64,000 nt of DNA, taken from contig JBBITT010000017.1 of the NCBI GenBank assembly GCA_037440625.1, forward strand, positions 1,767 through 65,766, in the 5' to 3' direction. Of the stretch, positions 1 through 64,000 are shown in pieces. The stretch comes from Chloroflexota bacterium (GTDB taxonomy: Bacteria > Chloroflexota > Anaerolineae > UBA4142). The position numbers were made by a program, and so were the translations under genes. Under the pieces are notes generated by a model. That model made no database searches. It saw only the letters and a list, made by a program, of their open reading frames with translations, and was not told the DNA's origin. Position 1 is the first letter of the stretch, and every line of letters starts with the position of its first letter.

Positions 1-705
1 GGCGCGAATGGCTCGGGCAAAAGTACGCTCTTGAAAATTCTGGATGCGTTGTACTTTCCGCAAACCGGTACCGTGCACGCGTTTGGTGAACCCTTAACCG
101 AAGCGGCGATGCAAGACCAAGCGCGCGCGTTTGAATTTCGGCGACGGGTAGGGCTGGTCTTTCAAGACCCAGACGTGCAACTCTTTTCGCCAACGGTGTG
201 GGACGAGGTAACCTTTGCGCCGTTGCATCTAGGCTTGCCAAAAAATGAAATCATCGAACGCAGCGAATGGGCGATGGACTTGTTGGGGATCACCAAACTA
301 CGCGACCGTGCGCCGCATCGCCTGAGTGGCGGCGAAAAGAAAAAAGTCGCGCTGGCTTCGATTTTATCGCTCCGTCCCGATGTGTGGTTACTTGATGAGC
401 CGACGGGGTCACTCGATCCACGCAGTCAATCGCGTTTACTCGACTTTATTGGCGAGTTGACCAAAGAAGGCAAGACGATCATCACGGCGACGCACGACCT
501 GGACATCGTTGAAGAGATTGCGGACCGGGTGGTAATGTTTTGCGAGGATCACGAAATTACTGGCGAGGGCGCACCGCGCGAGGTCTTGTCCGATTACGAT
601 CGGCTCATCGAATGCAACTTGATTCACGAGCATCGCCACAAACACGCCGACACCGAACACGTGCATCATCATTTGCACAAACCACCGCACGAACACGAAC
701 ATTGA
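1..705 (+). CDS. ECF/CbiO-type ABC transporter ATP-binding protein, 5' end cut by window edge, with His-rich C-terminal tail
   Basis: Frame 1 from nt 1 encodes Walker A GANGSGKST upstream of the listed ORF; ABC signature LSGGEKKK; Walker B VWLLDEPT; tail HEHRHKHADTEHVHHHLHKPPHEHEH. Confidence 0.85.
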   Translation, partial: GANGSGKSTLLKILDALYFPQTGTVHAFGEPLTEAAMQDQARAFEFRRRVGLVFQDPDVQLFSPTVWDEVTFAPLHLGLPKNEIIERSEWAMDLLGITKLRDRAPHRLSGGEKKKVALASILSLRPDVWLLDEPTGSLDPRSQSRLLDFIGELTKEGKTIITATHDLDIVEEIADRVVMFCEDHEITGEGAPREVLSDYDRLIECNLIHEHRHKHADTEHVHHHLHKPPHEHEH

Positions 706-734
706 AAAAGGGCTTGGAGATTCCAAGCCCTTTT
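706..734. terminator. Bidirectional hairpin between convergent ABC ATPase and rplS
   Basis: aaaagggcttgg-agatt-ccaagccctttt, 12-bp perfect stem with A/T runs on both sides. Confidence 0.7.
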
Positions 735-736
735 GC

Positions 737-1135
737 TTACTCTTCCGTTTTAGATTCAGTGGCTTCCGTTGGTTCGGCGGTTGCGACGACGCGCTTTTCA
801 CGCAGGCGAGCGGCTTTGCCGTGACGTCCACGCAAATAATACAACTGCGCCCGTCGAACGTGAGTGTGTCCCAACACTTCAATCTTTTCGATGCGCGGCG
901 AATTGAGCAAGAAGGTGCGCTCGACACCAATGCCGTGCGTCGCAATGCGGCGCACCGTAAAGCGACCATTCGCACCCTTGCCTTTATTCAGACGCATCAC
1001 CACACCCGGGAAAACCTGAATCCGTTCGCGATCCCCTTCGATGATACGCGTATGCACTTTGACACGATCGCCCGGTTGCAAATCGGGTAAATTTGATTTG
1101 AGTTGAGGTTTGGTCAGAGCCGAAACGAGATCCAT
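737..1135 (-). CDS. rplS: 50S ribosomal protein L19
   Basis: [30 protein letters not shown]...[14 protein letters not shown]...[11 protein letters not shown] is typical L19; acidic C-terminal extension. Confidence 0.95.
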
Positions 1136-1213
1136 CGCAACAACCTTCCTTCTAGATGATTCCTGTGAAACGGGCGCGATTATAACACGGAAACCCTAAT
1201 CACGCAAATACAA

Positions 1214-1239
1214 ACCTCAGAGCGACACGACTCTGAGGT
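1214..1239 (-). terminator. Rho-independent terminator downstream of tRNA-Leu
   Basis: acctcagag-cgacacga-ctctgaggt; on the minus strand the stem is followed by tttgtatttg. Confidence 0.6.
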
Positions 1240-1242
1240 CAG

Positions 1243-1326
1243 TGCCGAGCCAGGGACTTGAACCCTGATGGACTCTCGTCCACACGCCCCTGAAACGTGC
1301 GCGTCTGCCAATTCCGCCAGCTCGGC
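1243..1326 (-). tRNA. tRNA-Leu (anticodon CAG), class II with long variable arm, no encoded CCA
   Basis: Reverse complement GCCGAGC-TG-GCGGAATTGGCAGACGC-GCACGT/TTCAGGG/GCGTG-TGGACGAGAGTCCAT-CAGGGTTCAAGTCCCTG-GCTCGGC-A; 7-bp acceptor, TPsiC loop TTCAAGT, anticodon loop TTCAGGG. Confidence 0.92.
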
Positions 1327-1387
1327 GTTCAAGCGCATTGTATTCTAAATATCCGATTTGTCAAACCTACCGTTCCTAAAAACAAAG

Positions 1388-1415
1388 AAAACTTCCCAAG
1401 AATCTGGGAAGTTTT
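1388..1415. other. Orphan 11-bp hairpin in the 5' region of the cupredoxin gene
   Basis: aaaacttccca-agaatc-tgggaagtttt; lies inside the N-terminal extension of ORF 1358, arguing for the downstream start. Confidence 0.4.
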
Positions 1416-1486
1416 GCTCTTGTGCTTGGGATGTTCCATCAATTAGGATCAGTCTACAAAATCAAAATTCCCCCAAGGAGGAGAAT

Positions 1487-2362
1487 GTGAACCAGCAAAA
1501 ATCATATTGGCTCGGAGCAATTGCTATCATTGCGATAGCGATGCTCGTGCTGACGAGTGCATGTGCACCCACCCCCACGCCGACCCCCGTGCCGCCCACG
1601 GCCACAGTCGCGCCGGCGATTCCAGAGGTAACGATCAACGCCGCCGATTTTAGTTACACGGCGCCTGATTCGATCAATGCCGGTTGGGTCCGCATCAAAT
1701 TGACCAACACGGGGCAGGAACCACACCATGTCCAGTTCTTACGTTTGAATGACGGCGTAACGCTCGCCCAATTCCAGGACGCTTTGAAACAAGGACCTGG
1801 TCCCGCTTTGGCGATTACAAAAGAGATGGGCGGCGTAGGCGCGATTGCACCGAATGGCACCGCTCAAGTCGTCATCAACTTGACGGCGGGCGACTATGTG
1901 ATCTTGTGCTTTGTTGAATCGCCAAGCGATCATTTGCCGCATCTCGCAAAAGGTATGATCAAGCCCATTAGTGTCAAAGCCGGGACTGGGTCAGCCAACG
2001 AACCCGTCGCGACGACGACATTGCGATTAAAAGATTTCCAATTTGAGATGGCGGATACCTTGTCCGCCGGCAAGACGGTGATCAAAGTAGTCAACGAAGG
2101 CAAGGAAGGACACGAATGGAATATTCTCCAACTTGCCGAAGGTAAAACGTTACAAGACGTAACGCAATTCATGTCCAAGCCGGCAGGTCCGCCCCCCTTT
2201 GTCCCGGTGGGAGGAATGAACGGGTTGGCACCTGGTGGGGTGGGCTATGCCGAACTCGATCTCAAGCCCGGCAAGTACGTGGCGATCTGCAACATCCCCG
2301 AACCGAATAGCGGCAAAGCCCATTCAGAATTGGGAATGATCAAAGAATTCACCGTGAAATAG
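1487..2362 (+). CDS. Lipoprotein with two tandem cupredoxin-like (type-1 copper) domains
   Basis: GTG at 1487 is 4 nt after AAGGAGGA; signal plus lipobox LTSAC and Pro/Thr tether; each half has an upstream His (EPHHVQF / EGHEWNI) and C-x10-H-x4-M (CFVESPSDHLPHLAKGM / CNIPEPNSGKAHSELGM). Confidence 0.6.
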   Translation: MNQQKSYWLGAIAIIAIAMLVLTSACAPTPTPTPVPPTATVAPAIPEVTINAADFSYTAPDSINAGWVRIKLTNTGQEPHHVQFLRLNDGVTLAQFQDALKQGPGPALAITKEMGGVGAIAPNGTAQVVINLTAGDYVILCFVESPSDHLPHLAKGMIKPISVKAGTGSANEPVATTTLRLKDFQFEMADTLSAGKTVIKVVNEGKEGHEWNILQLAEGKTLQDVTQFMSKPAGPPPFVPVGGMNGLAPGGVGYAELDLKPGKYVAICNIPEPNSGKAHSELGMIKEFTVK

Positions 2363-2389
2363 TTCGCTTATACATTGCTTTTGCGCGCA

Positions 2390-2421
2390 AGACCCGAAGG
2401 GTTTAAAAGCCCTTTGGGTCT
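2390..2421 (+). terminator. Hairpin terminator after the cupredoxin gene
   Basis: agacccgaaggg-tttaaaag-ccctttgggtct. Confidence 0.55.
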
Positions 2422-2429
2422 GCTACAAT
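2421..2429 (+). promoter_or_regulatory. Candidate extended -10 (TGcTACAAT) upstream of the histidine kinase
   Basis: tgctacaat immediately after the terminator hairpin; no clear -35. Confidence 0.3.
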
Positions 2430-2531
2430 CGGATATGCCATTGTAAAACCTATCTACCTATGGTATCCTCTTGGCCACGTTAACCCCAACGGTATCGTTG
2501 AAACGAAGCTGTGGGATTTCAGGAGTGGCAT

Positions 2532-4850
2532 GTGCGTGTGAGGCACTTTCGTGTTGCTGGATGGGTGCTGGCGCTTTCGATCGTGATGCTGTTTCTGGCG
2601 GCGATTCGCGTATGGCGCGTGGTTGCTCAGCCATCCGATGGCGCACGGTTGGACTATGGGGACTCGCCGGTCATTTGGACACGCGAAGGTGTGGTCATCG
2701 TCCCGATCGAGTCGCAACCCGATGGATTGCACCGGAACGATATAGTGACCGCGCTAGATGGGCAACGTTTGGAAAATTGGGCGCGTCTCTTTTTTCAACC
2801 GGCGCTCACCGACACGCAATTCGATTTTAATCAAACGGTGGCGTACACGATTCTGCGCAATGGACACACGCTGAATCGAGCCATAACATTGGGCGCGTTT
2901 CCACTCGGAGCGTTTTTGGCGCAGCAGTGGGGAAATCTGCTTTTCATTTTGCCCGCGCTGGCGATTGCCGGGTTCGTCTTTGCCCGTCGCCCTAACGAAC
3001 TTGCCGCTCAATTGTTTCTGCTCTTGGTGACTTGCCTTTCTTCCGCCGGCGTGATTTGGGTTTTGGGAACCGGCGTGCCGGAATTTGCCGCGCCATTCGA
3101 TTTCTGGTTTTTTCGATTGACATCGTACGGGCTTGCCTTGCTGTTGCCGGGACTCACACTTCACTTTGCATTAATTTTTCCGCGCCCACATCCCTTCCTT
3201 ACTCGTTACCGTTTTATTGTTCCCCTGGGGTACGCGATGCCTTATCTGGTGCTGGCTCTGCACTTGGGCGCAATGCCCAGAGGCGAGGGACAATGGCTGG
3301 AATGGCTAGGCGGATGGGCAATCGCCAGCGACCGGGTCAATGCCGGATATTTGGTTTTAGCGATTCTGGGCTTGGTGTCCAACTATCGTAACATCCGGCA
3401 CGATACGACGGCGCGTTTGCAGGCACGCTGGGTCGTGTTGGGCTTGAGCATCACTTGCGGATTATTCTTGATGCTGACAGTTCTCCCCAAGTTAGTGTTG
3501 GGTTATCCACAACTTGATCGGACGCGCTTTGGACTGCTCACGCTGCCGGTCCCAGTCTGTATGGGAGTTGCCATTTTGCGTTCTCACTTGTTCGACCTAG
3601 ACCTGATTATCAACCGAGCGTTGGTCTATACCGCCCTCAGTGCCGTCACGATGGGAATGTACATCGCGATTGTTGGCGCGCTGGGGATGGCATTCGAAGC
3701 AAGTGGAAGCCCCCTCGCGTTCTTTTTGGCGACTGGGGTGGTCGCGGTGCTGTTCCAACCGATTCGCGAACGCCTTCAGCGCGGGGTCAATCGTCTGATG
3801 TACGGCGAACGCGATGATCCATACGCGGTGCTGGCGCAATTGGGGCAACGCTTGGAAACGACCTTGGCGCCGGACGCCGTCTTGCCTACCATCGTTGAAA
3901 CAATCGCGCGCGCCCTCAAATTACCCTACGTCGCGCTCGCGGTGCCAACCTCCGAGGGGAATCTGCAAACCGTCGCGGAATTCCGGCAATCGCCAAGCGC
4001 AAACGAGGCTCCGGCGGAATTGAAATTACCGTTGACCTACCAAGGCGAAATGGTCGGACAACTGGGTCTTGCCCCGCGCGCGCCCGGCGAATCGTTCTCT
4101 TTTGCCGATCGGCGTTTGCTGGACGATCTGGCACGCCGAGCCGGCGCGGCGGTGTATGCCGTGGGCTTGTCGCGCGATCTGCAACGTTCCCGCGAACGAC
4201 TGGTTCTTGCGCGCGAAGAAGAACGGCGCCGTTTGCGTCGCGATTTGCATGATGATCTGGCACCCACCCTTGCCTCACTCGGTTTGACTGCCAGCACAGC
4301 GGCTGATTTGATTCCAACAGACCCGGCAACAGCGACGATGCTGGTCCAAGAGTTACACGCCGAGATTCGTGCAGCCGTTGGGAACATTCGCCGGCTGGTG
4401 TACGATCTGCGCCCGCCAACGCTCGATGAACTGGGGTTGCTAGCCGCCGTACGCGAACGCGCCGCTCACTATTCGAATGCGCCAGGCGGTTTGCGCGTTA
4501 CAGTGGAGGCATCTGCCGAATTGCTGTCCTTGCCGGCGGCGGTCGAAGTGGCGGCCTATCGCATTGTGCAAGAAGCCTTGGAGAATGTTGCCCGGCATGC
4601 CCAAGCGCGCCACTGTTCCGTTCGATTCGTGTACGATGATGCGCTGGAAATCCAAGTGAACGACGATGGCATCGGATTGCCGCTCCACTTGAAACCGGGG
4701 GTGGGTTTGCGTTCGATGCGTGAGCGTGCAGCAGAATTGGGGGGGAATTGTGTGATCGAACGCGGCGCGAACGGCGGCACCATGGTGCGCGCACGTTTGC
4801 CGTGTTGTGGAGATTACGATGGAACCGTTATGCGTATTGATCGCGGATGA
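2532..4850 (+). CDS. Polytopic membrane sensor histidine kinase, NarL/HisKA_3 type
   Basis: Many N-terminal hydrophobic helices; H-box LRRDLHDDLAPTLASL; HATPase region EALENVARHA...DDGIGL...GVGLRSMRERA; GTG 2532 follows AGGAG (the ORF track starts at 2511). Confidence 0.85.
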   Translation: MRVRHFRVAGWVLALSIVMLFLAAIRVWRVVAQPSDGARLDYGDSPVIWTREGVVIVPIESQPDGLHRNDIVTALDGQRLENWARLFFQPALTDTQFDFNQTVAYTILRNGHTLNRAITLGAFPLGAFLAQQWGNLLFILPALAIAGFVFARRPNELAAQLFLLLVTCLSSAGVIWVLGTGVPEFAAPFDFWFFRLTSYGLALLLPGLTLHFALIFPRPHPFLTRYRFIVPLGYAMPYLVLALHLGAMPRGEGQWLEWLGGWAIASDRVNAGYLVLAILGLVSNYRNIRHDTTARLQARWVVLGLSITCGLFLMLTVLPKLVLGYPQLDRTRFGLLTLPVPVCMGVAILRSHLFDLDLIINRALVYTALSAVTMGMYIAIVGALGMAFEASGSPLAFFLATGVVAVLFQPIRERLQRGVNRLMYGERDDPYAVLAQLGQRLETTLAPDAVLPTIVETIARALKLPYVALAVPTSEGNLQTVAEFRQSPSANEAPAELKLPLTYQGEMVGQLGLAPRAPGESFSFADRRLLDDLARRAGAAVYAVGLSRDLQRSRERLVLAREEERRRLRRDLHDDLAPTLASLGLTASTAADLIPTDPATATMLVQELHAEIRAAVGNIRRLVYDLRPPTLDELGLLAAVRERAAHYSNAPGGLRVTVEASAELLSLPAAVEVAAYRIVQEALENVARHAQARHCSVRFVYDDALEIQVNDDGIGLPLHLKPGVGLRSMRERAAELGGNCVIERGANGGTMVRARLPCCGDYDGTVMRIDRG

Positions 4851-5466
4851 TCATCCGCTTTTTCGTCACGGCTTGCGCGAGTTTTTGAATCTTGCGCCCG
4901 ATATTCAATGGGTTGGCGAAGCCGCCAGCGGTGAGGAAGCGATTGCTCAAGCCGAAGCCCTTCAGCCCGATGTGGTTTTGATGGATGTCAAGATGCCGGG
5001 CATCAATGGCATTGAGGCGACGCGGCGCATCTTGCACGATTCGCCCCATATTCGCGTTCTGGTCGTTACCATGTTCGAGGATGATGGCTCGGTCTTTGCG
5101 GCGATGCGGGCCGGTGCACGTGGATACATTCTCAAAGACGCGGAGAAGGAAAACATCCTGCGCGCGATTCGTGCGGTGGGGAATGGCGAGGCGATTTTTA
5201 GTCCAACGATTGCAACGCGCTTGATGGATTATTTTGCTTCGCAATCGTCGGCGCTGCCCAAAGAAATCTTTCCATCGCTCACGGAACGCGAGCGCGAAAT
5301 TCTCCATCTCATCGCGCGCGGTCAATCGAATGCCGAAATCGCACGCGAACTCGCACTGAGCCCCAAGACGGTGTACAACTATGTCTCGAACATTCTGAGC
5401 AAACTGCAGGTGGCGGATCGTGCGCAAGCCATCATTCGCGCGCGTGAAGCCGGGTTGGGCAAGTAG
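4819..5466 (+). CDS. NarL/LuxR-family response regulator
   Basis: Receiver VLIADDHPLF...DVVLMDVKMPG; C-terminal HTH LTEREREILHLIARGQSNAEIARELALSPKTVYNYVSNI; ATG 4819 is preceded by GGAG. Confidence 0.9.
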   Translation: MEPLCVLIADDHPLFRHGLREFLNLAPDIQWVGEAASGEEAIAQAEALQPDVVLMDVKMPGINGIEATRRILHDSPHIRVLVVTMFEDDGSVFAAMRAGARGYILKDAEKENILRAIRAVGNGEAIFSPTIATRLMDYFASQSSALPKEIFPSLTEREREILHLIARGQSNAEIARELALSPKTVYNYVSNILSKLQVADRAQAIIRAREAGLGK

Positions 5467-5508
5467 CTTCCTCTTTGCGGTGGAATGTTCTAGACTGTGT
5501 GCGCCAAC

Positions 5509-6132
5509 TTATGAAAATCGTTCTTCGACCCACGGGTCACCGCGCATGTGGTATCCGTATCCTTCCCAGAATCCCGGCTTGTCGTTCGCCATAAACTCGA
5601 TGCCGCGCAGCCATTTGGCGGATTTCCAAAAATAGAGATGCGGAACCAACAAGCGCAATGGGTAACCGTGCTCCGGCTCCAACGGTTTGTCGTCGTACTT
5701 GTACGCGAGCATGACGTTGGGCTTGAGCATTTCGTCAAGCGGAACGTTCGCGGTGAATCCATACTCGCAATGCGCCATAATGAATTTCGCTTCAGGTTTT
5801 GGTTTCGTGTTTTCCATCACCCACGACCACGGCACACCTTCCCACGCCGTATCGAACTTGCTCCAGCGCGTAACGCAATGAATGTCGGTTACCACACGCA
5901 CGGTCGGTAATCTTAAAAACTCTTCCCAGGTGAGCCGAATTGGGTTTTCCACCCAGCCCCAGATTTTGAAATCCCACGTCTTGGGATCGAACGGTGGCAC
6001 ACTGCCGTAATGCAAGACCGGAAATTTCTCCGTGAGGTATTGACCGGGCGGAAGCCGTCCGCCCTTGGGATCAAATGGGCGCGAGGGATTGGCGCGTTTT
6101 AATCGCAGAACTTTATCGAGTGGATTATCCAT
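5509..6132 (-). CDS. Sulfite-oxidase-like molybdopterin-binding oxidoreductase (small soluble type)
   Basis: PPGQYLTEKFPVLHYG...TWDFKIWGWV...TDIHCVTRWSK...GYPLRLLVPHLYFWKSAKWL; AGGAG before the ATG. Confidence 0.75.
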   Translation of the reverse strand: MDNPLDKVLRLKRANPSRPFDPKGGRLPPGQYLTEKFPVLHYGSVPPFDPKTWDFKIWGWVENPIRLTWEEFLRLPTVRVVTDIHCVTRWSKFDTAWEGVPWSWVMENTKPKPEAKFIMAHCEYGFTANVPLDEMLKPNVMLAYKYDDKPLEPEHGYPLRLLVPHLYFWKSAKWLRGIEFMANDKPGFWEGYGYHMRGDPWVEERFS

Positions 6133-6154
6133 CGGTTACTCCTGAAAGAAAATA

Positions 6155-6212
6155 GGTTCGTCGTGGCACAATTCATCGCGCTGTCTGAATTGGCGATAAA
6201 TCGCTACAAACC
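6155..6212. repeat. Structured dispersed repeat, copy 1 (GGTTCGT...ACAAACC family)
   Basis: ggttcgtcgtggcacaattcatcgcg...ggcgataaatcgctacaaacc aligns with 19211..19274. Confidence 0.55.
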
Positions 6213-6337
6213 AAACGCATTTTTCGCCGCACGGCGAATGAACAACGCTGGCTATCACATTACGCACCAATTATAGATTTTGGTTTGTCCTTGTCAATAG
6301 GTTATGGCTTTTGGCGGGATTGTTGTATAATGATGCC

Positions 6338-6958
6338 ATGCACCCAGTCCTGATTGGCGTGGCCGGTGGTTCCGGCTCTGGCAAGACCACTGTTTCGCAA
6401 GCGATTCTTGATCAAGTGGGGCGCGATCGCATTGCGTACCTTCAGCACGATGCGTACTATCACGACCGCAGTCATTTGCCGCTTGAAGCGCGCGCCCAAA
6501 TCAATTACGATCATCCCGATTCGCTCGATACCGATTTGTTGATTGAGCATCTCCGCGCGTTGCGGGCGGGGCAACCGATTCAAGCCCCGGTGTACGATTT
6601 TGCGCAACACGTTCGCAAAGCGGAAACGCGCCGCATCGAACCTCGACCGATTATTCTGCTCGAAGGCATTTTGATTTTTGTGGATCGCACCTTGCGCGAA
6701 CTGTTTGATATTAAAATCTTTGTGGACACGGATGCCGACATTCGCTTTATTCGCCGTCTGCAACGGGATATTACCGAGCGCGGGCGCACGATGGAATCGG
6801 TGGTGGCACAATATCAAGCCACGGTCCGCCCGATGCACCTTGAATTTGTCGAGCCGAGCAAACGTTACGCCGATATTATCATTCCCGAAGGTGGCTTTAA
6901 CACCATCGCGATTGATATGATTGTCGCGCGCATCAACGCGATGCTGCGCGAACGCTAA
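6338..6958 (+). CDS. udk: Uridine kinase
   Basis: P-loop VLIGVAGGSGSGKTT, YDHPDSLD, FVDTDADIRFIRRLQRDI; ATG 6338 lies 7 nt after TATAAT (6326-6331), so a leaderless start is possible; the ORF track starts at TTG 6311. Confidence 0.9.
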   Translation: MHPVLIGVAGGSGSGKTTVSQAILDQVGRDRIAYLQHDAYYHDRSHLPLEARAQINYDHPDSLDTDLLIEHLRALRAGQPIQAPVYDFAQHVRKAETRRIEPRPIILLEGILIFVDRTLRELFDIKIFVDTDADIRFIRRLQRDITERGRTMESVVAQYQATVRPMHLEFVEPSKRYADIIIPEGGFNTIAIDMIVARINAMLRER

Positions 6959-7075
6959 GCCTCGCTTTCGTACCCTCGCCTGACCAATAAGAATGGGCGT
7001 GCCTTGAGCGGCTGGGCTAGCCACATTGCCTATTTGACAGCGCAGGTGCGAAATCTAGGCTAAGAGCAAAGCGAG

Positions 7076-8566
7076 TTGTCAACCTCATCTGCTGTGACAC
7101 CGGAATCCCCTCTGGCTCACCGAGTTGTTCGGGGTGGCTTGGTGGTTGCCATCGCATCCTACGCGACCATTGTCATCGGTTTTATCGCCACGATTGTTAT
7201 GGCGCGCCTGGTTGCCCCGCGCGATTTTGGCACGCTCGCCATCGCCTCTTTTTTGTTTGGCATTCTCAATGTACGCACCAAGATCGGCATCGGCCAAGCC
7301 TTTGTTCATCATTCCGAGACGAATGAACGTACCGCCGGCACCTTGCTTACGCTCGATCTGGGGGCTGGCGCGCTGAGTCTGTTGCTTGCTCTCATTGCCG
7401 CGCCGATTCTGCGTTGGCTGGGTTACGCGGATGAGGTCGTCTGGGTGACGCTTGCCCTCGCGCTGATCGGGATGATGGATGCTGGGGCTGGCACGCCCGG
7501 CATTCTGCTCGATAAAAATTTGCGGCTGGGTCAAACGACAACGGTGACAGCGTTGAGTCTAGCCCTCTCGTACGTGCCAACATTTTATTTAGCGTGGCGC
7601 GGGTGGGGGGTGTGGAGTCTGGTCGCGCAATCTGCGCTCCAAACCTTTTTGATCTTGCTGGGCGTTTGGTGGCTGGTACGCCGACATTTGCCGGCATTAG
7701 TGTGCGTGCGTTGGAGATGGGACGCGCCGCTCGCCAAAACGTACCTGCGTTTTGGTGTGATTGCCGGGAGTGCGATGATTGCCGGCTTTCTCACGACCCA
7801 GTTTGATAATTTTCTCGTCGGCACGTTCGTCGGTTTGACGACGCTGGGCTTTTATGATCGCGCGTACCGCTTTGCGTCATGGCCCAACTTGCTTGTCTCG
7901 AACGTGGTGGCGCGCACGTCGTTCTTTGCGTACGCACGGCTGCAAGACGACCGCGCGCGTTTATCGAAAACGTTGGAGATGACGTTGTGGATCATTACGA
8001 CGCTGGCATTGCCGTTGGCATTGGTCATCTTTGTAACCGCGCCTGACCTCATCGTTTTTTTGATTGGTGAACAATGGTTACCATCCGCCATCTTTTTGCG
8101 TTTTCTCGTCATCTTTTCGTTGATTCGACCGTTGCAGGATGACATTGGCGGACTTTTGATTGCGCTCGGCAAGCCGCATCTCGTTTCGATTTCGGCGTGG
8201 TTTCAATCCTTCGTGTTGATTATCGTCGCAACGATCTTGACCTGGATGTTTGGCGCAGTCGGCACAGCGATTGGCGTGGGCGTTGCGTTTATCGTGGGGT
8301 GTGCGCTGTTTTACGTTTGGGTCGCACGCGCGGTGGATATTCCCTGGAGACGCGCGCTCATTCGGCCGATAGGGATTACCGTATTGACCATTGCGCTGTA
8401 TCTCTGGGTTGTCGCATGGCTGGATTGGAATGCACTGCCGTTAATCGTTCGGCTTGCACTCAAAACGGGTTTCACGTTGCTTGTGTTCTATGGCTTGACG
8501 TTGCTCACGCAAGCGAAATTGTTTTTTGAACGCGTGCGCTATGTGTGGCAATTGGCGCGGGGATAG
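7076..8566 (+). CDS. Wzx-type polysaccharide flippase (MOP superfamily)
   Basis: 496 aa, about 12-14 hydrophobic helices, first gene of a glycosyltransferase cluster; TTGACA-16-TAGGCT at 7034..7061 is a possible promoter. Confidence 0.7.
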   Translation: MSTSSAVTPESPLAHRVVRGGLVVAIASYATIVIGFIATIVMARLVAPRDFGTLAIASFLFGILNVRTKIGIGQAFVHHSETNERTAGTLLTLDLGAGALSLLLALIAAPILRWLGYADEVVWVTLALALIGMMDAGAGTPGILLDKNLRLGQTTTVTALSLALSYVPTFYLAWRGWGVWSLVAQSALQTFLILLGVWWLVRRHLPALVCVRWRWDAPLAKTYLRFGVIAGSAMIAGFLTTQFDNFLVGTFVGLTTLGFYDRAYRFASWPNLLVSNVVARTSFFAYARLQDDRARLSKTLEMTLWIITTLALPLALVIFVTAPDLIVFLIGEQWLPSAIFLRFLVIFSLIRPLQDDIGGLLIALGKPHLVSISAWFQSFVLIIVATILTWMFGAVGTAIGVGVAFIVGCALFYVWVARAVDIPWRRALIRPIGITVLTIALYLWVVAWLDWNALPLIVRLALKTGFTLLVFYGLTLLTQAKLFFERVRYVWQLARG

Positions 8567-8567
8567 A

Positions 8568-10016
8568 ATGAGGGCAATGGTTACTCCCAAGGATTGTTGC
8601 GTTTGTGCGATTATTGCGACCTTCAATCGGCGGGAACTCTTACGCCGATTGTTGAACTCGTTGGCGGTTCAGACCTTTCGCGATTTTGATGTCGTAGTCG
8701 TGGATAATGCTTCGACGGACGGAACTGCCGAGATGGTTCGTCGGGATTTCCCAGCCGTGCATCTGATCGCACTTGATCGCAACACTGGCGCAAGCGGCGG
8801 GAATAATGTCGGCTTGCGTTACGCAATAACGCAAGGTTATCGCTTTGGGTGGCTCTTGGACAATGATGCGGTTACCGAACCGACCACCCTCGCCAAACTG
8901 ATCGAAGTTGCCGAACACTATCCTCGCGCTGCGATGATCGCTTCCAAAATTCTGGTGTTGGATGGAAATGGGGCTTTAACTCAATGCATTCATGAAGTCG
9001 GCGGAGCGATTGATTGGTGGCATGGGGCATTGATCTCGTGTGGTAACGGCCAACTGGATGACCTAACATGCGCCAATACCTTCATCAATGCCGAATATGT
9101 TGCTATGACCTCGTTGTTGTTGCGGAGCGATATGTTGCGCCAGCATGGCTTGTTACGTGACGAGTTCTTTGTGTTTGGTGAAGATGTGGACCTCTCATTG
9201 CGTTATCGCCGGCGGGGTTATCCGGTGGGGGTTGCTTCCGCCTCGCGCGTCTGGCATTTACAAGGTGCGCACAAATCCACCACACCCCTTCGCGAGTATT
9301 ACACAGCACGCAACTATTCGTTTCTCTTTTGGGAAGCGGCACCCGGTCTATGCAAGATTCCCAGTTTGTTTCATCATCTCCGGCGCAGTCTCAATCTGAT
9401 GTTCACTTTTTGGCTGGATGGTCAGCTTGAATTTGCGCTGGCAATTTGGAATGCCATTGCCAGTTTTTATCGTCGTCAATGGTTGCCCTATCAGCCCACG
9501 TGGACCAGAGCCCAACCCAAGCGTACGCGCTTATCCGATTTATCTTTTGCAAAACAGATTTTGATTGTCGCGCGCAGTGGAATTCCCCAACTCACTGAAA
9601 CATTATCACGCGCACGCGCCGCGTTTCCGCAAAGTACGCTCGACGTTTTGTTGCTCCATGATTTTGGCGAACAAGTTGACTGGACAGCTCAAAGAGTCCG
9701 TCGTGTGTGGCGACGACCATCCGATTGGCGCGCCCAACTGTACCGTGTCTGGCAATTGGCACGCCAGCATTACGATCTGGCTATCCCTACCGATCCCGCC
9801 TTGACCTTGCTTTACGAGTCCACCGCGCGCTACATTCTCGAATGGCAGACCGAGGAATGGCAGATTCGGCAAGTCCATTGGGCACGCAAACTGAGCGAAC
9901 GTGTTTTGGCATCCTTGACAAGTTATCTGATTGCCATCGTGTTGATGCTCGCTCTTCCGTTGCGTGCGTTGCCCTCCCCAATACGCCGGTACCCCCGGCG
10001 AGGAGTGTGGCAATGA
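8568..10016 (+). CDS. Family-2 glycosyltransferase with long C-terminal extension
   Basis: AIIATFNRRELLRRLLNSLAVQTFRDFDVVVVDNASTDGT, LDNDA, FGEDVDL; ATG 8568 lies 2 nt after the Wzx stop. Confidence 0.8.
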   Translation: MRAMVTPKDCCVCAIIATFNRRELLRRLLNSLAVQTFRDFDVVVVDNASTDGTAEMVRRDFPAVHLIALDRNTGASGGNNVGLRYAITQGYRFGWLLDNDAVTEPTTLAKLIEVAEHYPRAAMIASKILVLDGNGALTQCIHEVGGAIDWWHGALISCGNGQLDDLTCANTFINAEYVAMTSLLLRSDMLRQHGLLRDEFFVFGEDVDLSLRYRRRGYPVGVASASRVWHLQGAHKSTTPLREYYTARNYSFLFWEAAPGLCKIPSLFHHLRRSLNLMFTFWLDGQLEFALAIWNAIASFYRRQWLPYQPTWTRAQPKRTRLSDLSFAKQILIVARSGIPQLTETLSRARAAFPQSTLDVLLLHDFGEQVDWTAQRVRRVWRRPSDWRAQLYRVWQLARQHYDLAIPTDPALTLLYESTARYILEWQTEEWQIRQVHWARKLSERVLASLTSYLIAIVLMLALPLRALPSPIRRYPRRGVWQ

Positions 10017-10639
10017 ACAAGGCATCGCAGCGGGACCAGCGTGTGACGCCCCTCCGCGTACTGGTCATTGATTTGGGATGTGGGCGCCAAAAAACGCCGG
10101 GAAGTTTTGGGGTGGATCAAGCCCCGTTGGAAAATGTTGACCTCGTGTGGAATCTGCTCGACTTTCCGTACCCTTTTGAATCCAACTCGGCAGAGCAGAT
10201 TATCTCACAACACACGCTCGAACATTTTGCGCCAGACGATGTGCTACGCATCCTTGCTGAAATCTACCGCGTGCTCAAGCCGGGCGGCACTCTGACCTTG
10301 ACATGTCCTCATGCTTTTAGTGTCGGCGCCATGCTCGATCCTACCCACAAATCATTTTGGACCTTTCGTTCCTTTGACTATTTTGATCGGCGCTATCCAT
10401 ATAGTTATTATGCCACAGCAGGATTTCATTTTGAGACGGTCGCACGCAAAGCATTCATCAACTTGTGGTTTCGCTGGGATCGCCCGCCGCGATGGAAACA
10501 ATGGATCAATGCGGCGCTCAGTCGAATGTTCAACTGGCTGCTTGCCCACAGTGAGACCTTGCCTGACGTACTCATCAAAGTGTTGCCTTTCTATCGCGTG
10601 GATATTTTTGTTACGTTGAGAAAAGGGGGAGATGACTAA
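10013..10639 (+). CDS. Class I SAM-dependent methyltransferase
   Basis: VLVIDLGCGRQK (motif I), VLKPGGTLTL; ATGA overlap with the upstream GT2 stop. Confidence 0.7.
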   Translation: MNKASQRDQRVTPLRVLVIDLGCGRQKTPGSFGVDQAPLENVDLVWNLLDFPYPFESNSAEQIISQHTLEHFAPDDVLRILAEIYRVLKPGGTLTLTCPHAFSVGAMLDPTHKSFWTFRSFDYFDRRYPYSYYATAGFHFETVARKAFINLWFRWDRPPRWKQWINAALSRMFNWLLAHSETLPDVLIKVLPFYRVDIFVTLRKGGDD

Positions 10640-11537
10640 CCCGCTCGTCTCCATTGTCATCATCACGCGCCAGCGTCCGCATCTCATCGGCAATTGTGTG
10701 CAACACGTCTTGGCGCAGGATTATGCACCATTCGAAATCATCGTCGTGGATGCTTCTGAGGATGATGCCACAGCGCGCGCGCTCTCCAACGATGCACGCG
10801 TACGTTATGTGCATCTGGAAAATGCCGCGCATCAAATTCCGCGCTCGCGCAATGAAGGCATTCGCCACAGTCACGGCGACATCATCGCCTTTATTGATGA
10901 CGATAGTCTGGTTCAGCCCGGCTGGTTGCGACATCTCGTTGCCAATTACACCTCGCCACACGTTGGCGGCGTGGGCGGCTTGGTGTTGGCACCGGGCGAA
11001 GCGGTGCGAACAAGTGGCACGCTTCCACACATCACGCCTACCGGCTCGGTGCTGGGCGATTTCAACATTCAAACCAAGCCGGTACCGGTGGGTCATTTAC
11101 GCGGATGCAATATGTCGTTCACACGTCAAGCGCTGGAGGCAGTCGGCGGCTTTGATGTTCGGCTCGATCAATCCAACTTTCGCGATGAAACGGATGTGTG
11201 TGTGAGCGTTCGCCGCCTGGGTTTTCAACTCCTTTACGATTCAAAGGTTGCGGTGATCCACTTGTATTCGGCGAAAGATGGTTTTCAACGCGACGAGTGG
11301 CAAGACCCGTCACATTATTTTTCGATTACCAAAAACATCACCTACTTTCGGCTCAAACATTTCTTCTCGCTCCAGACTTTGCTGGCTGTGTTTATCGGCG
11401 CACCCATTCTGACAGCAATCACCAACGTGCGTCGCTATGGCGCGCGCGGCGGCTTGTTGATCTGGAACGACTGGCGCGGGCGCCTTGCCGGCTGGCAAAC
11501 TTTTTTCGAATATCGTCGGTCAAAGCACAATGCCTAA
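10632..11537 (+). CDS. Family-2 glycosyltransferase
   Basis: VSIVIITRQRPHLIGNCVQHVLAQDYAPFEIIVVDAS, IAFIDDDS, GCNMSF. Confidence 0.8.
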   Translation: MTNPLVSIVIITRQRPHLIGNCVQHVLAQDYAPFEIIVVDASEDDATARALSNDARVRYVHLENAAHQIPRSRNEGIRHSHGDIIAFIDDDSLVQPGWLRHLVANYTSPHVGGVGGLVLAPGEAVRTSGTLPHITPTGSVLGDFNIQTKPVPVGHLRGCNMSFTRQALEAVGGFDVRLDQSNFRDETDVCVSVRRLGFQLLYDSKVAVIHLYSAKDGFQRDEWQDPSHYFSITKNITYFRLKHFFSLQTLLAVFIGAPILTAITNVRRYGARGGLLIWNDWRGRLAGWQTFFEYRRSKHNA

Positions 11538-12402
11538 ACGCGCATTCCTCTCGGTGGTCATTGCCACCTTTCAACGTGAGACGCTCTTGCGCGAAACCAT
11601 CGCCGATGCGTTGGCGCAAGAGTATCCGGCTTTTGAAATCATCGTCGTTGATCAATCGCCAACGCCGATCACCCATCTCGACGCGCGCGTACGGGTGATT
11701 CCAACGCAACCGCCGCATCTGCCGCGCGCGCGCAACCTCGGTGTGCGTGCCGCGCGCGGCGAGATGGTTGTGTTGGTGGACGACGACGTGGCGCTACCGC
11801 CCAATTTTTTGGCGATGCACGCGCAGTGCTATGCCGATGCGCGCGTGGGCGGTGTGGCGGGACGCGTAATTCTCGATCCCAATCCGGCGCGCCCACTCGT
11901 TGCGCCGCCAGCCACCGGGATTGATTTTGATCGCGCGCAACCCGGCAACGTTCCTTTTGCGCGCGGATGCAATATGTCGTTTCGGCGCGCGGCACTGCAC
12001 CAAGCCGGCTTGTTCGATGAACATTTTTCGGCGATTGCGTGGAGCGAGGAAGAAGATCTGTGTTTCGGCATCCGCCGCCTGGGTTTTCAGATTCGATTCG
12101 AACCACGCGCGTGGCTCATTCATCGTCAAGCCCGCACGGGCGGAATGCGTACTCAGAGGCAAGCACCAGCCGACCGCGCCGATTTTTATCGCGACCGAGT
12201 TTATTTCGCGCTCAAAAATGTCGGCGGATCCGATTTTTGGCGCGTGTTGGGGGATGCGTATCGCCATGCATTGCCGCCGCGCGCGCACGGCGCGCAAATT
12301 GTCCAACGTCAATTCACATGGCTGCGTGGTTCGTTGAACGGACTGGTTCACTTTGTTCGCTATGCTAAACGCCAACGCCCGTTGCCGTATCGGATCGAAT
12401 AA
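11530..12402 (+). CDS. Family-2 glycosyltransferase (paralogue of 10632..11537)
   Basis: LSVVIATFQRETLL...EYPAFEIIVVDQS, VVLVDDDV, GCNMSF; ATG 11530 overlaps the upstream stop. Confidence 0.8.
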   Translation: MPKRAFLSVVIATFQRETLLRETIADALAQEYPAFEIIVVDQSPTPITHLDARVRVIPTQPPHLPRARNLGVRAARGEMVVLVDDDVALPPNFLAMHAQCYADARVGGVAGRVILDPNPARPLVAPPATGIDFDRAQPGNVPFARGCNMSFRRAALHQAGLFDEHFSAIAWSEEEDLCFGIRRLGFQIRFEPRAWLIHRQARTGGMRTQRQAPADRADFYRDRVYFALKNVGGSDFWRVLGDAYRHALPPRAHGAQIVQRQFTWLRGSLNGLVHFVRYAKRQRPLPYRIE

Positions 12403-12404
12403 AA

Positions 12405-13499
12405 ATGAAGCCACGTCTCGCCATCGTCAGTACCGGCATTCGCGGCGATCTGATCGCGCCACTGAAATATTTTTCCCAGTTCGATCTCGTTCATCTCTAT
12501 CGCTTCGCCGAGTATGGCGATCTTGCCGATGCCGATTTCGATGCTACGTTGCGGCAGTATCACTCGCCGCGCGATCTCTATCGTCAACTCATTGCGACGC
12601 ATGCAAATGTGATTCAAGGCGTCGAACCGTTTTCGCTGGCGCTCCAACCGTACTTGTGGGCGTGTTATTTTGCGGCGCGCAGAATCGGCGCACGCTTGCT
12701 TGCGGTAACGCTCGAAAATCGCCCGCTCGAAATTAAATTCGGCCGTGTTCTTGCCGTTGCGTTGCGCGCGCTGTTGCGCATCTATTTTGCACGCGCGTGC
12801 CTCATCATCGTCTTGAACGAAGGTGCGCGCCAAAATGTTTTATCTTGCGGTGTCGCGTGGCGTCGCATCGAAAAAATGATGTGGGGCACGTGGGGCGTGG
12901 AGGTCAACGAATTTTCGCCGGGCGCACGCGCGCGCTCAATGCCCACCATTCTCTTTGCCGGGCGACTCCACGCCGAGAAAGGGATTTTTGTTTTGCTCGA
13001 TGCGTTCGCGCGCGTGCGCCCGCAGATGCCCAATGCGCGTTTGGTGATCGTGGGTGATGGTCCCGCACGTTCACAAATCGAAAAGCGCGCGCGTGAATTT
13101 GGTGACGCCATCACGCTCACCGGCGTTGTCAAACATCGTGCGATGCCGGAAATTTTTCGCGCCGCCGATGTGTTGGTGATGCCTTCGCTCACCACGCGCA
13201 AATGGGCAGAGCAAGTGGGCATGGTGGCGTTGCAAGCGCTGGCATCCGGCGTGCCGATTGTTGCTACCCAAAGCGGCGCGATTCCGGACTATGTGCCGGC
13301 AAATGCTGGCGTGCTTGTGCCGGAAAACGATGCGCCCGCCCTCGCCGATGCGCTGATTGAAATGTTGCGCAACCCAGAGCGCCGTACACCGTTCAGTCGC
13401 GCCGCGCGCGAGTATGCGGTTGAACATTACGATGCGCGCAAAAATATCGCGCGCGCCGAACAGGTTTTGTTGGAGCGGTGTGGTGCGAATCGCGTTTGA
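12405..13499 (+). CDS. GT4-type (GT-B fold) glycosyltransferase
   Basis: C-terminal half ILFAGRLHAEKG...VIVGDGP...DVLVMPS...EQVGMVALQALASGVPIVA. Confidence 0.75.
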   Translation: MKPRLAIVSTGIRGDLIAPLKYFSQFDLVHLYRFAEYGDLADADFDATLRQYHSPRDLYRQLIATHANVIQGVEPFSLALQPYLWACYFAARRIGARLLAVTLENRPLEIKFGRVLAVALRALLRIYFARACLIIVLNEGARQNVLSCGVAWRRIEKMMWGTWGVEVNEFSPGARARSMPTILFAGRLHAEKGIFVLLDAFARVRPQMPNARLVIVGDGPARSQIEKRAREFGDAITLTGVVKHRAMPEIFRAADVLVMPSLTTRKWAEQVGMVALQALASGVPIVATQSGAIPDYVPANAGVLVPENDAPALADALIEMLRNPERRTPFSRAAREYAVEHYDARKNIARAEQVLLERCGANRV

Positions 13500-14532
13500 T
13501 GCGAGTTCGATGCGCGGCGCAAAAACCGGCATCGGCGTGTACACCGAGAATTTGATTCGCGCCTTGCGCCGCTTTGCGCCCGAGATCGAAATGATTGAAC
13601 TGGATGATGGGACCACCGCGCATCAGCGAACTGATCGCCGCATCATCCGCGAGCAAATCGGTTTGCCGCGTCTTGCGCGCCAAGCGCGTGCCGATGTGTT
13701 GCATCTGACCGGTTTTGCTGCGCCGGTTCGCGCGCCGATGCCGGTGGTGCTGACCGTGATGGATTTGATTGGGGTATTGTTTGCGGCAAACTTTCCGCCG
13801 ATCGCGCGTTTTTACTGGAGTCGTTATCTGCCGTTCACGTTGCGTTTTCCGGCGCATTTGATTACACTTTCGGAACACACACGGCAAGATATTGTGCGCT
13901 TGACCAAGATTCCGGCGGCGCGGGTGTGGGTCATTCCGCCGGGACGCGATGAAAAATTTCGGCCCATCGAAAATGTCCGCGCCAAGGTGGCGTTGCCGGA
14001 AAACTTCTTTCTCTTTGTCAGCACCCTTGAGCCGCGTAAAGGCGTGGACACATTGATCGCCGCGTTTGCGCGCGCGGCAAACACCCTTGCCGAAGATTTG
14101 GTGATTGTGGGAAAACGCGGCTGGGACGCCGAAAAATTTTTTGCCCAAGTTGAACGCGAAGGATTATCCGCGCGCGTACATTTTCTCGATTATGTTGCCG
14201 ATGAGGAAATGCCAGCGGTGTACAATTTGGCGCGTGCGCTGGTGTTTCCTTCGCGGTATGAAGGGTTTGGGTTGCCGCTGCTCGAAGCGATGGCGTGTGG
14301 GACACCGGTGATTTGTTCCAACGCGGCGTCGTTGCCGGAAGTCGTGGGCGATGCCGGGGTCTTGCTTACGCCAAACGATGTGGATGGCTTTGCTCAAACG
14401 ATGGTGCGCCTCGCGCGCGATGAGTCTTGGCGCAACGAATTGCGCGAACGGGGTTTGCGCCAAGCGCAAAAATTTTCGTGGGAGCATGCGGCGCGCAAGA
14501 TGATAGAGGTGTACGCCCAAGTGATGACGTAG
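13480..14532 (+). CDS. GT4 glycosyltransferase
   Basis: [58 protein letters not shown]; GTG start overlaps the upstream gene end. Confidence 0.8.
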
Positions 14533-14548
14533 GACAAATTTGTCCTAC
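14529..14548. repeat. Perfect 20-nt palindrome GTAGGACAAATTTGTCCTAC
   Basis: Covers the TAG stop of the GT4 gene; a related copy with a 7-nt duplication is at 42034..42060. Confidence 0.6.
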
Positions 14549-14567
14549 CTTTTCGAGAGAGCCGAAC

Positions 14568-15839
14568 TTGCAAATCTGTTTCGATATTTCGCCCGCCGTG
14601 CATCGCCATGCCGGGTTGGGACGGTACGCGCACGAACTCTTGTCCGCGTTGCTGACCCAGAATCAGACAAACGAATATATCGCGTTGTACAACTCGCCGC
14701 GGGCCGATCTGAGACCGGCAGCGCCACTGGATCGCTTGCCAACGCAACGGGTTCCGTTAGACGCCAAGCCGTGGCGAATGAGTGTGTGGTTGGCGCACGT
14801 GTTCAATCTTGGAATGGATCGCTGGTTGCCGCGTTGCGATGTGTTCCACGCCACCGATCATCTCTTGCCACCTTTCAAACACGCCAAAACCGTGTTCACG
14901 TTGCACGATTTGATCTTTCGCTTTTATCCCGAATATCACTTGCCGCTCAATCGGTGGTTTCTCACCATGGCGGTTCCACATTTTCTTCATCGTGCGGATG
15001 CGATCATCGCGGTGTCGGAATGCACCAAGCGCGACGCTGTGCGTTTGTACAACATCGCGCCGGAAAAAATTGCGGTCATTTACGAAGGTGTCAACCCAAC
15101 CTTGCAACCAGTAACCGATTCGAATCGTCTGGCTGAGATACGCGTGCGCTATGCCCGGCAACAACCGTTTATCCTTTTGGTCAGCACGATCGAACCGCGC
15201 AAAAATATTTCTGCGCTGGTGGACGCGTTGAAAATTTTGCGCGCGCGCGGTTTGCCGCATCGTTTGTTGATCGCTGGGCGCAAGGGGTGGCTCTATCAAC
15301 CCATCTTCGATCACGTCAAACAAGCCGGGATGAGTGAGGCGGTGGATTTCTTGGATTTTGTGCCGGATGATGATTTAGCGGCGTTGTTATCGGCGTGCGA
15401 TGGGTTTGTGTTTCCATCGTTGTACGAGGGCTTTGGCTTGCCGCCGCTCGAAGCGATGGCGTGCGGTGCGCCAGTGATTTGCGCCAACACGTCATCGTTG
15501 CCCGAAGTGGTGGGCGATGCCGCATTGTTGGTCAACCCGCGCAACATCGGCGAGATGGCGAATGCGATTGAGCGCGTGATCACAGATTCGATGTTACGCG
15601 ACACATTGCGCGCGAAAGGTTTAGTGCAAGCGAAAAAATTTTCGTGGGAGCGCGCGGCGCGCGAGACGCTCGCCGTCTATGAACGTGTGATAGTACCTTC
15701 CCACTTGAATCAGTGCACAAAAACCAAGGGTTCTTCATCCACGAAGGACACGAAGGTCAAGAAGAAGAAAACTATTTTTCGCGTTTCTTCGTGTGCTTCG
15801 TGGAAAAAAATCTGTTCAGTTTCGGCTTGTCCGAGTTAG
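14568..15839 (+). CDS. GT4 glycosyltransferase with an about 49-aa C-terminal tail encoded by a hairpin repeat
   Basis: TTG start LQICFDISPAVHRHAGLGRYAHE; FPSLYEGFGLPPLEAMACGAPVICAN; similarity to the other GT4 C-termini ends at AVYERVI (about nt 15692), then the frame reads through element 15739..15803. Confidence 0.75.
   Translation: MQICFDISPAVHRHAGLGRYAHELLSALLTQNQTNEYIALYNSPRADLRPAAPLDRLPTQRVPLDAKPWRMSVWLAHVFNLGMDRWLPRCDVFHATDHLLPPFKHAKTVFTLHDLIFRFYPEYHLPLNRWFLTMAVPHFLHRADAIIAVSECTKRDAVRLYNIAPEKIAVIYEGVNPTLQPVTDSNRLAEIRVRYARQQPFILLVSTIEPRKNISALVDALKILRARGLPHRLLIAGRKGWLYQPIFDHVKQAGMSEAVDFLDFVPDDDLAALLSACDGFVFPSLYEGFGLPPLEAMACGAPVICANTSSLPEVVGDAALLVNPRNIGEMANAIERVITDSMLRDTLRAKGLVQAKKFSWERAARETLAVYERVIVPSHLNQCTKTKGSSSTKDTKVKKKKTIFRVSSCASWKKICSVSACPS
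15739..15803. repeat. Imperfect inverted-repeat element (GAAGGACACGAAG family)
   Basis: ccacgaaggacacgaagg ... cttcgtgtgcttcgtgg, one mismatch; related arms at 18011..18046 and 38451..38519. Confidence 0.6.
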
Positions 15840-15847
15840 GGATAAGT

Positions 15848-16945
15848 ATGTTGCGAATCGTACTCGATGCGCGCTGTGCGACGACGCACTTTCCCGGCAT
15901 CGGACGCTATATCGTTAATCTGGCATGCGGATTGCACGCGCTTGCGCCGGAACTGGATTTGTGTTTGCTCGTGGATTCATCGGCGCGCGGCGGAATGCCT
16001 TTGCCGGCGTTGCCGCAAATCGAATGCGATGTCTCGCCGTTTTCGCTTAGCCAGCAATGGCGTGTGCCGCTCGCTTTGCGCCGCGCGGGCGCGACCCTGT
16101 ATCACAGTCCATACTATGGGATGCCGTACGCGCCCGGCGTGCCATCGGTTTTCACGTGCTATGATTTCATCCCCTTACTTTTGCCGGCGTACTTTTCCGC
16201 CGCGCAACGATTCATTTATCGGTTGGCACATTGGCTGGCATTGCACGCGACGCGTGGCGTGATTACGATTTCAGAAACCACCCGCGCTGACCTCGCTCGC
16301 TTTTTCGATTTGAAGCAACGCCGTGTAGTTGTAACGCCGCTCGCGCCCGATTCACATTTTGCGCCACCCACGCATTCGGCGATTGAGGCGGTGCGCCAGA
16401 AATATAATTTGCCGAATGAGTATGTGTTATACTTGGGCAGCAACAAGCCGCACAAGAATCTGCCGCTGCTGGTCCGGGCATTTGCGCAATCGGCGATTGC
16501 CCACCAGACGACGTTGGTGATTGCCGGTCAATGGGATGTCCGTTATCCGGACGCGCAAAACATCGCGGCGAAAACCTCGGCGCGGATTTTGTTTTTGGGT
16601 GCCGTTGCGGAGGCTGATTTGCCGGCGTTGTACGGCGGCGCAACGTTGTTTGTGTTTCCCTCGCAGTACGAAGGATTTGGTTTGCCGCCGCTCGAAGCGA
16701 TGGCGTGCGGTACGCCGGTGGCGTGCAGCCACATTCCCAGTTTGCACGATGTGGTGGGCGAGGCGGGCGCGTTTTTCGATTTGAACGTGAACGCGGTGCA
16801 AACCACCTTGGAACATCTTTTGAGCGATGCTGGCTGGCGCAAACGTTTGCGCGAGCGTGGTCTAGCACGCGCGGCGCAATTTTCATGGGAGCAGACCGCA
16901 CGCAAAACGTTGCAAATTTATCGAGACATCCTAGGTGAAAAATGA
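15848..16945 (+). CDS. GT4 glycosyltransferase
   Basis: [59 protein letters not shown]. Confidence 0.8.
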   Translation: MLRIVLDARCATTHFPGIGRYIVNLACGLHALAPELDLCLLVDSSARGGMPLPALPQIECDVSPFSLSQQWRVPLALRRAGATLYHSPYYGMPYAPGVPSVFTCYDFIPLLLPAYFSAAQRFIYRLAHWLALHATRGVITISETTRADLARFFDLKQRRVVVTPLAPDSHFAPPTHSAIEAVRQKYNLPNEYVLYLGSNKPHKNLPLLVRAFAQSAIAHQTTLVIAGQWDVRYPDAQNIAAKTSARILFLGAVAEADLPALYGGATLFVFPSQYEGFGLPPLEAMACGTPVACSHIPSLHDVVGEAGAFFDLNVNAVQTTLEHLLSDAGWRKRLRERGLARAAQFSWEQTARKTLQIYRDILGEK

Positions 16946-17991
16946 GCGAACAAATTCGATTTGGTTTGATTGGTTGTGGACGGGTCTCCCCTCGACACGT
17001 GCAATCTATCGCCGAGTTAGAGGGCGCGCGGCTGGTTGCCGTTGCCGATGTGATTGCATCCCGCGCCGAGCGAGTTGCCAAAGAGCAACGCGCGGAAGCG
17101 TACACGGATTATCGGCGAATGTTGGAACGCAACGATATTGATGTGATCAATATTTGCACGCCGAGCGGAATGCACGCGCCAATGACGATTGAGGCACTCC
17201 AAGCCGGCAAACATGTCATTGTGGAAAAACCGATGGCGTTGAATTTGCCCGACGCGGATCGGATGATCGCCACCGCGCGCGCAACCGGGAAAAAGCTGTG
17301 CGTGGTGTTGCAAAATCGCTACAATCCGCCGATGCTTGATCTGCGGCGCGTGGTGGATGAAAATCGGTTGGGCAAACTTTTGCTGGGGAATGCCACAGTG
17401 CGTTGGTATCGTCCGCAAGAATATTACGAGGATGGCTGGCACGGGACGTGGGCGATGGATGGCGGCGCGCTGATGAATCAGTCTATTCATCACATTGATG
17501 CGTTGCAATGGTTGATGGGCGAAGTCGAAAGTGTGTTTGCGTACACGGCGACGCTGGCGCACAAAATGCAAGCCGAAGATATTGGCGTCGCAACGCTTCG
17601 CTTTGTAAGTGGCGCGCTCGGTGTGGTAGAAGGTTCGACCGTGACGTACCCGGAAAATTTGGAAGGGTCGGTGGCGTTGTTTGGTGAACGCGGCTCGGTG
17701 AAGGTGGGCGGCACGGCGTTGAATCGCAAAGTGTTTTGGAAAATCGAAGGGGAGTTGGAACACGAACGCGAATTGTTGACCCGTGATCAGGTGGATCCGC
17801 CCTCGGTGTATGGGTATAGCCACAAAGCCGTGATTGCCGATATGCTCCAAGCCATCCTCGAAAATCGTGAACCCAAGACGAATGGCTACGCGGCACGCAA
17901 ATCGGTGGCGTTGGTGTTGGCGATGTACGAATCGGCGCGGACGGGCAAGCCGGTGAATATGCGTGATGGGATTTGGAACGGCGCGGCTTAA
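16942..17991 (+). CDS. Gfo/Idh/MocA-family NAD-dependent sugar oxidoreductase (WbpB/WlbA-like)
   Basis: IRFGLIGCGRVSPRH, VINICTPSGMHAPM, GKHVIVEKPMAL; ATGA overlap with the upstream GT4. Confidence 0.75.
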   Translation: MSEQIRFGLIGCGRVSPRHVQSIAELEGARLVAVADVIASRAERVAKEQRAEAYTDYRRMLERNDIDVINICTPSGMHAPMTIEALQAGKHVIVEKPMALNLPDADRMIATARATGKKLCVVLQNRYNPPMLDLRRVVDENRLGKLLLGNATVRWYRPQEYYEDGWHGTWAMDGGALMNQSIHHIDALQWLMGEVESVFAYTATLAHKMQAEDIGVATLRFVSGALGVVEGSTVTYPENLEGSVALFGERGSVKVGGTALNRKVFWKIEGELEHERELLTRDQVDPPSVYGYSHKAVIADMLQAILENREPKTNGYAARKSVALVLAMYESARTGKPVNMRDGIWNGAA

Positions 17992-18010
17992 ACGGCAAGT
18001 CGCAAATCTA

Positions 18011-18046
18011 CCACCGAGGACACAGAGAACCTTTTTCTGTGTTCTC
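18011..18046. repeat. Degenerate member of the GAGGACAC-AGAGAAC hairpin family
   Basis: ccaccgaggacacagagaac-ctttt-tctgtgttctc in a 74-nt intergenic gap. Confidence 0.4.
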
Positions 18047-18065
18047 ATTGGCTAAAATTCCTTGA

Positions 18066-19157
18066 ATGAAAATCCTCCACGTCTATAAAGATTATTTTCC
18101 GGTGGTTGGCGGGATTGAAAATCATATCAAGATGCTGGCAGAAGCCCAAGTGGCGCGCGGACACACAGTCAGCGTGTTGGTCACCAGCCGAGACCATCAC
18201 ACGCACATCGAGTATCTCAACGGCGTGCGCATCATTTTTGCCTCACGCCTTGCCACAATTTCTTCTGCACCCCTCAGCCTCGCCTTGTTCGATTTAATTC
18301 GCCGCGAATCGCCGGACGTAACGCATTTGCACTTTCCGTACCCGCTCGGCGAAATGGCAAACTTTTTTTTCGGACGTGCGCGCAAGACAATCCTCACGTA
18401 TCACAGCGACATTATTCGACAAAAATTTTTGCGCGTGCTATATCATCCGTTGATGGAGCGCATGCTTGCGCGCGCGGACCGCATTATCGCGACGAGTCCA
18501 AACTATATCGTCTCGTCGCCGGTCTTATCGCGTTACCAAAACAAATGCGTTGTCGTGCCGCTCGGCATTGATCCTGCTCCGTTTGAAAATGGGGTGCCAG
18601 CCAAATCACGTGTTATGCCTCACGCCTCACTTTTGTTTGTCGGTCATTTGCGCTATTACAAAGGCATCCACTATTTGCTTCAAGCGATGCGTGAGGTTCC
18701 GTGCGCGCACTTGACGATTGTGGGTACGGGACCGATGGAACGCGCGTGGCGCGAGTTGGCACAACGTTTGAACGTGAGCGACCGAGTTAGTTTTGCCGGC
18801 GTGGTGAGCGATGCCGAGTTGCCGGCGTACTACGCGGCGGCGGATCTTTTTGTGTTGCCAGCGTCGGAACGGAGCGAAGCGTTTGGCGCGGTGCAACTCG
18901 AAGCGATGGCAGCAGGCAAGCCGGTCATCTGTACCGAACTGGGAACGGGAACTAGTTTTGTGAACATCCACGAAGAGACCGGCTTGGTTGTGCCGGCACG
19001 TGATGCACACGCGCTTGCAGCGGCGATCCATCGGTTGCTGGCTGACCCGGCGTTACGCGTGCGAATGGGAAACGCCGGGCGCGCCCGCGTGCAATCCGAA
19101 TTTACTTTGGAAAAGATGGTTGAGCGAGTGCTGGAGGTGTACCAAGCCGTGCTGTGA
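18066..19157 (+). CDS. GT4 glycosyltransferase
   Basis: MKILHVYKDYFPVVGGIENH, LLFVGHLRYYKG, LPASERSEAFGAVQLEAMAAGKPVICTE. Confidence 0.8.
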   Translation: MKILHVYKDYFPVVGGIENHIKMLAEAQVARGHTVSVLVTSRDHHTHIEYLNGVRIIFASRLATISSAPLSLALFDLIRRESPDVTHLHFPYPLGEMANFFFGRARKTILTYHSDIIRQKFLRVLYHPLMERMLARADRIIATSPNYIVSSPVLSRYQNKCVVVPLGIDPAPFENGVPAKSRVMPHASLLFVGHLRYYKGIHYLLQAMREVPCAHLTIVGTGPMERAWRELAQRLNVSDRVSFAGVVSDAELPAYYAAADLFVLPASERSEAFGAVQLEAMAAGKPVICTELGTGTSFVNIHEETGLVVPARDAHALAAAIHRLLADPALRVRMGNAGRARVQSEFTLEKMVERVLEVYQAVL

Positions 19158-19210
19158 ACTTGCTTTATGGCGAGATGTGTGCAATCAAACTAACGTTCGA
19201 TGAAAAGGAA

Positions 19211-19274
19211 GGTTCGTAGTACGGCGATTGATCGCCACGTTGATGCAGCGCGATGAATCGCACGACTACAAACC
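19211..19274. repeat. Structured dispersed repeat, copy 2 (GGTTCGT...ACAAACC family)
   Basis: ggttcgtagt-acGGCGATtgATCGCC-acgttgatgcagc-GCGATgaATCGC-acgactacaaacc; two internal mini-hairpins closed by an outer stem. Confidence 0.55.
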
Positions 19275-19411
19275 TGAAACTTGCCCCTAAACTGAAATGC
19301 ACCCGTCATCACTCGCAATTTGAATCTACGGTGTGTTTAGGGTAAAATTAAAGGGACAAAGGTGCTTGCCATACTTGGCGTTGAGTCGCAACAATGTTCT
19401 TGGAGGAAATT

Positions 19412-20287
19412 GTGCAGCAAAACATCCGGCAAAAATTCTTCTCCGTCTTAATTGCGCTCATTCTCGGTTTGGCTTGGCTCGGTATCGTTGCGCCGGCGCA
19501 GGCGGTTACAGGTGGCACCGGCACAATCCGTCTGACCGGCTTGGGGATCACGTACACACAAAATTTTGACACGCTGGCTTATACGACGCAAACAACTCAT
19601 ACGCTCTCGATTGAAGGGTGGTATTTGGACGAGACGAGTACCAATGCAAACGGCTTGTATGCAGGCGGGACCGGCTCTGCCACTACTGGCGATACGTACA
19701 GTTTTGGAACGAGTGGTAGCACGGAACGCGCTTTTGGGACATTGTTGAGCAACTCGCTCACGCCGATGATTGGCGCGCAATTTACCAACAACACCGGACA
19801 AACCATCACAACGCTGTCCATCACCTACACAGGAGAGCAATGGCGATTAGGACAAAGCCGGGCAAGCCCGCCCGATCGCTTGGATTTTCAACTCAGTACG
19901 ACGGCTATCACGATCACGGCGCCCATTACTTACTGGGTGGATTACGACGCTCTCGATTTCTCTAGCCCGGTCACAAGCGGCACGGTGGGCGCGCTGGATG
20001 GGAATGCCGCCGCCAACCGCACGACTCTCAGTTACACCATCACGGGCTTGAGCATTGCCAATGGGGCATCGTTTTGGATTCGCTGGGTGGATTGGAATTT
20101 GAGCCCGGGTGCCGATGATGGACTTGGCATTGATGATTTTTCGCTCACGCCCAACAACCCAACCGCTGTAACGCTCTCTAATTTCAGTGCAATTCCTCTC
20201 GAAACCGGAGGGCTAGGATGGATTTTGGGTGGCTTGGGCGTGGCAGGATTGATGCTTGTGATGCGCCCGGTTGTCCGTCGTGAGTGA
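19412..20287 (+). CDS. Secreted beta-rich surface protein with C-terminal TM anchor and basic tail
   Basis: GTG 19412 after GGAGGA; signal peptide ending APAQA; Thr/Gly-rich body; C-terminus TAVTLSNFSAIPLETGGLGWILGGLGVAGLMLVMRPVVRRE. Confidence 0.6.
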   Translation: MQQNIRQKFFSVLIALILGLAWLGIVAPAQAVTGGTGTIRLTGLGITYTQNFDTLAYTTQTTHTLSIEGWYLDETSTNANGLYAGGTGSATTGDTYSFGTSGSTERAFGTLLSNSLTPMIGAQFTNNTGQTITTLSITYTGEQWRLGQSRASPPDRLDFQLSTTAITITAPITYWVDYDALDFSSPVTSGTVGALDGNAAANRTTLSYTITGLSIANGASFWIRWVDWNLSPGADDGLGIDDFSLTPNNPTAVTLSNFSAIPLETGGLGWILGGLGVAGLMLVMRPVVRRE

Positions 20288-20332
20288 CTGTGCCGAGTCG
20301 CATTGACAGAGACCTATTTCCTCCGCAGAGAT

Positions 20333-20372
20333 AAACACCCGGTTGGCTTGACCACGCCGGGTGTTTGCTTTT
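20333..20372 (+). terminator. Rho-independent terminator after the surface-protein gene
   Basis: aaacacccgg-(14 nt)-ccgggtgttt followed by gcttttcc. Confidence 0.65.
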
Positions 20373-20381
20373 CCGCGATAA

Positions 20382-20411
20382 TTTGCGCGCCGTTGGCAAC
20401 CGTCGTATAAT
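20382..20411 (+). promoter_or_regulatory. Candidate promoter TTTGCG-18-TATAAT for the Wzy-TPR operon
   Basis: tataat at 20406..20411, 27 nt before ATG 20439. Confidence 0.35.
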
Positions 20412-20438
20412 GGCGCAAACTTGTTTGCGGGAACGTGA

Positions 20439-23400
20439 ATGGGAACTCGTCTCTCAACTTTTTGCGATAAACTTTTGGAAGCCGGCTGGCTGGTGGCGCT
20501 CATCGTTGCGCCGCTCTTTTTCAACATCTATTCTAGCCGCGTGTTCGAGCCGGACAAGATTACGCTGGTGCGCTCGCTGGCATTGGTGATGGTCGGCGCG
20601 TGGCTCATCAAACAAATCGAAACCGGGTTGCCACGCGGCGCACTCCCCGATCTTTTCCGCGCTGTGTGGCAAGCCAACCCGCTAGTTCTGCCCACCTTTG
20701 CCGTCGTGATCGTCTATCTCGTTTCAACGATTTTGTCCGTCGCGCCGAACGTGAGTTTGTGGGGATCGTACCAACGTTTGCAAGGAACGTACACCACGTT
20801 TTCGTACATCACGATCTTTTTCTGCGCCGCGAGTACGCTACGCACGCGCGCGCAACTCGATCGTGCGATCAGTGTCATCATCGCAACGAGTTTTCCGATT
20901 GCGTTGTTTGGCATCCTCCAACATTTCAAACTCGATCCGCTGCCGTGGGGCGGCGACACGACGGAACGCGTCGCCGCCAATATGGGGAACTCGATTTTTG
21001 TTTCCGCGTACCTCATTATGATCGTACCGCTGACGCTCGCGCGCTGGATCGAAACGCTCGGTCGCCTCACGCGCAACCAGCCCCGCCGCTTGACATTCAT
21101 CGGACTTGGTGTGGTCATGTTGTTCGTCCTCCTCGTGGTATGGGCATTCAATTTTGCGTTCGGTATCGGTTTGGCGATTGGATTCATTGGGCTAGCATTG
21201 ATCGCTGGTTTGATGCGCCGACTTGTCTTGCGTGAAGCGTTGCTCGTTGCCACCCTAACGGTGATTCTTGCCACGCAACTGTTGACCATTTTCTTTTCGC
21301 AAAGTCGCGGTCCGTGGCTAGGCTTGGGCGCAGGTCTGTTTGCGTTTGGTCTGCTCGGCGCGTTGATGATTATGCATCGCTTGCCCCAACGATGGCGTGT
21401 GGTTACGTTGAGCGGCATTATCGGACTGGCGGTCTTGGCGATGGCGTTCCTCGTTGTCTTTAACTTACCCGCCTCACCACTCGAATCGCTCAAGCGGGTG
21501 CCGTATGTGGGGCGGCTGGGTCAAATTCTCGATCCCAACTCGCCGACGGCGCGCGTGCGTGAACTCATTTGGCAAGGTGCGCTCAAACTTGTTTTGCCGC
21601 ACGATCCCTTGTGGTCGCCGGTCACGGGCAATGACCCCTTTAATCTCATTCGTCCGTTGGTGGGTTATGGACCCGAAACCATGTATGTGGTCTATAATCC
21701 CTTCTATCCGCCGGAACTGGGAACGTTGGAAGCGCGCAACGCCTCGCCCGATCGTTCGCACAACGAGACCTTTGATTCGTTGGTCATCACTGGCTTGTTT
21801 GGCTTTGGCGCATACATCTTGGTGTTCGTTTCGATTTTTTACTTTGGCTTGAAATCGTTGGGGTTTATTACCACGACGGCGGAACGGAATGTGTTTGTTG
21901 CCTTGTGGCTCGTCACCGGCTTTGCCTTTGCGATTTTCTTTGGTGCGTGGCGCGGTTGGCATTGGATCGGCGTGGCGCTCCCCGCCGGTATGATCGTGGG
22001 CTTTCTCATCTTTCTGGTCGCGGAGGCGGTGCGCCGGTATCGCGCCGGCGGCGCGGTGCCGGAAGCATGGCGATCCTTATGGCTGAGCGCGCTGATTGCC
22101 GCGTTCATCGCGCACTTTGTCGAGATTCACTTTGGCATTGCCATCGTTTCGACGCGCACATATTTTTGGTTTTACGCGGCATTGTTGGTTGTGATTGGAA
22201 TGAATCACATCACCGAACACGCCACCACACCCGCCGCGCCCGAAGAATCGCCGCGTTCAATCGCCACGCGTCGTCGCTCACGTCGCCGCCCCAGCGAACA
22301 CGCGAATGCATCCGCCCCCGCGTCGCGCGAAGTTTCACCCGCCCCGGTCGTTGTGTGGACGATGATCGCCACACTCGTGATGATCACGCTCGCGTTCGAG
22401 TTCATCACCAATCGCACCGGCACACCCAGCCCCATCGAGATGATCAAAGAGTCGCTCTTTTACAAAGACAATCAAGTATCGTACGGCATCTTGGTGTTGT
22501 TCGTGCTGACGTGGGGTGTTACCGGCATCCTGGGTTTGGTGGAGCGTGCCTCAAAAGAGACGTGGCTCTATGATGTGTTGTTGTATTTGATCTTGTCGCT
22601 CACCGCGTTGTTGTGGTTTGTGTTGTTGCAAACGCGCTTGATCACCACCCCCGGCGATCTCACCGAAGCCTTCATCGCGTTGTTGGGCGAGTACTATATC
22701 GCCTTGTTCTTGGTGGTTGCCGTGCTAGCTTTGGCATTGTGGTTCGATCTGGTTCCGCGCCCCACGCTCGCGTTTCGGTCTGGGCTTGGCGCCGTGTTGG
22801 TACCAATCCTAGGGATCGGTTTGCTGTGGGGCGCGATGGTTACCAATTACGATGGCATCAAAGCCGATATTTTGTACAAAGCCGGCACCAACTTGGATGC
22901 GTCGGGGGCGTGGAACTTGAGCGCGCAAGCGTACAAACGCGCCTTCGAGCTACAGCCCGCGCAAGATTTCTATGCCTTGTTCTTGGGGCGCGCGTATTTG
23001 GAAAGTGCGCGCACGAGCACCGATGCAACGCAACGTCAGAAATTTCTTGCCGAGGCAGAAAGCACTTTGCTGCGCGCGCAACGCCTCAATCCGTTGAATG
23101 CCGATCACACCGCCAATCTGGCGCGAATGGAACGGGTCGTCGCTACGTTGATGGACAAGCCCGCCGATCGCGCGGAACATTTCCAACGGTCATCCAAATA
23201 TTACGCCGATACCTTACGGATCAGTCCTTACACCGCGCATCTGTGGAATGAATGGGCGTTGACGTTGATGCAAAGTGGCGATCTGCCGCAAGCGTTGGAA
23301 AAGCTCAATCAATCGCTCCGCATTGATCCAACCTTTGTGCAAACGTACGTGTACTTGGGCGATTATTATTTTTTGGCGCAAGACCCAGCCCATGCCGCCG

Positions 23401-24209
23401 AAAATTATTTCAAGGCATTAGAACGTGATCCCAACGCGCTCTCGGACGCAAATGGTGATTTGCAAGCCAACCCAGCCGCGCTCTTCAAGTTGCCCGAGTA
23501 TGCACCGCGCGCCATCGAGACCTATCGCGTGTTGGCAACCAAGTCTCCTTCCTTGTATCGCATTCTTGCCCAGTTGTATAAACAAAATGGCCAATTGGAC
23601 TTGGCGCGCCAAGCGTTCGAGCAAGCCGTGCGGAGCAACCCCAACGATTGGCTAGCCAGTCTCGATCTGGTCAACTTTTTATCCGAAGTCGGCGATATTG
23701 ATGCGGCGGTCAACGCGATGAAACATTTGATGACCTTGGTGCCGCAGAATCGTCCCGATTACGCGCGCTTTCAGGATTTCTACAACCAGTTGTTGGCACT
23801 GCAACGCGATTTGCAAGCCGCGCAAAAATCACCCAACGATGTGAACGCCCAACGCACTGTGGCGGCACGTTGGAAAGCACGCGGGCAACCCCAATTCGCG
23901 GTACCCGCCTATCAAGCCGTGGCGCGCCTTGTCCCCAACGATTACGATGCGCAAAAAAATCTCGTGTTGCTGAATTTGCAGTTGAATCGTTTGGAGGAAG
24001 CGCAAAACGCGTTGACGGCGGCAGTTGCGCTTGCACCTGAGAGCGACAAACCCTTGTGGCAAAATGTTCAAGTTGCGCTCAATGCCCACAAAGCCGGCAA
24101 GTTTGCCGAAGCGCAACAAGCAGCCCAGGCCGTCCTTGCCTTAGCCGCAGATGCAGACAAGCCGGTGGTGCAAGCCTACCTTGCCTTGTTACAAGAGAAA
24201 GCCAAATAG
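20439..24209 (+). CDS. Giant O-antigen ligase/polymerase-like (Wzy_C) membrane protein fused to C-terminal TPR repeats
   Basis: About 20 hydrophobic helices, SQSRGPWLGLG motif region, Arg-rich linker RRRSRRRPSEH, then about 400 aa of TPR-like helical repeats. Confidence 0.7.
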   Translation: MGTRLSTFCDKLLEAGWLVALIVAPLFFNIYSSRVFEPDKITLVRSLALVMVGAWLIKQIETGLPRGALPDLFRAVWQANPLVLPTFAVVIVYLVSTILSVAPNVSLWGSYQRLQGTYTTFSYITIFFCAASTLRTRAQLDRAISVIIATSFPIALFGILQHFKLDPLPWGGDTTERVAANMGNSIFVSAYLIMIVPLTLARWIETLGRLTRNQPRRLTFIGLGVVMLFVLLVVWAFNFAFGIGLAIGFIGLALIAGLMRRLVLREALLVATLTVILATQLLTIFFSQSRGPWLGLGAGLFAFGLLGALMIMHRLPQRWRVVTLSGIIGLAVLAMAFLVVFNLPASPLESLKRVPYVGRLGQILDPNSPTARVRELIWQGALKLVLPHDPLWSPVTGNDPFNLIRPLVGYGPETMYVVYNPFYPPELGTLEARNASPDRSHNETFDSLVITGLFGFGAYILVFVSIFYFGLKSLGFITTTAERNVFVALWLVTGFAFAIFFGAWRGWHWIGVALPAGMIVGFLIFLVAEAVRRYRAGGAVPEAWRSLWLSALIAAFIAHFVEIHFGIAIVSTRTYFWFYAALLVVIGMNHITEHATTPAAPEESPRSIATRRRSRRRPSEHANASAPASREVSPAPVVVWTMIATLVMITLAFEFITNRTGTPSPIEMIKESLFYKDNQVSYGILVLFVLTWGVTGILGLVERASKETWLYDVLLYLILSLTALLWFVLLQTRLITTPGDLTEAFIALLGEYYIALFLVVAVLALALWFDLVPRPTLAFRSGLGAVLVPILGIGLLWGAMVTNYDGIKADILYKAGTNLDASGAWNLSAQAYKRAFELQPAQDFYALFLGRAYLESARTSTDATQRQKFLAEAESTLLRAQRLNPLNADHTANLARMERVVATLMDKPADRAEHFQRSSKYYADTLRISPYTAHLWNEWALTLMQSGDLPQALEKLNQSLRIDPTFVQTYVYLGDYYFLAQDPAHAAENYFKALERDPNALSDANGDLQANPAALFKLPEYAPRAIETYRVLATKSPSLYRILAQLYKQNGQLDLARQAFEQAVRSNPNDWLASLDLVNFLSEVGDIDAAVNAMKHLMTLVPQNRPDYARFQDFYNQLLALQRDLQAAQKSPNDVNAQRTVAARWKARGQPQFAVPAYQAVARLVPNDYDAQKNLVLLNLQLNRLEEAQNALTAAVALAPESDKPLWQNVQVALNAHKAGKFAEAQQAAQAVLALAADADKPVVQAYLALLQEKAK

Positions 24210-24210
24210 G

Positions 24211-25206
24211 ATGACCACGCTCGTACTCATCTTTGCGACTGCCCTCGTCTTTGCCATAGGCGCAACGCCGATCGCGCGCCGCATTGCTGTGCATACCGGG
24301 ATGATAGACCAACCGAATGCGCGCAAAGTCCACACGACCCCCATTCCCCGTTTGGGCGGCGTGGCGATCTATGGCGCATTTATGCTCGGGCTGATTTTGT
24401 TCGCCGATCGGTTTTACATTCCCCAGTTGATTAGCATCATCGTTGGCGCAACGTGGGTGTCGTTTCTAGGATTGTGGGATGATCGCGTGGGCTTGAATGC
24501 GTGGATCAAACTGTTGGGCCAGGTCTTGGCCGCCGTGTTGCTCATTCTCACCGGCGTTTCGGTGGATTTGGTTCATCAACCTATCGTGGATGCGGCGATT
24601 GCGCTTGTTTGGATTGTGGGCATTACCAACGCGATGAACTTGCTCGATAATATGGATGGCCTCTCCGGCGGCGTGGCTGCCATCGCCTCCGGTTTTTTTC
24701 TGTTGATCGCCTGGCTCAACGGCCAGTATCTGGTGGGCAGTTTGTGTGCAGCACTCTTTGGTGCGTCCATCGGTTTTTTGATTTACAATTTTAACCCCGC
24801 TTCTATTTTTATGGGCGATGCGGGGAGTCTCTTTCTCGGCTTTGTGTTGGCGGCGGTTGGATTGAAATTACGCTTTGTCACGCAACCACTGGCAGAAACC
24901 TGGTTCATTCCGATTCTGGTGCTGGGGCTTCCTATTTTCGATACGACTCTTGTCTTTGTCTCGCGTTTGCGGCGCGGGTTGAATCCGTTGATGCATCCCG
25001 GCAAAGATCACATTTCGCATCGTTTGGTCGAACGCGGGATGACGCGCCGCGAAGCCGTCTTGCTCTTGTATCTCGTGGCGTGTGCCCTCGGCATCATTGC
25101 GATGTTTAGTGTGCGGATCGGGACGTGGCAGGCACAAGGAGTATTTGCGCTGGTCATCCTAGCGGGGCTCGTTGCCTTGTACGAATTTGAATTTCGCCGG
25201 GTGTGA
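24211..25206 (+). CDS. WecA/MraY-family polyprenyl-phosphate N-acetylhexosamine-1-phosphate transferase (initiating enzyme)
   Basis: DQPNARKVHTTPIPRLGG, ITNAMNLLDNMDGL, NFNPASIFMGDAGSLFLGF. Confidence 0.85.
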   Translation: MTTLVLIFATALVFAIGATPIARRIAVHTGMIDQPNARKVHTTPIPRLGGVAIYGAFMLGLILFADRFYIPQLISIIVGATWVSFLGLWDDRVGLNAWIKLLGQVLAAVLLILTGVSVDLVHQPIVDAAIALVWIVGITNAMNLLDNMDGLSGGVAAIASGFFLLIAWLNGQYLVGSLCAALFGASIGFLIYNFNPASIFMGDAGSLFLGFVLAAVGLKLRFVTQPLAETWFIPILVLGLPIFDTTLVFVSRLRRGLNPLMHPGKDHISHRLVERGMTRREAVLLLYLVACALGIIAMFSVRIGTWQAQGVFALVILAGLVALYEFEFRRV

Positions 25207-28028
25207 GGGAGGATGGTGTGACACTGGAACAACGCATTGCTCAAAAGACAGCGCGCCTTGCCGTGGTGGGCTTGGGGTATGTGGGTTTGCCTTTGGCAAC
25301 TGAATTTGCGCGCGAAGGTTTTTCGGTGGTTGGCATAGACATTGATGCGCGCAAAGTGGAGAAACTGAATCGTGGCATCAGTTACATTCCCGATGTCGAA
25401 ACCCGGACGGTCAAGCACTTGGTCGCCCGCAAAAAATTTTCCGCCACAACCGATTATGCCGCCATTGCGAATAGCGATGTCATTTTCATTTGCGTCCCCA
25501 CCCCGTTCGATGAAATGAAGGCACCCGATCTCAAACCGGTGATTGCAGCGACCCAGAGTATCACGCCCCACTTGAAGCAAGGGCAACTGGTCATCTTGCA
25601 AAGCACAACCTACCCGGGAACGACGGAAGAAGTCTGCCTGCCGATTCTGGAAACCAGCGGCTTGAAAGCCGGCAAAGATTTCCATCTTGCGTTTTCACCG
25701 GAACGAATTGATCCGGGCGCGACAAGTAGTCAAGGTTGGAACGTCAAGAACACGCCCAAGACCTTGGGCGGACTCACGCCGAAATGCACTCGTTTGGCAA
25801 AAGCGTTACTTGTTCATCTCACACCTCAGGTCTTTGCCGTCTCTTCGCCGCGGGTGGCGGAGATGAGCAAACTTTTGGAAAACATCTTTCGCGCCGTGAA
25901 CATCGCCTTGGTCAACGAATTAGCCCTCTTGTCCGAGCGAATGGGGATTGATTTTTGGGAAGTGATCGAAGCGGCCAAGACCAAGCCGTTTGGTTTTATG
26001 GCGTTCTATCCCGGTGCGGGGGTCGGTGGCCATTGTCTAGGCGAGAACGAATTCCTCTTCGTCAAGAATGGGCGTGGACTGACGAGCGTCCGCGTCGGCG
26101 AGTACTTTACAGAGATACAGCAACAACAGCCGACCACGGCGCGGCAAGTTGGCGAGGTAACGCTGCTGGAGCCAGAGGGCATCCATGCGCTTTCATTTGA
26201 TCCTGAGCGGCAAAAAGTTTGTCTCAAACCACTGGTGGCATTGTCGCGTCGCACGTATCATGGAACGCTCGTGGATGTTACCACCATTGATCGTCGTCGC
26301 CTCATGGTGACAGATGGTCATCCGATGGTCGTATGGAAAGAAGGCGCGCTACACGTCCAGCGCGCGGATACGCTCCAAGTCGGCGATGAGTTGATCGTGG
26401 CAACGCATTGGCTTGACAGTACGGCCACCCCCACCATTGATCTGATTCCTCATCTGACGCCAGAGGAAATTGCCAAGATTCGCGTCATGCCCCAGCACGG
26501 GCGTTTCGCTGACTATCGCGAGCAGTTCACACCGGGTCTCAAGGCACTCGGTGTTGATCCTCACCAAGTCTATCGCTCGAATCGGATGCCGCTGGCAATT
26601 TACTTGGCGCTGGAGAAGCAAGGCATCACGCCGTTCTCTCGTCGCGATATCGTGTTGCGGACTGGGCGTGGTCCATCGTGGAATGCGATGCCCGCCGTGA
26701 TCGTTGTGGACGAAGCATTCGCTCGCTTGGTTGGTTACTATCTGAGCGAAGGGTGCATTACGCGAGACAAATCGTTGCGGACGCGTTGGACCTTCAACGC
26801 CGATGAACGCGAGTATCTTGACGATGTTTGTCGCATCCTGAGCGGGCTGGGGGTCCGCTTCTCCAAGCGCAAGGATAGAATTTGGAATGCTGTCCAAATC
26901 AAGGTGTCCTCTCATTTGTTCGCGCGTCTGTTGCGTGATGTATTACAATGCGGCACACGCTCGACCAATATGCAGATTCCCGGCATCTTGATGGAAGCCC
27001 CCGCGCCAATCCGCCTGGGCGTGCTGGCAGGATTGTTGCGCGGCGATGGCGATGTAAATTTGGAACAGCGTGTCCGGCATTATTATCACCAGAAGAAGCG
27101 GCGCGCCTATGACCATCATATCAACGTCGCAACGGTCGGCTATTTCTCGAGCAGTCCACACCTTTTTCAACAGACCGTTTTGCTCGCGCAAGGACTGGGT
27201 TTCGTTCCAACGTTCAAGCAAGGCAAACCGTACTTGCGATTCTACGGCGAGCAGCAACTGGCGCGCCTCTTGCCGCTCTTCGAAGGGGATAAACGCGCCG
27301 CCTTGAAAAAGTATGCGGAGGGACGACGGAAGCGGATGCCCACCAAGAGCTTCGGCGCACACCGCAACTTGGCAACAGTCAAGGTGGCAGCGGTTTCGCA
27401 CCAAGTTGGAACGCACACCGTCTATTCCGCCGAAATTAAAGATACGCACACCTTTGTCACCTCCTACGGCATTGTCACACACAATTGTATCCCCGTGGAC
27501 CCGTACTATCTTTCGTGGAAGGCGCGCGAGTACGATTTTTATACAAAGTTCATCGAACTCGCCGCCGAGATCAATCAAGGCATGCCGTATCACGTGGTCA
27601 AACTGGCGCACGATCTCTTGAGCCAACACGGCAAAGCGATCAAGAACGCGCGCGTGCTCGTCTTGGGGGTGGCGTTCAAACCGAACGTGGACGATGCGCG
27701 CAACTCACCCGCCGAGCGCGTCATTGAATTGTTGCTCAACAATGGCGCGCAGGTCCGTTATCACGATCCGTACGTGCCGACGTTTCGCGTGGGGAACAAT
27801 GTGTTCTTGCGCGAAACCATCGAATTGAAATCCGTGCCACTCACACGCGACGAATTGCGCCGCAACGATCTCGTCGTCATTGTAACCGCGCATCGCAAGG
27901 TCAACTATCGTTGGGTCACACGCCATGCGCCATTGATCGTGGATTCGGCGAACGCGACCAAAGGATTGGGCGACCCCGCCAAAATCATTCGTGTGGGCGC
28001 GCCCTTTGCTAAGAAAGGCAAGCAATGA
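25203..28028 (+). CDS. Nucleotide-sugar (UDP-N-acetylhexosamine/UDP-glucose family) 6-dehydrogenase interrupted by an intein
   Basis: Rossmann LAVVGLGYVGLP; exteins join as GAGVGGH/CIPVDPYYL; 941 aa in total, 457 aa without the insert; GTGA overlap with the upstream gene (alternative GTG at 25218). Confidence 0.9.
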   Translation: MREDGVTLEQRIAQKTARLAVVGLGYVGLPLATEFAREGFSVVGIDIDARKVEKLNRGISYIPDVETRTVKHLVARKKFSATTDYAAIANSDVIFICVPTPFDEMKAPDLKPVIAATQSITPHLKQGQLVILQSTTYPGTTEEVCLPILETSGLKAGKDFHLAFSPERIDPGATSSQGWNVKNTPKTLGGLTPKCTRLAKALLVHLTPQVFAVSSPRVAEMSKLLENIFRAVNIALVNELALLSERMGIDFWEVIEAAKTKPFGFMAFYPGAGVGGHCLGENEFLFVKNGRGLTSVRVGEYFTEIQQQQPTTARQVGEVTLLEPEGIHALSFDPERQKVCLKPLVALSRRTYHGTLVDVTTIDRRRLMVTDGHPMVVWKEGALHVQRADTLQVGDELIVATHWLDSTATPTIDLIPHLTPEEIAKIRVMPQHGRFADYREQFTPGLKALGVDPHQVYRSNRMPLAIYLALEKQGITPFSRRDIVLRTGRGPSWNAMPAVIVVDEAFARLVGYYLSEGCITRDKSLRTRWTFNADEREYLDDVCRILSGLGVRFSKRKDRIWNAVQIKVSSHLFARLLRDVLQCGTRSTNMQIPGILMEAPAPIRLGVLAGLLRGDGDVNLEQRVRHYYHQKKRRAYDHHINVATVGYFSSSPHLFQQTVLLAQGLGFVPTFKQGKPYLRFYGEQQLARLLPLFEGDKRAALKKYAEGRRKRMPTKSFGAHRNLATVKVAAVSHQVGTHTVYSAEIKDTHTFVTSYGIVTHNCIPVDPYYLSWKAREYDFYTKFIELAAEINQGMPYHVVKLAHDLLSQHGKAIKNARVLVLGVAFKPNVDDARNSPAERVIELLLNNGAQVRYHDPYVPTFRVGNNVFLRETIELKSVPLTRDELRRNDLVVIVTAHRKVNYRWVTRHAPLIVDSANATKGLGDPAKIIRVGAPFAKKGKQ
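26034..27485 (+). mobile_element. Intein with LAGLIDADG homing-endonuclease domain (484 codons)
   Basis: Cys1 CLGENEF; block B TDGHP; LVGYYLSEGC and LAGLLRGDGD; C-terminal IVTHN followed by +1 Cys. Confidence 0.9.
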
Positions 28029-28645
28029 CTGAATTACCGATTCAACTTCCCCAACCCCCTCCGTTACTCATCGTCGTCTCGGGTCCATCGGGCGTGGGCA
28101 AAGATGCCGCCTTGCGCCGGATGCGCGAGTTGAACTATCCGTTTCATTTTCTGGTCACCAACACCACGCGCCCCCAGCGCCCCAATGAGGTGGATGGCAA
28201 GGATTATCACTTTATCACCAAGGAACAATTTGCGGCGATGGAAGCGCGCGGGGAATTTTTGGAACGCGCGGTGGTCTATGGTTACGATTACGGCAACTCA
28301 CGCCGCGAAGTGCGCGAAGCATTAGAACGTGGGCAAGACGTGATCATGCGGATTGACGTGCAAGGCGCGGCGACGATCAAACGCATCGTGCCCGAGGCGG
28401 TGTTTATTTTTCTGATGCCGCCCTCAATGCAAGCACTCGAAGCCCGGCTACGCCGACGGCGTACCGAGCCCGAAGACTATTTGCGCTTGCGGCTTCATGC
28501 CGCACGCCTTGAGATGAACGAGTTTGAAAAATTCGATTACGTGATTGTGAATGAGGACGATCAGTTGGACGATACCGCCCAATTGATCCATTCGATCATT
28601 CGAGCGGAAAAGTGCCGGGTCAAGCCGCGGCAGATTATTTTGTGA
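28025..28645 (+). CDS. gmk: Guanylate kinase
   Basis: LLIVVSGPSGVGKDA, TTRPQRPNEVDGKDYHF, AVVYGYDYG; ATGA overlap with the dehydrogenase. Confidence 0.92.
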   Translation: MTELPIQLPQPPPLLIVVSGPSGVGKDAALRRMRELNYPFHFLVTNTTRPQRPNEVDGKDYHFITKEQFAAMEARGEFLERAVVYGYDYGNSRREVREALERGQDVIMRIDVQGAATIKRIVPEAVFIFLMPPSMQALEARLRRRRTEPEDYLRLRLHAARLEMNEFEKFDYVIVNEDDQLDDTAQLIHSIIRAEKCRVKPRQIIL

Positions 28646-28656
28646 GCCGCACCCAA

Positions 28657-28695
28657 GAAGGCAGCCGCTCTTTTTGAGCGACTGCCTCGTTTTTT
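28657..28695. terminator. Bidirectional terminator between gmk and the GH1 gene
   Basis: gaaggcagccgctc-ttttt-gagcgactgcctc followed by gtttttt. Confidence 0.6.
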
Positions 28696-30001
28696 AGCAA
28701 CCATTTTGCGCGATCACATTGGCGTACCACTCGCCGCTGTCTTTGATGATACGTTGTTGCGTTGCAAAATCCACATAAACGATTCCAAAGCGTTTGGAGA
28801 AACCGTACGACCACTCAAAGTTGTCGAGCAAGGACCACACAAAGTAGCCGCGCACATCCACGCCATCTTGGATCGCACCGTGCAACTCGCGCAAATGCTC
28901 GCGCACATAGTTGATGCGACGCGGATCATGGACGCGCCCATCCGCGCTCACCTCATCGCGGAACGCCGCTCCGTTTTCGGTGATGTAAATCGGCGGCAAG
29001 CGATACGTGCGCTGGAGGCGACGCAACAATCTGCCTAACGCCGGCGCGTGAACTTCCCAGCCCATTTCGGTGTATTCAGAACCGGGGACGGGATGAACAC
29101 GCACCCCATTTTGGATCAATTGCCGCGAATAATAATTCACGCCGAGAAAATCAAGGTGTTGCGCGATCAATGCAAAATCGCCCGGCAAAACGCGCGGGGT
29201 ATTCTCGCCAAGGGTTTGCCACGTCTCGGTTGGATAATTGCCGCACAACACCGGTTCGATAAACCATCCCGTGCCCATTTGCCACGCCTGCCTGGCAAGC
29301 GCGTGATCCTGCGGCGAATCGGTGCCGGCTTCGGTGGGGAACATATCGAGGACGATCCCGGCGTTCACCGGCGGTGCGATGGCGCGAATCGCTTGCATGC
29401 CCAGCCCGTGCGCGATGAGCAAATGATGGGCGGCTTGGTACGCGAGTTTTTCATCCATGATTCCCGGCGCGTGGCGGCCCTCGCGATAACCAATGAACGC
29501 TGCCACCCAAGGTTCGTTGAGCGTGATCCAGTTTTGGACGCGATCGCCTAGGCGGCGCACGACGATGGCGGCGTAATCGGCAAAATAGCCCGCTGTATCT
29601 CGATTCAACCAACCGCCGTCCAACGCTTGCGGCAAATCCCAATGATACAGGGTGATGTACGGCGTGATGTTCGCGGCGAGCAATTCATCTACCAAGCGGC
29701 TGTAAAAATCGAGACCGCGTTGATTCACCGCCCCACGCCCATTGGGCAGAATACGGGTCCACGCCATCGAAAAGCGATACGCGCGCAAACCCAGTCGGCG
29801 CATCAATGCCACATCCTCGCGCCAACGATGATAGTGATCGCAGGCGACATCGCCGGTATCACCATTTTCGATTTTGCCGGGCGTGTGTGAAAAACGATCC
29901 CAAATGGATTCGCCCTTGCCATCCTCGTTCCACGCCCCTTCGATTTGATACGACGCGGTTGCCGCGCCCCACACAAAATCTTTGGGAAAAGTCAAGGTCA
30001 T
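28694..30001 (-). CDS. GH1 beta-glucosidase
   Basis: FVWGAATASYQIEGA, TLNEPW (acid/base), ITENGAA (nucleophile). Confidence 0.92.
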   Translation of the reverse strand: MTLTFPKDFVWGAATASYQIEGAWNEDGKGESIWDRFSHTPGKIENGDTGDVACDHYHRWREDVALMRRLGLRAYRFSMAWTRILPNGRGAVNQRGLDFYSRLVDELLAANITPYITLYHWDLPQALDGGWLNRDTAGYFADYAAIVVRRLGDRVQNWITLNEPWVAAFIGYREGRHAPGIMDEKLAYQAAHHLLIAHGLGMQAIRAIAPPVNAGIVLDMFPTEAGTDSPQDHALARQAWQMGTGWFIEPVLCGNYPTETWQTLGENTPRVLPGDFALIAQHLDFLGVNYYSRQLIQNGVRVHPVPGSEYTEMGWEVHAPALGRLLRRLQRTYRLPPIYITENGAAFRDEVSADGRVHDPRRINYVREHLRELHGAIQDGVDVRGYFVWSLLDNFEWSYGFSKRFGIVYVDFATQQRIIKDSGEWYANVIAQNGC

Positions 30002-30867
30002 TTTGTCCGCTCCTGAATTTGTTCAAGAGTTTGTACGTGGGTGTGAAATTCCCACGTCTCCGTATGCGCGACGCTTTGTTGGGGTTCAAGCCATTGCAGC
30101 GGCGCCAATGTCTCTAGTTCAATAAATTCATCGTTGCAATACACCTCGGCGTTGCAATTCAAATCTGGGTGCAGCGCGCTAGGATGTGGTGTAAATCGTT
30201 TAACGAAAAGAATTTCGTTGCGCCAGTATGCCATCCATCCGGCGCGATTCAAGTAACCGATTTTGCACGGTGGCAGTTCAGCGCGCGCGTGAATGCGAAC
30301 AACATCGTCGCGCAATTCGAGACGTGGGTCATTGACGCGGGTATAGCGCCACAAAACCAAATTGCGATTCGGGAGTAAACCGTGTTCATCCACCGGCTCT
30401 CTCGTTTGTGGCAGAATAGCGACGCCGCCCAGTTTCAACATCGTCAGTGACCAGGGGGCAAGTTCGATGCTTTGCGTGCCCGTGTTTTCGAGCGAGTGTG
30501 TTAAGGTGAGTGCAGCGTGTCCGGCGCGTAGATGAATTTCGATGTGTTTGCGAATCCCGGTGAGTGGTTCGGGCGATTGGTGCAACCTCACGCCGTCTGC
30601 CAGTGGTTCGAGGCGGATCGGTGCGTTATCGGGTTGGTAGGTTTGGGGTATTTTTTCCGGCGCGTACCACAAACGATGCCCGCCCCGGAAAAAATAATCG
30701 CCGAGCGGTGTGGCTATTTTTTTCTGCGGCACTTCGGCAAACCAATTTTCTTCCGAACCGCGCAGGAACAAGCGCACGAGGCGTGGACCCGCCTCCACCA
30801 GAAATTCCAATCGCAGAAAATCATTTTCGAGGCTGCGTGTTGCGAGTCCGTAATAATCGTTGCTCAT
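29998..30867 (-). CDS. Conserved hypothetical protein, possibly with a mutarotase-like beta-sandwich
   Basis: FRGGHRLWYAPE motif; overlaps both neighbours by 4 nt; no catalytic assignment possible by eye. Confidence 0.4.
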   Translation of the reverse strand: MSNDYYGLATRSLENDFLRLEFLVEAGPRLVRLFLRGSEENWFAEVPQKKIATPLGDYFFRGGHRLWYAPEKIPQTYQPDNAPIRLEPLADGVRLHQSPEPLTGIRKHIEIHLRAGHAALTLTHSLENTGTQSIELAPWSLTMLKLGGVAILPQTREPVDEHGLLPNRNLVLWRYTRVNDPRLELRDDVVRIHARAELPPCKIGYLNRAGWMAYWRNEILFVKRFTPHPSALHPDLNCNAEVYCNDEFIELETLAPLQWLEPQQSVAHTETWEFHTHVQTLEQIQERTK

Positions 30868-33302
30868 TGCAGTGTAACCTCGACCGTGATGTGTGTGCGG
30901 CCATCGGTGGGAAGCGGCACCAGATTGCCCTCGATCGCTTTGCCTTCTACGGTGAGGGATGCGTGATTGCCTTCTCCTACTCGTTCAACATCAATGAGGT
31001 ACGTTACCCCGCGAAAGAGGCGGGTGGCGCGGAACCTTTTCCACGCGCGCGGAATCACCGGCGCAATCTGCAAGCCATCGTACGTAGGGCGAATGCCTAG
31101 GATATACTGTGTGATGGCAATGTAATTCCACGCCGCTGTGCCGGTGAGCCAAGAATTTTTGGCTTCGCCAAAGGTGGGCGCATCGCGTCCGGCAATCATT
31201 TGGGCGTACACATACGGTTCGCACCGATGCACCTCGCTGAGGGCTTCGCGCACGGAAGGATTGATGCGCGCGTAATAATCGTGTGCACGGTCGCCGTTGC
31301 CCACCAACGTTTCGGCGATCATGATCCAAGGATTGGTGTGGCAAAAAATGCCGGCGTTCTCTTTATAGCCCGGCGGATAGGATGAAATTTCGCCCAAATG
31401 TAAATAATAGCGCGAGAACGCCGGCTGTTGCAAAATGATTCCGTGCGGCGTCGCCAAATATTTTTCCACCGAATCGAGCGCGCGTTGGGCATAGCCATTC
31501 TTCAAGCCAACGCCTGCCATCACACACCACCCTTGCGTCTCGATAAAAATTTTCCCCTCTGGATTTTCGCGCGACCCTACCGGGCGTCCCAGGTCATCGT
31601 ACGCACGCAAGAACCATTCGCCATCCCAGCCATGCTGTAAAATAGTCGCGCGCATTTTTTCTGCGGCTTGGCAATACCCCGCATCGTTGCCGGTGTATCG
31701 TTGGGCAATTTCTGCCATCTCTGTCGCTGCCACGACAAACAAACCGGCGATCATCAATGATTCTGCAATCTTGCCATCCTTGTGGGTAGTGGTTTGAAAC
31801 GATTCGCCCGGTGTGGCGGAGAAACAATTGAGATTGAGGCAATCGTTCCAATCTGCCCGTCCGATGAGTGGCAAACCATGCGGTCCCAAGCGATCCAACG
31901 TGTATTGCATACTGCGTTGCAAATGATCGAACAAGGGCTGTTCCGTACCGGGATGTTGATCGTAGGGCACCGGTTCGGCGAGGATGCTCCAATCGCCGGT
32001 CTCTTTGAGATATGCGGCAACGCCCAGCACGAGCCACAAGGGATCATCGTTGAAATTCGAACCAATGTCATTATTGCCTTGTTTGGTGAGGGGTTGATAT
32101 TGATGATAGGCACCGCCATTTTCCAGTTGCGTCGCCGCCAGATCAAGCAGGCGTTCGCGGACGCGGGCAGGCACCATCTGCACACAACCCATCAAGTCTT
32201 GATTCGAGTCTCGAAAACCGATGCCGCGTCCAATCCCGGCTTCATACAACGATGCCGAGCGCGCGAGGTTGAACGTCACCATACATTGGTACGCGTTCCA
32301 AATATTTACCATTCGATTGGTGTGGGCGTCCGGCGTTTCGATGTGCAAACGCGCTAGCCATTTGTCCCACGCGGCGCGCAACTCGGCGAAGGCGGCGTCC
32401 ACGCTTTGCGGATTGAGATATTTTTCGATGATGGGCTTGACCGTGCGCTTGTTGATGATCTGGGAATGCGGCGGATCGAATTTCTGGTCGGGCGGGTTTT
32501 CGTGATACCCCAACACAAAAATGATTTGGCGCGATTCGTTGGGTGCCAGTGTAACCCGAACATGATGCGAGCCAATGGGCTGCCAGCCATGCGCCATCGA
32601 ATTGCACGATTCACCGCGTTCTACCACAATGGGCTGATCCCAGCCGCGGTACGCGCCCAGAAAATCGTCGCGTTGTGTGTCAAAGCCAGCCAGCGGCTCG
32701 GAGCAAGCAAAGTACGCAAAATGATTGCGGCGTTCGCGGTATTCGGTCTTGTGGTAGATCACGCCTTGATCCACTTCGACTTCGCCCGTGTTCCAGTTGC
32801 GTTGAAAATTGGTGGCGTCGTCTTGCGCGTCCCACAAACAAAATTCGATGGCAGAGAAAATGGCGCATTGGGCGGGCGTAGAGCGTTGATTGGTCAAGGT
32901 GAGTTGCCAAATTTCTAGATTTTCATCGAGCGGGACGAAATAGCGGATGGACGCGCGAATCTGTTGATAAGTTGAGGTGATGATCGTGTACCCAAGTCCA
33001 TGCCGACACGTGTACTCTGCGAGAGGCGAGCGCGTGGGTTGCCAAGTGGGCGACCAAAAGTGATGGTTAGCGTTATCGCGCAGATAAAGGTAGCGTCCGC
33101 CTAAATCGAGCGGGGCGTTGTTGTAGCGATAGCGAGTGAGCCGGCGCAAGCGCGCATCGCGGTAAAAGGAATATCCCCCGGCGGTGTTCGAAATCAATCC
33201 AAAATACTCGCGCGTGCCAAGATAGTTGATCCAGGGCAAGGGTGTGTTGGGTTGCGTAATGACATACTCGCGTTGTTCGTCGTCAAAGAATCCGTAACGC
33301 AT
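30864..33302 (-). CDS. GH94 cellobiose/cellodextrin phosphorylase
   Basis: MRYGFFDDEQREYVITQPNTPLPWINYLG N-terminus, 812 aa, FRDSNQD region typical of GH94. Confidence 0.88.
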   Translation of the reverse strand: MRYGFFDDEQREYVITQPNTPLPWINYLGTREYFGLISNTAGGYSFYRDARLRRLTRYRYNNAPLDLGGRYLYLRDNANHHFWSPTWQPTRSPLAEYTCRHGLGYTIITSTYQQIRASIRYFVPLDENLEIWQLTLTNQRSTPAQCAIFSAIEFCLWDAQDDATNFQRNWNTGEVEVDQGVIYHKTEYRERRNHFAYFACSEPLAGFDTQRDDFLGAYRGWDQPIVVERGESCNSMAHGWQPIGSHHVRVTLAPNESRQIIFVLGYHENPPDQKFDPPHSQIINKRTVKPIIEKYLNPQSVDAAFAELRAAWDKWLARLHIETPDAHTNRMVNIWNAYQCMVTFNLARSASLYEAGIGRGIGFRDSNQDLMGCVQMVPARVRERLLDLAATQLENGGAYHQYQPLTKQGNNDIGSNFNDDPLWLVLGVAAYLKETGDWSILAEPVPYDQHPGTEQPLFDHLQRSMQYTLDRLGPHGLPLIGRADWNDCLNLNCFSATPGESFQTTTHKDGKIAESLMIAGLFVVAATEMAEIAQRYTGNDAGYCQAAEKMRATILQHGWDGEWFLRAYDDLGRPVGSRENPEGKIFIETQGWCVMAGVGLKNGYAQRALDSVEKYLATPHGIILQQPAFSRYYLHLGEISSYPPGYKENAGIFCHTNPWIMIAETLVGNGDRAHDYYARINPSVREALSEVHRCEPYVYAQMIAGRDAPTFGEAKNSWLTGTAAWNYIAITQYILGIRPTYDGLQIAPVIPRAWKRFRATRLFRGVTYLIDVERVGEGNHASLTVEGKAIEGNLVPLPTDGRTHITVEVTLQ

Positions 33303-33325
33303 AAAGGTCCTTGAAAACGCAAACT

Positions 33326-34660
33326 CTATTTCCCAGGCATCGTCAAAAGGGTCACCGAAGTTGGTGGCATAGTATATGAGAATTCAGAAGGAATGTCTAT
33401 GGGTGATTCTTCCGTCGCGTTGTGTGTTGGATCGAATAGGCGCACGGTGGCGCGCCCAATCGGTGTCCAATGATCGAGAGTGAGTGGGCGGGTTTGGATT
33501 TGATCACTCAGGTTGATGAGCATCAAGGTCAATGCCTCGCCTTGGCGCGCGGCGTAAATCGAAATTTGAGAATCGTCTGATGAAGCATAGACCAATTCAT
33601 TGCCAAAGCGTTTCCACATTTGGTACGTGTAGTACGCTGGGCGCACCGTGTCGCGCGCGAGCAAACCATAGCCGCCGATATTTGAATTGCTTTGCAAACT
33701 AAACTGTGCGACGATGTCTACGCGTGCATGAATCAAACGCCCCAGCACATCGGCGAGCCACAGCGCATTGTTGAACGTATCCATCCCCGTTTCGCCTCCC
33801 ATCGTGCCCGACCAACTCGAATTGAATTCGGTGATGGCAATGGGCAGATCGCGTTTAGCGTGCTCGCGCACGACGGCGCGTAAATTTGTGGCGATGGTAT
33901 CCCAGCGTGCGGCATCGGCAAAGAGTTCAGCCCGCGTGGGCCGGACACCCATTTGGGTGGGAAACGGATAGCGATGCACGGCAACCACATCTACCAGATC
34001 ACCGTTCGCTTTCAGAAATTCACGCAGCCAATCGCGCCCGGCGGAATCTTTGGGGTCCATATTCGGTTCGCCGGTGAATTGATGGATGTCGGGTCCGACG
34101 AGCAGAATCGAGGGATCAGCCGCTTTCATGGCTTGCGCAAACGTGCGCCACTCGATGTTGTATTTTTCTGCATCGTAATCTTTGTAGAGTGAAGGTTCGT
34201 TGCCAATGCTCCAATATTTGATGCGATAATTTTGTGCGCGCGCATAATGGATGAGCGCCACAGCTTTTTCGGGTGTGCCGCCGCGCAAGCGTACACTGAC
34301 GAGCGGCTCGGCATTGATTTGGCGTGCCTGTGCAATGAACAAATCGAATTGCCATGGCTCGATGTCATTTTCATCGCCCCAGTTCCCGCCGGGAAATCGA
34401 ATCAGCGTGATACCCGAAGCGAGAAATTCCTTTTGCACATCTTCGGTGATGATTGCCCAGGGTCCGTGATTCGTCCCGAGCACCAATCGGCTGATGGTGC
34501 CTAGGTTGCGTGTTGTATCAACATACAAGCCCACCGGTCTCGGTGTGGCGGTTGGTGCCAAGCGCGTGGAGGTGGGACTCGCCGCGTTTTGCGGCGCCAC
34601 GCAAGCGGCGAGTCCCGATATAAGGAGAAGAAGTGGTTCAAGCGGTATGCATCGTTTCAT
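33326..34660 (-). CDS. Secreted clan GH-A (TIM-barrel) glycoside hydrolase lipoprotein
   Basis: Start MKRCIPLEPLLLLISGLAAC (lipobox); RFPGGNWGDE, SIGNEP (acid/base), ITEFN (nucleophile). Confidence 0.65.
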   Translation of the reverse strand: MKRCIPLEPLLLLISGLAACVAPQNAASPTSTRLAPTATPRPVGLYVDTTRNLGTISRLVLGTNHGPWAIITEDVQKEFLASGITLIRFPGGNWGDENDIEPWQFDLFIAQARQINAEPLVSVRLRGGTPEKAVALIHYARAQNYRIKYWSIGNEPSLYKDYDAEKYNIEWRTFAQAMKAADPSILLVGPDIHQFTGEPNMDPKDSAGRDWLREFLKANGDLVDVVAVHRYPFPTQMGVRPTRAELFADAARWDTIATNLRAVVREHAKRDLPIAITEFNSSWSGTMGGETGMDTFNNALWLADVLGRLIHARVDIVAQFSLQSNSNIGGYGLLARDTVRPAYYTYQMWKRFGNELVYASSDDSQISIYAARQGEALTLMLINLSDQIQTRPLTLDHWTPIGRATVRLFDPTHNATEESPIDIPSEFSYTMPPTSVTLLTMPGK

Positions 34661-34751
34661 CGTGATTTTGCAAAACACATCCGAGTCGCAAGACTCGGAT
34701 GCCCGTCGAGGTGTGTTCCCTTCTTGAAACCCAGGCGTGTCCAAGCACAAA

Positions 34752-35804
34752 CTATTTTTCCACGCCGGTAATCACCACGCCGCGCATAAACTGGCGTTGT
34801 GCGAAAAAGAACATCAACGCGGGCAGAACGAGCGTCAATGCCGCGGTCGCCGCGGCGCGTCCCGGGTAGATGGTGTAGGTCTGCACAAAGCGAGCGATGC
34901 CGACCGAGACCGGGAACAACTCGTCTTTGCCTGCCAAATAGACCAGCGGTTCAAAGTATTGATTCCAACGATAGAAAAAGTGAAAGAGCGTTACGGCAGT
35001 GATCGCTGGGATGGCTTGGGGCACAATGACCGAGACAAGGATGCGCAGTGGGCTGGCACCATCAATCATTGCGGCTTCGTCCATCTCGCGTGGAATAGTC
35101 ATCAGGTACTGCCGTAGCAAAAAGACATCGTAGGCATTGGCAAAGAAGGCGGGTACAATCAAGGGAAGCCATGTGCCCGTCCACCCCAGTTTGTTGAAAA
35201 AGATGTACATCGGGATGATGGTGGCTTGGGGCGGCAGCATAATTGTTGCCATGAGGATAAGGAACATGAAATTCTTGCCGGGAATCCGGAACCGTGCGAA
35301 ACCGTACGCGACCAGAATGCAGGAAGCCAAGTCTCCAATCGTACTCAGGATCGCAATCGTCAGAGTATTGCGGAAGAGCAGCGTAAAGTTGACTTCATTC
35401 CAGGCTTTGATGAAATTTTCGAGGGTGGGGGAAAACTGGTAAACGGGATTCCACGTGCGCCACCGTCCTTGGATATTAAAGATGCCTGCTTCCGGATTTG
35501 CCGGATCGAGCACATCGCTGTCTTCACGATAGGGATGAACCAGAACTAAGCGTTTGATACCTTGTTCGGTGGGAACATCGTACAGGGGATAGTCCGTACC
35601 TTGATAGTTATACGTAACCGCCCGGGCGGGCCACAGCGGCGCGTTCTGTGCCGAAAGTTGCGCATCGAGTTTGAAAGCGGTGGCAAGCATGTAACCCAAC
35701 GGCATCAAGAATAAGAGCATCGTTGCCAGCCCCAAACCGGTCACGCCTATGGTTGCGCCGAGTTCGCGCAGAAAACGACGTGGATGAAACGAGAATCTTG
35801 TCAT
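34752..35804 (-). CDS. Carbohydrate ABC transporter permease (MalG-like)
   Basis: EAA-type loop DEAAMIDGASPLRILVSVIVP; 6 TM helices. Confidence 0.85.
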   Translation of the reverse strand: MTRFSFHPRRFLRELGATIGVTGLGLATMLLFLMPLGYMLATAFKLDAQLSAQNAPLWPARAVTYNYQGTDYPLYDVPTEQGIKRLVLVHPYREDSDVLDPANPEAGIFNIQGRWRTWNPVYQFSPTLENFIKAWNEVNFTLLFRNTLTIAILSTIGDLASCILVAYGFARFRIPGKNFMFLILMATIMLPPQATIIPMYIFFNKLGWTGTWLPLIVPAFFANAYDVFLLRQYLMTIPREMDEAAMIDGASPLRILVSVIVPQAIPAITAVTLFHFFYRWNQYFEPLVYLAGKDELFPVSVGIARFVQTYTIYPGRAAATAALTLVLPALMFFFAQRQFMRGVVITGVEK

Positions 35805-35820
35805 AGTTTCTAACCAATGC

Positions 35821-36780
35821 TCAATCGGCGCCGGCGTAGTACACCAGGCGTTGCACAAAAAAGAACAACAATCCCGTTGCGATCATCGTAACGACAAAGA
35901 TCAACAGTGCCAATACCGAGGCGTACCCCATCTCGCTAAACGAGAACGCTTCGCGATAAAAATGGAGTGGAAAGAAAAGTAACGATCGTTGGGGATCGCC
36001 ATTCAATCCGCCAATCAACATAGCAGGCACAAAGTACTGGAATGCGCCAATCACTCCCAGCGTAACATTGTAAAAGATCACGGGGGAAATCATCGGAACG
36101 GTGATGTTGAAAAACTTGGTGATGGCGTTTGCGCCATCCACCGTTGCCGCTTCATACAGCTCGGTGGGCACGCCTTGGAGTGCGGCAAGCAAAATCAACA
36201 TGGCATTGCCCACGCCCCAGATTCCCAGGAGATTGAGTGCGGGCACTGCCCAGAACGGATCGCTGAACCAGCGAGGCGGGTCTTCAATGCCGATGGCTTT
36301 GAGGGAAAGATTGATCCAGCCGGATTGTGCGTTCAGCACGCCACCAAAAATAATTGTCCCCGCAACGACCGGGATGACGGTGGGCATAAAAAAGAGGGTG
36401 CGGAAAAGATTTGAAGCGATGAGATAACGCGAATTGACCAACACCGCAAAATAGAGGGGAACAATGAGACCCAGCGGAATGCCGATGAGTGCAAATTTGA
36501 GTGTGACTCCCATCGCCGGGACGGCGTAGAGATCGCTGAACAAGCGCGCATAATTGTCCAAGCCCACAAAGTTGAAATTGCCCGGCGCAAATTCTTTGGT
36601 CCCGGTATAATCGGTGAACGATAGAAAGATGGTCATCAGGATGGGCAACAATTGAAAACCGAAAAAACCGATGATCCAAGGGGTGAGGAATAGAAATCCC
36701 CAGAACACTTCGCGCCGGCGAAGCGCCGAAGTGCGAACCTGACGCAACCGAAAAGGAATCGCGATGACTTTGTCTAACAT
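35821..36780 (-). CDS. Carbohydrate ABC transporter permease (MalF-like)
   Basis: YEAATVDGANAITKFFNITVPM loop; start uncertain (the ORF track extends to 36846). Confidence 0.8.
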   Translation of the reverse strand: MLDKVIAIPFRLRQVRTSALRRREVFWGFLFLTPWIIGFFGFQLLPILMTIFLSFTDYTGTKEFAPGNFNFVGLDNYARLFSDLYAVPAMGVTLKFALIGIPLGLIVPLYFAVLVNSRYLIASNLFRTLFFMPTVIPVVAGTIIFGGVLNAQSGWINLSLKAIGIEDPPRWFSDPFWAVPALNLLGIWGVGNAMLILLAALQGVPTELYEAATVDGANAITKFFNITVPMISPVIFYNVTLGVIGAFQYFVPAMLIGGLNGDPQRSLLFFPLHFYREAFSFSEMGYASVLALLIFVVTMIATGLLFFFVQRLVYYAGAD

Positions 36781-36852
36781 TAGCCCGCCCCCAATGCCTC
36801 CTTGCGCCGCCGAAGTTTTCGTACGGCGCAAGGAGGTCAAGCCCAACGCATC

Positions 36853-38334
36853 CTAGGGCGCTGCCTTGAAGACGGCGTCCAAGTCTTTACGCAGTTTCTC
36901 GATTTCTTCATCCATGTTCAGGTTGGGGGTTTGATCCATCTTGGTGCGGAACGCCGTGAACAAGTCGTTGGCTTTGATCATGTTGGGGAGCCACGCTTCG
37001 TGGTTCGGCAGATCGGGATACTTGAGCATTTCTTCTGCCACGCTCCAGTTAATCTTGTTCGGTGCGGCTTTCTTATCTAGCGCGGCGAAGAACGCCGGCC
37101 GATCTTTCGGATCGGCGGGCATACCACCGTAAAACTCCATCAAGCCTGTGTCGGTAACCATCTTGGTCAGCACTTTGAAGGCAACCTTCTGATTCTTGCT
37201 GGCTTTCATAATGGCAAAGGTATCGCCGTGCAGTTTAGCCGTCACTTTGCCATTGATCGTCGGCAAGACCGCAATGTCCCACTTGGTCTTGCTCAGATCA
37301 AAACAGCAGGTGTACCACGTATGACACCACCACATGGCCACGTTGCCAGACGAACCGGGGTTGCCTTTGGCGAGCAGGTCGCTGTTTTGATAGTCGGCGT
37401 TCGGCATAAAATAGTTCTTCCAGACGCCGTCATAGTACCATTTCCACGATTGTTTCCAGTGCTCTGGAATGACCGCCGTCTTGGGATCTTTGGGATCGTA
37501 CGGCAAACCGCCGCCAAAGAACACGGCAACGCCGCGCGCATCGGTCCATTGCTCAAAGAAACCAAATTGCTTGATGTTCTTGGGATCGAATTTGGTACTC
37601 GTGGCATCGTTACCGTTCTTGTCCACCGTGAGTTTCCGAGCCAGTTCGGTGAATGTATCCAGATTCCAATCCTTGCCCTGATATTTTTCGCCGACTTTTT
37701 GCGGAGGATAGGGCAATTTGGCTTCATCAAACAGGGCTTTGTTGTAGTAGATCATCGAAGGGAACAAGGCAAACGGGATACCGACGAGCACGCCTTCATC
37801 CTTGGTGAACTCGAGCAAAGCAGGATCGTACTTGGCGAGATCAAAGCCGGCTTCTTTGGCAAGCGGTTCGATGTCCGCCCAAGCACCTTGGAAACTGGCG
37901 CGGCCCATCTTGCCCACCGGTCCCACAATGTCCGGTGCATTGCCAGCCGCGATCATCGCCTTGAGCGCGTCGTACGAGTTGGTGCCGGTGTTGTAGACGA
38001 CGGTCAAGACCACGCACGCTTCGGTCTGTGATTTGTTGAATTTTTCAGCCCACGCCTTTTCGACCGGAATCTGATCCGGTTGCGATCCGGTGCCCAGCCC
38101 GATGTACCAAACGATCTTGGTTGAGCCGGGAGCGCAGCCTTCCGTGCTGGTTACAACGGTAGGCGGAATGGTGGGGGTTGGAACAGCGGTAGGGGCTTTG
38201 GTGGCAGTGGGTGCCGGCGGCTGGGTGGGTGCTGCAGCAGGCGGTTGCGTAGGTGCCGGCGTTGGCGTTGCGCAGCCCGCGATGATCAAAACCATCACCA
38301 CAACGAGCGTGCCCAGAGAAAACAACTTGCGCAT
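36853..38334 (-). CDS. Sugar ABC transporter substrate-binding lipoprotein with Pro/Thr/Ala tether
   Basis: ATG 38334 after AGGAGA; MRKLFSLGTLVVVMVLIIAGC lipobox; PTPAPTQPPAAAPTQPPAPT linker. Confidence 0.85.
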   Translation of the reverse strand: MRKLFSLGTLVVVMVLIIAGCATPTPAPTQPPAAAPTQPPAPTATKAPTAVPTPTIPPTVVTSTEGCAPGSTKIVWYIGLGTGSQPDQIPVEKAWAEKFNKSQTEACVVLTVVYNTGTNSYDALKAMIAAGNAPDIVGPVGKMGRASFQGAWADIEPLAKEAGFDLAKYDPALLEFTKDEGVLVGIPFALFPSMIYYNKALFDEAKLPYPPQKVGEKYQGKDWNLDTFTELARKLTVDKNGNDATSTKFDPKNIKQFGFFEQWTDARGVAVFFGGGLPYDPKDPKTAVIPEHWKQSWKWYYDGVWKNYFMPNADYQNSDLLAKGNPGSSGNVAMWWCHTWYTCCFDLSKTKWDIAVLPTINGKVTAKLHGDTFAIMKASKNQKVAFKVLTKMVTDTGLMEFYGGMPADPKDRPAFFAALDKKAAPNKINWSVAEEMLKYPDLPNHEAWLPNMIKANDLFTAFRTKMDQTPNLNMDEEIEKLRKDLDAVFKAAP

Positions 38335-38450
38335 GGTAATCTTCTCCTCTCTCAGAAATCCAAAGATTGTTAAACCATCAAACGGAGACCGGTAGACGTT
38401 TTTGAGTTTGACCACCTCCTCCAGAGTAACTGCTCAGCCCTTCTCAAATT

Positions 38451-38519
38451 ACCGCAGAGACGCCGAGGGCGCGGAGAAAAAAACAAAATGAAACTCGGCG
38501 TTCTCTGCGCCTCTGCGGT
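38451..38519. repeat. Imperfect hairpin element of the CGCAGAG/GAGAAC family
   Basis: accgcagagacgccgag ... ctcggcgttctctgcgcctctgcggt between lacI and the binding-protein gene. Confidence 0.5.
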
Positions 38520-38566
38520 GAGTAGTTACCTCCAGAATCCCATGGCAGAGCGTTGCCAGGGAAGAA

Positions 38567-39577
38567 TCACATTACATTTAAGTCGGTTGATGCACGAACG
38601 ATCAACTGGGTAGGCAAGATAATATGACGCGGTTGCGCTGATGGGTTGGCAATCAGTTCGATCAACGTTTCCGCCGCCGTGAACCCGGCTTGATAGGTTG
38701 GTTGATGCACCGTTGTCAGGGGTGGATCGGTGCGTTCGGCAAATGGCATATCATCATAACCTGCCAGCGCAATGTCTTGTGGCACTTGCAAGCCCGCCGC
38801 GCGAATCGCGCGAAGTGCGCCCAATGCCATCGCATCGCTGGCAACGAACACGGCGTCCGGTTTCAACGGAATCAACTCTTGCATCCGAGCATAGCCGCCG
38901 TTCTCAGAAAAATCGCCCACCACGATTAGGTTGGGATCTATGGCAACCCCCGCATCGCGCAGCGCTCGTTTATAACCCTCCAAACGATCTATCCCGGCAA
39001 TCATATTGAGAGGACCGGTGATCGTCGCAATCCGCCGATACCCCCTCGCGATGAGATACGCCACCAATTCGCGTGCGCTGTTGATATTGTCAACATCCAC
39101 GTAATTCACGCGCGGATTGGTGGGGTGTCGCCCGACCAAAATAAACGGCAGATCGCTTTCGATGAGAGACAACATCAACGAATCGTCCACCAACATCGAA
39201 GCCATGATCACGCCGTCAATCAAACTATTGTGGAGAACTTGCGAAATCATCCGGCGTTCATATTCCGGCTCTGCCAACCAGAGCATCACCGAATGATCAT
39301 GTGCATTACAGGCGGAGGTAATCCCTTGAATCAAAATGGGAAAGTAGGGATCGCTAAAGAGGCCCGTAACACGTTCAGGGATAACGAGACCTAGGATGCG
39401 GGTGCGTCCGGCAGCGAGGGAGCGAGCGGCGAGGTTGGGGTGATAATTGAGTCGCTGGACGACTGTGAGGACACGCTGGCGTGTCTCATCGCTGACACGC
39501 GGATCGTTATTGATCACGCGCGACACCGTCGAGCGAGATACTTTGGCGCGCTTGGCAATCTCTTCCAGGGTTGCCAC
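38567..39577 (-). CDS. LacI-family transcriptional repressor
   Basis: HTH ATLEEIAKRAKVSRSTVSRVINN; periplasmic-binding-fold core; GTG 39577 is 5 nt after GGAGG (the ORF track ATG at 39640 lacks an SD and would cover an operator). Confidence 0.88.
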   Translation of the reverse strand: MATLEEIAKRAKVSRSTVSRVINNDPRVSDETRQRVLTVVQRLNYHPNLAARSLAAGRTRILGLVIPERVTGLFSDPYFPILIQGITSACNAHDHSVMLWLAEPEYERRMISQVLHNSLIDGVIMASMLVDDSLMLSLIESDLPFILVGRHPTNPRVNYVDVDNINSARELVAYLIARGYRRIATITGPLNMIAGIDRLEGYKRALRDAGVAIDPNLIVVGDFSENGGYARMQELIPLKPDAVFVASDAMALGALRAIRAAGLQVPQDIALAGYDDMPFAERTDPPLTTVHQPTYQAGFTAAETLIELIANPSAQPRHIILPTQLIVRASTDLNVM

Positions 39578-39612
39578 TGCCACCTCCGTCCCGGGCGTTT
39601 CGAATACTTTTG

Positions 39613-39626
39613 TGGGAGCGCTCCCA
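39613..39626. promoter_or_regulatory. LacI-type operator O2, perfect palindrome TGGGAGCGCTCCCA
   Basis: 14-bp perfect dyad in the lacI 5' UTR; core GAGCGCTC as in the symmetric lac operator. Confidence 0.7.
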
Positions 39627-39675
39627 AATAATTGCGCCATTTATGGATGAAAAAGGTATTTTGGGGAGTTTTCTG

Positions 39676-39689
39676 TGGGAGCGCTCCCA
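39676..39689. promoter_or_regulatory. LacI-type operator O1, perfect palindrome TGGGAGCGCTCCCA
   Basis: Identical 14-mer, 63 bp centre-to-centre from O2, abutting the -10 box. Confidence 0.7.
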
Positions 39690-39717
39690 TTATACGATGA
39701 AATGGTGTGCTTGTCAA
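39689..39717 (-). promoter_or_regulatory. Consensus sigma-70-type promoter TTGACA-17-TATAAT driving lacI (and possibly the whole sugar operon)
   Basis: Minus strand reads ggtcTTGACAagcacaccatttcatcgTATAATgggagcgctccca. Confidence 0.65.
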
Positions 39718-39731
39718 GACCTTTTCTGAAT

Positions 39732-39760
39732 TTGCCGGCACAGACGAATTGAGGCATAAT
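39732..39760 (+). promoter_or_regulatory. Candidate icd promoter TTGCCG-17-CATAAT
   Basis: Divergent from the lacI promoter, 36 nt before ATG 39796. Confidence 0.4.
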
Positions 39761-39795
39761 GTCGCTTGAAAATTTCTGATGATTGGAGATTATTT

Positions 39796-41094
39796 ATGCC
39801 TAGTCCTAAACCGATCGTGCCCAGCGATGGTGCCAAGATTACGATCCAGAATGGCAAATTGAATGTACCAGACCATCCCATCATCCCTTTTATCGAAGGG
39901 GATGGGACGGGCCGGGATATTTGGCGCGCTTCCGTCCGCGTCATTGATGCGGCGGTTGCCAAAGCGTATCAAGGCAAACGCCAGATCAAGTGGATGGAAG
40001 TTTATGCCGGCGAAAAGTCGTTCAATCTCTTTAACACGTGGTTGCCAGATGAAACGGTCGAGGCTTATCGTGATTTTCTGGTAGGCATCAAAGGACCATT
40101 GACTACGCCGGTCGGCGGTGGCATTCGTTCGCTGAATGTAGCGTTGCGTCAATTGCTTGACCTGTATGTGTGTTTGCGCCCGGTGCGCTGGTTTAAGGGC
40201 GTTCCTTCGCCGGTCAAGCATCCCGAAAAAGTAGATATGGTGATCTTTCGCGAAAACACGGAAGATATTTACGCTGGCATCGAATTCGAAGCCGGTAGCC
40301 CCAAGGTCAAGAAATTCCTTGCCCTGTTCAAAGAAGCGTTCCCCGAAGAGTACGCCAAGATTCGTTTCCCAGAAACATCCGCCATTGGGATCAAGCCGAT
40401 TTCACGCGAAGGGAGCGAGCGTCTCATCCGTGCGGCGATTCGATATGCTATCCTCAACAAACGCAAGAGTGTAACGTTTTCGCACAAGGGAAACATTATG
40501 AAGTACACCGAAGGTGCGTTCCGCAATTGGGGTTACGAGTTAGCTGAACGCGAGTTTGGTGATTACGTTTACACATGGGAACAGTGGAATCGTACCAAAG
40601 ATGCCAAAGGAGAAGACGCCGCGAACGCAGAACAAAAAGCTGCGCTAGCGGCAGGTAAGATTCTGATCAAAGACGCCATCGCCGATATTACCCTTCAACA
40701 AGTCCTAACGCGCGCCGACGAATTTGATGTGATCGCGACCATGAATTTGAATGGCGATTATCAATCTGATGCGATTGCGGCGCAAGTGGGTGGGATTGGC
40801 ATTGCGCCCGGCGGCAATATCAATTACGAAACCGGCCACGCCGTGTTCGAAGCCACGCATGGCACAGCACCCAAGTATGCCGATCTCGATGTGGTCAATC
40901 CCGGTTCGGTGATTCTTTCCGGCGAGATGATGCTCCGCCATATGGGCTGGACCGAGGCGGCCGATTTGATCATCAAGGGGATGGATGGCGCAATTGGTGA
41001 AAAAATCGTGACGTACGATTTTGCTCGTTTGATGGAAGGAGCCAAAAAAGTCAAATGTAGCGAATTTGGCGACGCCGTCATCGCGCGGATGTGA
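39796..41094 (+). CDS. icd: NADP-dependent isocitrate dehydrogenase
   Basis: [52 protein letters not shown]; ATG after GGAGA. Confidence 0.93.
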
Positions 41095-41099
41095 AATGA

Positions 41100-41139
41100 A
41101 TCCGCCGATTCCTCGACCAGGAATCGGCGGATGTTTTTT
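41100..41139 (+). terminator. Rho-independent terminator of icd
   Basis: tccgccgattcc-tcgacca-ggaatcggcgga followed by tgtttttt. Confidence 0.8.
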
Positions 41140-41159
41140 GAGGGCAGAGCGAGGTTGGG

Positions 41160-42014
41160 TTATGGATGCGTAATCACCGGCGTGCCGATCTCTGCCCAAT
41201 CGTAAAACCATTTGGCGTCGGCAATCGTCAGGTTGACGCAACCGTGGCTCATCGGCTTGCCAAAGTTGTGATGCCAGTACGTCCCGTGAATCGCATACGC
41301 GCCGGTAAAGTACATCACCCACGGGACGCCGGGCAAATAGTACGCGCTGGCACCGTACCCACCACTCATCGTTTGCGAGGGAATCTTCATATAGATTTTG
41401 TAACGCCCCACCGGGGTGGGATACCACGAGACCCCGGTGGATACCAAAACGGTTTTGAGCGGTGTGCTCCCTTGATACGCCGTGATCGTTTGTGAACCGA
41501 TGTCAATATCAATCCATTTGCCATCTAGCGCAGTTGGCACCGGATTGGGTTTGGGCGGTGGGTTCTTGCTTGGCGCGGTTGCCGGTTGCGGTGCGGGCAG
41601 CGCGCTCTTGCCGGGAATAGCGAGCCGTTGCCCCGTGTAAATGAAATTAGGATTGTAGATACCGTTCGCGCGCATCAACTCGCTGGTGGTGGTGCCAAAG
41701 CGGGCGGCAATCGTTGCGAGTGTGTCGCCACGCACAACGATGTAGATACTCCCGGTCGTGGGGGCAGGGTTTGCCGGCGCGTAATTGAGCGTGGGCAAAG
41801 CGATGCGCTGACCCGCGTAAATAAAGTTGGGATTGGGGATATTGTTCGCGCGCATCAAGGCATCCACCGTTGTGCCATAACGCGCGGCGATTTTGTAGAG
41901 TGTGTCGCCGTAGCCGACGACAACAAAACTAGGACTCGCGGCGGCAACCGGCTGAACGAGTGTCAGCAGAGTTGCGGTCAGGACGATCAGTATAAGAACG
42001 CGGAGATACTTCAT
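41160..42014 (-). CDS. Secreted protein with two LysM domains and an L,D-transpeptidase (YkuD) domain
   Basis: Two YVVxxGDTLxxIAARFGTT repeats; catalytic SHGCVNL. Confidence 0.88.
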   Translation of the reverse strand: MKYLRVLILIVLTATLLTLVQPVAAASPSFVVVGYGDTLYKIAARYGTTVDALMRANNIPNPNFIYAGQRIALPTLNYAPANPAPTTGSIYIVVRGDTLATIAARFGTTTSELMRANGIYNPNFIYTGQRLAIPGKSALPAPQPATAPSKNPPPKPNPVPTALDGKWIDIDIGSQTITAYQGSTPLKTVLVSTGVSWYPTPVGRYKIYMKIPSQTMSGGYGASAYYLPGVPWVMYFTGAYAIHGTYWHHNFGKPMSHGCVNLTIADAKWFYDWAEIGTPVITHP

Positions 42015-42033
42015 CGGACACTCCCTTGAAAAT

Positions 42034-42060
42034 GTGGGACAAATTTCAAATTTGTCCTAC
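42034..42060. repeat. Palindromic element GTGGGACAAATTTCAAATTTGTCCTAC
   Basis: Same arms as 14529..14548 plus an internal 7-nt duplication (CAAATTT). Confidence 0.55.
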
Positions 42061-42165
42061 GCGTGGTTCATTTTCATCCGACCGCTGGTGCGCCAACGGC
42101 GAATGAACAACTCCTTAATGGGTCTTGTGTTACCAATATCATCTTAGCATAGTTGCCCACATCCA

Positions 42166-43038
42166 TCAAGCCCCGCCAAATCGCTTGCGCAAGAAATCGA
42201 GCACCACGCGATCAATGCGCGCACCCTCTAGCAAACGATCCTCCACATTCTCGACGCCGGCAAATTCGCGGAATGCTTTTTGCGTTGCCTCGTCCCACAC
42301 GCCATTGATCGCGCCCGCGTAATAGTTCAGACGTTGCATCATCGTTTGCAATTCCCGCGCGATGTTCGCATCAATCGGCAAAACATCGGCGGGATTGGTC
42401 TTGCCCAAATACAAATGATGCAGATCGAGCAAGCGTTTCAACTCATCAATCGGGGTCGGATGATCGTCCACGCGCAAGTCAATGTAGCGATCGTTGAAAC
42501 CGCCATAACCGCCCTTCTCGCGGACGATGAGCAATACTGCGCTCTCCTGTCCGCGCCGATCGCCGCCGGCGGCTTGCCCGGCGGCAAGCGCCGCGACCAA
42601 TCGTTCTGCCAAGGTGCCGCTTGTTTTCTGAAACGTGTTTGCCAACGCCTCAACGACCGCCGCACCAGCCAGAATATTTCCCTGCGCCGCAAAATTTTTT
42701 CCGATGACGCCACCCGCCCAATCGAAACATCCTTTGCCGGTGTACGTGAACGCACGCCCTTTGGCATCCACGATGCCAAATTGACGTTGATGCGCGTTGG
42801 GATCGGTGGCGATCAACTTGGCACCCACTTGTTTGGGTGTCAATCCTTGCTTCAACATTCGCAAGCCGCGTGGACCATACGATGTGTTCGCCCACGATTG
42901 CGTGGCAATCGCGCCGACGCCGGCTTGCGCCCACGGCACCACCGCACCCACCGCCAGAAATTTCGATTCAACGGCAACGCCGAGTTCTTTGGTCTTGGGA
43001 TCGAATGCCACAATCGAAAAAGTGGAAAGATGACTCAT
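42166..43038 (-). CDS. DUF1028 (Ntn-hydrolase-like) protein with C-terminal peptidoglycan-binding-like domain
   Basis: N-terminus STFSIVAFDPKTKELGVAV...; C-terminus LQTMMQRLNYYAGAINGVWDEATQKAF. Confidence 0.6.
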   Translation of the reverse strand: MSHLSTFSIVAFDPKTKELGVAVESKFLAVGAVVPWAQAGVGAIATQSWANTSYGPRGLRMLKQGLTPKQVGAKLIATDPNAHQRQFGIVDAKGRAFTYTGKGCFDWAGGVIGKNFAAQGNILAGAAVVEALANTFQKTSGTLAERLVAALAAGQAAGGDRRGQESAVLLIVREKGGYGGFNDRYIDLRVDDHPTPIDELKRLLDLHHLYLGKTNPADVLPIDANIARELQTMMQRLNYYAGAINGVWDEATQKAFREFAGVENVEDRLLEGARIDRVVLDFLRKRFGGA

Positions 43039-43847
43039 CGTTGATCTCCAAACGTGATGCGCGTGAGCGCGGTGAAGAGAAATGCGCCCATCGCAAAAAA
43101 GGTAATCATTGCCGGTGCGCGTTGTTCAGCAACGATCGCGGCAATGATCGTTGCCGTCCCTTGCACCGCGTACGCCGCAATCGGCAAACGAGGAAAGGAT
43201 TGGTCAAAACGCCATTCGCGCGGGGCTTGAGTTCTTTCGTACAAAAGATAGAGCAAGAATACGGTGAAGGTTGTGGCGAGCCAGCCCACAAAATTGCGCA
43301 CCGGGATTCCAAAGTACGCGCCGCCTGCTGTCCAGACCCAATGCCCGCGTGCGACCATCTGCGGGTCCATCCCCAAGTCCCATGCCGTCATCGCCATCGC
43401 GCCGAGCAATGCCAGCCAGATGATTCCCAGGAACGATTGCCGGGACATACCGGCGAATGCGCGCACAATCGCATACGAAGCATAGATCATCATAAACCAC
43501 GCCAGCGGAATGAGGAGCGGCACCACGCCTAGTTTGAGACCTAACCGATTGGTGTAATAGTAGGGTCCATAAATCAGCCCCGTGAGCACCCCAATCGTTT
43601 CAAAGATAAAACTCACGCCGAAAGTGATCCCAAGGAACACCAGCATCGAACGCGCACCGAGTTGCACGGCGGCGTGACACAGCGCAAAAAGGAAAAACAA
43701 CAACGTGGTAGATGAGAGCATCCAATGCGGCGGTTCAATGCCAATGAGAAGACTGGCGATTGTATAAGCGACGCTGACGGCGTACAAGATGAACGCGATG
43801 ATGGCGATGCGTCTGGCCCATACCATTGCGTCTGCGGCGCGGGTCAT
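43035..43847 (-). CDS. DUF422/CruF-like polytopic membrane protein (carotenoid-biosynthesis family)
   Basis: GITFGVSFIFETIGVLTGLIYGPYYYTNRLGLKLGVVPLLIPLAWFMM. Confidence 0.5.
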   Translation of the reverse strand: MTRAADAMVWARRIAIIAFILYAVSVAYTIASLLIGIEPPHWMLSSTTLLFFLFALCHAAVQLGARSMLVFLGITFGVSFIFETIGVLTGLIYGPYYYTNRLGLKLGVVPLLIPLAWFMMIYASYAIVRAFAGMSRQSFLGIIWLALLGAMAMTAWDLGMDPQMVARGHWVWTAGGAYFGIPVRNFVGWLATTFTVFLLYLLYERTQAPREWRFDQSFPRLPIAAYAVQGTATIIAAIVAEQRAPAMITFFAMGAFLFTALTRITFGDQR

Positions 43848-44329
43848 AGTTTATATCCAAACTTGCGCAACAAGCCCTTGCGCCATTCCACGCCGGCTTC
43901 ATCTTCGATGCCTTTGGATTTTGCACCGTCAATGACTCCGAGGATACCGCGTCCTTGTTCCGTTTCGGCAAGAATCACTTGAACGGGATTAGCCGTGGCA
44001 CAAAAGATATTCACGACTTCGGGGACATTTTTGATGGCGTGCAAAACGTTGATGGGGAAAAACCCGGCGCCTAGGAAAACGATGAAAGAGTGTCCCGCGC
44101 TTAGCGCAAACGCATTCTTTTTCGCCAATTCGATCAACGCGGGGTTCGTGCCGCTCGCCCGTACGAGCGTGTGCCCCGAGGCTTCGCAAAAAGCCAATCC
44201 AAATTGGATGCCGGGCACGGCGGTTACCAATGCCTCGTGCATGTCTTCCACCGTTTTGATGAAATGTGATTGACCGAGAATCACATTGAGCGAATCAGGA
44301 TTTTCGATCTGAACCAATTTGAGTTCCAT
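43844..44329 (-). CDS. Adenosine-specific-kinase-like protein (PF04008-type)
   Basis: NVILGQSHFIKTVEDMHEALV...FGLAFCEASG...FPINVLHAIKNVPEVVNIFCATANP. Confidence 0.55.
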   Translation of the reverse strand: MELKLVQIENPDSLNVILGQSHFIKTVEDMHEALVTAVPGIQFGLAFCEASGHTLVRASGTNPALIELAKKNAFALSAGHSFIVFLGAGFFPINVLHAIKNVPEVVNIFCATANPVQVILAETEQGRGILGVIDGAKSKGIEDEAGVEWRKGLLRKFGYKL

Positions 44330-44374
44330 GTTTGCCTCCCACGTTGCCGGGAATCTTTAGGTTGGGACGGCGCA

Positions 44375-45583
44375 CTAGGGTAACACTCGGCGCGTCCATT
44401 CGAGCGGGTCCACGTACTCGCCGTTGACCCACATACTCCAATGCAGGTGATTGCCGGTGGACAAGCCGGTGGTGCCCACCTTGCCGATCAATGTTCCCGG
44501 TTGTACCATCTGTCCCACCGTCACATTGATTTCGGATTGATGATAGTATGCGCTGAACACGCCCAAGCCGTGATCAATCACCGTCAAGTTGCCGCGCACT
44601 TGAGTGAGTCCCGCAAAAACCACTTGGCCGCGCGCCGGCGCATAAATCGGCGTGCCGCCCGGCATGGCCAAATCTACGCCTTCGTGTCCGCACGCGCCAA
44701 CCGGTCCGCCGTTATAGGATCGCCGCGTGCCGAAAAATTCCGAGATCGTGCCGTAAATCGGTTGGCGAAATGCGCCGCTCCACAAACGGGTGGGCGTGTA
44801 ATGCTTGACGATTGCCGCGAGTTCCGCGGCTTCGCGATTGATCAACGCGGTGTCTTGGAGAATGGTAACTTTGGCGGGAGGCAAATTGATTGCTGTGATG
44901 GGAAACGCCGTAGCAGCGATGTTGACGTTCGCGTTATCGCTGGAGGATTGTCCCTGGATGTCGAGCATGGTCAACGTGAGAGGCGTGTTGCCAAGTTTGG
45001 CACAGCGCGAGATACCCACGAGGGCGTACCAATAACCCGCCGCGCGCGTGAACGTAATCGGCTTGCCATTGAACAAGCCGCTCACTGAAGTCAGCGCAGG
45101 GCGCGCCACTTTGATCATCAAGGTCCCGCCTTGGCGTGCGCTCGGCGGGTCCAGAATCAAGCCGGGCTTGCTCACCGAGGCACTCGTTGGAATCGCGAGC
45201 GAATCGCCAACATAGATCAGGTTAGGGTTGGGAAGATCGTTCAATTGCATCAACTCGCGCAGGGTGATGCCGTAGCGCAACGCAATCGAGTACAGCGAAT
45301 CGCCGGGTTGAACGATGTACGAGGTTGATTTGACGGTTGGGCTGGCGGCTTCGGTGGGGATGAGCAGTTTTTGTCCGACGAGTATCGTATCGGAGGTGAG
45401 TTTGTTCAATTGCTTGATCGCGGCAACGGTGGTGTTGTAGCGTAACGCAATCGAAAACAGCGTATCGCCGGCTTGGACGACGTAGGTTTCCGGGGCAGCG
45501 TGGGGGGGTGCGGCTTCAATCGAAATCGGGGCGAGGGCGAGCGTGAGTGCACCCACTACTACAAGCAAGAAAGCCAATCGCAT
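44375..45583 (-). CDS. Secreted protein with two LysM domains and an M23 metallopeptidase domain
   Basis: Two LysM repeats; HEGVDLA and TGNHLHWSMWVNGEYVDP. Confidence 0.88.
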   Translation of the reverse strand: MRLAFLLVVVGALTLALAPISIEAAPPHAAPETYVVQAGDTLFSIALRYNTTVAAIKQLNKLTSDTILVGQKLLIPTEAASPTVKSTSYIVQPGDSLYSIALRYGITLRELMQLNDLPNPNLIYVGDSLAIPTSASVSKPGLILDPPSARQGGTLMIKVARPALTSVSGLFNGKPITFTRAAGYWYALVGISRCAKLGNTPLTLTMLDIQGQSSSDNANVNIAATAFPITAINLPPAKVTILQDTALINREAAELAAIVKHYTPTRLWSGAFRQPIYGTISEFFGTRRSYNGGPVGACGHEGVDLAMPGGTPIYAPARGQVVFAGLTQVRGNLTVIDHGLGVFSAYYHQSEINVTVGQMVQPGTLIGKVGTTGLSTGNHLHWSMWVNGEYVDPLEWTRRVLP

Positions 45584-45643
45584 GCTGTTCTCCTTTCGCT
45601 GATCACATTATAGCATTTTTCGGAAACCCAAACAACCCAACGG

Positions 45644-45672
45644 TTGCCAAAACAATCCCGTTTGAGTAAAAT
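45644..45672 (+). promoter_or_regulatory. Candidate promoter TTGCCA-17-TAAAAT upstream of rel
   Basis: ggTTGCCAaaacaatcccgtttgagTAAAATtatgg. Confidence 0.45.
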
Positions 45673-45690
45673 TATGGCGAAGGGTGCAGG

Positions 45691-47841
45691 ATGGAGATCC
45701 AAGACCTGATCCGCAAAATTCAATCCTATAATCCCAACGCCGACATTGAACGGATTCGGCGGGCGTACGCTCTTGCCGCGCAAGCACACCAAGGGGTGAT
45801 GCGCTCGACCGGCGATCCGTACATCACCCATTGTCTCGAAGTCGCCAATATTCTGGCGGACCTCAACCTGGATGATGACACGCTGGTTGCCGCGCTCTTG
45901 CACGATGTCCCGGAAGATACCGATGTCTCACTCGAAACGATTCGTCAAGAATTTGGCGACAAGGTCGCAGAATTGGTGGATGGCGTTACAAAACTTTCCG
46001 GCTTGCGTTTGGGGATGGAGCAGACGCAAGCCGAATCTTTGCGCAAGATGTTTATGGCAATGGCGGAGGAAATCCGCGTCGTCATCATCAAACTCGCTGA
46101 TCGGTTGCACAATATGCGCACGCTCTACGCGCGTCCGCCGGACAAGCAACGCAAAATCGCGCGCGAGACGATGGAAATCTTTGCGCCACTCGCGAATCGC
46201 TTGGGGATGTACAACATCCGCCGCGAACTCGAAGACCTCTCGCTCAAGTACCTTGAACCGGACGAGTATCACAAAATCGAAACGCTGCTTGCGGATGACA
46301 AGGACGATAAACAAGCCTACATTCAACAAACGATTGCAATTCTGCGGGAACGCTTGGCGCAAGAGGGGATTCAGCCGATCGAAATCAGTGGGCGTCCAAA
46401 GCACATTTACAGCATCTATAACAAAATGATTCGCAAGGGGCGCGACTTTGATCAGATTTACGATATTCGTGCCATTCGGGTCATTGTAGATTCCGTACGC
46501 GATTGCTACGTGGTGTTGGGCATCGTTCATAGTTTGTGGACGCCCATCCCCGGCGAATTCGACGATTACATCGCCAAGCCCAAAGAAAACTTGTATCAAT
46601 CCTTGCATACGGCGGTCATTGGTCCCGCCGGCAAGCCGGTCGAAATCCAAATTCGCACCGCCCAGATGCACGAGATTGCCGAGTTTGGAATTGCGGCGCA
46701 TTGGCGCTACAAGGAAGCCGGCGCCAAACACGATGCGGCTTTGGAAAGCAAAATCAATTGGTTGCGTCAATTGATGGATTGGCGCAAAGACATTGCCGAT
46801 GCGCGCGTGTTTGTGGATTCGCTCAAGACCGATATTTTCCAAGACCAAGTGTACGTCTTTACGCCCAAAGGTGACATTATCGAATTGCCAGCCGGTGCCA
46901 CGCCGATTGACTTTGCGTACCACGTCCACACGGAGATTGGTCATCGTTGTCGTGGCGCCAAAGTGAACGGCCGCATCGTCCCGCTCGATTATCGCTTGAA
47001 AACCGGCGACCGCGTGGAGATCACGACGGCGAAAAAAGGCGGACCCAGCCGCGATTGGTTGAATCCCGGTTTGAATTTGGTGCATACTGCCCGCGCGCGC
47101 GAAAAGATTCGCTACTATTTCAAACATCAAGCACGTGAACAAGCCATCGCCGAAGGGCGCGCGTTGTTAGAAAAAGAATTGCACAAACTGGGTTGGGATC
47201 AACGCAATTGGGACGAACTCGCCAAATCGTTCAACTATAAAAACACCGATGACTTTTTAGAAGCCATTGGTCACGAGGACTTGTCCATTCAAACCATCAT
47301 CGTCAAGTTGTTGGAAGCCGAACGCGCCAAGTCGGAGACGGAAGAAGCCGGCGCACAACCGATTGCGCCGCGTATCCCGGAAACTTCGGCGACGGTGCAA
47401 GGCGTGGATAACTTGATGGTGCGGGTGGCGCGGTGTTGCAATCCCTTGCCCGGCGATGCCGTGGTGGGCTATATCACGCGCGGGCGGGGGATCGTCATTC
47501 ATCGTCGGAATTGCCGCAACGTGGTGAACTGGGAGGAGGGCGATGAACGCGCGCGTTTGATTGAGATTGATTGGCGGCAAACCGAACAGCAGACGTATCC
47601 GGTGTTGGTGCAAATCAAAGCCTTTGATCGCGCCGGGTTGGTGCACGATATTTCCGGCATCGTTGCCGCCGAAGGCGTGAACATGTCTTCGACCAGTGCG
47701 ACCTCGGGCCGCAAAGATCACATTGCGATGATTATGGCGACCTTGGAAATTTCCAGCGCAGATCAATTGACGCGCATTCTCAACAAGATTGATCATTTGC
47801 CTAATGTCATCGAAGCGCGCCGGGTAACCTCCAGTTCTTAA
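45691..47841 (+). CDS. rel: Bifunctional (p)ppGpp synthetase/hydrolase (RelA/SpoT homologue)
   Basis: HD domain HCLEVANIL...LHDVPEDT; synthetase RPKHIYSIYNKM; TGS and ACT regions. Confidence 0.95.
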   Translation: MEIQDLIRKIQSYNPNADIERIRRAYALAAQAHQGVMRSTGDPYITHCLEVANILADLNLDDDTLVAALLHDVPEDTDVSLETIRQEFGDKVAELVDGVTKLSGLRLGMEQTQAESLRKMFMAMAEEIRVVIIKLADRLHNMRTLYARPPDKQRKIARETMEIFAPLANRLGMYNIRRELEDLSLKYLEPDEYHKIETLLADDKDDKQAYIQQTIAILRERLAQEGIQPIEISGRPKHIYSIYNKMIRKGRDFDQIYDIRAIRVIVDSVRDCYVVLGIVHSLWTPIPGEFDDYIAKPKENLYQSLHTAVIGPAGKPVEIQIRTAQMHEIAEFGIAAHWRYKEAGAKHDAALESKINWLRQLMDWRKDIADARVFVDSLKTDIFQDQVYVFTPKGDIIELPAGATPIDFAYHVHTEIGHRCRGAKVNGRIVPLDYRLKTGDRVEITTAKKGGPSRDWLNPGLNLVHTARAREKIRYYFKHQAREQAIAEGRALLEKELHKLGWDQRNWDELAKSFNYKNTDDFLEAIGHEDLSIQTIIVKLLEAERAKSETEEAGAQPIAPRIPETSATVQGVDNLMVRVARCCNPLPGDAVVGYITRGRGIVIHRRNCRNVVNWEEGDERARLIEIDWRQTEQQTYPVLVQIKAFDRAGLVHDISGIVAAEGVNMSSTSATSGRKDHIAMIMATLEISSADQLTRILNKIDHLPNVIEARRVTSSS

Positions 47842-48071
47842 TCGCGCGCTGCGATTTCAACGATTTTCAAAAAACCCCAGACCAAGCCTACCAATCCCAT
47901 AAAGCCGGCAAAGCATCCCAGTGCCACCAACAACGCCGGCACGCCCCAGATCAACGCAATCAAGCCACCCCCGATGACCAAACCAATCAACGTGCCCCCC
48001 AGAATCAATTCGCGTTCCAAGCGTCCGCGATATGTGCGTGAATCAAACGAGCGTTTCGGCTTTGGCGTCAT
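47838..48071 (-). CDS. Small two-helix membrane protein
   Basis: GAGGAGG-4 nt-ATG; hydrophobic GGTLIGLVIGGGLIALIWGVPALLVALGCFAGFMGLVGLVWGFL; stop overlaps the rel stop by 4 nt. Confidence 0.5.
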   Translation of the reverse strand: MTPKPKRSFDSRTYRGRLERELILGGTLIGLVIGGGLIALIWGVPALLVALGCFAGFMGLVGLVWGFLKIVEIAARD

Positions 48072-48105
48072 AAATCCTCCTCGCCAATTATACCACTATT
48101 CGGAA

Positions 48106-48134
48106 TTGTCAATTCAATTTTCTTGCGGTAAAAT
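48106..48134 (+). promoter_or_regulatory. Candidate promoter TTGTCA-17-TAAAAT for the GNAT/GT-C operon
   Basis: gaaTTGTCAattcaattttcttgcggTAAAATaacac, 20 nt before GTG 48154. Confidence 0.45.
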
Positions 48135-48153
48135 AACACTACGGAGGAAAGCC

Positions 48154-49170
48154 GTGGCACGCTGGTTAAGCCCTGACGATTTATTTGCCATCAAACGCCT
48201 GCAAACGCGCGGCGTCCAACTTGATTTTGAACGTGCGGTATTGTGGCCCCACAGCGCGCTGCAAGCCGCGCTCTATGCGCACATTCCGATTAGTGCGATT
48301 GGTGCGGAGACAATTGTGTTGTACCCCTCCGCCACTCATCGCGCGAGTGCGGTGGGGTTCTTGCAGTTGCGTAGTCGCCGCGGCAGACCGGAAGCCGATA
48401 TTGTGTATCTTGCGCCCGCCTTGGACAGCGAAGAGGATGCCGTCGCGATTTGGTATCGCTTGCTCGCCGAAGCCGCGCAGGAGATTGGCGCGCAAGGTGT
48501 GCAACGTTTGTTTGCCCAAGTTACCAGTGGCAATAGTGTTGAGCAAGTATTTGCGCAAGCTGGTTTTGGCGCCTATTCGCGCGAAGAAATCTATTGCCTC
48601 CCCAAGTTGCCCGCCGATATGGCGCATCCGTCCCTGTTACGTCGGCAAACGACGCGGGATGGCTGGAATCTGTTGCGGCTCTACACCGAATTGACCCCGC
48701 GCCCGGTCCAGATCGCGGAGGGTATGTTATCGCCAGAAGGACAAGCCGGCAAGATGGGCGATTGGTGGGATCAATCGCGCGAAGCCGGCTTTATCCTCGA
48801 AGTGGAGGGCGAACTCGCCGGCGCGGTGCGCATTCGGCGAGGCAGCGCGGCGTACTGGTTGCGTTTTGGTTTGCATCCGCAAGCGCAAGAACACAGCGAT
48901 CGTTTGTTGCAAGGCGCGTTGGTTTTGCTGCATTCCATGCCGCCTCATCCGATCTATTGCGCCGTGCGCGATTACGAAAGTGGAATGGCGTTGGCGTTGG
49001 AACGCGCTGGCTTTCAACATGTCCAAATGCGCAGTCTGCTCGTCAAACACTTGACGGTGCGCGCCAAAGAGCCGCTTCTCAAACTTGCCCCCGCTCTGGA
49101 GAAACACGCCAAACCCGCGGCGAGTGTCTCGCATCACATTTCGACATTCGTTGATTCGCGTTCTTCGTGA
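48154..49170 (+). CDS. Putative tandem GNAT-fold acetyltransferase
   Basis: GTG after GGAGGA; two acyl-CoA-transferase-like segments (GVQRLFAQVTSGNSVEQVFAQAGF; IYCAVRDYESGMALALERAGF). Confidence 0.4.
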   Translation: MARWLSPDDLFAIKRLQTRGVQLDFERAVLWPHSALQAALYAHIPISAIGAETIVLYPSATHRASAVGFLQLRSRRGRPEADIVYLAPALDSEEDAVAIWYRLLAEAAQEIGAQGVQRLFAQVTSGNSVEQVFAQAGFGAYSREEIYCLPKLPADMAHPSLLRRQTTRDGWNLLRLYTELTPRPVQIAEGMLSPEGQAGKMGDWWDQSREAGFILEVEGELAGAVRIRRGSAAYWLRFGLHPQAQEHSDRLLQGALVLLHSMPPHPIYCAVRDYESGMALALERAGFQHVQMRSLLVKHLTVRAKEPLLKLAPALEKHAKPAASVSHHISTFVDSRSS

Positions 49171-49185
49171 TATAATTCCGCCGCC

Positions 49186-51096
49186 ATGAATCGGCAATCC
49201 ATCCATTCCCCCTTCATCGAACGCCTCGTGCTGGGGGCGATGCTCCTCCTTGCTTTGGCGGTGCGCCTTTATCGGTTGGAGGCGCAAGCCCTTTGGTGGG
49301 ACGAAAGTCTCAGCGTGTATCGTGCGACGCGCGATCTGGGCACCGTTTTATCGAACACGATTCTCATCCAGAATTTGGTTACGGTGGATACGTTGCCCCA
49401 GTTGTATTTTGTGCTCCTCAACGTGTGGGTGCGTGCGACGGGCATTAGCGAATACGCGCTCCGATTTTTCTCCGTGTTTGCCAACGTTGCCACGCTTCCG
49501 CTCATCTACGCGCTGGCGCGCCGATGGTTGAGCAAATCGGCGGCGTGGGTGGCGATGTTGCTGGGCGCGCTCTCGCCATTCTACACGTGGTACGCCCAAG
49601 AAGCACGACCGTATGCGTTGGTACTTTTTTGGAGCACGCTGGCGATTTATGCGTTGACGCGTGCATTGGATTCGCGCTCGCGTGTTTGGCTGATAACCTA
49701 TTTGCTCGCAGCCACGGCATCACTTTACACGCATTACTATTCGCTCTTTCTCTTGCCATTCCATTCGATTCTAATTGCAATGGCGTGGAGACCGAATATC
49801 AAGCGCGCGTGGATAGGGCTTCCCACGTTGCCGCTTCTCGGCGCGATTTTTTTGTTGCCGCAAATTCTTGCCAGCATGGCGGGCAACGTCAATTGGGGTC
49901 CCATCTTTGTCCCGCTCCCAACCATCTTGCTCGATCTGCTCAACTCGTTCAGCGTGGGCGTTACCGCTGATTTGAACGCGGTGTGGTGGATTGATGGGGC
50001 ATTACTGGTAGTGTTCGCCATCGGTCTAAGTCTCAAACCTCAAATCTCAAATCCCAAATTTGAGATTTGGAATTTGCGATTTGGGATTTTGGCTTTCGCC
50101 TATTTGCTGGTGCCGGTACTTGGAGTTTTTGTCGCGTCATTCATTCGCCCGTTGTATCAAAACTCGCGGTACCTCATTTCGATTAGCCCGGCGTTTTATC
50201 TGGGTGTGGCGGCGGGTATCGTTGTCTTGCGGCGGCGTTGGCAATGGATGGCGATCTCGGTAATTGCCGTGTACCTGCTTGGCGCGATCATCTCGCTGAA
50301 CAATTGGTATTTCAATCCACAGTTCGGCAAAGACGATCATCGCGGCTGGGCGGCGTCTCTGCGCGAGCGCGTGCTGCCCGGCGATTTTCTCATTCTCGAT
50401 TCGCCGCACACCGAAGAGCTGTATCGCTACTATGCTGACGATCTCGTGCCGATGATTACGCTACCGATTTTGCGCGCGGATGGTCAGCCCTCGCCCCAAG
50501 CCGATTTGGACGCCATCCGCCAAGCGTATCGCCAGCACGCGCGCGTGTGGTTTTTGGCTTTGCATGTCCCGTTCGATGATCCGTACCAACGCATCGAAAC
50601 ATTGTTGCATCAAGAAGGAGTGTTGATTGACCAAGCCCAATTTGCTGGCACGAGTACCGCGATCACCCTAGCGTTGTTTATGCCGACAATGCCGGTCGCA
50701 CAGCCCGGCGATGTTCCGTACCCACTCGATCTTGGATTTGCCGGCAATTTGCGTTTGCGCGGCTATGATGCGCCCACATCGTTGCGTACCAATCAACCCA
50801 ACTTCATCAAACTCTTTTGGCAACTGGACGAACCGGTGGGCGAAGATTATGCGGTATCGTTGCGCGTGGTGGATGACGCCGGTCAAGTCGTGATGCAACA
50901 CGATGCCGTGTTGTTGGGCAATCGTGCCGGCACATCCACATGGATGCCCAAGCAAATCCTGGTCGAGACGCGCGCCATCGTGTTGACGCATCCGATCGTT
51001 GCCGGAAAATATGCTTTGCAAGTGGTGCCTTATCACCTTGCGACCGGTAATGCGTTGGGCGAAGTGTTCACGCTGGCTGAGATTGAGGTACCGTGA
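49186..51096 (+). CDS. GT39/ArnT-type (GT-C fold) polyprenyl-phosphate-sugar-dependent glycosyltransferase, paralogue 1
   Basis: First-loop WWDESLSVY (D-E motif), about 11 TM helices, C-terminal beta-rich domain shared with 51868 and 57411. Confidence 0.75.
   Translation: MNRQSIHSPFIERLVLGAMLLLALAVRLYRLEAQALWWDESLSVYRATRDLGTVLSNTILIQNLVTVDTLPQLYFVLLNVWVRATGISEYALRFFSVFANVATLPLIYALARRWLSKSAAWVAMLLGALSPFYTWYAQEARPYALVLFWSTLAIYALTRALDSRSRVWLITYLLAATASLYTHYYSLFLLPFHSILIAMAWRPNIKRAWIGLPTLPLLGAIFLLPQILASMAGNVNWGPIFVPLPTILLDLLNSFSVGVTADLNAVWWIDGALLVVFAIGLSLKPQISNPKFEIWNLRFGILAFAYLLVPVLGVFVASFIRPLYQNSRYLISISPAFYLGVAAGIVVLRRRWQWMAISVIAVYLLGAIISLNNWYFNPQFGKDDHRGWAASLRERVLPGDFLILDSPHTEELYRYYADDLVPMITLPILRADGQPSPQADLDAIRQAYRQHARVWFLALHVPFDDPYQRIETLLHQEGVLIDQAQFAGTSTAITLALFMPTMPVAQPGDVPYPLDLGFAGNLRLRGYDAPTSLRTNQPNFIKLFWQLDEPVGEDYAVSLRVVDDAGQVVMQHDAVLLGNRAGTSTWMPKQILVETRAIVLTHPIVAGKYALQVVPYHLATGNALGEVFTLAEIEVP
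50032..50094. repeat. Inverted arrays of heptanucleotide repeats (CTCAAAT x4 / ATTTGAG-type x4-5) inside the coding sequence
   Basis: ctcaaac ctcaaat ctcaaat cccaaat | ttgagat ttggaat ttgcgat ttgggat tttggct; 63 nt, in frame (KPQISNPKFEIWNLRFGILA). Confidence 0.75.
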
Positions 51097-51866
51097 CCCG
51101 ACCCGAAGAAATGTTGATGCACCCGGAGGAATACCGGGTGATGTTCCAAGTCGAGAATGGGTATTGGTGGTATCGTGGTTTGCGCAACTTGCTCAAGCAA
51201 TTATTGCCACGTTACCTTCCGCGGGATGCCAACGCTCTCATCCTCGATGCCGGGTGTGGGACGGGCGCCAACCTGCAATTGTTGCAAACGTGGGGGCGCG
51301 TGATTGGGATTGATATCGCGCGTGAGGCACTCGATTTTTGTCGTGTGCGCGGCGTGCCTAGCGATCGCCTGCTTGCCGCGTCCGTAACCGCGCTCCCGTT
51401 CGCGGCGCAATCGTTTGACGTGGTCGTTTCGTTCGATGTCATTTGCAATATTCCGGATGATGTGGATGCGTTCGAACAGGTGGTGCGCATTTTGAAACCG
51501 GGCGGCTATTTCATCGTCCAGTTACCAGCGTATCAATGGTTGTGGAGCATGCACGATGTTGCCGTGGGGCATCAACGGCGGTACTCGTCGCGCGAGACAC
51601 GCGCCAAACTGGAACGCGCCGGCTTGCACGTCGTTCGTGTGTTGCACACCAATGCGTTGTTGCTTCCGTTGGTGGCAATCGAACGTTTACTGCGCCGATA
51701 TGCGATGGAGCATCACGCCCCAGTGGTTTCCGATCTGCAATTGAATGTGCCCGCGTGGCTCAATCAACTGCTTTCGATCATTTATCAAATCGAGATCGCG
51801 TTTGCCGCGCGCGTGGATTTTCCGATTGGACTATCCCTGATTGCGGTGGCGCAAAAACAAGTGTGA
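51093..51866 (+). CDS. Class I SAM-dependent methyltransferase
   Basis: LILDAGCGTGANLQLL, ILKPGGYFIV; GTGA overlap with the upstream gene. Confidence 0.75.
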   Translation: MTRPEEMLMHPEEYRVMFQVENGYWWYRGLRNLLKQLLPRYLPRDANALILDAGCGTGANLQLLQTWGRVIGIDIAREALDFCRVRGVPSDRLLAASVTALPFAAQSFDVVVSFDVICNIPDDVDAFEQVVRILKPGGYFIVQLPAYQWLWSMHDVAVGHQRRYSSRETRAKLERAGLHVVRVLHTNALLLPLVAIERLLRRYAMEHHAPVVSDLQLNVPAWLNQLLSIIYQIEIAFAARVDFPIGLSLIAVAQKQV

Positions 51867-51867
51867 A

Positions 51868-53772
51868 ATGAAAAAGTTTTGGCTTTTAGGATTGATTCTG
51901 CTTGCCTTTGTCGTGCGCATGTATCGGCTGGATGCCTTTGCCCTCCGCGGCGATGAATCGTTCACGGTGCTGTTTGTTCAGCGAACCTGGGAAGGATTAT
52001 GGCGCGGGATTAGCACCATCGAACCGAATCCGCCGTTGATGTATCTCGCGTTGCGGGTCTGGGTGGCGATTGCCGGCACAAGCGAATTTGTTACGCGGCA
52101 CTTTTCCGTGTTCTTTGGCATGCTGGGCGTGCCACTAATCTATCGGCTGGCGCGCGAAATGTTCAAATCACAGACGATTGCACTGACCGCCGCCGCGCTC
52201 ATCGCGATCAATCCATATCAGATTTGGCATTCGCAAGATGTGCGCAACTATACGATGTGGCCCACGCTCAGTTTGCTGGCGTTGGTTTTCTTTTGGCAAT
52301 GGTGGCGAAAGGAGACTACCGACTACCGACTACCGACTACCGACTACCGACTAGCGACTAACAACTACCGACTAACGACTAACAACTACCGACTAATTCT
52401 TTATGTGGCCGCCACACTCGCCAGTCTCTACACCCATTATTACGACGTATTCATCCTTGCCGCACTCAATCTGTTTGTGCTCACCTTTGCCAGCGTGGCG
52501 CGGCGATGGCAAACTTTGGTGCGATGGATTGGTGCGCAAGCGGCGTTGGTCTTGCTCTACGCGCCCTGGGTGCTCGTTGGAACGAATCGGATCACGACGT
52601 ACAATGAAGCAAGTGCGGAGCAAAGCGTCTCTTTGCTCGATGTGTTCAGCCGCACGCTTGCCGCGTTCATCGTCAGCGAAACGGTCCCGCGCGATGTGTG
52701 GTCAATGGTGTGGTTGCCACTCTCGCTTGCCCTCGTCGCGATTCTGGTCTATCTCGCCAAACGAAATCACGAACGTGCGCTCTTTCTCGCGCTTTACATT
52801 GCGGTGCCGACGTTGGCGCTGTACATCATTTCGATGGGGCGCCCCTTGTTTTTGGAACGGTATCTCAACGGCATCGCGCCGGCGTATTATCTGGTGTTTG
52901 CGGTTGGTATCGCCGCGCTGATTCAGAGGCGCACCTCACTCGCCAAGGTTGGGTTGATCGTTGCCGCGCTGTTTTTTATCGGCACATCGGTGTATGCCAC
53001 GTGGAATGCCAACTTTGATCCGGCGTTTGCCAAAGCCCCCCTATGGCGCGAAATGGCGCAAACGATTATCGCCCAAATGCGACCGGGCGATCTGGTCGTT
53101 CAGAATTTTACCGAGGTGTCGCCGTACTATTATCTCAATCCGTACGTACCCGTGTTTACGCTCCCGAAAGATTACTGGTTCACGCCGGCGGACGAACCAC
53201 TCTTGCGCCAATGGACTACCGAATATCGGCGGATCTGGTTTATTCCAGCACAACCGAATCAGTGGGACCCGGATCAACAGGTGGAAAAATTCTTGGCGCA
53301 CCATGCGGAACGGGTTTTCGAACGGCGGATGGGAACGTTACGCGTGCAACTGTATCTGACCCCGCGCGAGTTTGCTGCCAAAATCAATCCGCTGAATGCG
53401 CGCGTGGGTAATGCGACATTGACCGGTTATCACATTGAGCGCGGCAACCCGGTGCGCGTGGTGTTGTATTGGCGCGCGGAGCAACCGATCACCCAAGCGT
53501 ATAGCGTCTTTGTGCATCTGGCTGATGCGCATAACCAGATCGTTGCGCAACAGGATCGTGCGCCGGCGTTTGGTTGGTATCCCACCACCGAGTGGCAACC
53601 CGGCGAATCCATTGTGGATGTGTACGAATTGACGGTGGATGCGCCGGGCACATTCACGCTCATCGTTGGAATGTACGATCCAAACACGCTTGAACGTGTG
53701 CCGGCGTTTGATGCAAACGGTACGCGATTCACGGATGATCGCATCGTCCTGACGCAAATCACAATTCCATAA
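51868..53772 (+). CDS. GT39/ArnT-type GT-C glycosyltransferase, paralogue 2
   Basis: LRGDESFTV first loop, EPNPPLMY, C-terminal domain LTGYHIE...VVLYWRAEQP...YPTTEWQPGE. Confidence 0.75.
   Translation: MKKFWLLGLILLAFVVRMYRLDAFALRGDESFTVLFVQRTWEGLWRGISTIEPNPPLMYLALRVWVAIAGTSEFVTRHFSVFFGMLGVPLIYRLAREMFKSQTIALTAAALIAINPYQIWHSQDVRNYTMWPTLSLLALVFFWQWWRKETTDYRLPTTDYRLATNNYRLTTNNYRLILYVAATLASLYTHYYDVFILAALNLFVLTFASVARRWQTLVRWIGAQAALVLLYAPWVLVGTNRITTYNEASAEQSVSLLDVFSRTLAAFIVSETVPRDVWSMVWLPLSLALVAILVYLAKRNHERALFLALYIAVPTLALYIISMGRPLFLERYLNGIAPAYYLVFAVGIAALIQRRTSLAKVGLIVAALFFIGTSVYATWNANFDPAFAKAPLWREMAQTIIAQMRPGDLVVQNFTEVSPYYYLNPYVPVFTLPKDYWFTPADEPLLRQWTTEYRRIWFIPAQPNQWDPDQQVEKFLAHHAERVFERRMGTLRVQLYLTPREFAAKINPLNARVGNATLTGYHIERGNPVRVVLYWRAEQPITQAYSVFVHLADAHNQIVAQQDRAPAFGWYPTTEWQPGESIVDVYELTVDAPGTFTLIVGMYDPNTLERVPAFDANGTRFTDDRIVLTQITIP
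52314..52397. repeat. Heptanucleotide tandem repeat, 12 units (GACTACC x5 perfect plus 7 variants) within the coding sequence
   Basis: gactacc x5, gactagc, gactaac, aactacc, gactaac, gactaac, aactacc, gactaat; encodes TTDYRLPTTDYRLATNNYRLTTNNYRLI. Confidence 0.9.
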
Positions 53773-55988
53773 TGTCCAAATCTCAAACCTCAACCCCCCA
53801 ATCCCAAATCATCAGTGATTTTGCTGCGCTGGTGTTCATCGCCGCGCTAGTTTTGCTTTTCTTTTGGCGCATCCTCACGCCGCGTTTGGAAGACCGCGCC
53901 GTCTTTCCGCCCGGCGATTTTACCGATCAGTTTTGGATGTTCCGTGTCTATGAAGCGCGCGCGTTTGCGCAAGGACGCTTGCCACTGTGGTCAGACAATT
54001 TCAACAGTGGGCATCCCTTCCTCGCTGATGTGCAGAGCGCGCTTTTTTATCCGATCGGTTTGGTGTGGACACTCCTTGTCGTTGCAACGCGCGGCGCAGA
54101 TTTTACATTGTTCGATTTAGAAGTTGAAGCGATTTTGCATTTCATACTTGCCGGCGCGTTCACGTATTTGTTTGCCAAACGCTTGCTCGGCTCGCGCATC
54201 CCTGCGTTGGTGAGCGCGCTCACTTTTACGTTCGGCGGTTATCTCACCTCCTATCCGCCGCAACAACTCGCCATTCTGGAAACGGCAACGTGGCTACCGC
54301 TAATTTTATTGTTGTTGGATTACGCCCTCGAACGCGGCTGGCGTTATTACCTTGGGGCAGGGGTCGCGCTGGGCGTTGCCGCGTTGGCGGGGCATCCGCA
54401 GACATTGATGTTTGTAGGTTATGCGAGCGTCATTTATTTTGTGTGGCGCGCCCGACAAAACTCAAATTCTCCATCTGCCAGGAATTGGATTTTGAGATTT
54501 GGACTTGATTTATCACTTGTTCTTTTCATCGCCGCCGGCATTGCCGCCGCGCAATGGCTCCCCAGTCTCGAATATCAAATGGTCTCAACGCGTGCCGCCC
54601 TTTCGTGGAAAGATGCCGCCAGCGGTTTCCCCACACTCGATCCTCTGCAAATGATTTTGCCGGGCTATGCTAGCGCGTTTCAATCGCCGTTGTATATCGG
54701 CATCTTGCCGCTGTGGTTTGCGCTCTTGGCTTTGTTCATTCAGCGTTCGCGCGAGAAAATATTTTGGCTTGGACTCGCGCTCGGCGCGCTCATTGTTTCA
54801 TTTGGTTTCTACGTGTTTGGGTACGCCTTGTTTTATCTCTTGGTGCCCGGCTTTGCGCTGTTTCGCGGTCAAGAACGACTTGCCTTCATCATTAGTTTTT
54901 CACTGGCGATCCTCGCCGGGTACGGTTTGCGCGATTTGATGCAAGCATCGTTCGATGGAAAACGGGCGCGCCGGCTGTGGGCATTGCTACCGGCCGGCAT
55001 CGTCGTCAGCGTGCTGATGCTGTTCACGATGTACATCGCCGCGCGCGAGTACCAAACCGGCCGATTATTCTTTCTCACGGATCGCGCCGGGCTGATGGCG
55101 TTATTGTTTGGGCTGGCAAGTGTGGTCGCGCTGGTGCTGATTCAACGCCGGCAAGGGGCTTTGGGACTCGCGCTTGCGCTAATCGTCTTTGATCTGTTTA
55201 GCATCAATAACGCCCTGTATAACGCTGACCCCACGCCACGATTCCCGGCGACGCCCATCATCGAAACAATTCAAAACGATGCCGGGATTTTCCGGGTGGT
55301 GGATGAAGGGACGCAACCCGGGCATTTTGGCATTGCGTATAATCTCGAAGAGATCGGCGGGATTAGCCCGCTGCGCATCGCCTACTATAATCAATTGCTG
55401 GACGAGTTGCCCGCAGAAAATTTGTGGCGCCTGCTGAATGTGCGGTACGTGCTGACCCAGCGCCCCAGTTTGGCGCACGCCGATTTGGTTACCCAAGACG
55501 GCGAGGCGCGCTTGTTTCGTTTGCAAACCCAAATGCCACGCGCGTGGCTAGTCGGCACAGCGCAACTGGCGGACGATGCGAACGCGCTTGCCGCGATGCA
55601 AAATGATTCCTTCGATCCGCGCGCCATCGTTTATCTCGCCGAGGCGCCGGCATTTTTGCCGGTGCCCAATGCTGCGTTCACCCCGGTTACCTTTGAACAA
55701 CGCGACCCGGAACATTTTACGCTGACCTTCAACACGCCCACTGATTCGATTTTGGTGTTGAGCCACACGTATTATCCCGGTTGGCGCGCGACGGTTGACG
55801 GCGACGCCGCGCCGATTCTGCGCGCTAACGTTGCGTTGCAAGCGATTGCCGTGCGCGCCGGCGCACATCGCGTTGAAATGAGTTTTGAGCCGTGGTCGGT
55901 GAAGGTGGGGATTGCGATTTCTATTTTGACCATCGGGGTGCTCGTGGTTGGGACCGTCTTGAAAGGTAGGAAGGCAAATGCAACTTGA
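53772..55988 (+). CDS. YfhO-like polytopic membrane glycosyltransferase (GT-C)
   Basis: GDFTDQFWMFRVYEARAFAQGRLPLWSDNFNSGHPFLADVQSALFYP resembles the YfhO N-terminal signature; TAATG overlap with the upstream gene. Confidence 0.55.
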   Translation: MSKSQTSTPQSQIISDFAALVFIAALVLLFFWRILTPRLEDRAVFPPGDFTDQFWMFRVYEARAFAQGRLPLWSDNFNSGHPFLADVQSALFYPIGLVWTLLVVATRGADFTLFDLEVEAILHFILAGAFTYLFAKRLLGSRIPALVSALTFTFGGYLTSYPPQQLAILETATWLPLILLLLDYALERGWRYYLGAGVALGVAALAGHPQTLMFVGYASVIYFVWRARQNSNSPSARNWILRFGLDLSLVLFIAAGIAAAQWLPSLEYQMVSTRAALSWKDAASGFPTLDPLQMILPGYASAFQSPLYIGILPLWFALLALFIQRSREKIFWLGLALGALIVSFGFYVFGYALFYLLVPGFALFRGQERLAFIISFSLAILAGYGLRDLMQASFDGKRARRLWALLPAGIVVSVLMLFTMYIAAREYQTGRLFFLTDRAGLMALLFGLASVVALVLIQRRQGALGLALALIVFDLFSINNALYNADPTPRFPATPIIETIQNDAGIFRVVDEGTQPGHFGIAYNLEEIGGISPLRIAYYNQLLDELPAENLWRLLNVRYVLTQRPSLAHADLVTQDGEARLFRLQTQMPRAWLVGTAQLADDANALAAMQNDSFDPRAIVYLAEAPAFLPVPNAAFTPVTFEQRDPEHFTLTFNTPTDSILVLSHTYYPGWRATVDGDAAPILRANVALQAIAVRAGAHRVEMSFEPWSVKVGIAISILTIGVLVVGTVLKGRKANAT
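53775..53809. repeat. Direct heptamer array (CCAAAT family), half element at the 5' end of the CDS
   Basis: tccaaat ctcaaac ctcaacc ccccaat cccaaat. Confidence 0.55.
54461..54505. repeat. Degenerate inverted heptamer element (CTCAAAT ... TTGAGAT TTGGACT) inside the CDS
   Basis: ctcaaat tctccat ctgccag gaattgg att ttgagat ttggact; encodes SNSPSARNWILRFGL. Confidence 0.45.
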
Positions 55989-57414
55989 TCGAACTGATTC
56001 ACGCGTGCGTAATGGGTTCATCGTCCTCGTTGCCATGCTGCTTGCCATTGCCGGCAGTGCCACCATCGCGTTCGTTCATCCACTTGTTCCGTTCGCGGTC
56101 ATCATTGGCATGGTCATCGGCGCGATCATTCTATCGAACATCGAGTTTGGGATGTACGCCGTGATGGCCATCGCGGTGCTATTGCCGTTCGCCGCGCTCC
56201 CGCTCAATATCGGTTTCAATCCAACCTTTCTCGATCTTGCGCTTGTCGCGGTGTACGCGATGTGGTTTACACGCGTGATGACGCGTCAAGCCGAACATGG
56301 TTTTGTCGCCACGGTATTAGGTTTGCCTATCCTGACGTTTCTCATTCTCGCTATCTTTTCATTCATCGCCGGCACCGCGCACGCACCGATTACCACGCAG
56401 GTCTTGCGCCAGTTCGCCGAAGTGCTGGCGGCGATTGCGTTCTTCTTCGTGATCGTGAACACCGTGCAGACGCGTGCAATGCTTAGACGCTATGTGACCG
56501 CGCTCATCCTTGCCGGCTTTGTCTCCGCGTTCATCGGGATCATTCTCTATGTGCTTCCCCGTGACCTGACGATCATGTTGCTCTCGTTGTTGCGCGTGTT
56601 CAAGTATCCTTCGGGTGAAGGGGTTTTGCGTTTCATCGAAGATGATCCCAACAATCCGATGCGTGCGATCTCGACCTCGATTGATCCGAACGTGTTGGGC
56701 GGTTTGATGATTTTGGTTACCGCGCTCGCCGCGCCGCAACTCTTTGCCGAGAAACCGTTGTTGCCGCGCAAACTTGTGCTCGTCATGGTTGGCACGATGT
56801 TTGTGTGTTTGGTGCTGACGTTTTCACGTGGAGCCCTGTTGGGCTTGGTGCTGGCATTGACCGTGATCGCCACCGTACGCTATCGTCCGATGATCGCCTT
56901 GATTTTGCTGGGCGCGATCGTGTTCTTGTTCTTGCCGTTCACGCAAGAATATCTTGGGCATCTTTTGGATGCGTTCACGCTGAGCGACCGAGCGACCCAA
57001 ATGCGACTGGGCGAATACAAAGATGCGCTCACGCTGATTTCGCGTTATCCATTTTTTGGCGTGGGCTTTGGCGGCTCACCCGATATTGACACCTACCTTG
57101 GTGTATCCAGTGTCTATTTGTTGATGGCAGAAGAAATGGGCTTGATTGGCTTGAGCGTGTTTCTCATCATTATGGGCACCTTCTTTTATCAAGCGCTCCA
57201 AGCGTGGTTTGCGCGGATTGCCCAAGACAAATTTCTCGCGCCGATTTTGTTGGGAATCGCCGGGGCGTTGCTCGGCGCGATGATCGGCGGTTTGGTGGAT
57301 CACTATTTCTTCAATCTCCGATTTCCGCACTCGGTCGTCTTGTTTTGGTTGTTCGTGGGGCTGGGGATGGTGACGATTCGATTGAGCAACCCTAACGCTG
57401 ACGAACTCCAATGA
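55978..57414 (+). CDS. O-antigen ligase/polymerase-family (Wzy_C) membrane protein
   Basis: About 11 TM helices, TFSRGALLGLVLAL motif, periplasmic loop region. Confidence 0.7.
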   Translation: MQLDRTDSRVRNGFIVLVAMLLAIAGSATIAFVHPLVPFAVIIGMVIGAIILSNIEFGMYAVMAIAVLLPFAALPLNIGFNPTFLDLALVAVYAMWFTRVMTRQAEHGFVATVLGLPILTFLILAIFSFIAGTAHAPITTQVLRQFAEVLAAIAFFFVIVNTVQTRAMLRRYVTALILAGFVSAFIGIILYVLPRDLTIMLLSLLRVFKYPSGEGVLRFIEDDPNNPMRAISTSIDPNVLGGLMILVTALAAPQLFAEKPLLPRKLVLVMVGTMFVCLVLTFSRGALLGLVLALTVIATVRYRPMIALILLGAIVFLFLPFTQEYLGHLLDAFTLSDRATQMRLGEYKDALTLISRYPFFGVGFGGSPDIDTYLGVSSVYLLMAEEMGLIGLSVFLIIMGTFFYQALQAWFARIAQDKFLAPILLGIAGALLGAMIGGLVDHYFFNLRFPHSVVLFWLFVGLGMVTIRLSNPNADELQ

Positions 57415-59477
57415 AGATTCCGCAGCGCGTTTGGGTCCCTGCAATTCTCCTCGCCGCGTTCGCCGTGCGAATGTTTCGGCTGGGCGCGGCAAGTTTGTGG
57501 TACGACGAGACGGTGAGCGTTTACCTTGCGCAACAGAATCTCGTCGAACTCACCTGCCACACCGCTGGCGATATTCATCCTCCGCTGTATTATTATCTCT
57601 TGCACTTTTGGGGCAACCTTGCCGGCTGGTCCGAATTGGCGATGGCGTTCGTCTCGCTCGGCTGCGATCTTTTGCTGATTGCCCTCGTTTATCGTGTGGC
57701 GCGCGCGTGGCTCGACAAACAGGTTGCCACCCTTGCCGCGTTTCTGGTAGCGATCTCGCCGTATCACGTGTGGTACTCGCAAGAAGTGCGAATGTACACG
57801 CTCGGCGCGCTGCTGGGACTGGCATCGGTTTATTTTCTTGTGCGGTTGATTAGTCGTCAGGCGTCAGGCACCACTCGCCAGTCCATTTTCTCGCGCGACT
57901 TGATCGCTTATGCGATTATCAGCGCGCTGGGTTTGTATACGCTCTACTATTTTGCTTTTCTGATTGTCTTTGAAAATCTTGTCGCCTTTGTTTGGCTTAT
58001 TCGCCATTCAAGATCACGGCTTGATTTGCGATTGGGAAATTGGAAGTTGGGATTGGTAACTTGGGTTTTCTCCCAACTTGCCATCCTTGCACTCTATCTG
58101 CCCTGGGCGCCCATCGCCTTCCGCCAAGCCACCGATCCCCCCGTTCCGCCGTGGCGTTCCTTCACCGCGCTCCCGCAAGTTCTGCTCGAATCGTTTTCCG
58201 CGCTCACGCTGGGACAATCCATTGACCCGCTGATAGCATCGCCGGTGCTATTCATCGTTGTGGTCGTGATGCTCATCGCATGGTGGCGGAACCGCTTACT
58301 GCCGACTACCTACCGCCGACTGCCTACTGTGTTGTTCCTACTTGGTTATACCTTGATCCCACTTGCGCTCATCTATACGCTTTCGCTTTGGAAACCGCTC
58401 TACCATGTCCGCTATGTTTTCATCTATTCGCCGGCGTTTTACATCCTGCTCGCAATGGGTTTAGAGAAGATTCGCCATTCGTCATTTGCCGTTCGCCGTT
58501 TGCGTTTTGCGTTTTACGCTTTACTCTTTATTCTGCTCACCGCCTCTGGCTTTTCGATCTACAATTTTTGGTTCAACCCTCGTTATGCCAAAGACGATTT
58601 GCGCGGCGCGGTGAATTATCTTGCGGAACGTTGGCGACCCGGCGATGCGATTCTCCTCAACGCCGGCTACACCTACACCGCGTTCGTGTACTATTATGAT
58701 CAACCGATCGCGTGGCGCGGACGATTGACTGCGTACACCGCGCAGAACGCCCAGGAGGGTGCAATCGTTTTGCAAACCGGCTCGATCGGCGGCGCACCGA
58801 ACCTGGGCTGGGGCGATCCGCGTTCCGATTTTTACGCGACGACCGCTGACGAAACGCGTGCCGCGCTCGATCGAGTCTTTGCCGCGCACCCGCGCGTGTG
58901 GATGCTCCGCTTGTACGATACGGTGGTTGACCCGGCCGGTATCATTCGCGATTATCTTGCCACACGTGGGCGCCTCATTGACGATCAAGGATTCGCTGGC
59001 GAATCCTACGCGCGTGTGCAAGGTTATCTCACCTCGCCTTTGCCAACGACGACCTTGCCCTCCACGCTCACACGCCGCGATGTGTTGCTGGGTAATCGAA
59101 TTGGGTTGCTGGGCTTTGAGCCGGCATCGTTGACAGTACACGCCGGGCAAACGATTGACGTGAACGTGTACTGGCAAGCCAAAGAACAAACGAATGTGGA
59201 CAGCCATCTTTTCATCGGGGTGTACGCAGAAGATGGTGCGCTGGTTGCTTCAACCGAAGAAATTCCCATCGGCAATGCGCTAGGCACATCACGTTGGACT
59301 CCCGGCGAAATTTTGCGCCACCCCATTCGTATGCGTCTCCCGGTGCATCTGGCACCGGGTCTTTACAACTTGCGCGTCACACTATACAATCCGCTCACCA
59401 ACGAACCCTTGAGCGCGCCGCCAAATGTTGCGGACGCAAGTCAAATTATGCTGACCCAGATTCGAATCGAAAAATGA
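57411..59477 (+). CDS. GT39/ArnT-type GT-C glycosyltransferase, paralogue 3
   Basis: LWYDETVSVY first loop, GDIHPPLYYYLLHFW, C-terminal LLGFEPA...VNVYWQAKEQ domain; ATGA overlap. Confidence 0.75.
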   Translation: MKIPQRVWVPAILLAAFAVRMFRLGAASLWYDETVSVYLAQQNLVELTCHTAGDIHPPLYYYLLHFWGNLAGWSELAMAFVSLGCDLLLIALVYRVARAWLDKQVATLAAFLVAISPYHVWYSQEVRMYTLGALLGLASVYFLVRLISRQASGTTRQSIFSRDLIAYAIISALGLYTLYYFAFLIVFENLVAFVWLIRHSRSRLDLRLGNWKLGLVTWVFSQLAILALYLPWAPIAFRQATDPPVPPWRSFTALPQVLLESFSALTLGQSIDPLIASPVLFIVVVVMLIAWWRNRLLPTTYRRLPTVLFLLGYTLIPLALIYTLSLWKPLYHVRYVFIYSPAFYILLAMGLEKIRHSSFAVRRLRFAFYALLFILLTASGFSIYNFWFNPRYAKDDLRGAVNYLAERWRPGDAILLNAGYTYTAFVYYYDQPIAWRGRLTAYTAQNAQEGAIVLQTGSIGGAPNLGWGDPRSDFYATTADETRAALDRVFAAHPRVWMLRLYDTVVDPAGIIRDYLATRGRLIDDQGFAGESYARVQGYLTSPLPTTTLPSTLTRRDVLLGNRIGLLGFEPASLTVHAGQTIDVNVYWQAKEQTNVDSHLFIGVYAEDGALVASTEEIPIGNALGTSRWTPGEILRHPIRMRLPVHLAPGLYNLRVTLYNPLTNEPLSAPPNVADASQIMLTQIRIEK
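58020..58070. repeat. Heptamer array (TTGNGAT family, inverted orientation only) inside the CDS
   Basis: ttgcgat tgggaaa ttggaag ttgggat tggtaac ttgggtt; shares atttgcgatt-ggga with 50073..50086. Confidence 0.5.
58297..58331. repeat. Degenerate GACTACC-family heptamer tract inside the CDS
   Basis: tactgcc gactacc taccgcc gactgcc tactgtg; encodes LLPTTYRRLPTV. Confidence 0.5.
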
Positions 59478-59493
59478 AATTCGCGGAGGAACT

Positions 59494-60810
59494 ATGAGCA
59501 CCCAACCCCAAGCCGATCTTGCACGCATCATCGAATCCGCGCGCCGGCTCGGCATCGAAATGGATGAAGCCGATGCCTTGCAATGGCTCACCGCGATGGC
59601 AGCCGCGTCAAGCGGCGGCGATATTGTAATGGACACGCGCAGTGGTGTGTTTGGTCATAAAGTAACGATGCTCGATTTTAGCGATGAGCAACTTGCGCAC
59701 TATCGCGCGATTGGTCGCTTGGTAGAGTTTGCCGATGTGCCCGGCGTCGTGGAAACCGCGCTCGCCTTGTCCGGCTCTGCCGCGCAATCCAAAATTCAAA
59801 CCTATCCCGGCGATTGCGATTATTTCGAACGCATCAACATTATCGCCGCAACCCGCGAAAAGGCGTGCGAAATTCTTGCCAAGATTATGCGTGAGAAAGC
59901 GTTGAGCACGCTCAAAGGGGCAACGTATCAACTCATCGAAGTGAAATTTGGTTCGTATCCGTACGAGGTGGTGAAAGGCGAACAGAGAATCAAAGCCGGG
60001 TCGCCGGTGTCGTGGGCGCCCGCCGAAATTCAAGCGGGTCAGATCGAAGCGTTCACGCCCGATGGAAAACCGGTGACGATTCGTTGGGACGATGTGGCGC
60101 AAAACCCGGGTTGGTGCAAACTCGATTGGGTCATTGCCGATCCGGCGCGCGGGCAACTGGCCAACGCCTCGAATATGCTCGATGTAACCTGGGAGGCACC
60201 GGACGGAACGATTACGCCGCTCGATGGTTATCTCGATCCATACTTTCAAGAAGTCTATCTCGATGCAACCTCCGTCCCGATTTTTTCCAAGTTAGCCAAA
60301 CACGTTTCGGCGGACGCGCTGGACGAGTACGTGGCGCAGTTGCAAAAGGAAATCAAAAAGTATTTGCAAAAAGAGCATCTCAACTATGGCAAGGTGGCTA
60401 AACGGATGTACAACATTTTTCGTTTGACCGGGCGTTACCAAGAAGCCGCGTTCGTGCGTGAATTGTTCGATGAGCCCGCCACGGTGTTGTACCAAGTTTG
60501 GTCGCTCATCCGCACGATTGACGATTGTTGCCAAGCCGGCTCGAGCATTTCCAGAGAAACGATGCTCGCGCAAACGGATCAACTCATCGTTCACGTGGTA
60601 GATGTGTTGGAAGGTGATCGGGAAGCCGAAATCGTCAAACGCCTTTTGCGTTTGCGCGATAGTTTGACACGCCAAGTGGCAGGGCAAGCATTGGATGCCC
60701 AAGCCGAAGCTGCCCGCGCCGAGGTGATCAACATCGTCAACAATTTTTTCTACGCCAAGTTGACTGCCTTGCCAACGATCAAAGAATATCTCGAAACGAT
60801 GGGGCAATAA
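59494..60810 (+). CDS. Hypothetical protein with a nucleotidyltransferase-type GS...DxD motif
   Basis: LALSGSAAQSKIQTYPGDCDYFERINI (G-S, 11 residues, D-x-D); later KLDWVIAD; helical C-terminal half; GGAGGA RBS 16 nt after the upstream stop. Confidence 0.35.
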   Translation: MSTQPQADLARIIESARRLGIEMDEADALQWLTAMAAASSGGDIVMDTRSGVFGHKVTMLDFSDEQLAHYRAIGRLVEFADVPGVVETALALSGSAAQSKIQTYPGDCDYFERINIIAATREKACEILAKIMREKALSTLKGATYQLIEVKFGSYPYEVVKGEQRIKAGSPVSWAPAEIQAGQIEAFTPDGKPVTIRWDDVAQNPGWCKLDWVIADPARGQLANASNMLDVTWEAPDGTITPLDGYLDPYFQEVYLDATSVPIFSKLAKHVSADALDEYVAQLQKEIKKYLQKEHLNYGKVAKRMYNIFRLTGRYQEAAFVRELFDEPATVLYQVWSLIRTIDDCCQAGSSISRETMLAQTDQLIVHVVDVLEGDREAEIVKRLLRLRDSLTRQVAGQALDAQAEAARAEVINIVNNFFYAKLTALPTIKEYLETMGQ

Positions 60811-60838
60811 TGTCGAAGCGCACCATCGCTCAAAAATG

Positions 60839-60847
60839 TGCTATAAT
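60839..60847 (+). promoter_or_regulatory. Extended -10 element TGCTATAAT upstream of ferritin
   Basis: tgctataat 32 nt before ATG 60880; AGGAGG RBS at 60869. Confidence 0.4.
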
Positions 60848-60879
60848 AACTTACAAATCGCTTACCCTAGGAGGACACG

Positions 60880-61374
60880 ATGAACATTAGTAAAACCATG
60901 CAAGATGCTTTTAACGAGCAAATCAAAAACGAGTTCTACTCCGCATATCTGTATCTTGCCATGTCGGCATACTTTGAATCGCTCAGTCTGCCCGGGTCCG
61001 CCAAGTGGATGCGCGCGCAGTTCGCCGAAGAGCAAACGCACGCGCTAAAAATGTTCGACTTTGTGAATGATCGCGGCGGGCGGGTAACGCTCAAGGCGAT
61101 TGACCAACCGACCTTCGAGTGGAAGTCGCCGCTGGCGGCATGGGAAAATGTTCTCGAGCACGAACGCAAAGTAACTGACTTGATCAACAAGATGTACGCC
61201 CAAGCCGTCGAAGAAAAAGATTACGCCAGCCAAGCCTTCCTTAGTTGGTTTGTGACCGAGCAGGTCGAAGAGGAAAAGAATGCCATGCTGATGGTCGAGC
61301 GATTCAAACAAGCCGGCGAACACCCTTCGACGTTGCTTTTGCTGGATGGGCATTTTACCAAGCGTGAGGAATAA
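60880..61374 (+). CDS. ftn: Non-haem ferritin
   Basis: NEQIKNEFYSAYLYLAMSAYF, AEEQTHALKMFDF, EHERKVT: ferroxidase-centre residues. Confidence 0.9.
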   Translation: MNISKTMQDAFNEQIKNEFYSAYLYLAMSAYFESLSLPGSAKWMRAQFAEEQTHALKMFDFVNDRGGRVTLKAIDQPTFEWKSPLAAWENVLEHERKVTDLINKMYAQAVEEKDYASQAFLSWFVTEQVEEEKNAMLMVERFKQAGEHPSTLLLLDGHFTKREE

Positions 61375-61379
61375 GAACG

Positions 61380-61408
61380 AGACCCGTTTTCCAAGCGAAA
61401 ACGGGTCT
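61380..61408 (+). terminator. Hairpin after ferritin
   Basis: agacccgtttt-ccaagcg-aaaacgggtct; no strong T tract. Confidence 0.45.
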
Positions 61409-61425
61409 TGAACATCGAGGCAACC

Positions 61426-61908
61426 ATGACCCGCAATGAAATTTTGCAAGCCATCCAAGCACAGCACGCCGAACTGAATGCGGTGCTGGCGACGCTTCCG
61501 ACGGAACAACTCCCGCAGCCGCTGGTGGCGTGGTGGAATGCCAAGGATTTGTTGGGGCACATCGCCTTGTGGGAGCAAGTCGCGCTCAAATTCATCCGCG
61601 AGTACAAGCACGAGGGTGTGCCCAAACAACTAGGCATTAAAGATGACGATGATCTGGATCGCTACAATAAACGCAGCGTTGCCATGCGCCGCGATCTGTC
61701 CTTTGACGTTGTGCGCGCCGAACTCGATGCCACGTACCACGATTTGATTGCCGAGATCGAATCACTCAACGACGCCGATCTCACCAAACCCTTGCCTGCA
61801 CCTTGGGGTAAAGGGGCAACCTTGGAACGGTTGATTGCGGTCAACTCGTACCAGCACGTACCCGAACACATCGAACAAATTGCCGCGCTCAAAAGAGGGA
61901 GAGTGTAG
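61426..61908 (+). CDS. DinB/ClbS-like four-helix-bundle protein
   Basis: W-x-AKDLLGHIALWE and C-terminal YQHVPEHIEQI His motifs. Confidence 0.4.
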   Translation: MTRNEILQAIQAQHAELNAVLATLPTEQLPQPLVAWWNAKDLLGHIALWEQVALKFIREYKHEGVPKQLGIKDDDDLDRYNKRSVAMRRDLSFDVVRAELDATYHDLIAEIESLNDADLTKPLPAPWGKGATLERLIAVNSYQHVPEHIEQIAALKRGRV

Positions 61909-61976
61909 AGTCAGGGAGGTTGACCAGAGCATCGAATTGATTACAATGAATGTAAACTCATCGAGGTGAGGCATCC

Positions 61977-62909
61977 ATGAAAATTGCAATTATGGCAGCG
62001 GGCGGTCTGGGGAGTTATTATGGCGCACTCCTCGCCAAAGATGGACACGAGGTGACGTTCATCGCACGCGGCGCGCACTTGCAAGCGATCCGCCAAAATG
62101 GTCTGGTGGTCAAAAGCATTCACGGCGATGTAACGATCAAGCCGGCGCGCGCCACTGATAACCCCGCCGAGGTGGGGGTGGTGGACTGGGTGATCTTGAG
62201 CGTCAAGACGTACGATAACGCGACCGCCATCCAAGCGATTAAACCGATGATCGGGGCGCACACGACCGTCGTTACGTTCCAGAATGGTGTGGATAACCAC
62301 GATCAAATTGGCGCGATCATTGGCAAGGAACACGTGATCGTCGCGCCCACGCAAATCGTCTCGAACATTACCGCGCCGGGAGTGGTGGAGCAAAAGAGTC
62401 CGTTCCGCATTTCGTTTGTGGGCGAGGTGTACGGGCAAGGTCTCACGCCGCGCGTGGAAGAATTTGTGACGATGCTCAAACGAACCGGCGTTGAGGCAAC
62501 GGCGGTGGCGGATGGGCGCACGCCGTTGTGGCACAAGTTTGTGTTCATTGCATCCGCCTCCGGCTTGGCATCGCTCGCGCGCACCGCCCCGTACGATTTG
62601 TTTCAAATGCCGGAAGCGCGCGCTACGTTGCGCGCGGCGATGGAAGAAGTGTACGCGGTGGGCAAAGCGCAAGGCGTGCAACTCGACGATGATATTGTTG
62701 AGCGGCAATATCAGTTCGCGCTCAATCTCAAACCCGGCGCCAAGCCCTCGATGCAACTCGATGTGGAGCAAGGCAAGCGTTTGGAGATTGATGCGATGAG
62801 CGGAACGATTGTGCGATTGGGTGCAGAGAAGAACATACCAACCCCGGTACACCAAACGATTTACATCGCGCTCAAGATGCACGATGAACAGGTCAAGGCA
62901 AAAAAGTAA
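61977..62909 (+). CDS. panE: 2-dehydropantoate 2-reductase (ketopantoate reductase)
   Basis: MKIAIMAAGGLGSYYGALLA, VILSVKTYD, FQNGV, SMQLDVEQGKRLEID. Confidence 0.85.
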   Translation: MKIAIMAAGGLGSYYGALLAKDGHEVTFIARGAHLQAIRQNGLVVKSIHGDVTIKPARATDNPAEVGVVDWVILSVKTYDNATAIQAIKPMIGAHTTVVTFQNGVDNHDQIGAIIGKEHVIVAPTQIVSNITAPGVVEQKSPFRISFVGEVYGQGLTPRVEEFVTMLKRTGVEATAVADGRTPLWHKFVFIASASGLASLARTAPYDLFQMPEARATLRAAMEEVYAVGKAQGVQLDDDIVERQYQFALNLKPGAKPSMQLDVEQGKRLEIDAMSGTIVRLGAEKNIPTPVHQTIYIALKMHDEQVKAKK

Positions 62910-62944
62910 ATGCAGCGAATGAGGGCACGAGAAAACTCCTGCCC

Positions 62945-63979
62945 TCAACTTTTGTACAACGTCTCACTCATTTCGCGCAGACGCGCGGCGGCCGTTTCCG
63001 GCGTAATGTCACGCTGCGGTTCGGCGAGCATCTCATAGCCCACCATAAATTTACGGATGGTGGCACTGCGCAAGAGTGGTGGATAGTAATGCGCGTGCAG
63101 ATGCATTGCCGGATGCGCCGTGCCATCGGTCGGCGATTGGTGAAACCCCATCGAGTACGGAAACGAGATGCGAAAGAGATTATCATAGCGCGTGGTCAAG
63201 CGTTTGATGATGTCGGCGAGGGCGGCGCATTCCGCATCATTCAGATCGGTGAGCGAGCCAAGATGCCGCCGCGCGAGGAGCATCGTTTCAAAGGGCCAGA
63301 TCGCCCAGAAAGGCACAATGACAACAAAGTGATCGTTCTGCACGACGATGCGTTCGGCGCGCGCCAATTCGATCGCCAAGTAATCGCAGAGCAAGCACGT
63401 GCGATGCGAGTGCCAATAATCGGATTGCGCGTGCAATTCTTTGGCGGGTTCGGTGGGAAGGTGTTCGGTTGCCCAAACCTGACAATGCGGATGTGGATTG
63501 CTCGCCCCCATCAACGCTCCTTTGTTTTCAAACACTTGGACGTAACTCACAAAATCGAGCGCGCCCAATTCCCGAGTTTGTTCACGCCACACCTCTATCA
63601 CGCGGCGAATATCAGCGAGCGGCATATCGGGTAGCGTCCAATCGTGACGCGGTGAAAAACAGACCACGCGACAGATGCCGCGTTCGGATGCTGCGTGGAG
63701 CAGCGCATCGTCTTGCGGCAAGGGGGCAGAGAACGCCGGCACGAGCGCGGCAAAATCGTTTTCAAAAACAAACGTGGAATCGTACACAGGGTTGCGTTTG
63801 CCGCCGGCGCGTGTGTTGCCGGGACAGAGATAACATTGTGGATCGTACTGTGGCAACGATTCTGCCGGCGGCGCTTCGATTTGCCCCAGCCAAGGTCGTT
63901 GGGTGCGCTGCGGCGACACCAAGACCCATTCATCGGTCAACGGATTGTAGCGACGATGCGGTTGCGTCAAAAGATTCAT
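62945..63979 (-). CDS. galT: Galactose-1-phosphate uridylyltransferase
   Basis: [32 protein letters not shown] (HPH active site). Confidence 0.9.
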
Positions 63980-64000
63980 TGGATCAGTTGCTCCGCCAGG

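Follow-up and report, generated by a model that had tools for sequence, protein, structure and literature searches.

A predicted class 1 LAGLIDADG intein at the catalytic cysteine of a nucleotide-sugar dehydrogenase in a Chloroflexota polysaccharide locus

In a 64,000-nucleotide stretch of DNA from a Chloroflexota bacterium (contig JBBITT010000017.1; hereafter, the window), the gene for a nucleotide-sugar dehydrogenase is interrupted by 484 in-frame codons at its active-site motif. This raises the question of what the insert is and how a functional enzyme could be made from such a gene. We conclude, with a probability of about 0.9, that 26034..27485 is a canonical class 1 LAGLIDADG intein of the udp (UDP-GD) allele, placed between the His and the catalytic Cys of a WecC/TviB/Cap5O-like dehydrogenase in a polysaccharide cluster.

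The interrupted dehydrogenase and its locus

The longest open reading frame is present as first described: it occupies 25203..28028 of the plus strand, opens at GTG 25203 and runs unbroken for 941 aa. A start at GTG 25218 is supported by an SD-like GGGAGGA at 25207-25213, by orthologues that begin at VTLEQ, and by a database protein (P0001) that is 100% identical to the window protein and is annotated from MTLEQ. The insert comprises 1,452 nt in frame (aa 278-761), extending from CLGENEF to GIVTHN and followed by CIPVDP. The borders and the length of 484 codons proposed for it in a preliminary description proved exact and are fixed independently by intein-free syntenic alleles. In the DNA, the insertion point can be placed only to within one TGT codon, since Cys1 and Cys+1 are both encoded by TGT.

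Removal of the insert in silico gave a product of 457 aa, or 452 aa from GTG 25218, that reads ...GAGVGGH/CIPVDPYY... and thus restores GGHCIPVDP, as anticipated. In this product, the N, central, and C domains of the UDPG_MGDP_dh family (PF03721, PF00984, and PF03720) are unbroken; the central domain match, split into two stretches in the precursor, becomes one and rises from 104.6 to 114.7 bits. The spliced product scores 436.9 bits against TIGR03026 (cut-off, 189.8) and aligns without gaps across the junction to solved WecC/Cap5O/WbpO-type enzymes (4r16, 3ojl, and 3g79). Cys+1 aligns with the GVGGHC cysteine of all three, which in Cap5O (3ojl) is chain residue 270, presumably native residue 258; the earlier identification of Cys+1 as the active-site cysteine is borne out by this alignment. 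In human UGDH, the equivalent residue, Cys276, is reported to act by covalent catalysis (PMC3265891). None of the NCBIfam substrate equivalog cut-offs for WecC, TviB, or Ugd was reached (NF040825, 288.5/750; NF008286, 250.7/459; NF011729, 223.2/592; NF041297, 193.4/670). We therefore describe the host as a predicted nucleotide-sugar 6-dehydrogenase of TIGR03026, whose substrate could be UDP-GlcNAc, UDP-ManNAc, or another sugar nucleotide.

The Wzx/Wzy-type polysaccharide gene cluster of this Anaerolineae-type Chloroflexota has the dehydrogenase gene at its end (Table 1). The stop codon of the upstream Glycos_transf_4 gene lies 12 nt ahead of the likely dehydrogenase start, and this neighbor is also found in seven related loci (L002-L007 and L010). 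No second intein or dehydrogenase paralogue was detected within the window by tblastn with intein and extein queries, and it is reasonable to infer that the whole locus would rely on splicing for its uronic-acid supply. A search for RNA elements gave no Rfam match at gathering thresholds.

Table 1. Features of the dehydrogenase locus and of the predicted intein. Conservation counts were taken over 120 homologues.
Feature	Coordinates	Strand	Basis or remark
Wzy_C (O-antigen ligase/polymerase-like) and TPR membrane protein	20439..24209	+	
WecA/MraY-type Glycos_transf_4 (polyprenyl-phosphate sugar-1-P transferase family), upstream	24151..25206	+	
Precursor gene, nucleotide-sugar 6-dehydrogenase (COG0677/WecC-TviB-Cap5O-like) split by the intein	25218..28028	+	Likely start GTG 25218; 936-aa precursor
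N-extein, NAD-binding domain and first part of central domain, last residues ...PGAGVGGH	25218..26033	+	
Predicted class 1 intein of 484 aa carrying a LAGLIDADG homing endonuclease	26034..27485	+	Profiles, PI-PkoII match, model, absence from L002/L003
Cys1 (block A), nucleophile of first acyl shift	26034..26036	+	Cys in 119/119 aligned homologues
N-terminal part of Hint splicing domain, aa 1-130	26034..26423	+	PI-PkoII residues 16-125, KlbA and TFIIB mini-inteins; all-beta in model
Block B TDGH (Thr93, His96)	26310..26321	+	T in 119/120, H in 120/120 homologues
Segment joining Hint domain and endonuclease (linker or extra domain), aa 131-220	26424..26693	+	Least constrained part; helical in model
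LAGLIDADG endonuclease core, aa 221-420	26694..27293	+	PF14528; aligns to PI-PkoII 268-394
LAGLIDADG motif 1, RLVGYYLSEG, catalytic acid Glu239 (26748..26750)	26724..26753	+	E in 117/119; aligned with PI-PkoII LLGYYVSEG
LAGLIDADG motif 2, VLAGLLRGDG, catalytic acid Asp338 (27045..27047)	27021..27050	+	D in 114/118; aligned with PI-PkoII LEGYFIGDG
Blocks F and G, VYSAEIKDTHTFVTSYGIVTHN, ending His483-Asn484	27420..27485	+	HN in 119/120 homologues; TIGR01443 match at 463-484
Cys+1, splice-junction nucleophile and cysteine of the GGHC active-site motif	27486..27488	+	Cys in 120/120 homologues
C-extein, remaining central domain, UDP-binding domain, and stop codon	27486..28028	+	
Guanylate kinase, downstream, 4-nt overlap with dehydrogenase stop codon	28025..28645	+	Synteny conserved

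Splicing domain, endonuclease, and predicted mechanism

The insert was analyzed by Pfam, NCBIfam, and PDB searches together with an AlphaFold model. The Hint-domain and LAGLIDADG profiles agreed with the preliminary description: PF14890 (39.4 bits; cut-off, 35.8), PF14528 (30.8 bits; cut-off, 22.5), and TIGR01443 (22.5 bits; cut-off, 15.6) matched above their thresholds, and TIGR01445 matched slightly below (23.9 versus 24.5 bits). The motifs named in that description (Cys1, a TxxH block B, two acidic LAGLIDADG motifs, and GIVTHN followed by Cys+1) are all at the places assigned to them. The C-terminal splice junction reads HNC in 119 of the 120 homologues, the lone exception having GN. Position 4 of block F is Ser in all 120; class 1 inteins usually have Asp at this position. 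The model, with a pLDDT of 93.2, has as its top Foldseek matches exclusively endonuclease-associated inteins (2cw7, 7qsu, 1dq3, and 1vde) and also fits mini-inteins, with an rmsd of 1.4-2.6 Å over ~125 residues, while the endonuclease part matches I-Tsp061I, I-OnuI, I-SmaMI, and E-DreI. Every sequence and fold feature of a class 1 intein that we tested was found, confirming at this level that the insert is an endonuclease-associated intein, for which splicing is predicted. The segment between the Hint domain and the endonuclease could conceivably have a role in DNA binding.

Other identities for the insert were considered. A bacterial intein-like (BIL) domain does not fit, because a conserved Cys+1, an endonuclease, and a conserved host are present; BIL domains are not known to carry an endonuclease and are generally located in variable proteins. 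A transposon or insertion sequence was likewise rejected: the insert is in frame and has no repeats except the shared TGT codon. Composition does not mark the insert as foreign, its GC and GC3 values (0.556 and 0.630) being indistinguishable from those of the exteins (0.544 and 0.648). Two antisense open reading frames, 26349..26915 and 26943..27629, overlap the insert region and are likely incidental, since the opposite coding frame is under purifying selection.

From these features, splicing and cleavage by the window intein can be deduced as follows. The 936-aa precursor would be translated first and would undergo an N-S acyl shift at Cys1, helped by Thr93 and His96 of block B. Cys+1 would attack the resulting thioester, and cyclization of Asn484, helped by His483, would release the intein. 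A final S-N shift would join ...GGH-CIPVDP... and yield a catalytically active dehydrogenase of 452 aa, in which Cys+1 itself again serves as the nucleophile. Once released, the 484-aa intein may then act as a site-specific endonuclease that cuts intein-free alleles at the GGHCIPVDP-coding sequence, so that subsequent repair would copy the intein into the empty allele (homing).

Empty alleles, endonuclease constraint, and alternative readings

Two close relatives (L002, assembly GCA_034433515.1, and L003) are collinear with the window and 93.9-96.0% identical to it over 13.3 kb of DNA but lack exactly these 1,452 nt: they align to 19213..26036 and 27484..34028, with nothing between, and the syntenic locus encodes an unbroken 452-aa dehydrogenase. 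The exteins of the window and L002 are separated by 50 synonymous and 18 nonsynonymous codon differences. In a neighbor-joining tree of the exteins from 122 taxa, the three closest intein-bearing alleles (those of the window, P0002, and P0003) each form a tip of their own within a clade of ~80 alleles that lack the intein. The intein-free alleles nearest to the window, P0002, and P0003 are 96%, 85%, and 93% identical to them, respectively, whereas the three intein-bearing alleles are mutually ~81% identical. The occupied/empty difference between relatives is compatible with either gain or loss. The expectation that a bacterial copy would be uncommon was not borne out: the same intein allele occurs at this site in at least 119 protein clusters (90% identity) from at least six bacterial phyla, and the same architecture recurs in NCBI, JGI, ENA, and Logan assemblies.

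The most similar intein known, from Anaerolineales bacterium UBA4826 (L001/P0002), is 77.5% identical, with exteins 81.6% identical. Between the window and L001, dS is 1.29 for the intein and 1.26-1.51 for the exteins; dN/dS is 0.048 for the endonuclease core, 0.26 for the linker (aa 131-220), 0.05-0.15 elsewhere, 0.11 over the complete intein, and 0.07-0.13 in the exteins, all of these ratios being approximate because dS is saturated (about 1.3 or more). The values indicate strong purifying selection on the core. With both motif acids kept, a PF14528 and fold match, and the most constrained core, the endonuclease does look intact, as had been suggested. Its strong constraint and the scattered distribution of intein-bearing alleles point to a homing element that may still be active.

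A co-conversion tract was considered as a mark of recent homing. The window and L002 differ by seven silent changes at codons 266-277, flanking the junction, a count that ~6% of the 36-nt windows along their 13-kb alignment also reach; L007 and L009 show seven consecutive silent differences across the junction, a pattern matched by 23% of windows. The junction codons are mostly 4-fold degenerate and show no intein-plus- or intein-minus-specific pattern over eight alleles. The clustering is not significant, and the tract was not used as evidence.

It is possible, although on balance doubtful, that the intein splices but its endonuclease no longer homes, the element being a fixed, vertically inherited passenger of which intein-free relatives rid themselves precisely when they recombined with empty alleles. 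The identity of inteins rises with that of their exteins (r = 0.73), so that vertical descent may account for much of the inheritance, and the similar dS of intein and exteins, the host-like composition, the nonsignificant junction pattern, and the lack of a near-identical donor intein among 5.8 billion proteins are consistent with such a history. In favor of a homing intein, some pairs (P0007, P0013, and P0034) have higher identity in the intein than in the exteins. Under passenger status, however, decay should degenerate the endonuclease, as in the endonuclease-deleted derivatives P0092 and P0104, whose existence is as expected under a homing-cycle model. Instead, no part of the intein is more constrained than the endonuclease core, and both catalytic acids are kept in at least 96% of homologues, some of them only ~40% identical. 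Moreover, the nesting of the window allele among intein-free alleles would require several independent precise losses. A more specific proposal is that the window and GCA_034433515.1 capture either an intein invasion in progress or occupied and empty alleles that coexist stably within a natural Anaerolineae population, with the intein also a possible redox or condition switch on polysaccharide synthesis. The ~5% DNA difference, identical gene order, occupied versus empty allele, and constrained endonuclease suggest the former, and the latter could follow from the position of the intein, which directly gates the catalytic cysteine in an enzyme for envelope-glycan precursors; we regard this combination as unlikely.

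We consider it very unlikely that the intein now serves its host as a conditional switch, with splicing gated by redox, temperature, or another cue (for example, through a Cys1-Cys+1 disulfide) and with formation of the active-site Cys, and hence uronic-acid supply for the envelope glycan, regulated posttranslationally. In favor of such a role, an insertion exactly at the catalytic cysteine must leave the precursor inactive, Cys is found at both junction nucleophile positions in 119 to 120 of 120 homologues, and many phyla have retained the allele. For other inteins, conditional splicing is discussed in PMC4760082 and is reported for a mycobacterial DnaB intein in PMC6195587. Against such a role, the sequence contains no regulation-specific feature, and in very close relatives the locus is identical except that the intein is missing, which implies that it is dispensable. 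Furthermore, selfish inteins generally sit at conserved active-site motifs, because such sites are conserved endonuclease targets and bar imprecise loss. A dead allele, in which a nonsplicing insertion disrupts the enzyme, or an assembly or binning chimera is effectively refuted. The window probably derives from a metagenome-assembled genome, and only one NCBI contig is known to encode P0001, but the reading frame stays open through all 941 codons, no splicing residue is missing, purifying selection acts on the exteins, L002 and L003 match the flanks in perfect collinearity, and the architecture recurs in the independent clusters described above.

Relationship to known inteins

The preliminary description had pointed to inteins in archaeal UDP-glucose dehydrogenases, and Methanococcales indeed have homologous inteins at the same site. 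Listed carriers of the udp allele are Halobacteria, Methanococcales, Thermococcus, Dictyoglomus, and a Fervidibacteria genome, with Methanothermococcus okinawensis and Methanocaldococcus jannaschii among the members (PMC4071816), and UDP-GlcDH inteins belong to the top 15 archaeal intein hosts (PMC4760082). Like these, the window intein resides in a UDP-glucose/GDP-mannose dehydrogenase family host, directly before the Cys of the catalytic motif, and has a similar architecture (Cys1...HN/Cys+1) and length. The comparison of insertion sites agrees: GGH/C in the window corresponds to GGS/C...HN/CFPKD in Methanothermococcus sp. Ax23 (P0306), GGS/C being found in other Ugd-type hosts as well, and the P0306 intein is homologous over residues 6-484 (30% identity; E=1.7e-28). 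Judging from this Methanococcales relative, the M. jannaschii entry presumably shares the site. Unlike the archaeal hosts, the window enzyme is a bacterial COG0677 WecC/TviB-like protein (GGHCIPVDP), and the archaeal inteins are only ~30% identical to its insert.

In genome surveys of 2014-2015, dehydrogenase inteins appear mainly in archaea, with only two bacterial entries, both published in 2014. The metagenomic data correct this impression: the udp allele is spread over many bacterial phyla and over the two dehydrogenase subfamilies alike. Many JGI proteins are already labeled "dehydrogenase/intein/homing endonuclease," and bacterial [quoted passage not shown] proteins from JGI/IMG and NCBI metagenome assemblies (Chloroflexi, Anaerolineae, Omnitrophica, Planctomycetes, Eisenbacteria, Acidobacteria, and Gemmatimonadota) share the host subfamily, site, and intein family at 41-80% identity. 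The window protein is distinct from these in sequence, and its own nearest extein relatives are intein free. With the same intein catalogued at the same site and widespread in bacterial metagenomes, the window presents a well-documented ordinary case and not a rarity, and it changes no concept of intein biology. Its value is that of a clean example, in which a natural empty allele fixes the borders and the catalytic residues are all present. Annotation pipelines that name such 900-aa proteins "nucleotide sugar dehydrogenase" miss the intein. The occupied/empty allele pair offers a ready target site for what would be a new LAGLIDADG specificity and a natural system for intein dynamics in uncultured Chloroflexota.

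Among solved structures, the best relative by both sequence (E=1.6e-23) and fold (Foldseek E=5.5e-31; TM, 0.65) is PI-PkoII (2cw7), DNA polymerase intein 2 of Thermococcus kodakarensis, which has a Hint domain, a LAGLIDADG core, and the two motif acids in common with the window intein. PI-PkoII differs in its host (a family B DNA polymerase) and insertion site, is only ~19% identical, and is an experimentally characterized endonuclease, whereas the window intein is known from sequence and model. Full-length homologues with the same Hint and LAGLIDADG layout, 29-36% identical over residues 1-484, are also found in metagenomic PurL proteins (FGAR amidotransferase; P0268, P0271, P0278, P0283, P0287, and P0296), where they occupy a different host gene and site, at about residue 134-157 of PurL.

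Precursor gene and inserted intein

ORF listing and translation gave a single uninterrupted 941-codon frame for the dehydrogenase gene. The insert that the preliminary description had placed within it was present exact to the base, with its frame, coordinates and flanks all as claimed. Deleting this insert in silico yielded a 457-aa product reading ...GAGVGGH/CIPVDP... across the junction. The start of the longest ORF, GTG 25203, overlaps the upstream stop codon. A start at GTG 25218 is more likely, since that codon has GGGAGGA ahead of it (25207-25213), orthologues begin there, and the deposited protein identical to that of the window (P0001) is 936 aa long; the gene thus probably encodes a 936-aa precursor and a 452-aa spliced enzyme. 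No difference in GC or GC3 was found between the insert and the exteins (the dehydrogenase flanks). The intein also carries two long antisense ORFs, which are probably incidental, since they lie opposite a coding frame under purifying selection.

Features of the dehydrogenase locus and its surroundings
Feature	Coordinates	Strand	Content
tRNA-Leu(CAG) gene	1242..1326	-	
Wzx/Wzy-type polysaccharide cluster	7076..25206	+	Polysacc_synt_3 flippase, three GT2 enzymes, methyltransferase, five GT1/GT4 enzymes, oxidoreductase, 1256-aa Wzy_C+TPR protein, WecA-like Glycos_transf_4; ends in the dehydrogenase (~7 kb to 28 kb)
GFO/IDH/MocA oxidoreductase	16942-17991	+	cluster member
ORF without Pfam match	19394-20287		297 aa
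Dehydrogenase precursor ORF	25203..28028	+	941 codons
Intein insert	26034..27485	+	484 codons, 278 (Cys, CLGENEF) to 761 (Asn, ...GIVTHN), then CIPVDPYY
Antisense ORF	26349..26915	-	188 aa
Antisense ORF	26943..27629	-	228 aa
Glycan-utilisation block	28694..38415	-	GH1 beta-glucosidase, DUF4380 protein, GH94 phosphorylase, GH39-like protein, two ABC permeases
RelA/SpoT gene	45691..47841	+	HD_4, RelA_SpoT, TGS, ACT
Second cluster, of large membrane proteins for glycosylation	49186..59477		four PMT_2 proteins (one also YfhO), Wzy_C protein

Profile and structural comparisons supported the interpretation of this insert as an intein within a dehydrogenase. Searched alone, it scored 39.4 bits on Pfam Intein_splicing, where the cut-off is 35.8, and 30.8 bits on LAGLIDADG_3, where it is 22.5, bearing out the intein and LAGLIDADG assignments made from sequence motifs. 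NCBIfam matched the intein N- and C-terminal splicing regions and, in part, several intein-containing equivalogs. Among solved structures, PI-PkoII, an intein endonuclease, comes closest (E=1.6e-23); its LLGYYVSEG and LEGYFIGDGDV lie opposite LVGYYLSEG and LAGLLRGDGDV, respectively. An AlphaFold2 model built from an input alignment of 19 diverse homologues was confident (pLDDT, 93.2; pTM, 0.91). Its best PDB matches were all endonuclease-associated inteins (PI-PkoII, TliVMA, PI-PfuI, PhoVMA and PI-SceI); next came mini-inteins, matching the Hint part, and free-standing LAGLIDADG enzymes, matching the core.

Once the insert is taken out, all three UDPG_MGDP_dh domains recognized by Pfam are unbroken, the central one going from two stretches to one, and the extein scores 437 bits against TIGR03026, the NCBIfam nucleotide-sugar dehydrogenase. 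As the preliminary description had anticipated, the spliced product aligned without a gap across the junction with known enzymes, namely the Pyrococcus horikoshii UDP-ManNAcA dehydrogenase (4r16), Staphylococcus aureus Cap5O (3ojl) and an NDP-GalNAcA dehydrogenase (3g79), and in all three the first C-extein residue (Cys+1) fell on the Cys of the GVGGHC motif. Its counterpart is residue 270 of the Cap5O chain, which carries a 12-residue tag; we take this residue to be native Cys258, the catalytic cysteine. Human UGDH is stated to catalyse covalently through the equivalent residue, Cys276 (PMC3265891). Among the NCBIfam equivalogs specific for a substrate, none matched the extein at or above its cut-off. 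JGI annotates the orthologues that lack the intein as UDP-GlcNAc dehydrogenase and those that carry it as UDP-ManNAcA dehydrogenase.

From the chemistry known for class-1 inteins and for LAGLIDADG enzymes, splicing would be expected to begin with an N-S acyl shift at the first intein residue (Cys1), helped by Thr93 and His96 of block B, and proceed by trans-thioesterification by Cys+1 and cyclization of Asn484, helped by His483. A final S-N shift would restore GGH-CIPVDP, the same Cys then serving as the dehydrogenase nucleophile. The freed intein, with Glu239 and Asp338 holding a divalent metal, would cut empty alleles at the sequence coding for GGHCIPVDP, whereupon repair would insert a copy of the intein. 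Since 484 residues part the active-site Cys from the remaining central domain, the unspliced enzyme must be inactive. Neither a second intein nor a dehydrogenase paralogue was found within the 64-kb window and, judged from the window genes alone, it is reasonable to infer that the pathway depends on splicing.

Intein-free alleles as a natural deletion control

A search with the in silico-spliced extein recovered intein-free orthologues at 96, 96, 93, 92 and 86% identity. Two of them, L002 (from GCA_034433515.1) and L003 (from SRR11582170), lie in loci ordered as in the window: an unknown gene, Wzy_C/TPR, Glycos_transf_4, dehydrogenase, guanylate kinase, GH1, DUF4380, GH94 and GH39. BLASTN aligned L002 with window positions 19213..26036 (93.9% identity) and 27484..34028 (96.0%), the intervening 1452 nt being missing, and the empty-allele junction of L002 reads TCCCGGCGCAGGGGTGGGTGGCCAT followed directly by TGTATTCCAGTAGATCCGTACTAT. 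The absence of these 1452 nt fixes the intein boundaries independently of any motif reading. The BLASTN segments overlap in a common TGT codon, so the breakpoint in the DNA is ambiguous by one codon. The same alignment rules out a transposon-like insertion.

We considered whether silent differences at the junction record co-conversion. Seven separate the window from L002 in a cluster at codons 266-277, around the junction, against a background of about one per 60 nt just outside. At least as many differences occur in ~6% of all 36-nt windows of the patchy 13-kb window/L002 alignment, and the equivalent share is 23% in a replicate pair (L007 and L009). Across eight alleles the junction sites show no grouping by intein status, and most of these codons are four-fold degenerate. 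We do not count these differences as evidence of co-conversion. Over 19213..34028 as a whole, divergence from L002 is strongly patchy (0 to 37 differences per 200 nt), as in the 34 at 25413-25612, in the N-extein of the dehydrogenase, or the 37 at 20613-20812. Such patchiness suggests that homologous recombination has made the locus a mosaic.

Distribution of the intein and constraint on its endonuclease

The preliminary description had noted dehydrogenase inteins in archaea, correctly, and had considered a bacterial copy uncommon, which it is not. At least 120 clusters at 90% identity, nearly all of 900 to 950 aa, match the full-length query, and the named sources of the homologues listed include Chloroflexi/Anaerolineae, Omnitrophica, Planctomycetes, Eisenbacteria, Acidobacteria (Blastocatellia and Pyrinomonadaceae) and Gemmatimonadota. 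In a joint alignment of the matches listed, Cys occupied intein position 1 in 119/119, the intein ended in HN in 119/120 (with one GN), and Cys+1 was present in 120/120; the insertion site, GxGGH/C, was identical in all those aligned. The intein itself matched 66 representatives of a 50%-identity clustered library at E<=1e-30 and 186 at E<=1e-10. Among these matches, which include archaeal proteins, Ugd-type hosts carry a homologous intein at GGS/C...HN/CFPKD (P0267, P0300, P0301, P0325, P0328, P0330 and the archaeal P0306, WP_421077467.1, from Methanothermococcus sp. Ax23), at the equivalent catalytic-Cys site. As read from these sequences, the insertion site is common to both dehydrogenase subfamilies and to bacteria and archaea. 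Full-length homologues (29 to 36% identity over 484 residues) also occur in PurL, an FGAR amidotransferase unrelated to the dehydrogenase (P0268, P0271, P0278, P0283, P0287 and P0296), inserted at about residue 134-157, so that one intein lineage is found in two metabolic genes with no relation to each other.

Of the 15 leading intein hosts in archaea, UDP-GlcDH is one; it is absent from the bacterial top 15 (PMC4760082). The table for the catalogued 'udp' allele already has Dictyoglomus thermophilum and a Fervidibacteria genome next to Methanococcales and Thermococcus (PMC4071816). Many homologues already bear the JGI label 'UDP-N-acetyl-D-mannosaminuronate dehydrogenase/intein/homing endonuclease'. 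The window copy is an additional member of a catalogued and annotated allele; what it adds is an occupied/empty allele pair and evidence of a constrained endonuclease.

Both LAGLIDADG acids are kept in the window and in 117/119 and 114/118 homologues, and the motifs are nearly invariant down to ~40% overall intein identity. Nei-Gojobori dN/dS against L001 (Anaerolineales bacterium UBA4826), the nearest allele with an intein, is rough because dS is saturated; it came to 0.048 in the endonuclease core and 0.26 in the linker region, while the N- and C-terminal splicing parts gave 0.15 and 0.10, respectively, and the exteins 0.07 to 0.13. In a neighbor-joining tree of exteins, the three closest alleles with an intein, namely the window, P0002 (the protein of L001) and P0003, formed separate tips in a clade of ~80 intein-free alleles, and each had a closer intein-free neighbor (96%, 85% and 93% identity) than intein-bearing neighbor (~81%). 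Endonuclease-deleted derivatives, partial or whole, also exist (P0092, 412-aa intein; P0104, 266-aa intein), Gly replaces the penultimate His (GN/C) in P0015 and P0253, and in some pairs intein identity exceeds extein identity. The retained acids, low dN/dS, scattered alleles, deletion derivatives and pairs with intein identity above extein identity together form the pattern that a homing cycle would be expected to leave when invasion, loss or both recur (general model, PMC1654191). On this pattern, either the window lineage gained the intein or its relatives lost it. No sampled intein is more than 77.5% identical to that of the window, and in the comparison with L001 the intein and extein dS values, both saturated, are about equal. 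It appears improbable that the intein is now invading a natural Anaerolineae population, whether or not it also regulates the enzyme at its catalytic cysteine.

Genomic surroundings

The dehydrogenase ends a same-strand polysaccharide cluster whose gene content (flippase, GT2, GT1/GT4, Wzy_C and WecA-like genes) makes the earlier label of glycan locus correct. Rfam families had no match anywhere in the window. Within the glycan-utilisation block, a 520-aa ORF without a Pfam match may encode a solute-binding protein.

Follow-up and report, generated by a model that had tools for sequence, protein, structure and literature searches.

A conserved Anaerolineae gene cluster with a probable role in glycosylation outside the cytoplasmic membrane

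Gene organization and encoded enzymes

The locus, from an uncultured Anaerolineae (Chloroflexota) bacterium, consists of eight co-directional genes, g1 to g8, on the plus strand (48154–60810) of the window, by which we mean the whole 64-kb stretch of DNA analyzed. According to the coordinates in the ORF list, every gap or overlap between the genes is 16 nt or less, with a largest gap of 16 nt, in agreement with the eight closely spaced genes described in the earlier note. Start and stop codons overlap at GTGA (51093), TAATG (53770–53774), and ATGA (57411), as had been read before. The closest named contig was DAOUAL010000048 (Anaerolineae bacterium H63_652), with a protein identity of 92–99%. 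The features of the locus are as follows.

48106–48134, plus strand: candidate sigma-70-type promoter TTGTCA-N17-TAAAAT (consensus scan; the TTGCGG stretch before the -10 box is conserved)
48154 (GTG)–49170, plus strand: g1, 338-aa cytoplasmic protein, possibly a divergent GNAT-like duplication (weak, remote family signals; GGAGGA precedes the start)
49186–51096, plus strand: g2, GT-C glycosyltransferase, ArnT/PMT/STT3-like (PMT_2 match and AlphaFold2 model)
51093–51866, plus strand: g3, class I SAM methyltransferase (Methyltransf_11, E = 6e-23, above the Pfam gathering score)
51868 (or TTG 51841)–53772, plus strand: g4, GT-C paralogue with the motif RGDESFT (PMT_2 and PMT matches, paralogue alignment)
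53772–55988, plus strand: g5, YfhO-like GT-C glycosyltransferase (YfhO 83.4 bits, cutoff 28.5, plus PMT_2)
55978–57414, plus strand: g6, Wzy_C-family protein, polymerase/ligase/O-oligosaccharyltransferase-like (Wzy_C 55.4 bits, cutoff 31.7)
57411–59477, plus strand: g7, GT-C paralogue with the motif WYDETVS (PMT_2 match, paralogue alignment)
59362–59390, plus strand: candidate promoter-like site 5' of g8, TTTACA-17-TACAAT, within the 3'-terminal part of g7 (consensus scan, 10/12)
59494–60810, plus strand: g8, conserved nucleotidyltransferase-fold protein (homologues, motif, and fold matches)

The promoter upstream of g1 scored only 10/12 against the consensus, and promoter-like sites are frequent in this region, where a consensus scan gave 18 versus 11.5 expected. 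The pattern TTGTCA-N11-TTGCGGTARAAT was invariant 5' of g1 in six orthologous loci, the flanks of which could not otherwise be aligned, and within the fetched loci it was found nowhere but 5' of g1. It occurred once in the 64-kb window and in none of 100 shuffles; this is the promoter picked out by the earlier note. From g8 up to the ferritin gene, the plus strand contained no predicted intrinsic terminator, and an Rfam scan of 45–64 kb detected no riboswitch or leader.

The products of g2, g4, and g7 matched the Pfam PMT_2 domain with 43.1, 34.4, and 38.3 bits, respectively (gathering cutoff 26.1), and g4 additionally matched the PMT model PF02366. Their motifs WWDESLS, RGDESFT, and WYDETVS lie in the loop that follows TM1, the first on the extracytoplasmic side, and D39-E40 was invariant in the three paralogues and in 28 homologues. 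Identity of the paralogues to g2, taken as the reference, was 30–31% over the full length, the C-terminal beta domain included. Of the three, g2 was the paralogue whose fold was assessed by a structure model (AlphaFold2, pLDDT 85, pTM 0.81), which consisted of about 11 TM helices, carrying D39-E40, a periplasmic alpha/beta domain, and a beta-sandwich. Foldseek matched this model with a probability of 1.0 to AglB, STT3, ArnT (5ezm), ALG9/12, Pmt4, and Emb, indicating the GT-C_A fold; the best E-values were those of the oligosaccharyltransferases STT3, AglB, and PglB. The identity of g2 to the solved structures was 12–14%, and a sequence search of PDB chains with g2 returned nothing significant. 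The C-terminal beta-sandwich weakly resembled Wzt-C (2r5o) and CARDB (3idu), with a Foldseek E-value of about 3e-3. Pfam, the alignment, and the g2 model thus agree with the earlier assignment of three GT39/ArnT-type paralogues with a loop D-E and a shared C-terminal beta domain.

Orthologues specific to each paralogue are 50–66% identical to it, compared with 31% between the paralogues (for g7, 47–72% in the close clade and 94% in the related locus L004), so that the triplication is old and does not reflect decay. The genes are intact and the catalytic D-E is invariant, which speaks against pseudogenized duplicates with broken loops, an outcome that the earlier note had considered. We assume that g2, g4, and g7 use a polyprenyl-phosphate-linked sugar donor.

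The assignments of g3, g5, and g6 to the SAM methyltransferase, YfhO-like GT-C, and Wzy/WaaL-like families, also made previously, were all above the Pfam gathering scores. With hydrophobic C-terminal segments at residues 178–196 and 235–253, the g3 methyltransferase is predicted to be membrane-anchored. The YfhO match of g5 was strongest at the C-terminal residues 638–717, PF09586 was carried by all of the g5 homologues listed, and D41, D49, and D52 in the first loop were invariant in 20 homologues. The g6 protein is polytopic, with 12 hydrophobic/TM segments.

Scores against NCBIfam models of defined activity were low throughout. The Rv1635c-type mannosyltransferase model NF052499 gave 31–44 bits for g2, g4, and g7 (cutoff 900) and the Agl23 model TIGR03663 gave 38–42 bits (cutoff 126). 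The PgfM1 and PgfM2 models matched only the C-terminal 70 residues of g5, with 28 and 21 bits (cutoffs 1400 and 1500), and g6 reached 53.9 bits against IctB (cutoff 366) and 23.3 bits against FtsW (cutoff 337). With every equivalog score (ArnT-like, Rv1635c-type, PgfM1/2, and IctB) falling far short of its cutoff, none of these proteins can be assigned a specific activity on this basis.

Conserved core and flanking genes

A survey of genome neighbourhoods, which the earlier note had proposed, was run over 79 Anaerolineae loci with g5 homologues. The order g2-g3-g4-g5-g6(-g7) was retained in about 15 loci with a g5 identity of at least 47% (protein identity 47–77%). A g3 ORF family occurred in 13 loci, and in the close clade g3 lay between the g2 and g4 orthologues. 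A g6 orthologue followed the g5 orthologue in 42 loci, where the g5 identity was as low as 31%. As judged from gene order, a six-gene core, g2 to g7, is conserved in a clade, and the pair of YfhO-like and Wzy_C genes (g5-g6) is its ancient nucleus, spread across Anaerolineae and Caldilineae. In distant lineages, the genes ahead of the g5-g6 pair scored as a GDP-mannose 4,6-dehydratase (446 bits, cutoff 415), another sugar-nucleotide SDR, a GT2 resembling rhamnosyltransferases, and a GT4, which amounts to a polysaccharide context. Genes inserted between the core genes in relatives comprised an AbiEii toxin-antitoxin pair, DNA methylases, and genes for DUF5996, a LiaF-like protein, a metallophosphatase, and alanine racemase. 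In the present locus, the tightly packed genes g2 to g7, which encode four GT-C enzymes, one Wzy_C protein, and a SAM methyltransferase, follow a promoter that is conserved among related loci. The "eight-gene operon" proposed earlier is not supported as a functional unit, as the synteny core is g2 to g7, g1 is linked in 6 of 79 loci, and g8 is found elsewhere and has a promoter-like site of its own.

The g1 family comprises 915 representatives, and g1 itself had no match in Pfam or NCBIfam. Acetyltransf_1 was matched by 3 of 38 g1 homologues (best E = 5e-7), and the family profile hit RimI weakly over residues 211–273 in the second half (E = 0.006), the first half reaching only E of about 0.2. 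No GxG motif was visible by eye in either half, a sequence search of PDB chains gave nothing significant, and PADLOC found no defence-system match for g1. The protein that had been described as a tandem GNAT may be a divergent GNAT-like one; the tandem arrangement was not confirmed as written, the remote signals being weak. In one of the six linked loci, g1 is encoded at the far end of the cluster and in the reverse orientation. In the nearest subclade, g1 probably brings the promoter and is co-transcribed, and it would be accessory to the cluster. A link between g1 and g8 through three tandem-GNAT genes beside the g8 homologue in the related locus L002 was rejected, as these genes were undetected by the g1 family profile at E < 1e-3.

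More than 6000 homologues of g8 were found, the best 120 being 72–100% identical, and homologues at 73–85% identity adjoin unrelated genes in three other contigs; the neighbourhood of g8 is likewise unrelated in most relatives. G94-S95 and D107-x-D109 were invariant in 30 homologues and fit the nucleotidyltransferase motif hG[GS]...[DE]x[DE]. The predicted fold matched the Megavirus Mg662 nucleotidyltransferase (4xul, 4ams, and 4amq; E = 4e-6, TM-scores 0.43–0.53), as well as proteins of giant viruses and virophages with E-values as low as 2.5e-13, the motif loop itself modelled at low confidence (pLDDT < 50). A search of PDB chains with the g8 sequence gave nothing significant, and PADLOC returned no defence-system match. 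The NTase-type motif noticed earlier in g8 is thus corroborated by the invariant residues and the Mg662 match, while the label "orphan" is mistaken for what is among the most conserved proteins of the block. These data suggest that g8 is a separately conserved, housekeeping-like predicted nucleotidyltransferase that abuts the cluster and lies outside its glycosylation core.

Donor supply and proposed function

No GtrB-type synthase (GtrB/CsbB/ArnC) was found in the operon or the 64-kb window, the sole GT2 genes of which (8568, 10632, and 11530) are EPS/rhamnosyltransferase-like. A heuristic search for a GtrA-type small 4-TM flippase found no unannotated ORF of 70–260 aa with at least three hydrophobic segments in the window, and no LCP-family ligase was seen there. 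In related loci, no GtrB-type synthase was detected among the scanned genes, namely those inserted between core genes and those of the most frequent neighbour families; the inserts between core genes (DUF5996, LiaF-like, metallophosphatase, DNA methylase, and alanine racemase) were considered as donor synthase or flippase candidates and proved unrelated. The absence of a GtrB/ArnC-type synthase and a small flippase from the operon, as previously reported, therefore extends to the whole window. The conclusion drawn from it, a "missing or novel" donor half, does not follow, because unlinked donor genes are normal in characterized systems: the synthase, the flippase, or both can be unlinked and shared, as is the CflA flippase of Lactococcus lactis, which is unlinked and shared between systems (PMC9574508). 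Lipid-linked oligosaccharides from a Wzx pathway, for example that of the locus at 7–28 kb, can likewise serve GT-C enzymes.

We consider that the block is probably a conserved Anaerolineae cluster for glycosylation at the outer face of the cytoplasmic membrane. This reading is based on the family and fold matches, the invariant loop acids, the spacing of 16 nt or less, the conserved promoter, the synteny, the separate orthologues of each paralogue, the polysaccharide context in distant lineages, and the precedent of multi-component systems in which a Wzx flippase and a polymerase work with an attaching GT-C enzyme, or in which an unlinked flippase is shared (PMC9574508). Its most likely function is that of an extracytoplasmic module assembling or decorating an envelope glycan. 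A lipid-linked glycan would be flipped outward, from either the Wzx/WecA-type locus at 7–28 kb or a locus elsewhere, and g6 would polymerize or ligate it. The GT-C enzymes would attach it to, or extend it on, an envelope acceptor, which may be a wall glycopolymer or a surface protein. Their donors would be polyprenyl-phosphate-linked sugars, with synthase and flippase genes presumably located outside the window; since no donor synthase or GtrA-type flippase was found, this polyprenyl-phosphate-monosaccharide route is only assumed. The beta-sandwich domains may bind the growing glycan, and g3 may methylate a sugar or a lipid-linked intermediate at the cytoplasmic face.

The proposed module resembles the three-component Gtr-type systems, namely CsbB/GtcA/YfhO of Bacillus and Listeria, CsdAB/CflA of Lactococcus, and GtrABV of Shigella phages (PMC5836110, PMC8035078, PMC9574508), in its YfhO-family/ArnT-like GT-C enzymes with an acidic first outer loop, in the predicted action outside the membrane on an envelope polymer, and in that the flippase can be unlinked and shared. 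It differs from them in having four GT-C genes instead of one, together with a Wzy_C protein and a methyltransferase, and in its Chloroflexota host; csbB-yfhO and csdA-csdB are adjacent pairs, whereas no GT-A synthase is adjacent here. The lactococcal/streptococcal side-chain system of rhamnose polysaccharides, with the flippase WpsG, the polymerase WpsI, and the attaching GT-C enzyme WpsJ (PMC9574508), likewise pairs a polytopic polymerase with a GT-C enzyme, in this case one by which a lipid-linked glycan is joined to a different wall polymer. It is a good analogue of g5-g6 at the level of protein types, but its WpsA/B-type initiating GT-A, Wzx flippase, and Wzz-like WpsH are not in the present cluster.

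In the assembly of mycobacterial and corynebacterial arabinogalactan and LM/LAM, GT-C lines (EmbA-C, AftA-D, MptA-C, and Rv1635c) include paralogues with periplasmic carbohydrate-binding domains that extend one polymer outside the membrane, and their decaprenyl-phosphate-sugar donors come from genes elsewhere. The g2 model matched Emb structures, but more weakly than those of ArnT and the oligosaccharyltransferases; the paralogues fall far below the Rv1635c cutoff (31–44 versus 900 bits), and a mycolata-type wall is not expected in the host. ArnT (GT83) and PMT (GT39) share with the present paralogues the PMT_2 domain, the first-loop D-E, and the GT-C_A fold (TM-score normalized to target, 0.56 versus 5ezm). 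The present proteins differ in that they lack MIR domains and carry a beta-sandwich as an additional C-terminal domain, and a lipid A acceptor is not expected in the phylum.

It is possible, if somewhat doubtful, that the cluster works without any GtrB/GtrA arm, with GT-C enzymes transferring whole oligo- or polysaccharides en bloc from undecaprenyl-(di)phosphate carriers of the Wzx pathway, as WpsJ and oligosaccharyltransferases do. Such a route would account for the absent GtrB-type gene and has a precedent in WpsG/WpsI/WpsJ (PMC9574508). The window contains a complete Wzx-type locus (MOP flippase at 7076, Wzy_C-TPR protein at 20439, WecA-like gene at 24151, and GT2/GT4 genes), and the best fold E-values of g2 were those of oligosaccharyltransferases. 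However, 20 kb of DNA, with genes for sugar catabolism and housekeeping functions, separates this locus from the cluster, and four different GT-C enzymes exceed the need of a single transfer.

Protein O-glycosylation seems rather unlikely. In this reading, the PMT_2 paralogues would modify secreted or S-layer proteins in the manner of actinobacterial or eukaryotic protein O-mannosyltransferases, with the Wzy_C protein serving as a PglL/WsaB-type O-oligosaccharyltransferase. The Wzy_C family does include O-oligosaccharyltransferases, g4 matched PMT PF02366, and the g2 model matched Pmt4, with its best E-values to STT3, AglB, and PglB. Yet the MIR domains of PMT are absent, the C-terminal region consisting of an alpha/beta domain and a beta-sandwich. 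The weak g5 matches to PgfM1 and PgfM2, which are streptococcal protein-glycosylation enzymes, were confined to the C-terminal 70 residues at the low scores given above. Moreover, the cluster encodes no candidate acceptor protein, and the context in distant lineages (sugar-nucleotide enzymes, GT2, and GT4) is polysaccharide-like. That the eight genes are chance neighbours without a common function is very improbable. In its favour, linkage to the rest is confined to close relatives for g8 and, less markedly, for g1, and unrelated genes are inserted between core genes in relatives. Against it stand the overlapping start and stop codons, the g2-g7 order in about 15 loci (protein identity 47–77%), and the retention of g5-g6 as a pair in 42 loci; the synteny refutes chance juxtaposition for g2 to g7 and leaves it standing for g8 only.

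The cell envelope of the Anaerolineae, which are abundant in sediments, sludge, and groundwater, is almost uncharacterized, and we found nothing on Anaerolineae GT39 clusters in the accessible literature. As a putative envelope-glycosylation module, the six-gene GT-C/Wzy_C/methyltransferase core, together with the older YfhO-like/Wzy_C pair, would offer starting points for finding the main surface glycopolymer of this class and the route of its assembly. Two distractions are cleared at the same time, the "orphan" g8 being a conserved predicted nucleotidyltransferase and the "missing donor" not being anomalous.

Heptanucleotide repeats in the GT-C genes

All period-7 tandem repeats detected by TRF in the window lay within g2, g4, and g7, at the following positions.

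50031–50089, plus strand: heptamer arrays TCTCAAA x4 and ATTTGGG x4.6 in g2, encoding the loop of residues 282–302 (TRF)
52314–52395, plus strand: (GACTACC) x11.7 in g4, encoding a TTDYRL... insert (TRF score 122 and direct reading)
58297–58327, plus strand: GACTACC-containing 14-mer x2.2 in g7 (TRF)
58470–58515, plus strand: period-7/14 arrays (ATTCGCC, TTTGCGT) in g7 (TRF)

Simulated windows (n = 50) contained no period-7 array. The two-copy period-14 repeats in g5 (55778) and g7 (58297) were near chance, at 0.22 per simulated window, and were down-weighted. Since 7 is not a multiple of 3, a change of one or two units would switch a transferase, and the arrays could be contingency tracts in which gain or loss of units by slipped-strand mispairing turns the transferases off and on; we regard this as distinctly unlikely. 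Under such phase variation, the in-frame arrays of the consensus assemblies would represent ON states, and the surface glycan of a free-living Chloroflexota population would vary combinatorially, which might serve, for instance, as a phage defence. We found nothing on heptanucleotide repeats or STRR of Chloroflexi in the accessible literature. The arrays are either a mutational curiosity shaping membrane-protein loops or a phase-variation device. The loop of residues 282–302 is a repeat hotspot in g2 orthologues as well, and dozens of orthologues carry other heptamer units in the same loops. In the orthologue from L004, a close strain, the length of the g4 array differed by exactly 21 nt, corresponding to three units.

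Gene organization and family assignment

Eight plus-strand genes (g1-g8) lie downstream of a RelA/SpoT gene and are followed by ferritin and DinB-family genes. The ORF coordinates matched exactly the tight, co-directional packing described in the earlier note, with junctions of 1-11 nt overlaps or 1-16 nt gaps.

Genes of the block and its upstream flank
45691-47841, plus strand: RelA/SpoT gene
47838-48071, minus strand: 77-aa ORF with two TM/hydrophobic helices, divergent from g1 and abutting the RelA/SpoT stop codon
48154-49170, plus strand: g1, GTG start, with a GGAGGA ribosome-binding site ahead
49186-51096, plus strand: g2, ORF
51093-51866, plus strand: g3, ORF
51868-53772, plus strand: g4, ATG start (an alternative upstream TTG at 51841 is possible)
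53772-55988, plus strand: g5, ORF
55978-57414, plus strand: g6, ORF
57411-59477, plus strand: g7, ORF
59494-60810, plus strand: g8, ORF

The 77-aa ORF had no Pfam match; its start region is kept in L004, the locus of a close relative.

The Pfam search assigned g2, g4, and g7 to PMT_2 above the gathering score, g5 to YfhO and PMT_2, g6 to Wzy_C, and g3 to Methyltransf_11 and related models, with no match for g1 or g8. Hydrophobic segments number two in g3, both C-terminal, and twelve in g6. The g4 and g7 proteins aligned with g2 over the full length at 30-31% identity, and all three have D39-E40 and a C-terminal beta-rich domain in common; the D-E pair was invariant in 28 homologues. Their earlier description as three paralogous GT39/ArnT-type enzymes was upheld. 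In the AlphaFold2 model of g2 (pLDDT 85, pTM 0.81), about 11 TM helices are followed by an alpha/beta domain and then a beta-sandwich. Foldseek placed this model in the GT-C_A class (AglB, STT3, PglB, ArnT, ALG9/12, Pmt4, and Emb), with a TM-score normalised to target of 0.56 for ArnT, and found a weak likeness of the beta-sandwich to the glycan-binding C-terminal Wzt domain and to CARDB domains. Because the scores against the NCBIfam equivalogs (Rv1635c-type mannosyltransferase, Agl23, PgfM1/2, IctB, and FtsW) were all far under the cutoffs, no specific activity could be transferred.

Extent of the conserved cluster

A profile of g5 homologues recovered 79 loci among species-representative genomes; MAGs of Anaerolineae, Caldilineae, or other Chloroflexota supplied almost all of these loci, which were compared by tblastn with all window proteins and by clustering of the locus ORFs. 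The g5-g6 pair was kept in 42 loci, with g5 identity down to 31%. About 15 loci whose g5 identity is at least 47% retain the series g2-g3-g4-g5-g6, in most cases with g7 next. Each of g2, g4, and g7 found its own orthologue at 50-66% identity, and the triplication is therefore ancient and maintained. Of the eight-gene unit proposed earlier, synteny supported the g2-g7 core but neither g1, whose presence in just six loci a family HMM confirmed, nor g8, which occurs in unrelated contexts and whose position after g7 is confined to the closest relatives (L004, L021, and the P0014 contigs).

In relatives, an AbiEii toxin-antitoxin pair, DNA methylases, DUF5996, a LiaF-like gene, and a metallophosphatase are inserted between core genes, with no glycosyltransferase or flippase among them. 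Some genes inserted in or beside the cluster are of mobile or defence type; the AbiEii toxin and its small partner lie between g6 and g7 (contigs of P0014), an N6/N4 DNA methylase follows g7 (L007, 15640-16503), and a D12 DNA methylase follows g5 (L033, 12021-12851). One clade further out, the g2 orthologues of about 970-1010 aa (L013-L016, L019, and L028; P0338-P0360) bear an extra C-terminal beta domain resembling the one in g4, and some match PF10633 (NPCBM-associated) or PF11028. In distant lineages, the g5-g6 pair is preceded by a GDP-mannose 4,6-dehydratase (446 bits vs. a cutoff of 415), a second sugar-nucleotide SDR, a rhamnosyltransferase-like GT2, and a GT4; judged by these assignments, its setting is one of polysaccharide synthesis. 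In Phototrophicaceae/Aggregatilineales-type genomes (including L058, L064, L069, L072, L074, L076, L077, and L082), TatD also stands in this series, and candidate PpiC-, two FHA-domain-, and penicillin-binding-protein-like genes were seen by eye 3' of the pair.

Where present, g1 lies 5' of g2 in five of the six loci and on the opposite strand after g8 in the other. Its family comprises 915 representatives at 50% clustering, and Acetyltransf_1 was matched by three of 38 sampled members. The family profile hit the GNAT RimI at residues 211-273 (E=0.006) and, weakly, other GNATs in both halves (E ~0.2). The tandem-GNAT claim thus found weak signals at the family level, but g1 itself lacked a Pfam match and no acetyl-CoA GxG motif was seen by eye; a GNAT fold, duplicated and degenerate, is a plausible candidate.

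A consensus scan of the region gave 18 promoter-like sites, against 11.5 ± 3.9 expected, and was not significant alone. The candidate promoter of the earlier note fared better, as TTGTCA-N11-TTGCGGTARAAT was invariant 5' of g1 in six loci, the window among them, that are otherwise unalignable in their flanks. The pattern occurred once in the window and in 0/100 shuffles, and among the 82 fetched loci only ahead of g1. By phylogenetic footprinting, we regard this promoter as real.

Contrary to the earlier proposal, the g8 gene is no orphan: it has >6000 homologues, the best 120 clusters being 72-100% identical, and its conservation exceeds that of every glycosylation gene in the same genome pairs. 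Homologues of this 438-aa family, which has no Pfam model, sit at 73-85% identity in unrelated settings (L001-L003), adjoining glyQS/dnaG/rpoD, a GH4 gene with three tandem-GNAT genes, or DegV, PNP, and ferritin genes. The NTase-type motif was borne out by the invariant residues G94-S95 and D107-x-D109 and by the fold, the g8 model (pLDDT 74.5) matching structures of the Megavirus chilensis "new nucleotidyl transferase" Mg662 (E=4e-6) and predicted proteins of giant viruses and virophages (best E=2.5e-13). The consensus scan placed a promoter-like site 100 nt 5' of g8, within g7. Our conclusion is that g8, an NTase-fold gene, is conserved independently of the cluster and only abuts it. The variable settings of g8 suggest an uncharacterised housekeeping nucleotidyltransferase of Anaerolineae. 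The GNAT trio beside the g8 homologue in L002 (6127-8986, minus strand; 313-323 aa, two Acetyltransf_1 domains each) was not picked up as related by the g1 family profile.

Heptanucleotide arrays in the GT-C genes

The most unusual element of the cluster is its heptamer arrays. All tandem repeats of the 64-kb window with a TRF score of at least 40 lie inside the four GT-C genes g2, g4, g5, and g7, with a period of 7 or 14.

Heptanucleotide arrays in GT-C genes (TRF)
50031-50089: array
52314-52395: array
57855-57869: array
58297-58327: array
58470-58515: array

The strongest, (GACTACC) x11.7 in g4, codes for a TTDYRL... peptide insert. Simulated windows contained zero period-7 arrays, and two-copy period-14 rows were near chance. 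Across the 82 loci, repeats of period 7 clearly outnumbered every other class, with 123 rows and a further 64 of period 14. Per 10 kb, GT-C ORFs contained 2.7 repeats, other ORFs 1.2, Wzy_C genes 0.8, and intergenic DNA 4.8. The same protein loops carry arrays in orthologues across dozens of genomes among loci L004-L082, with unit sequences varying by genome; hotspots fall at residues 236-265 of g5 (19 loci), 286-331 of g2, 156-176 and 338-390 of g4, and 153-211 and 298-363 of g7. From the helix order of the g2 model, a cytoplasmic position is probable for the two hot loops. The g4 tract of the window and that of L004 (94% identical) differ by exactly three units (21 nt), with the frame kept. 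The arrays are either genome-wide heptamer microsatellites that persist only in loops able to accommodate 7-aa insertions, a case to which the cyanobacterial STRR heptamers would be comparable, or slipped-strand switches.

Donor supply and proposed function

The reported lack of a GtrB/CsbB/ArnC-type GT2 and of a small polytopic flippase in the operon held and extended to the whole 64-kb window, and no donor synthase or flippase was found among the genes scanned in related loci. The claim that the donor half is missing or novel was not supported, since unlinked or Wzx-made lipid-linked donors have precedents. Mycobacterial GT-C enzymes take donors from unlinked genes. In Lactococcus, the flippase CflA is encoded at a separate locus and serves three systems, and the oligosaccharides that WpsG/I/J transfers are lipid-linked products of a Wzx pathway (PMC9574508). 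At 7-28 kb, the window itself contains a complete Wzx-type locus (MOP flippase, WecA-like, GT2, GT4, and Wzy_C-TPR protein), which could be a source of lipid-linked glycans. Because of this locus and the Lactococcus, Wps, and mycobacterial precedents, the donor arm was not considered novel.

Our data demonstrate that the genes for four predicted GT-C enzymes, a Wzy_C protein, and a putative membrane-anchored methyltransferase are intact, conserved, and co-directional behind a conserved promoter. The enzymes would work at the outer face of the cytoplasmic membrane on an envelope glycan, from lipid-linked donors: g6 may polymerise or ligate the glycan, g2, g4, g5, and g7 may attach, extend, or decorate it, the beta-sandwich domains would bind it, and on the cytoplasmic side g3 may methylate a sugar or lipid intermediate. 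Two rival readings, protein O-glycosylation by the cluster and transfer en bloc from the pathway at 7-28 kb, are inseparable by sequence from this envelope-glycan scheme. The cluster belongs to a known kind, multi-component GT-C glycosylation and glycan assembly; its architecture, in which four GT-C enzymes are combined with a Wzy_C protein and a methyltransferase and the donor arm is presumed to be unlinked, is uncharacterised. Overall, the earlier observation was confirmed, and its interpretation was partly supported.

Two further window proteins were recorded.

20439-24209: 1256-aa protein of the 7-28 kb locus, with a Wzy_C-like membrane domain (29.3 bits, just under gathering) and a long C-terminal TPR array
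25203-28028: 941-aa UDP-glucose/GDP-mannose dehydrogenase, interrupted by an intein (Intein_splicing and LAGLIDADG_3 matches) between its central and C-terminal domains

Follow-up and report, generated by a model that had tools for sequence, protein, structure and literature searches.

How a tandem block of 7-nt units comes to lie in frame inside a membrane glycosyltransferase gene is the question raised by a 63-nt segment of an Anaerolineae (Chloroflexota) contig. The segment belongs to a stretch of 64,000 nucleotides that was analyzed as a whole and is called the window here. A first-pass annotation had described it as direct heptamers followed by their inverted counterparts, inserted in frame as 21 codons, and had likened it to the palindromic elements of Rickettsia (RPEs) and to the heptameric STRR repeats of cyanobacteria. 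The sequence proved to be exactly as described, and the comparison with STRR heptamers was apt. The idea of a discrete insertion of the RPE type was not supported: the same loop also holds arrays in orthologues of 50-95% identity, and a full-length consensus with defined ends was not found.

The array and its host gene

The host gene and the parts of the array are as follows.

49186..51096, + strand: GT-C1, the host gene, encoding a 636-aa PMT_2/GT39-type, ArnT-like membrane glycosyltransferase
50032-50094, + strand: the main array, 63 nt, four direct CTCAAAT-type heptamers and then five inverted ATTTGRG-type units
50032..50059, + strand: left arm, CTCAAAC CTCAAAT CTCAAAT CCCAAAT, which has no G and encodes L283-K291, a polar/basic loop
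50060..50094, + strand: right arm, inverted heptamers TTGAGAT TTGGAAT TTGCGAT TTGGGAT TTTGGCT, encoding F292-A303

GT-C1 is a GT-C fold glycosyltransferase by profile, conserved-residue and fold criteria. It matches Pfam PMT_2 at 43.1 bits (cut-off 26.1), its D39 and E40 (the conserved D-E of the first extracytoplasmic loop) are invariant among 46 homologues, and the AF2 model (pLDDT 83.8) has ArnT 5f15/5ezm as its top Foldseek matches (E = 4e-7). The array starts 846 nt from the ATG, is codon-aligned in the ORF, and contributes the 21 codons LKPQISNPKFEIWNLRFGILA. Two period-7 arrays were reported by TRF, at 50031-50059 and 50058-50089 (4.1 and 4.6 copies), while an inverted-repeat search paired 50028-50052 with 50058-50082, arms of 25 nt that are 80% complementary and separated by 5 nt. 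The hairpin capability noted in the first-pass annotation was borne out by RNA folding, which gave a structure of -26.7 kcal/mol (z = -4.36) whose central stem has 13 bp; none of 200 shuffles was as stable. Programmed ribosomal frameshifting at the array was dropped as a candidate, since a single frame is read through with homology on both sides.

In the AF2 model, the array peptide is a low-confidence loop, predicted to be cytoplasmic, together with the beginning of the next transmembrane helix. Residues 287-294 have pLDDT <50, and F292-A303 of the right arm comprise the end of the loop and the beginning of helix 295-317.

Other heptamer arrays in the window

Three related sites had been listed in addition to the main array, and all of them are present (the first, second, and third arrays below). 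Further arrays of other unit sequences were found in the neighboring genes.

53772..55988, + strand: YfhO-like GT-C-fold gene (Pfam YfhO, 83.4 bits), host to two arrays
53775..53809, + strand: half-array TCCAAAT CTCAAAC CTCAACC CCCCAAT CCCAAAT, codons 2-13 of the YfhO-like gene
54461..54505, + strand: degenerate inverted array of the CTCAAAT family inside the YfhO-like gene, encoding SNSPSARNWILRFGL
58020..58070, + strand: ATTTGG/ATTGGG-type half-array in the paralogue GT-C3, encoding RLDLRLGNWKLGLVTW
52314..52395, + strand: GACTACC array of 12 units in the paralogue GT-C2 (gene 51841..53772); TRF 11.7 copies, score 122
58297..58331, + strand: tract related to GACTACC, in the loop of GT-C3 (gene 57411..59477) that corresponds to the one holding the 50032 array
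58468..58550, + strand: "morphing" heptamer array, ATTCGCC to TTTGCGT, in GT-C3, at a predicted cytoplasmic loop and transmembrane helix start

Within the 64-kb window, every TRF period-7/14 array falls in 50031-58515, that is, in the 10-kb GT-C operon, as had been claimed for the heptamers. A search for CAA or TTG triplets at 7-nt spacing (three or more) agreed, with positions 50034, 50060, 53777, and 54485 as its only results; the sole further CAAA[TC] run at this spacing, at 42040, has two units. The emphasis on a CCAAAT family is too narrow, as this is one unit among many heptamers. Some sites share more than periodicity. A stretch of 36 nt is common to 50024-50059 and 53774-53809 at 83% identity, with the order of unit variants also shared, and 54491-54506 is 94% identical to 50059-50074. 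The GACTACC array of GT-C2 encodes TTDYRLP-type 7-aa periods after FFWQWWR.

In the paralogue alignment, the loop at 58020-58070 corresponds to GT-C1 residues about 205-218, and the tract at 58297-58331 aligns with the 50032 array just upstream of RPLY..RY, which confirms that one loop carries two repeat families. From the AF2 model and this alignment, helix parity and the positive-inside rule assign the loops of all window arrays to the cytoplasmic side. The related sites fold less well than the main array: no structure is predicted for 53775-53809 (z = +0.2), the hairpin at 54461-54505 is weak (z = -1.4), and 58020-58070 has z = -2.5.

The same loop in orthologues

Alignment of the paralogues and orthologues showed that the loops are shared and that arrays are present in most orthologues. 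Many Anaerolineae MAG orthologues (50-95% amino acid identity) have heptamer-periodic, often palindromic arrays in the 50032 loop, and periodicity was seen there in L002, L003, L004, L005, L011, L013, L014, and L016 and in many database proteins. Their units differ from those of the window and include AATTCGC, AATTCAA, and CGAATTA. The first-pass annotation had reasoned that distant orthologues with the same peptide and no nucleotide periodicity would point to ancestral sequence; the orthologues are periodic too. Length varies in steps of 7 aa (21 nt), such as PKFGIWD, which is missing in P0009 and P0011 relative to P0006, and the segment is dispensable, the loop consisting of just five residues (FRRAA) in a few orthologues. 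In L001, the main array has the same length as in the window. Because orthologues at 50-95% identity carry arrays of graded length and different units, the array must be old, resident, and turning over rather than a recent insertion. That arrays have stayed periodic in the same loops over about 50% protein divergence is long for a neutral microsatellite and counts against the explanation favored below. In L005, seven copies of CACGCAA are nested exactly at the center of an older palindrome, and CACGCAA also occurs in the YfhO gene of that genome.

The hairpin is strong at this loop in five of the seven orthologues tested, with differing stem sequences. Fold z-scores were -4.4 for the window, -3.8 for L002, -3.9 for L004, -4.6 for L011, and -2.5 for L005, while the array is kept and the hairpin absent in L003 (z = +0.5) and L013 (z = -0.2). 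A search of 47.5-61.5 kb against Rfam at a permissive threshold gave a single chance-level match, away from the arrays.

Census of period-7 arrays

Arrays were counted with TRF at score >=38, and three local shuffles served as the control. There were 144 period-7 arrays in 1.29 Mb of real sequence and none in locally shuffled sequence, an excess over what composition alone gives. The arrays are concentrated by lineage, with 81 in 286 kb (the window and L001-L016), and 58 in 419 kb (L017-L042), whereas 584 kb from more distant Chloroflexota yielded only 5; their hosts are Anaerolineae/Chloroflexota MAGs. Over 1049 TRF rows, period 7 was the most frequent (248 rows); it prevails among the tandem repeats of 700 kb from related genomes, and this lineage-wide excess includes non-coding DNA. 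ORFs of at least 150 aa contain 220 of 245 arrays. The sampling is centered on GT-C genes and drew on incomplete genomes of the clade.

In the array-bearing lineages, non-ORF DNA has 6.0 arrays per 10 kb and GT-C/YfhO interiors have 4.5, followed by ORF termini (2.6-2.8), other ORF interiors (0.47), and other polytopic membrane ORFs (0.42). At distances above 3 kb from GT-C genes, non-ORF arrays persist at 3.35 per 10 kb. The Wzy-like genes of the same operons have a single array over 8.3 kb, compared with 5.8-11.6 per 10 kb. The restriction to the GT-C operon stands within the window but does not extend to the related genomes, where non-ORF DNA has a similar or higher density; the arrays are not GT-C-specific, and what sets GT-C genes apart is that, among coding regions, they tolerate or attract arrays. 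Tolerance alone does not obviously explain why arrays are ten times as dense in GT-C/YfhO genes as in other polytopic membrane ORFs. Inverted pairing was seen in 15 of 42 non-ORF arrays and in about 8 of 100 GT-C arrays. Since it is at least as common outside ORFs, it characterizes the repeat class rather than the mRNA.

A metagenome scan for three CAAATCY units returned at least 120 matches, in contigs of 32-69% GC and varied contexts, with no GT-C-like ORFs among the matches listed. By a rough estimate, about the same number is expected by chance for this 17-base pattern, so the scan is uninformative on Anaerolineae.

Array change between relatives

The window and L001 are 93.9% identical over 15.5 kb. 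Within genes, they differ appreciably in length at just two places: the GACTACC array, by 21 nt, and 58468-58550, where the array is replaced and L001 has a CCTCACG/TTACTTT array. The GACTACC array has 12 units in the window, 9 in L001, and 6 in L081, whole steps of three units (21 nt). A metagenome scan anchored on the flanks of this array, looking for alleles of other lengths, gave no matches. Identical units were found in 8.1% of array pairs at different sites within a genome and in 2.3% between genomes (permutation p = 0.013); for example, L010 has AATTACG at five sites and L004 has AATTCGC at three. Such within-genome sharing calls for a further process, whether gene conversion or a trans-acting constraint.

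A frame screen of all GT-C-type genes found that one of about 100 arrays coincides with a broken frame. This is the YfhO-like gene of L013, which is split across two frames at its array; the case is doubtful, as the MAG has a second frameshift away from arrays and a name that suggests about 3x coverage. The many frameshifts in L020 are unrelated to arrays and are suspected to come from an error-prone long-read assembly, and the apparent splits in L009 and L016 are runs of N at arrays.

Origin of the array

We favor, with moderate confidence, the explanation that the 63-nt block is an STRR-like heptanucleotide microsatellite, an inverted pair of short arrays that arose by slippage and template switching and was filtered by selection to dispensable loops. 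Slipped-strand mispairing would add or remove whole heptamer units, and template switching or gene conversion would make the inverted half and spread unit variants among nearby arrays. Coding arrays would survive selection only if they are free of stops, keep the frame in net length, and encode a harmless peptide; because net length must keep the frame, array changes are seen as 3-unit steps (21 nt, 7 aa). Loops on the cytoplasmic side and N-terminal tails of GT-C-fold glycosyltransferases would satisfy these conditions. There, the A/C-rich arm would encode K/N/Q/S/P, suited to a polar positive-inside loop, and the T/G-rich complementary arm F/I/L/W/G, suited to the interfacial beginning of the next transmembrane helix, so that the array peptide would act as a variable-length dispensable linker, presumably neutral. 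The hairpin would, under the same explanation, probably be a by-product of the palindromic architecture.

Several other explanations were weighed against this one. If the segment were ordinary ancestral protein sequence with coincidental nucleotide periodicity, the good conservation of the right-arm peptide FGIWDLRFGIL, part of a transmembrane helix, in the closest dozen or so orthologues would be expected. Yet protein-level selection cannot yield a 7-nt periodicity read in three frames, no such arrays occur in shuffles, orthologues change units while keeping periodicity, and the loop can shrink to five residues; shuffles and unit turnover effectively refute chance periodicity or ancestral sequence. 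A selected mRNA or DNA hairpin, acting in ribosome pausing at membrane insertion, in transcription or mRNA stability, or as the site of a heptamer-binding protein, is a very improbable account. It would draw on the hairpins with differing stems in five of seven orthologues, which resemble covariation, and genome-specific units at several sites would fit a co-evolving trans-acting binder. Such covariation is automatic, however, if the arms are copies of each other; L003 and L013 lose the hairpin and keep the array, the remaining sites of the window have weak folds or none, the whole segment is missing in some orthologues, non-ORF arrays show inverted pairing more often, and no Rfam family matches at the arrays. 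Contingency loci, in which heptamer slippage would frameshift GT-C surface-glycan enzymes off and on or tune loop length to diversify glycans (e.g., against phages), seem improbable to us. SSRs are indeed concentrated in several envelope glycosyltransferase paralogues and in the initial codons and upstream regions of these genes, as they are in the LPS genes of Haemophilus and Neisseria. Seven is not a multiple of three, so a one-unit change shifts the frame; some tracts are perfect for 4-6 units (GACTACC x5; CGAATTA x5.3 in L010) or ten in L021; and close relatives differ in unit number at GACTACC, with the split gene of L013 as a possible OFF allele. Against this, the length differences seen are all in-frame 3-unit steps, that split gene is the only broken frame at an array and lies in the MAG of low suggested coverage, in the 50032 array no more than two adjacent units are identical, which makes it a poor slippage substrate, most arrays are in mid-gene loops away from the 5' end, and arrays also occur in non-ORF DNA distant from GT-C genes.

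A miniature mobile or templated element, with hairpin-forming heptamer cassettes inserted or copied at preferred sites such as hairpin tips and loops in the manner of RPEs or of the small dispersed repeats of cyanobacteria, is unlikely. It would account for units that are genome-specific over several sites, the 36 nt common to two window sites, the nested CACGCAA tract of L005, the presence of different families in the same loop of two paralogues, and the wholesale replacement of an array between 94%-identical genomes, although homologous recombination with a divergent allele can explain the last. The window sites showed no consensus over their full length, no defined termini, and no target duplications, and no transposase or RAYT-like gene was seen beside the arrays in a scan of ten operon-region ORFs; moreover, array lengths change by unit steps, and the arrays are orthologous over large divergence with no presence/absence polymorphism. 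Unlikely as well, finally, is a lineage-specific process that copies a genome-specific heptamer into fixed cytoplasmic loops, N-termini, and upstream regions of a GT-C gene battery, through hairpin-targeted templated copying or directed gene conversion and possibly with a trans-acting heptamer RNA/DNA binder, creating hypermutable cassettes that would switch or tune envelope glycosylation in free-living Anaerolineae.

Microsatellites with non-triplet units are, as a rule, kept out of coding DNA. Genes for one protein fold nevertheless carry heptamer arrays near intergenic density (4.5 vs. 6.0 per 10 kb) in many species, a natural case of repeat-driven creation of a loop and a helix, with the polar loop coming from one arm and the hydrophobic helix from its complement. 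For annotation and assembly, the practical signs are assemblies that break at heptamer arrays and annotated proteins with 7-aa periodic peptides. If one of the minority readings were true, Chloroflexota envelope biogenesis would have its first described contingency-locus or repeat-cassette system.

Comparison with known repeat systems

The RPEs of Rickettsia, about 100-150 bp long, have a family consensus, lie in frame in ORFs, and vary in presence/absence between orthologues. Like them, the 50032 array is in-frame, stop-free, hairpin-capable DNA inside an ORF that adds a tolerated peptide away from the active site. Unlike RPEs, the arrays described here have no consensus beyond the 7-nt unit and no defined ends, are variable in length, and are orthologous, with no clean presence/absence between orthologues.

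The SSR contingency loci of Haemophilus, Neisseria, and Campylobacter (PMC8262952, PMC11868660) likewise place non-triplet SSRs at envelope glycosylation genes or their 5' regions, and the arrays in our study include ones within or just upstream of genes for surface structures. A phase-variable heptanucleotide SSR has been documented for HMW1A of H. influenzae (PMC8262952). Unit-number polymorphism between relatives is also common to both. The arrays differ in that no OFF alleles were seen except one doubtful case, in their degenerate units, and in their mid-gene loop positions; their hosts, unlike those of contingency loci, are free-living environmental bacteria.

Cyanobacterial STRRs are known from Calothrix and Nostoc and have canonical units. 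Membership in the STRRs in the strict sense was rejected, as the hosts here are Anaerolineae/Chloroflexota, the units differ from those canonical ones, and most arrays are inside ORFs. Several families per genome, 3-12 units, and strain indels in 7-nt increments are nonetheless features that STRRs and related heptamers share with our arrays. Those heptamers are predominantly intergenic or in 5' UTRs, whereas ours are mostly coding; units and host phylum differ as well. Intergenic examples include GGGGAYT in Nostoc and GGGAATC in Xanthomonas (PMC4692102) and TAACTGA in Beggiatoaceae, which is untranslatable in forward orientation (PMC4679880); the Xanthomonas heptamers occasionally have inverted, stem-loop-capable arrangements (PMC4692102). 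No heptamer repeats in Chloroflexi/Anaerolineae were found in the literature searched, and Anaerolineae are absent from PMC4679880 and PMC4692102.

The broadest likeness is to the LSSRs. Prokaryotes are known to have an excess of heptanucleotide SSRs (Mrazek et al., 2007, as summarized in PMC4679880 and PMC4692102), and the 50032-50094 block, with its head-to-tail 7-nt units, fits this class, as does the whole-unit length polymorphism between relatives seen at GACTACC and in the 50032-loop indels among orthologues. As far as those summaries describe LSSRs (Mrazek, Guo & Shah, 2007; PMC4679880, PMC4692102), they and the window arrays agree in the over-representation of 7-nt tandem units relative to other periods, a sporadic lineage-specific distribution, unit-step length change, and polymerase slippage as the presumed cause. 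The same summaries place non-triplet units mainly in non-coding DNA, whereas most of the arrays described here lie in frame in genes of one fold and, unlike LSSRs as summarized there, often form inverted pairs and persist at orthologous loops.

An inverted heptamer array within a GT-C gene

The array at 50032-50094 consists of four direct A/C-rich units (CTCAAAC CTCAAAT CTCAAAT CCCAAAT) followed by a T/G-rich complementary arm (TTGAGAT TTGGAAT TTGCGAT TTGGGAT TTTGGCT). It begins 846 nt past the ATG of ORF 49186..51096, is thus codon-aligned, and encodes LKPQISNPKFEIWNLRFGILA, residues 283-303 of the glycosyltransferase GT-C1. TRF reported two adjoining period-7 arrays, and a repeat search found inverted arms of 25 nt each (80% complementary, spacing 5 nt). 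The RNA folds at -26.7 kcal/mol with a central stem of 13 bp (z = -4.36; 0/200 dinucleotide shuffles fold equally well). Sequence, codon phase, TRF and fold therefore agree with the first-pass annotation, which had proposed an inverted, in-frame, hairpin-capable array here. Its descriptions of further sites at 53775..53809 and 54461..54505 (YfhO-like gene) and 58020..58070 (GT-C3) were also borne out, with predicted structure ranging from none at 53775 (z = +0.2) to moderate at 58020 (z = -2.5). Within the 64-kb window (G+C 54.8%), the arrays are confined to the GT-C operon, as it had noticed for its heptamer family: all TRF period-7/14 arrays lie at 50031-58515. The stretches 50024-50059 and 53774-53809 agree at 83% over 36 nt, and their unit variants come in the same order, a likeness which suggests that sequence was copied between the array in the GT-C1 loop and the one at the N-terminus of YfhO.

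The closely packed host operon (49186-59477) comprises, in order:

49186..51096 (+), PMT_2-type GT-C glycosyltransferase (GT-C1)
gene 2, methyltransferase
51841..53772 (+), second GT-C (GT-C2)
53772..55988 (+), YfhO-like protein
55978-57414, Wzy_C/O-antigen-ligase-like protein
57411..59477 (+), third GT-C (GT-C3)

The D-E motif in the first extracytoplasmic loop of GT-C1 is invariant across 46 homologues, and every homologue comes from Chloroflexota/Anaerolineae MAGs. The AlphaFold model is good (mean pLDDT 83.8), its closest solved structures being ArnT and other GT-C enzymes. Its C-terminal beta-sandwich (residues ~500-636) resembles the Wzt carbohydrate-binding domains 6o14 and 2r5o in Foldseek, which suggests a predicted glycan-binding periplasmic domain. 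Synteny with the related locus L001 (94% identical) stops just upstream of a relA/spoT-like gene: the flanks, positions 1-6439 in L001 and the sequence before 45627 in the window, differ.

Encoded peptide and topology

Residues 287-294 of the GT-C1 model have pLDDT <50, and helix 295-317 begins inside the right arm. With the C-terminal domain assumed periplasmic, as in ArnT-type GT-C enzymes, a helix count that starts from it places the array loop in the cytoplasm and the conserved loops 235-262 and 318-326 in the periplasm; the predicted cytoplasmic position concurs with the positive-inside rule (K284, K291 and R298 in the array loop, RRR348-350 in the next cytoplasmic loop). By paralogue alignment and the same kind of inferred topology, each of the other window arrays lies in a cytoplasmic loop or N-terminal tail. 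A G-free A/C-rich arm yields K, N, Q, S and P and its complement F, I, L, W and G, so that an inverted array is naturally tolerated at a loop-to-helix boundary. The T-rich array at 58468-58550 encodes a predicted cytoplasmic loop and the start of a transmembrane helix.

Persistence and turnover among orthologues

In most of 46 GT-C1 orthologues (50-88% identity), the same pair of transmembrane helices encloses a variable peptide, for example NSKSQIANPKFGIWDLRFGI, NSKLRIANCELRI, NSKSRITNYEFRI and NSKFEIRNSTGGSRISNLESRI. These peptides show the 7-aa periodicity that results when a 7-nt repeat is read in three frames, and heptamer periodicity was confirmed in the DNA of 15 orthologous loci, including:

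L004, CAATTCG-type units, then GAATTGC units
L011, AATTCAA x4, then GAATTTN units
L003, TTTGGGA x4
L013, CGAATTA x4
L005, AAATTCA/GCGAATT pair, CACGCAA x7 nested at centre

Loop indels are 7-aa steps (P0009 and P0011 are without PKFGIWD vs P0006), and the segment is dispensable, because several orthologues keep just the 5-residue loop FRRAA. The first-pass annotation had read the arrays as insertions, unless orthologues carried the same peptides without nucleotide periodicity; the orthologues are periodic in DNA too. Recent insertion is unsupported, since orthologues this divergent hold arrays in the same loop. The array is an old resident there.

In nearly all of 45 GT-C2 orthologues, FFWRWW is likewise followed by a peptide with a period of 7 aa (RLEIRDWRLEIG...NLQSPISNL or EWRVASGEWRAASGE, for example); the window version is a GACTACC array, whose copy number forms a series of clean, in-frame 3-unit steps in three relatives:

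window 52314-52395, 12 units, first five perfect; TTDYRLP-type 7-aa periods
L001 13129-13188, 9 units (21 nt, or 3 units, from the window)
L081 about 1690-1735, 6 units

L001 and the window share 93.9% nucleotide identity over 15.5 kb and show sizeable in-gene length differences only in heptamer arrays. The 58468-58550 array (ATTCGCC/TTTGCGT) is wholly replaced by CCTCACG/TTACTTT in L001 (19262-19330); from one end of the array to the other, each unit "morphs" into the next by changes of 1-2 nt.

Assemblies are prone to breaks at arrays (N runs in L009, 6585-6705, and L016, about 10860), which evidently disrupt short-read assembly or scaffolding. The only gene out of frame at an array is the L013 YfhO-like gene (15180-15480, ACGAATT x5.6), restorable by +1 unit or -2 units. 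That MAG carries another frameshift with no array nearby, and from its name its coverage would be about 3x, so the split could be an OFF allele or an error.

Identical units recur between distinct sites more often within genomes (8.1%) than between them (2.3%, p = 0.013). AATTACG occupies five sites in different genes of L010 (10913, 14694, 15440, 20589, 21081) and AATTCGC three in L004 (1361, 4286, 5911), where other genomes hold other units at orthologous positions; the dispersed arrays evolve in concert. CACGCAA is found in two genes of L005, GT-C1 (10905-11030) and the YfhO-like gene (15559-15603). At the former, the seven copies sit exactly mid-palindrome of the older AAATTCA/GCGAATT.

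Lineage-wide census

We applied TRF to the window and 80 related loci (1.29 Mb). Period 7 was by far the most frequent tandem period (248/1049 rows). Period-7 arrays scoring >=38 numbered 81 in 286 kb (window and L001-L016), 58 in 419 kb (L017-L042) and, in the more remote Chloroflexota L043-L080, 5 in 584 kb; three local shuffles gave 0.

Period-7 arrays per 10 kb in array-bearing lineages (our own greedy ORF calls; loci obtained via GT-C genes, so that densities away from these rest on flanks of <=10 kb)
Non-ORF DNA: 6.0
Interiors of GT-C/YfhO-type genes: 4.5
Outermost 10% of ORFs at either end: 2.6-2.8
Interiors of other ORFs: 0.47
Other polytopic membrane ORFs: 0.42

The Wzy_C/O-antigen-ligase-like genes of the same operons (window 55978-57414 and L001-L016) hold 1 array in 8.3 kb, though they encode polytopic membrane proteins. 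Non-ORF arrays are denser close to GT-C genes, but at >3 kb distance there are still 3.35 per 10 kb. Inverted pairs make up 15/42 outside ORFs vs about 8/100 in GT-C genes, one being a 160-nt intergenic palindrome (L039 13550-13708, z = -6.6); at least as common outside ORFs, the palindromic architecture is generic to the repeat class and not peculiar to GT-C mRNAs. Within a GT-C-type ORF, L028 carries TTGGTCA x4.3 (10471-10500), which we take to be the unit of one classical cyanobacterial STRR family.

Origin of the arrays and comparison with known repeats

The arrays are best explained as heptanucleotide microsatellites of the LSSR/STRR type known from other phyla, in which slippage and template switching would generate arrays and selection would restrict them to harmless, frame-preserving positions. 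This reading does not fully account for why GT-C-fold genes are favoured ten-fold over those of other membrane proteins, for genome-specific units common to distinct sites or for the long persistence of periodicity in the same loops, and these features keep three rivals alive at low probability. A contingency locus is improbable given in-frame steps only, degenerate units and almost no OFF alleles. We consider a mobile or templated cassette similarly unlikely, as the arrays are orthologous and have neither consensus nor defined ends. Selection for the hairpin itself also has a low probability: L003 and L013 have lost it, and non-coding DNA is richer in inverted pairs.

Many GT-C2 orthologues carry a different in-frame insert of 25-45 aa (SVIASxxxAKQSP...RLLRFARND type) between YRLAREMF and IALIAAALI, for example at L009 6300-6425; it is missing from the window at ~52165 (alignment A2). 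It holds an imperfect GC-rich palindrome whose fold is not significant (z = -0.8). This insert is dispersed-element-like and nearer to the RPE (Rickettsia palindromic element) idea than the heptamer arrays are.

Among the papers searchable, none ties heptamer repeats to Chloroflexota. An excess of heptamer repeats, mostly intergenic, is described in cyanobacteria, Xanthomonas, Burkholderia and Beggiatoaceae (PMC4692102, PMC4679880). The arrays here are no new system; what appears undescribed is the combination of inverted arrays that are in frame, concentrate in one protein fold, persist in orthologues while their units turn over, and change in steps of 21 nt.
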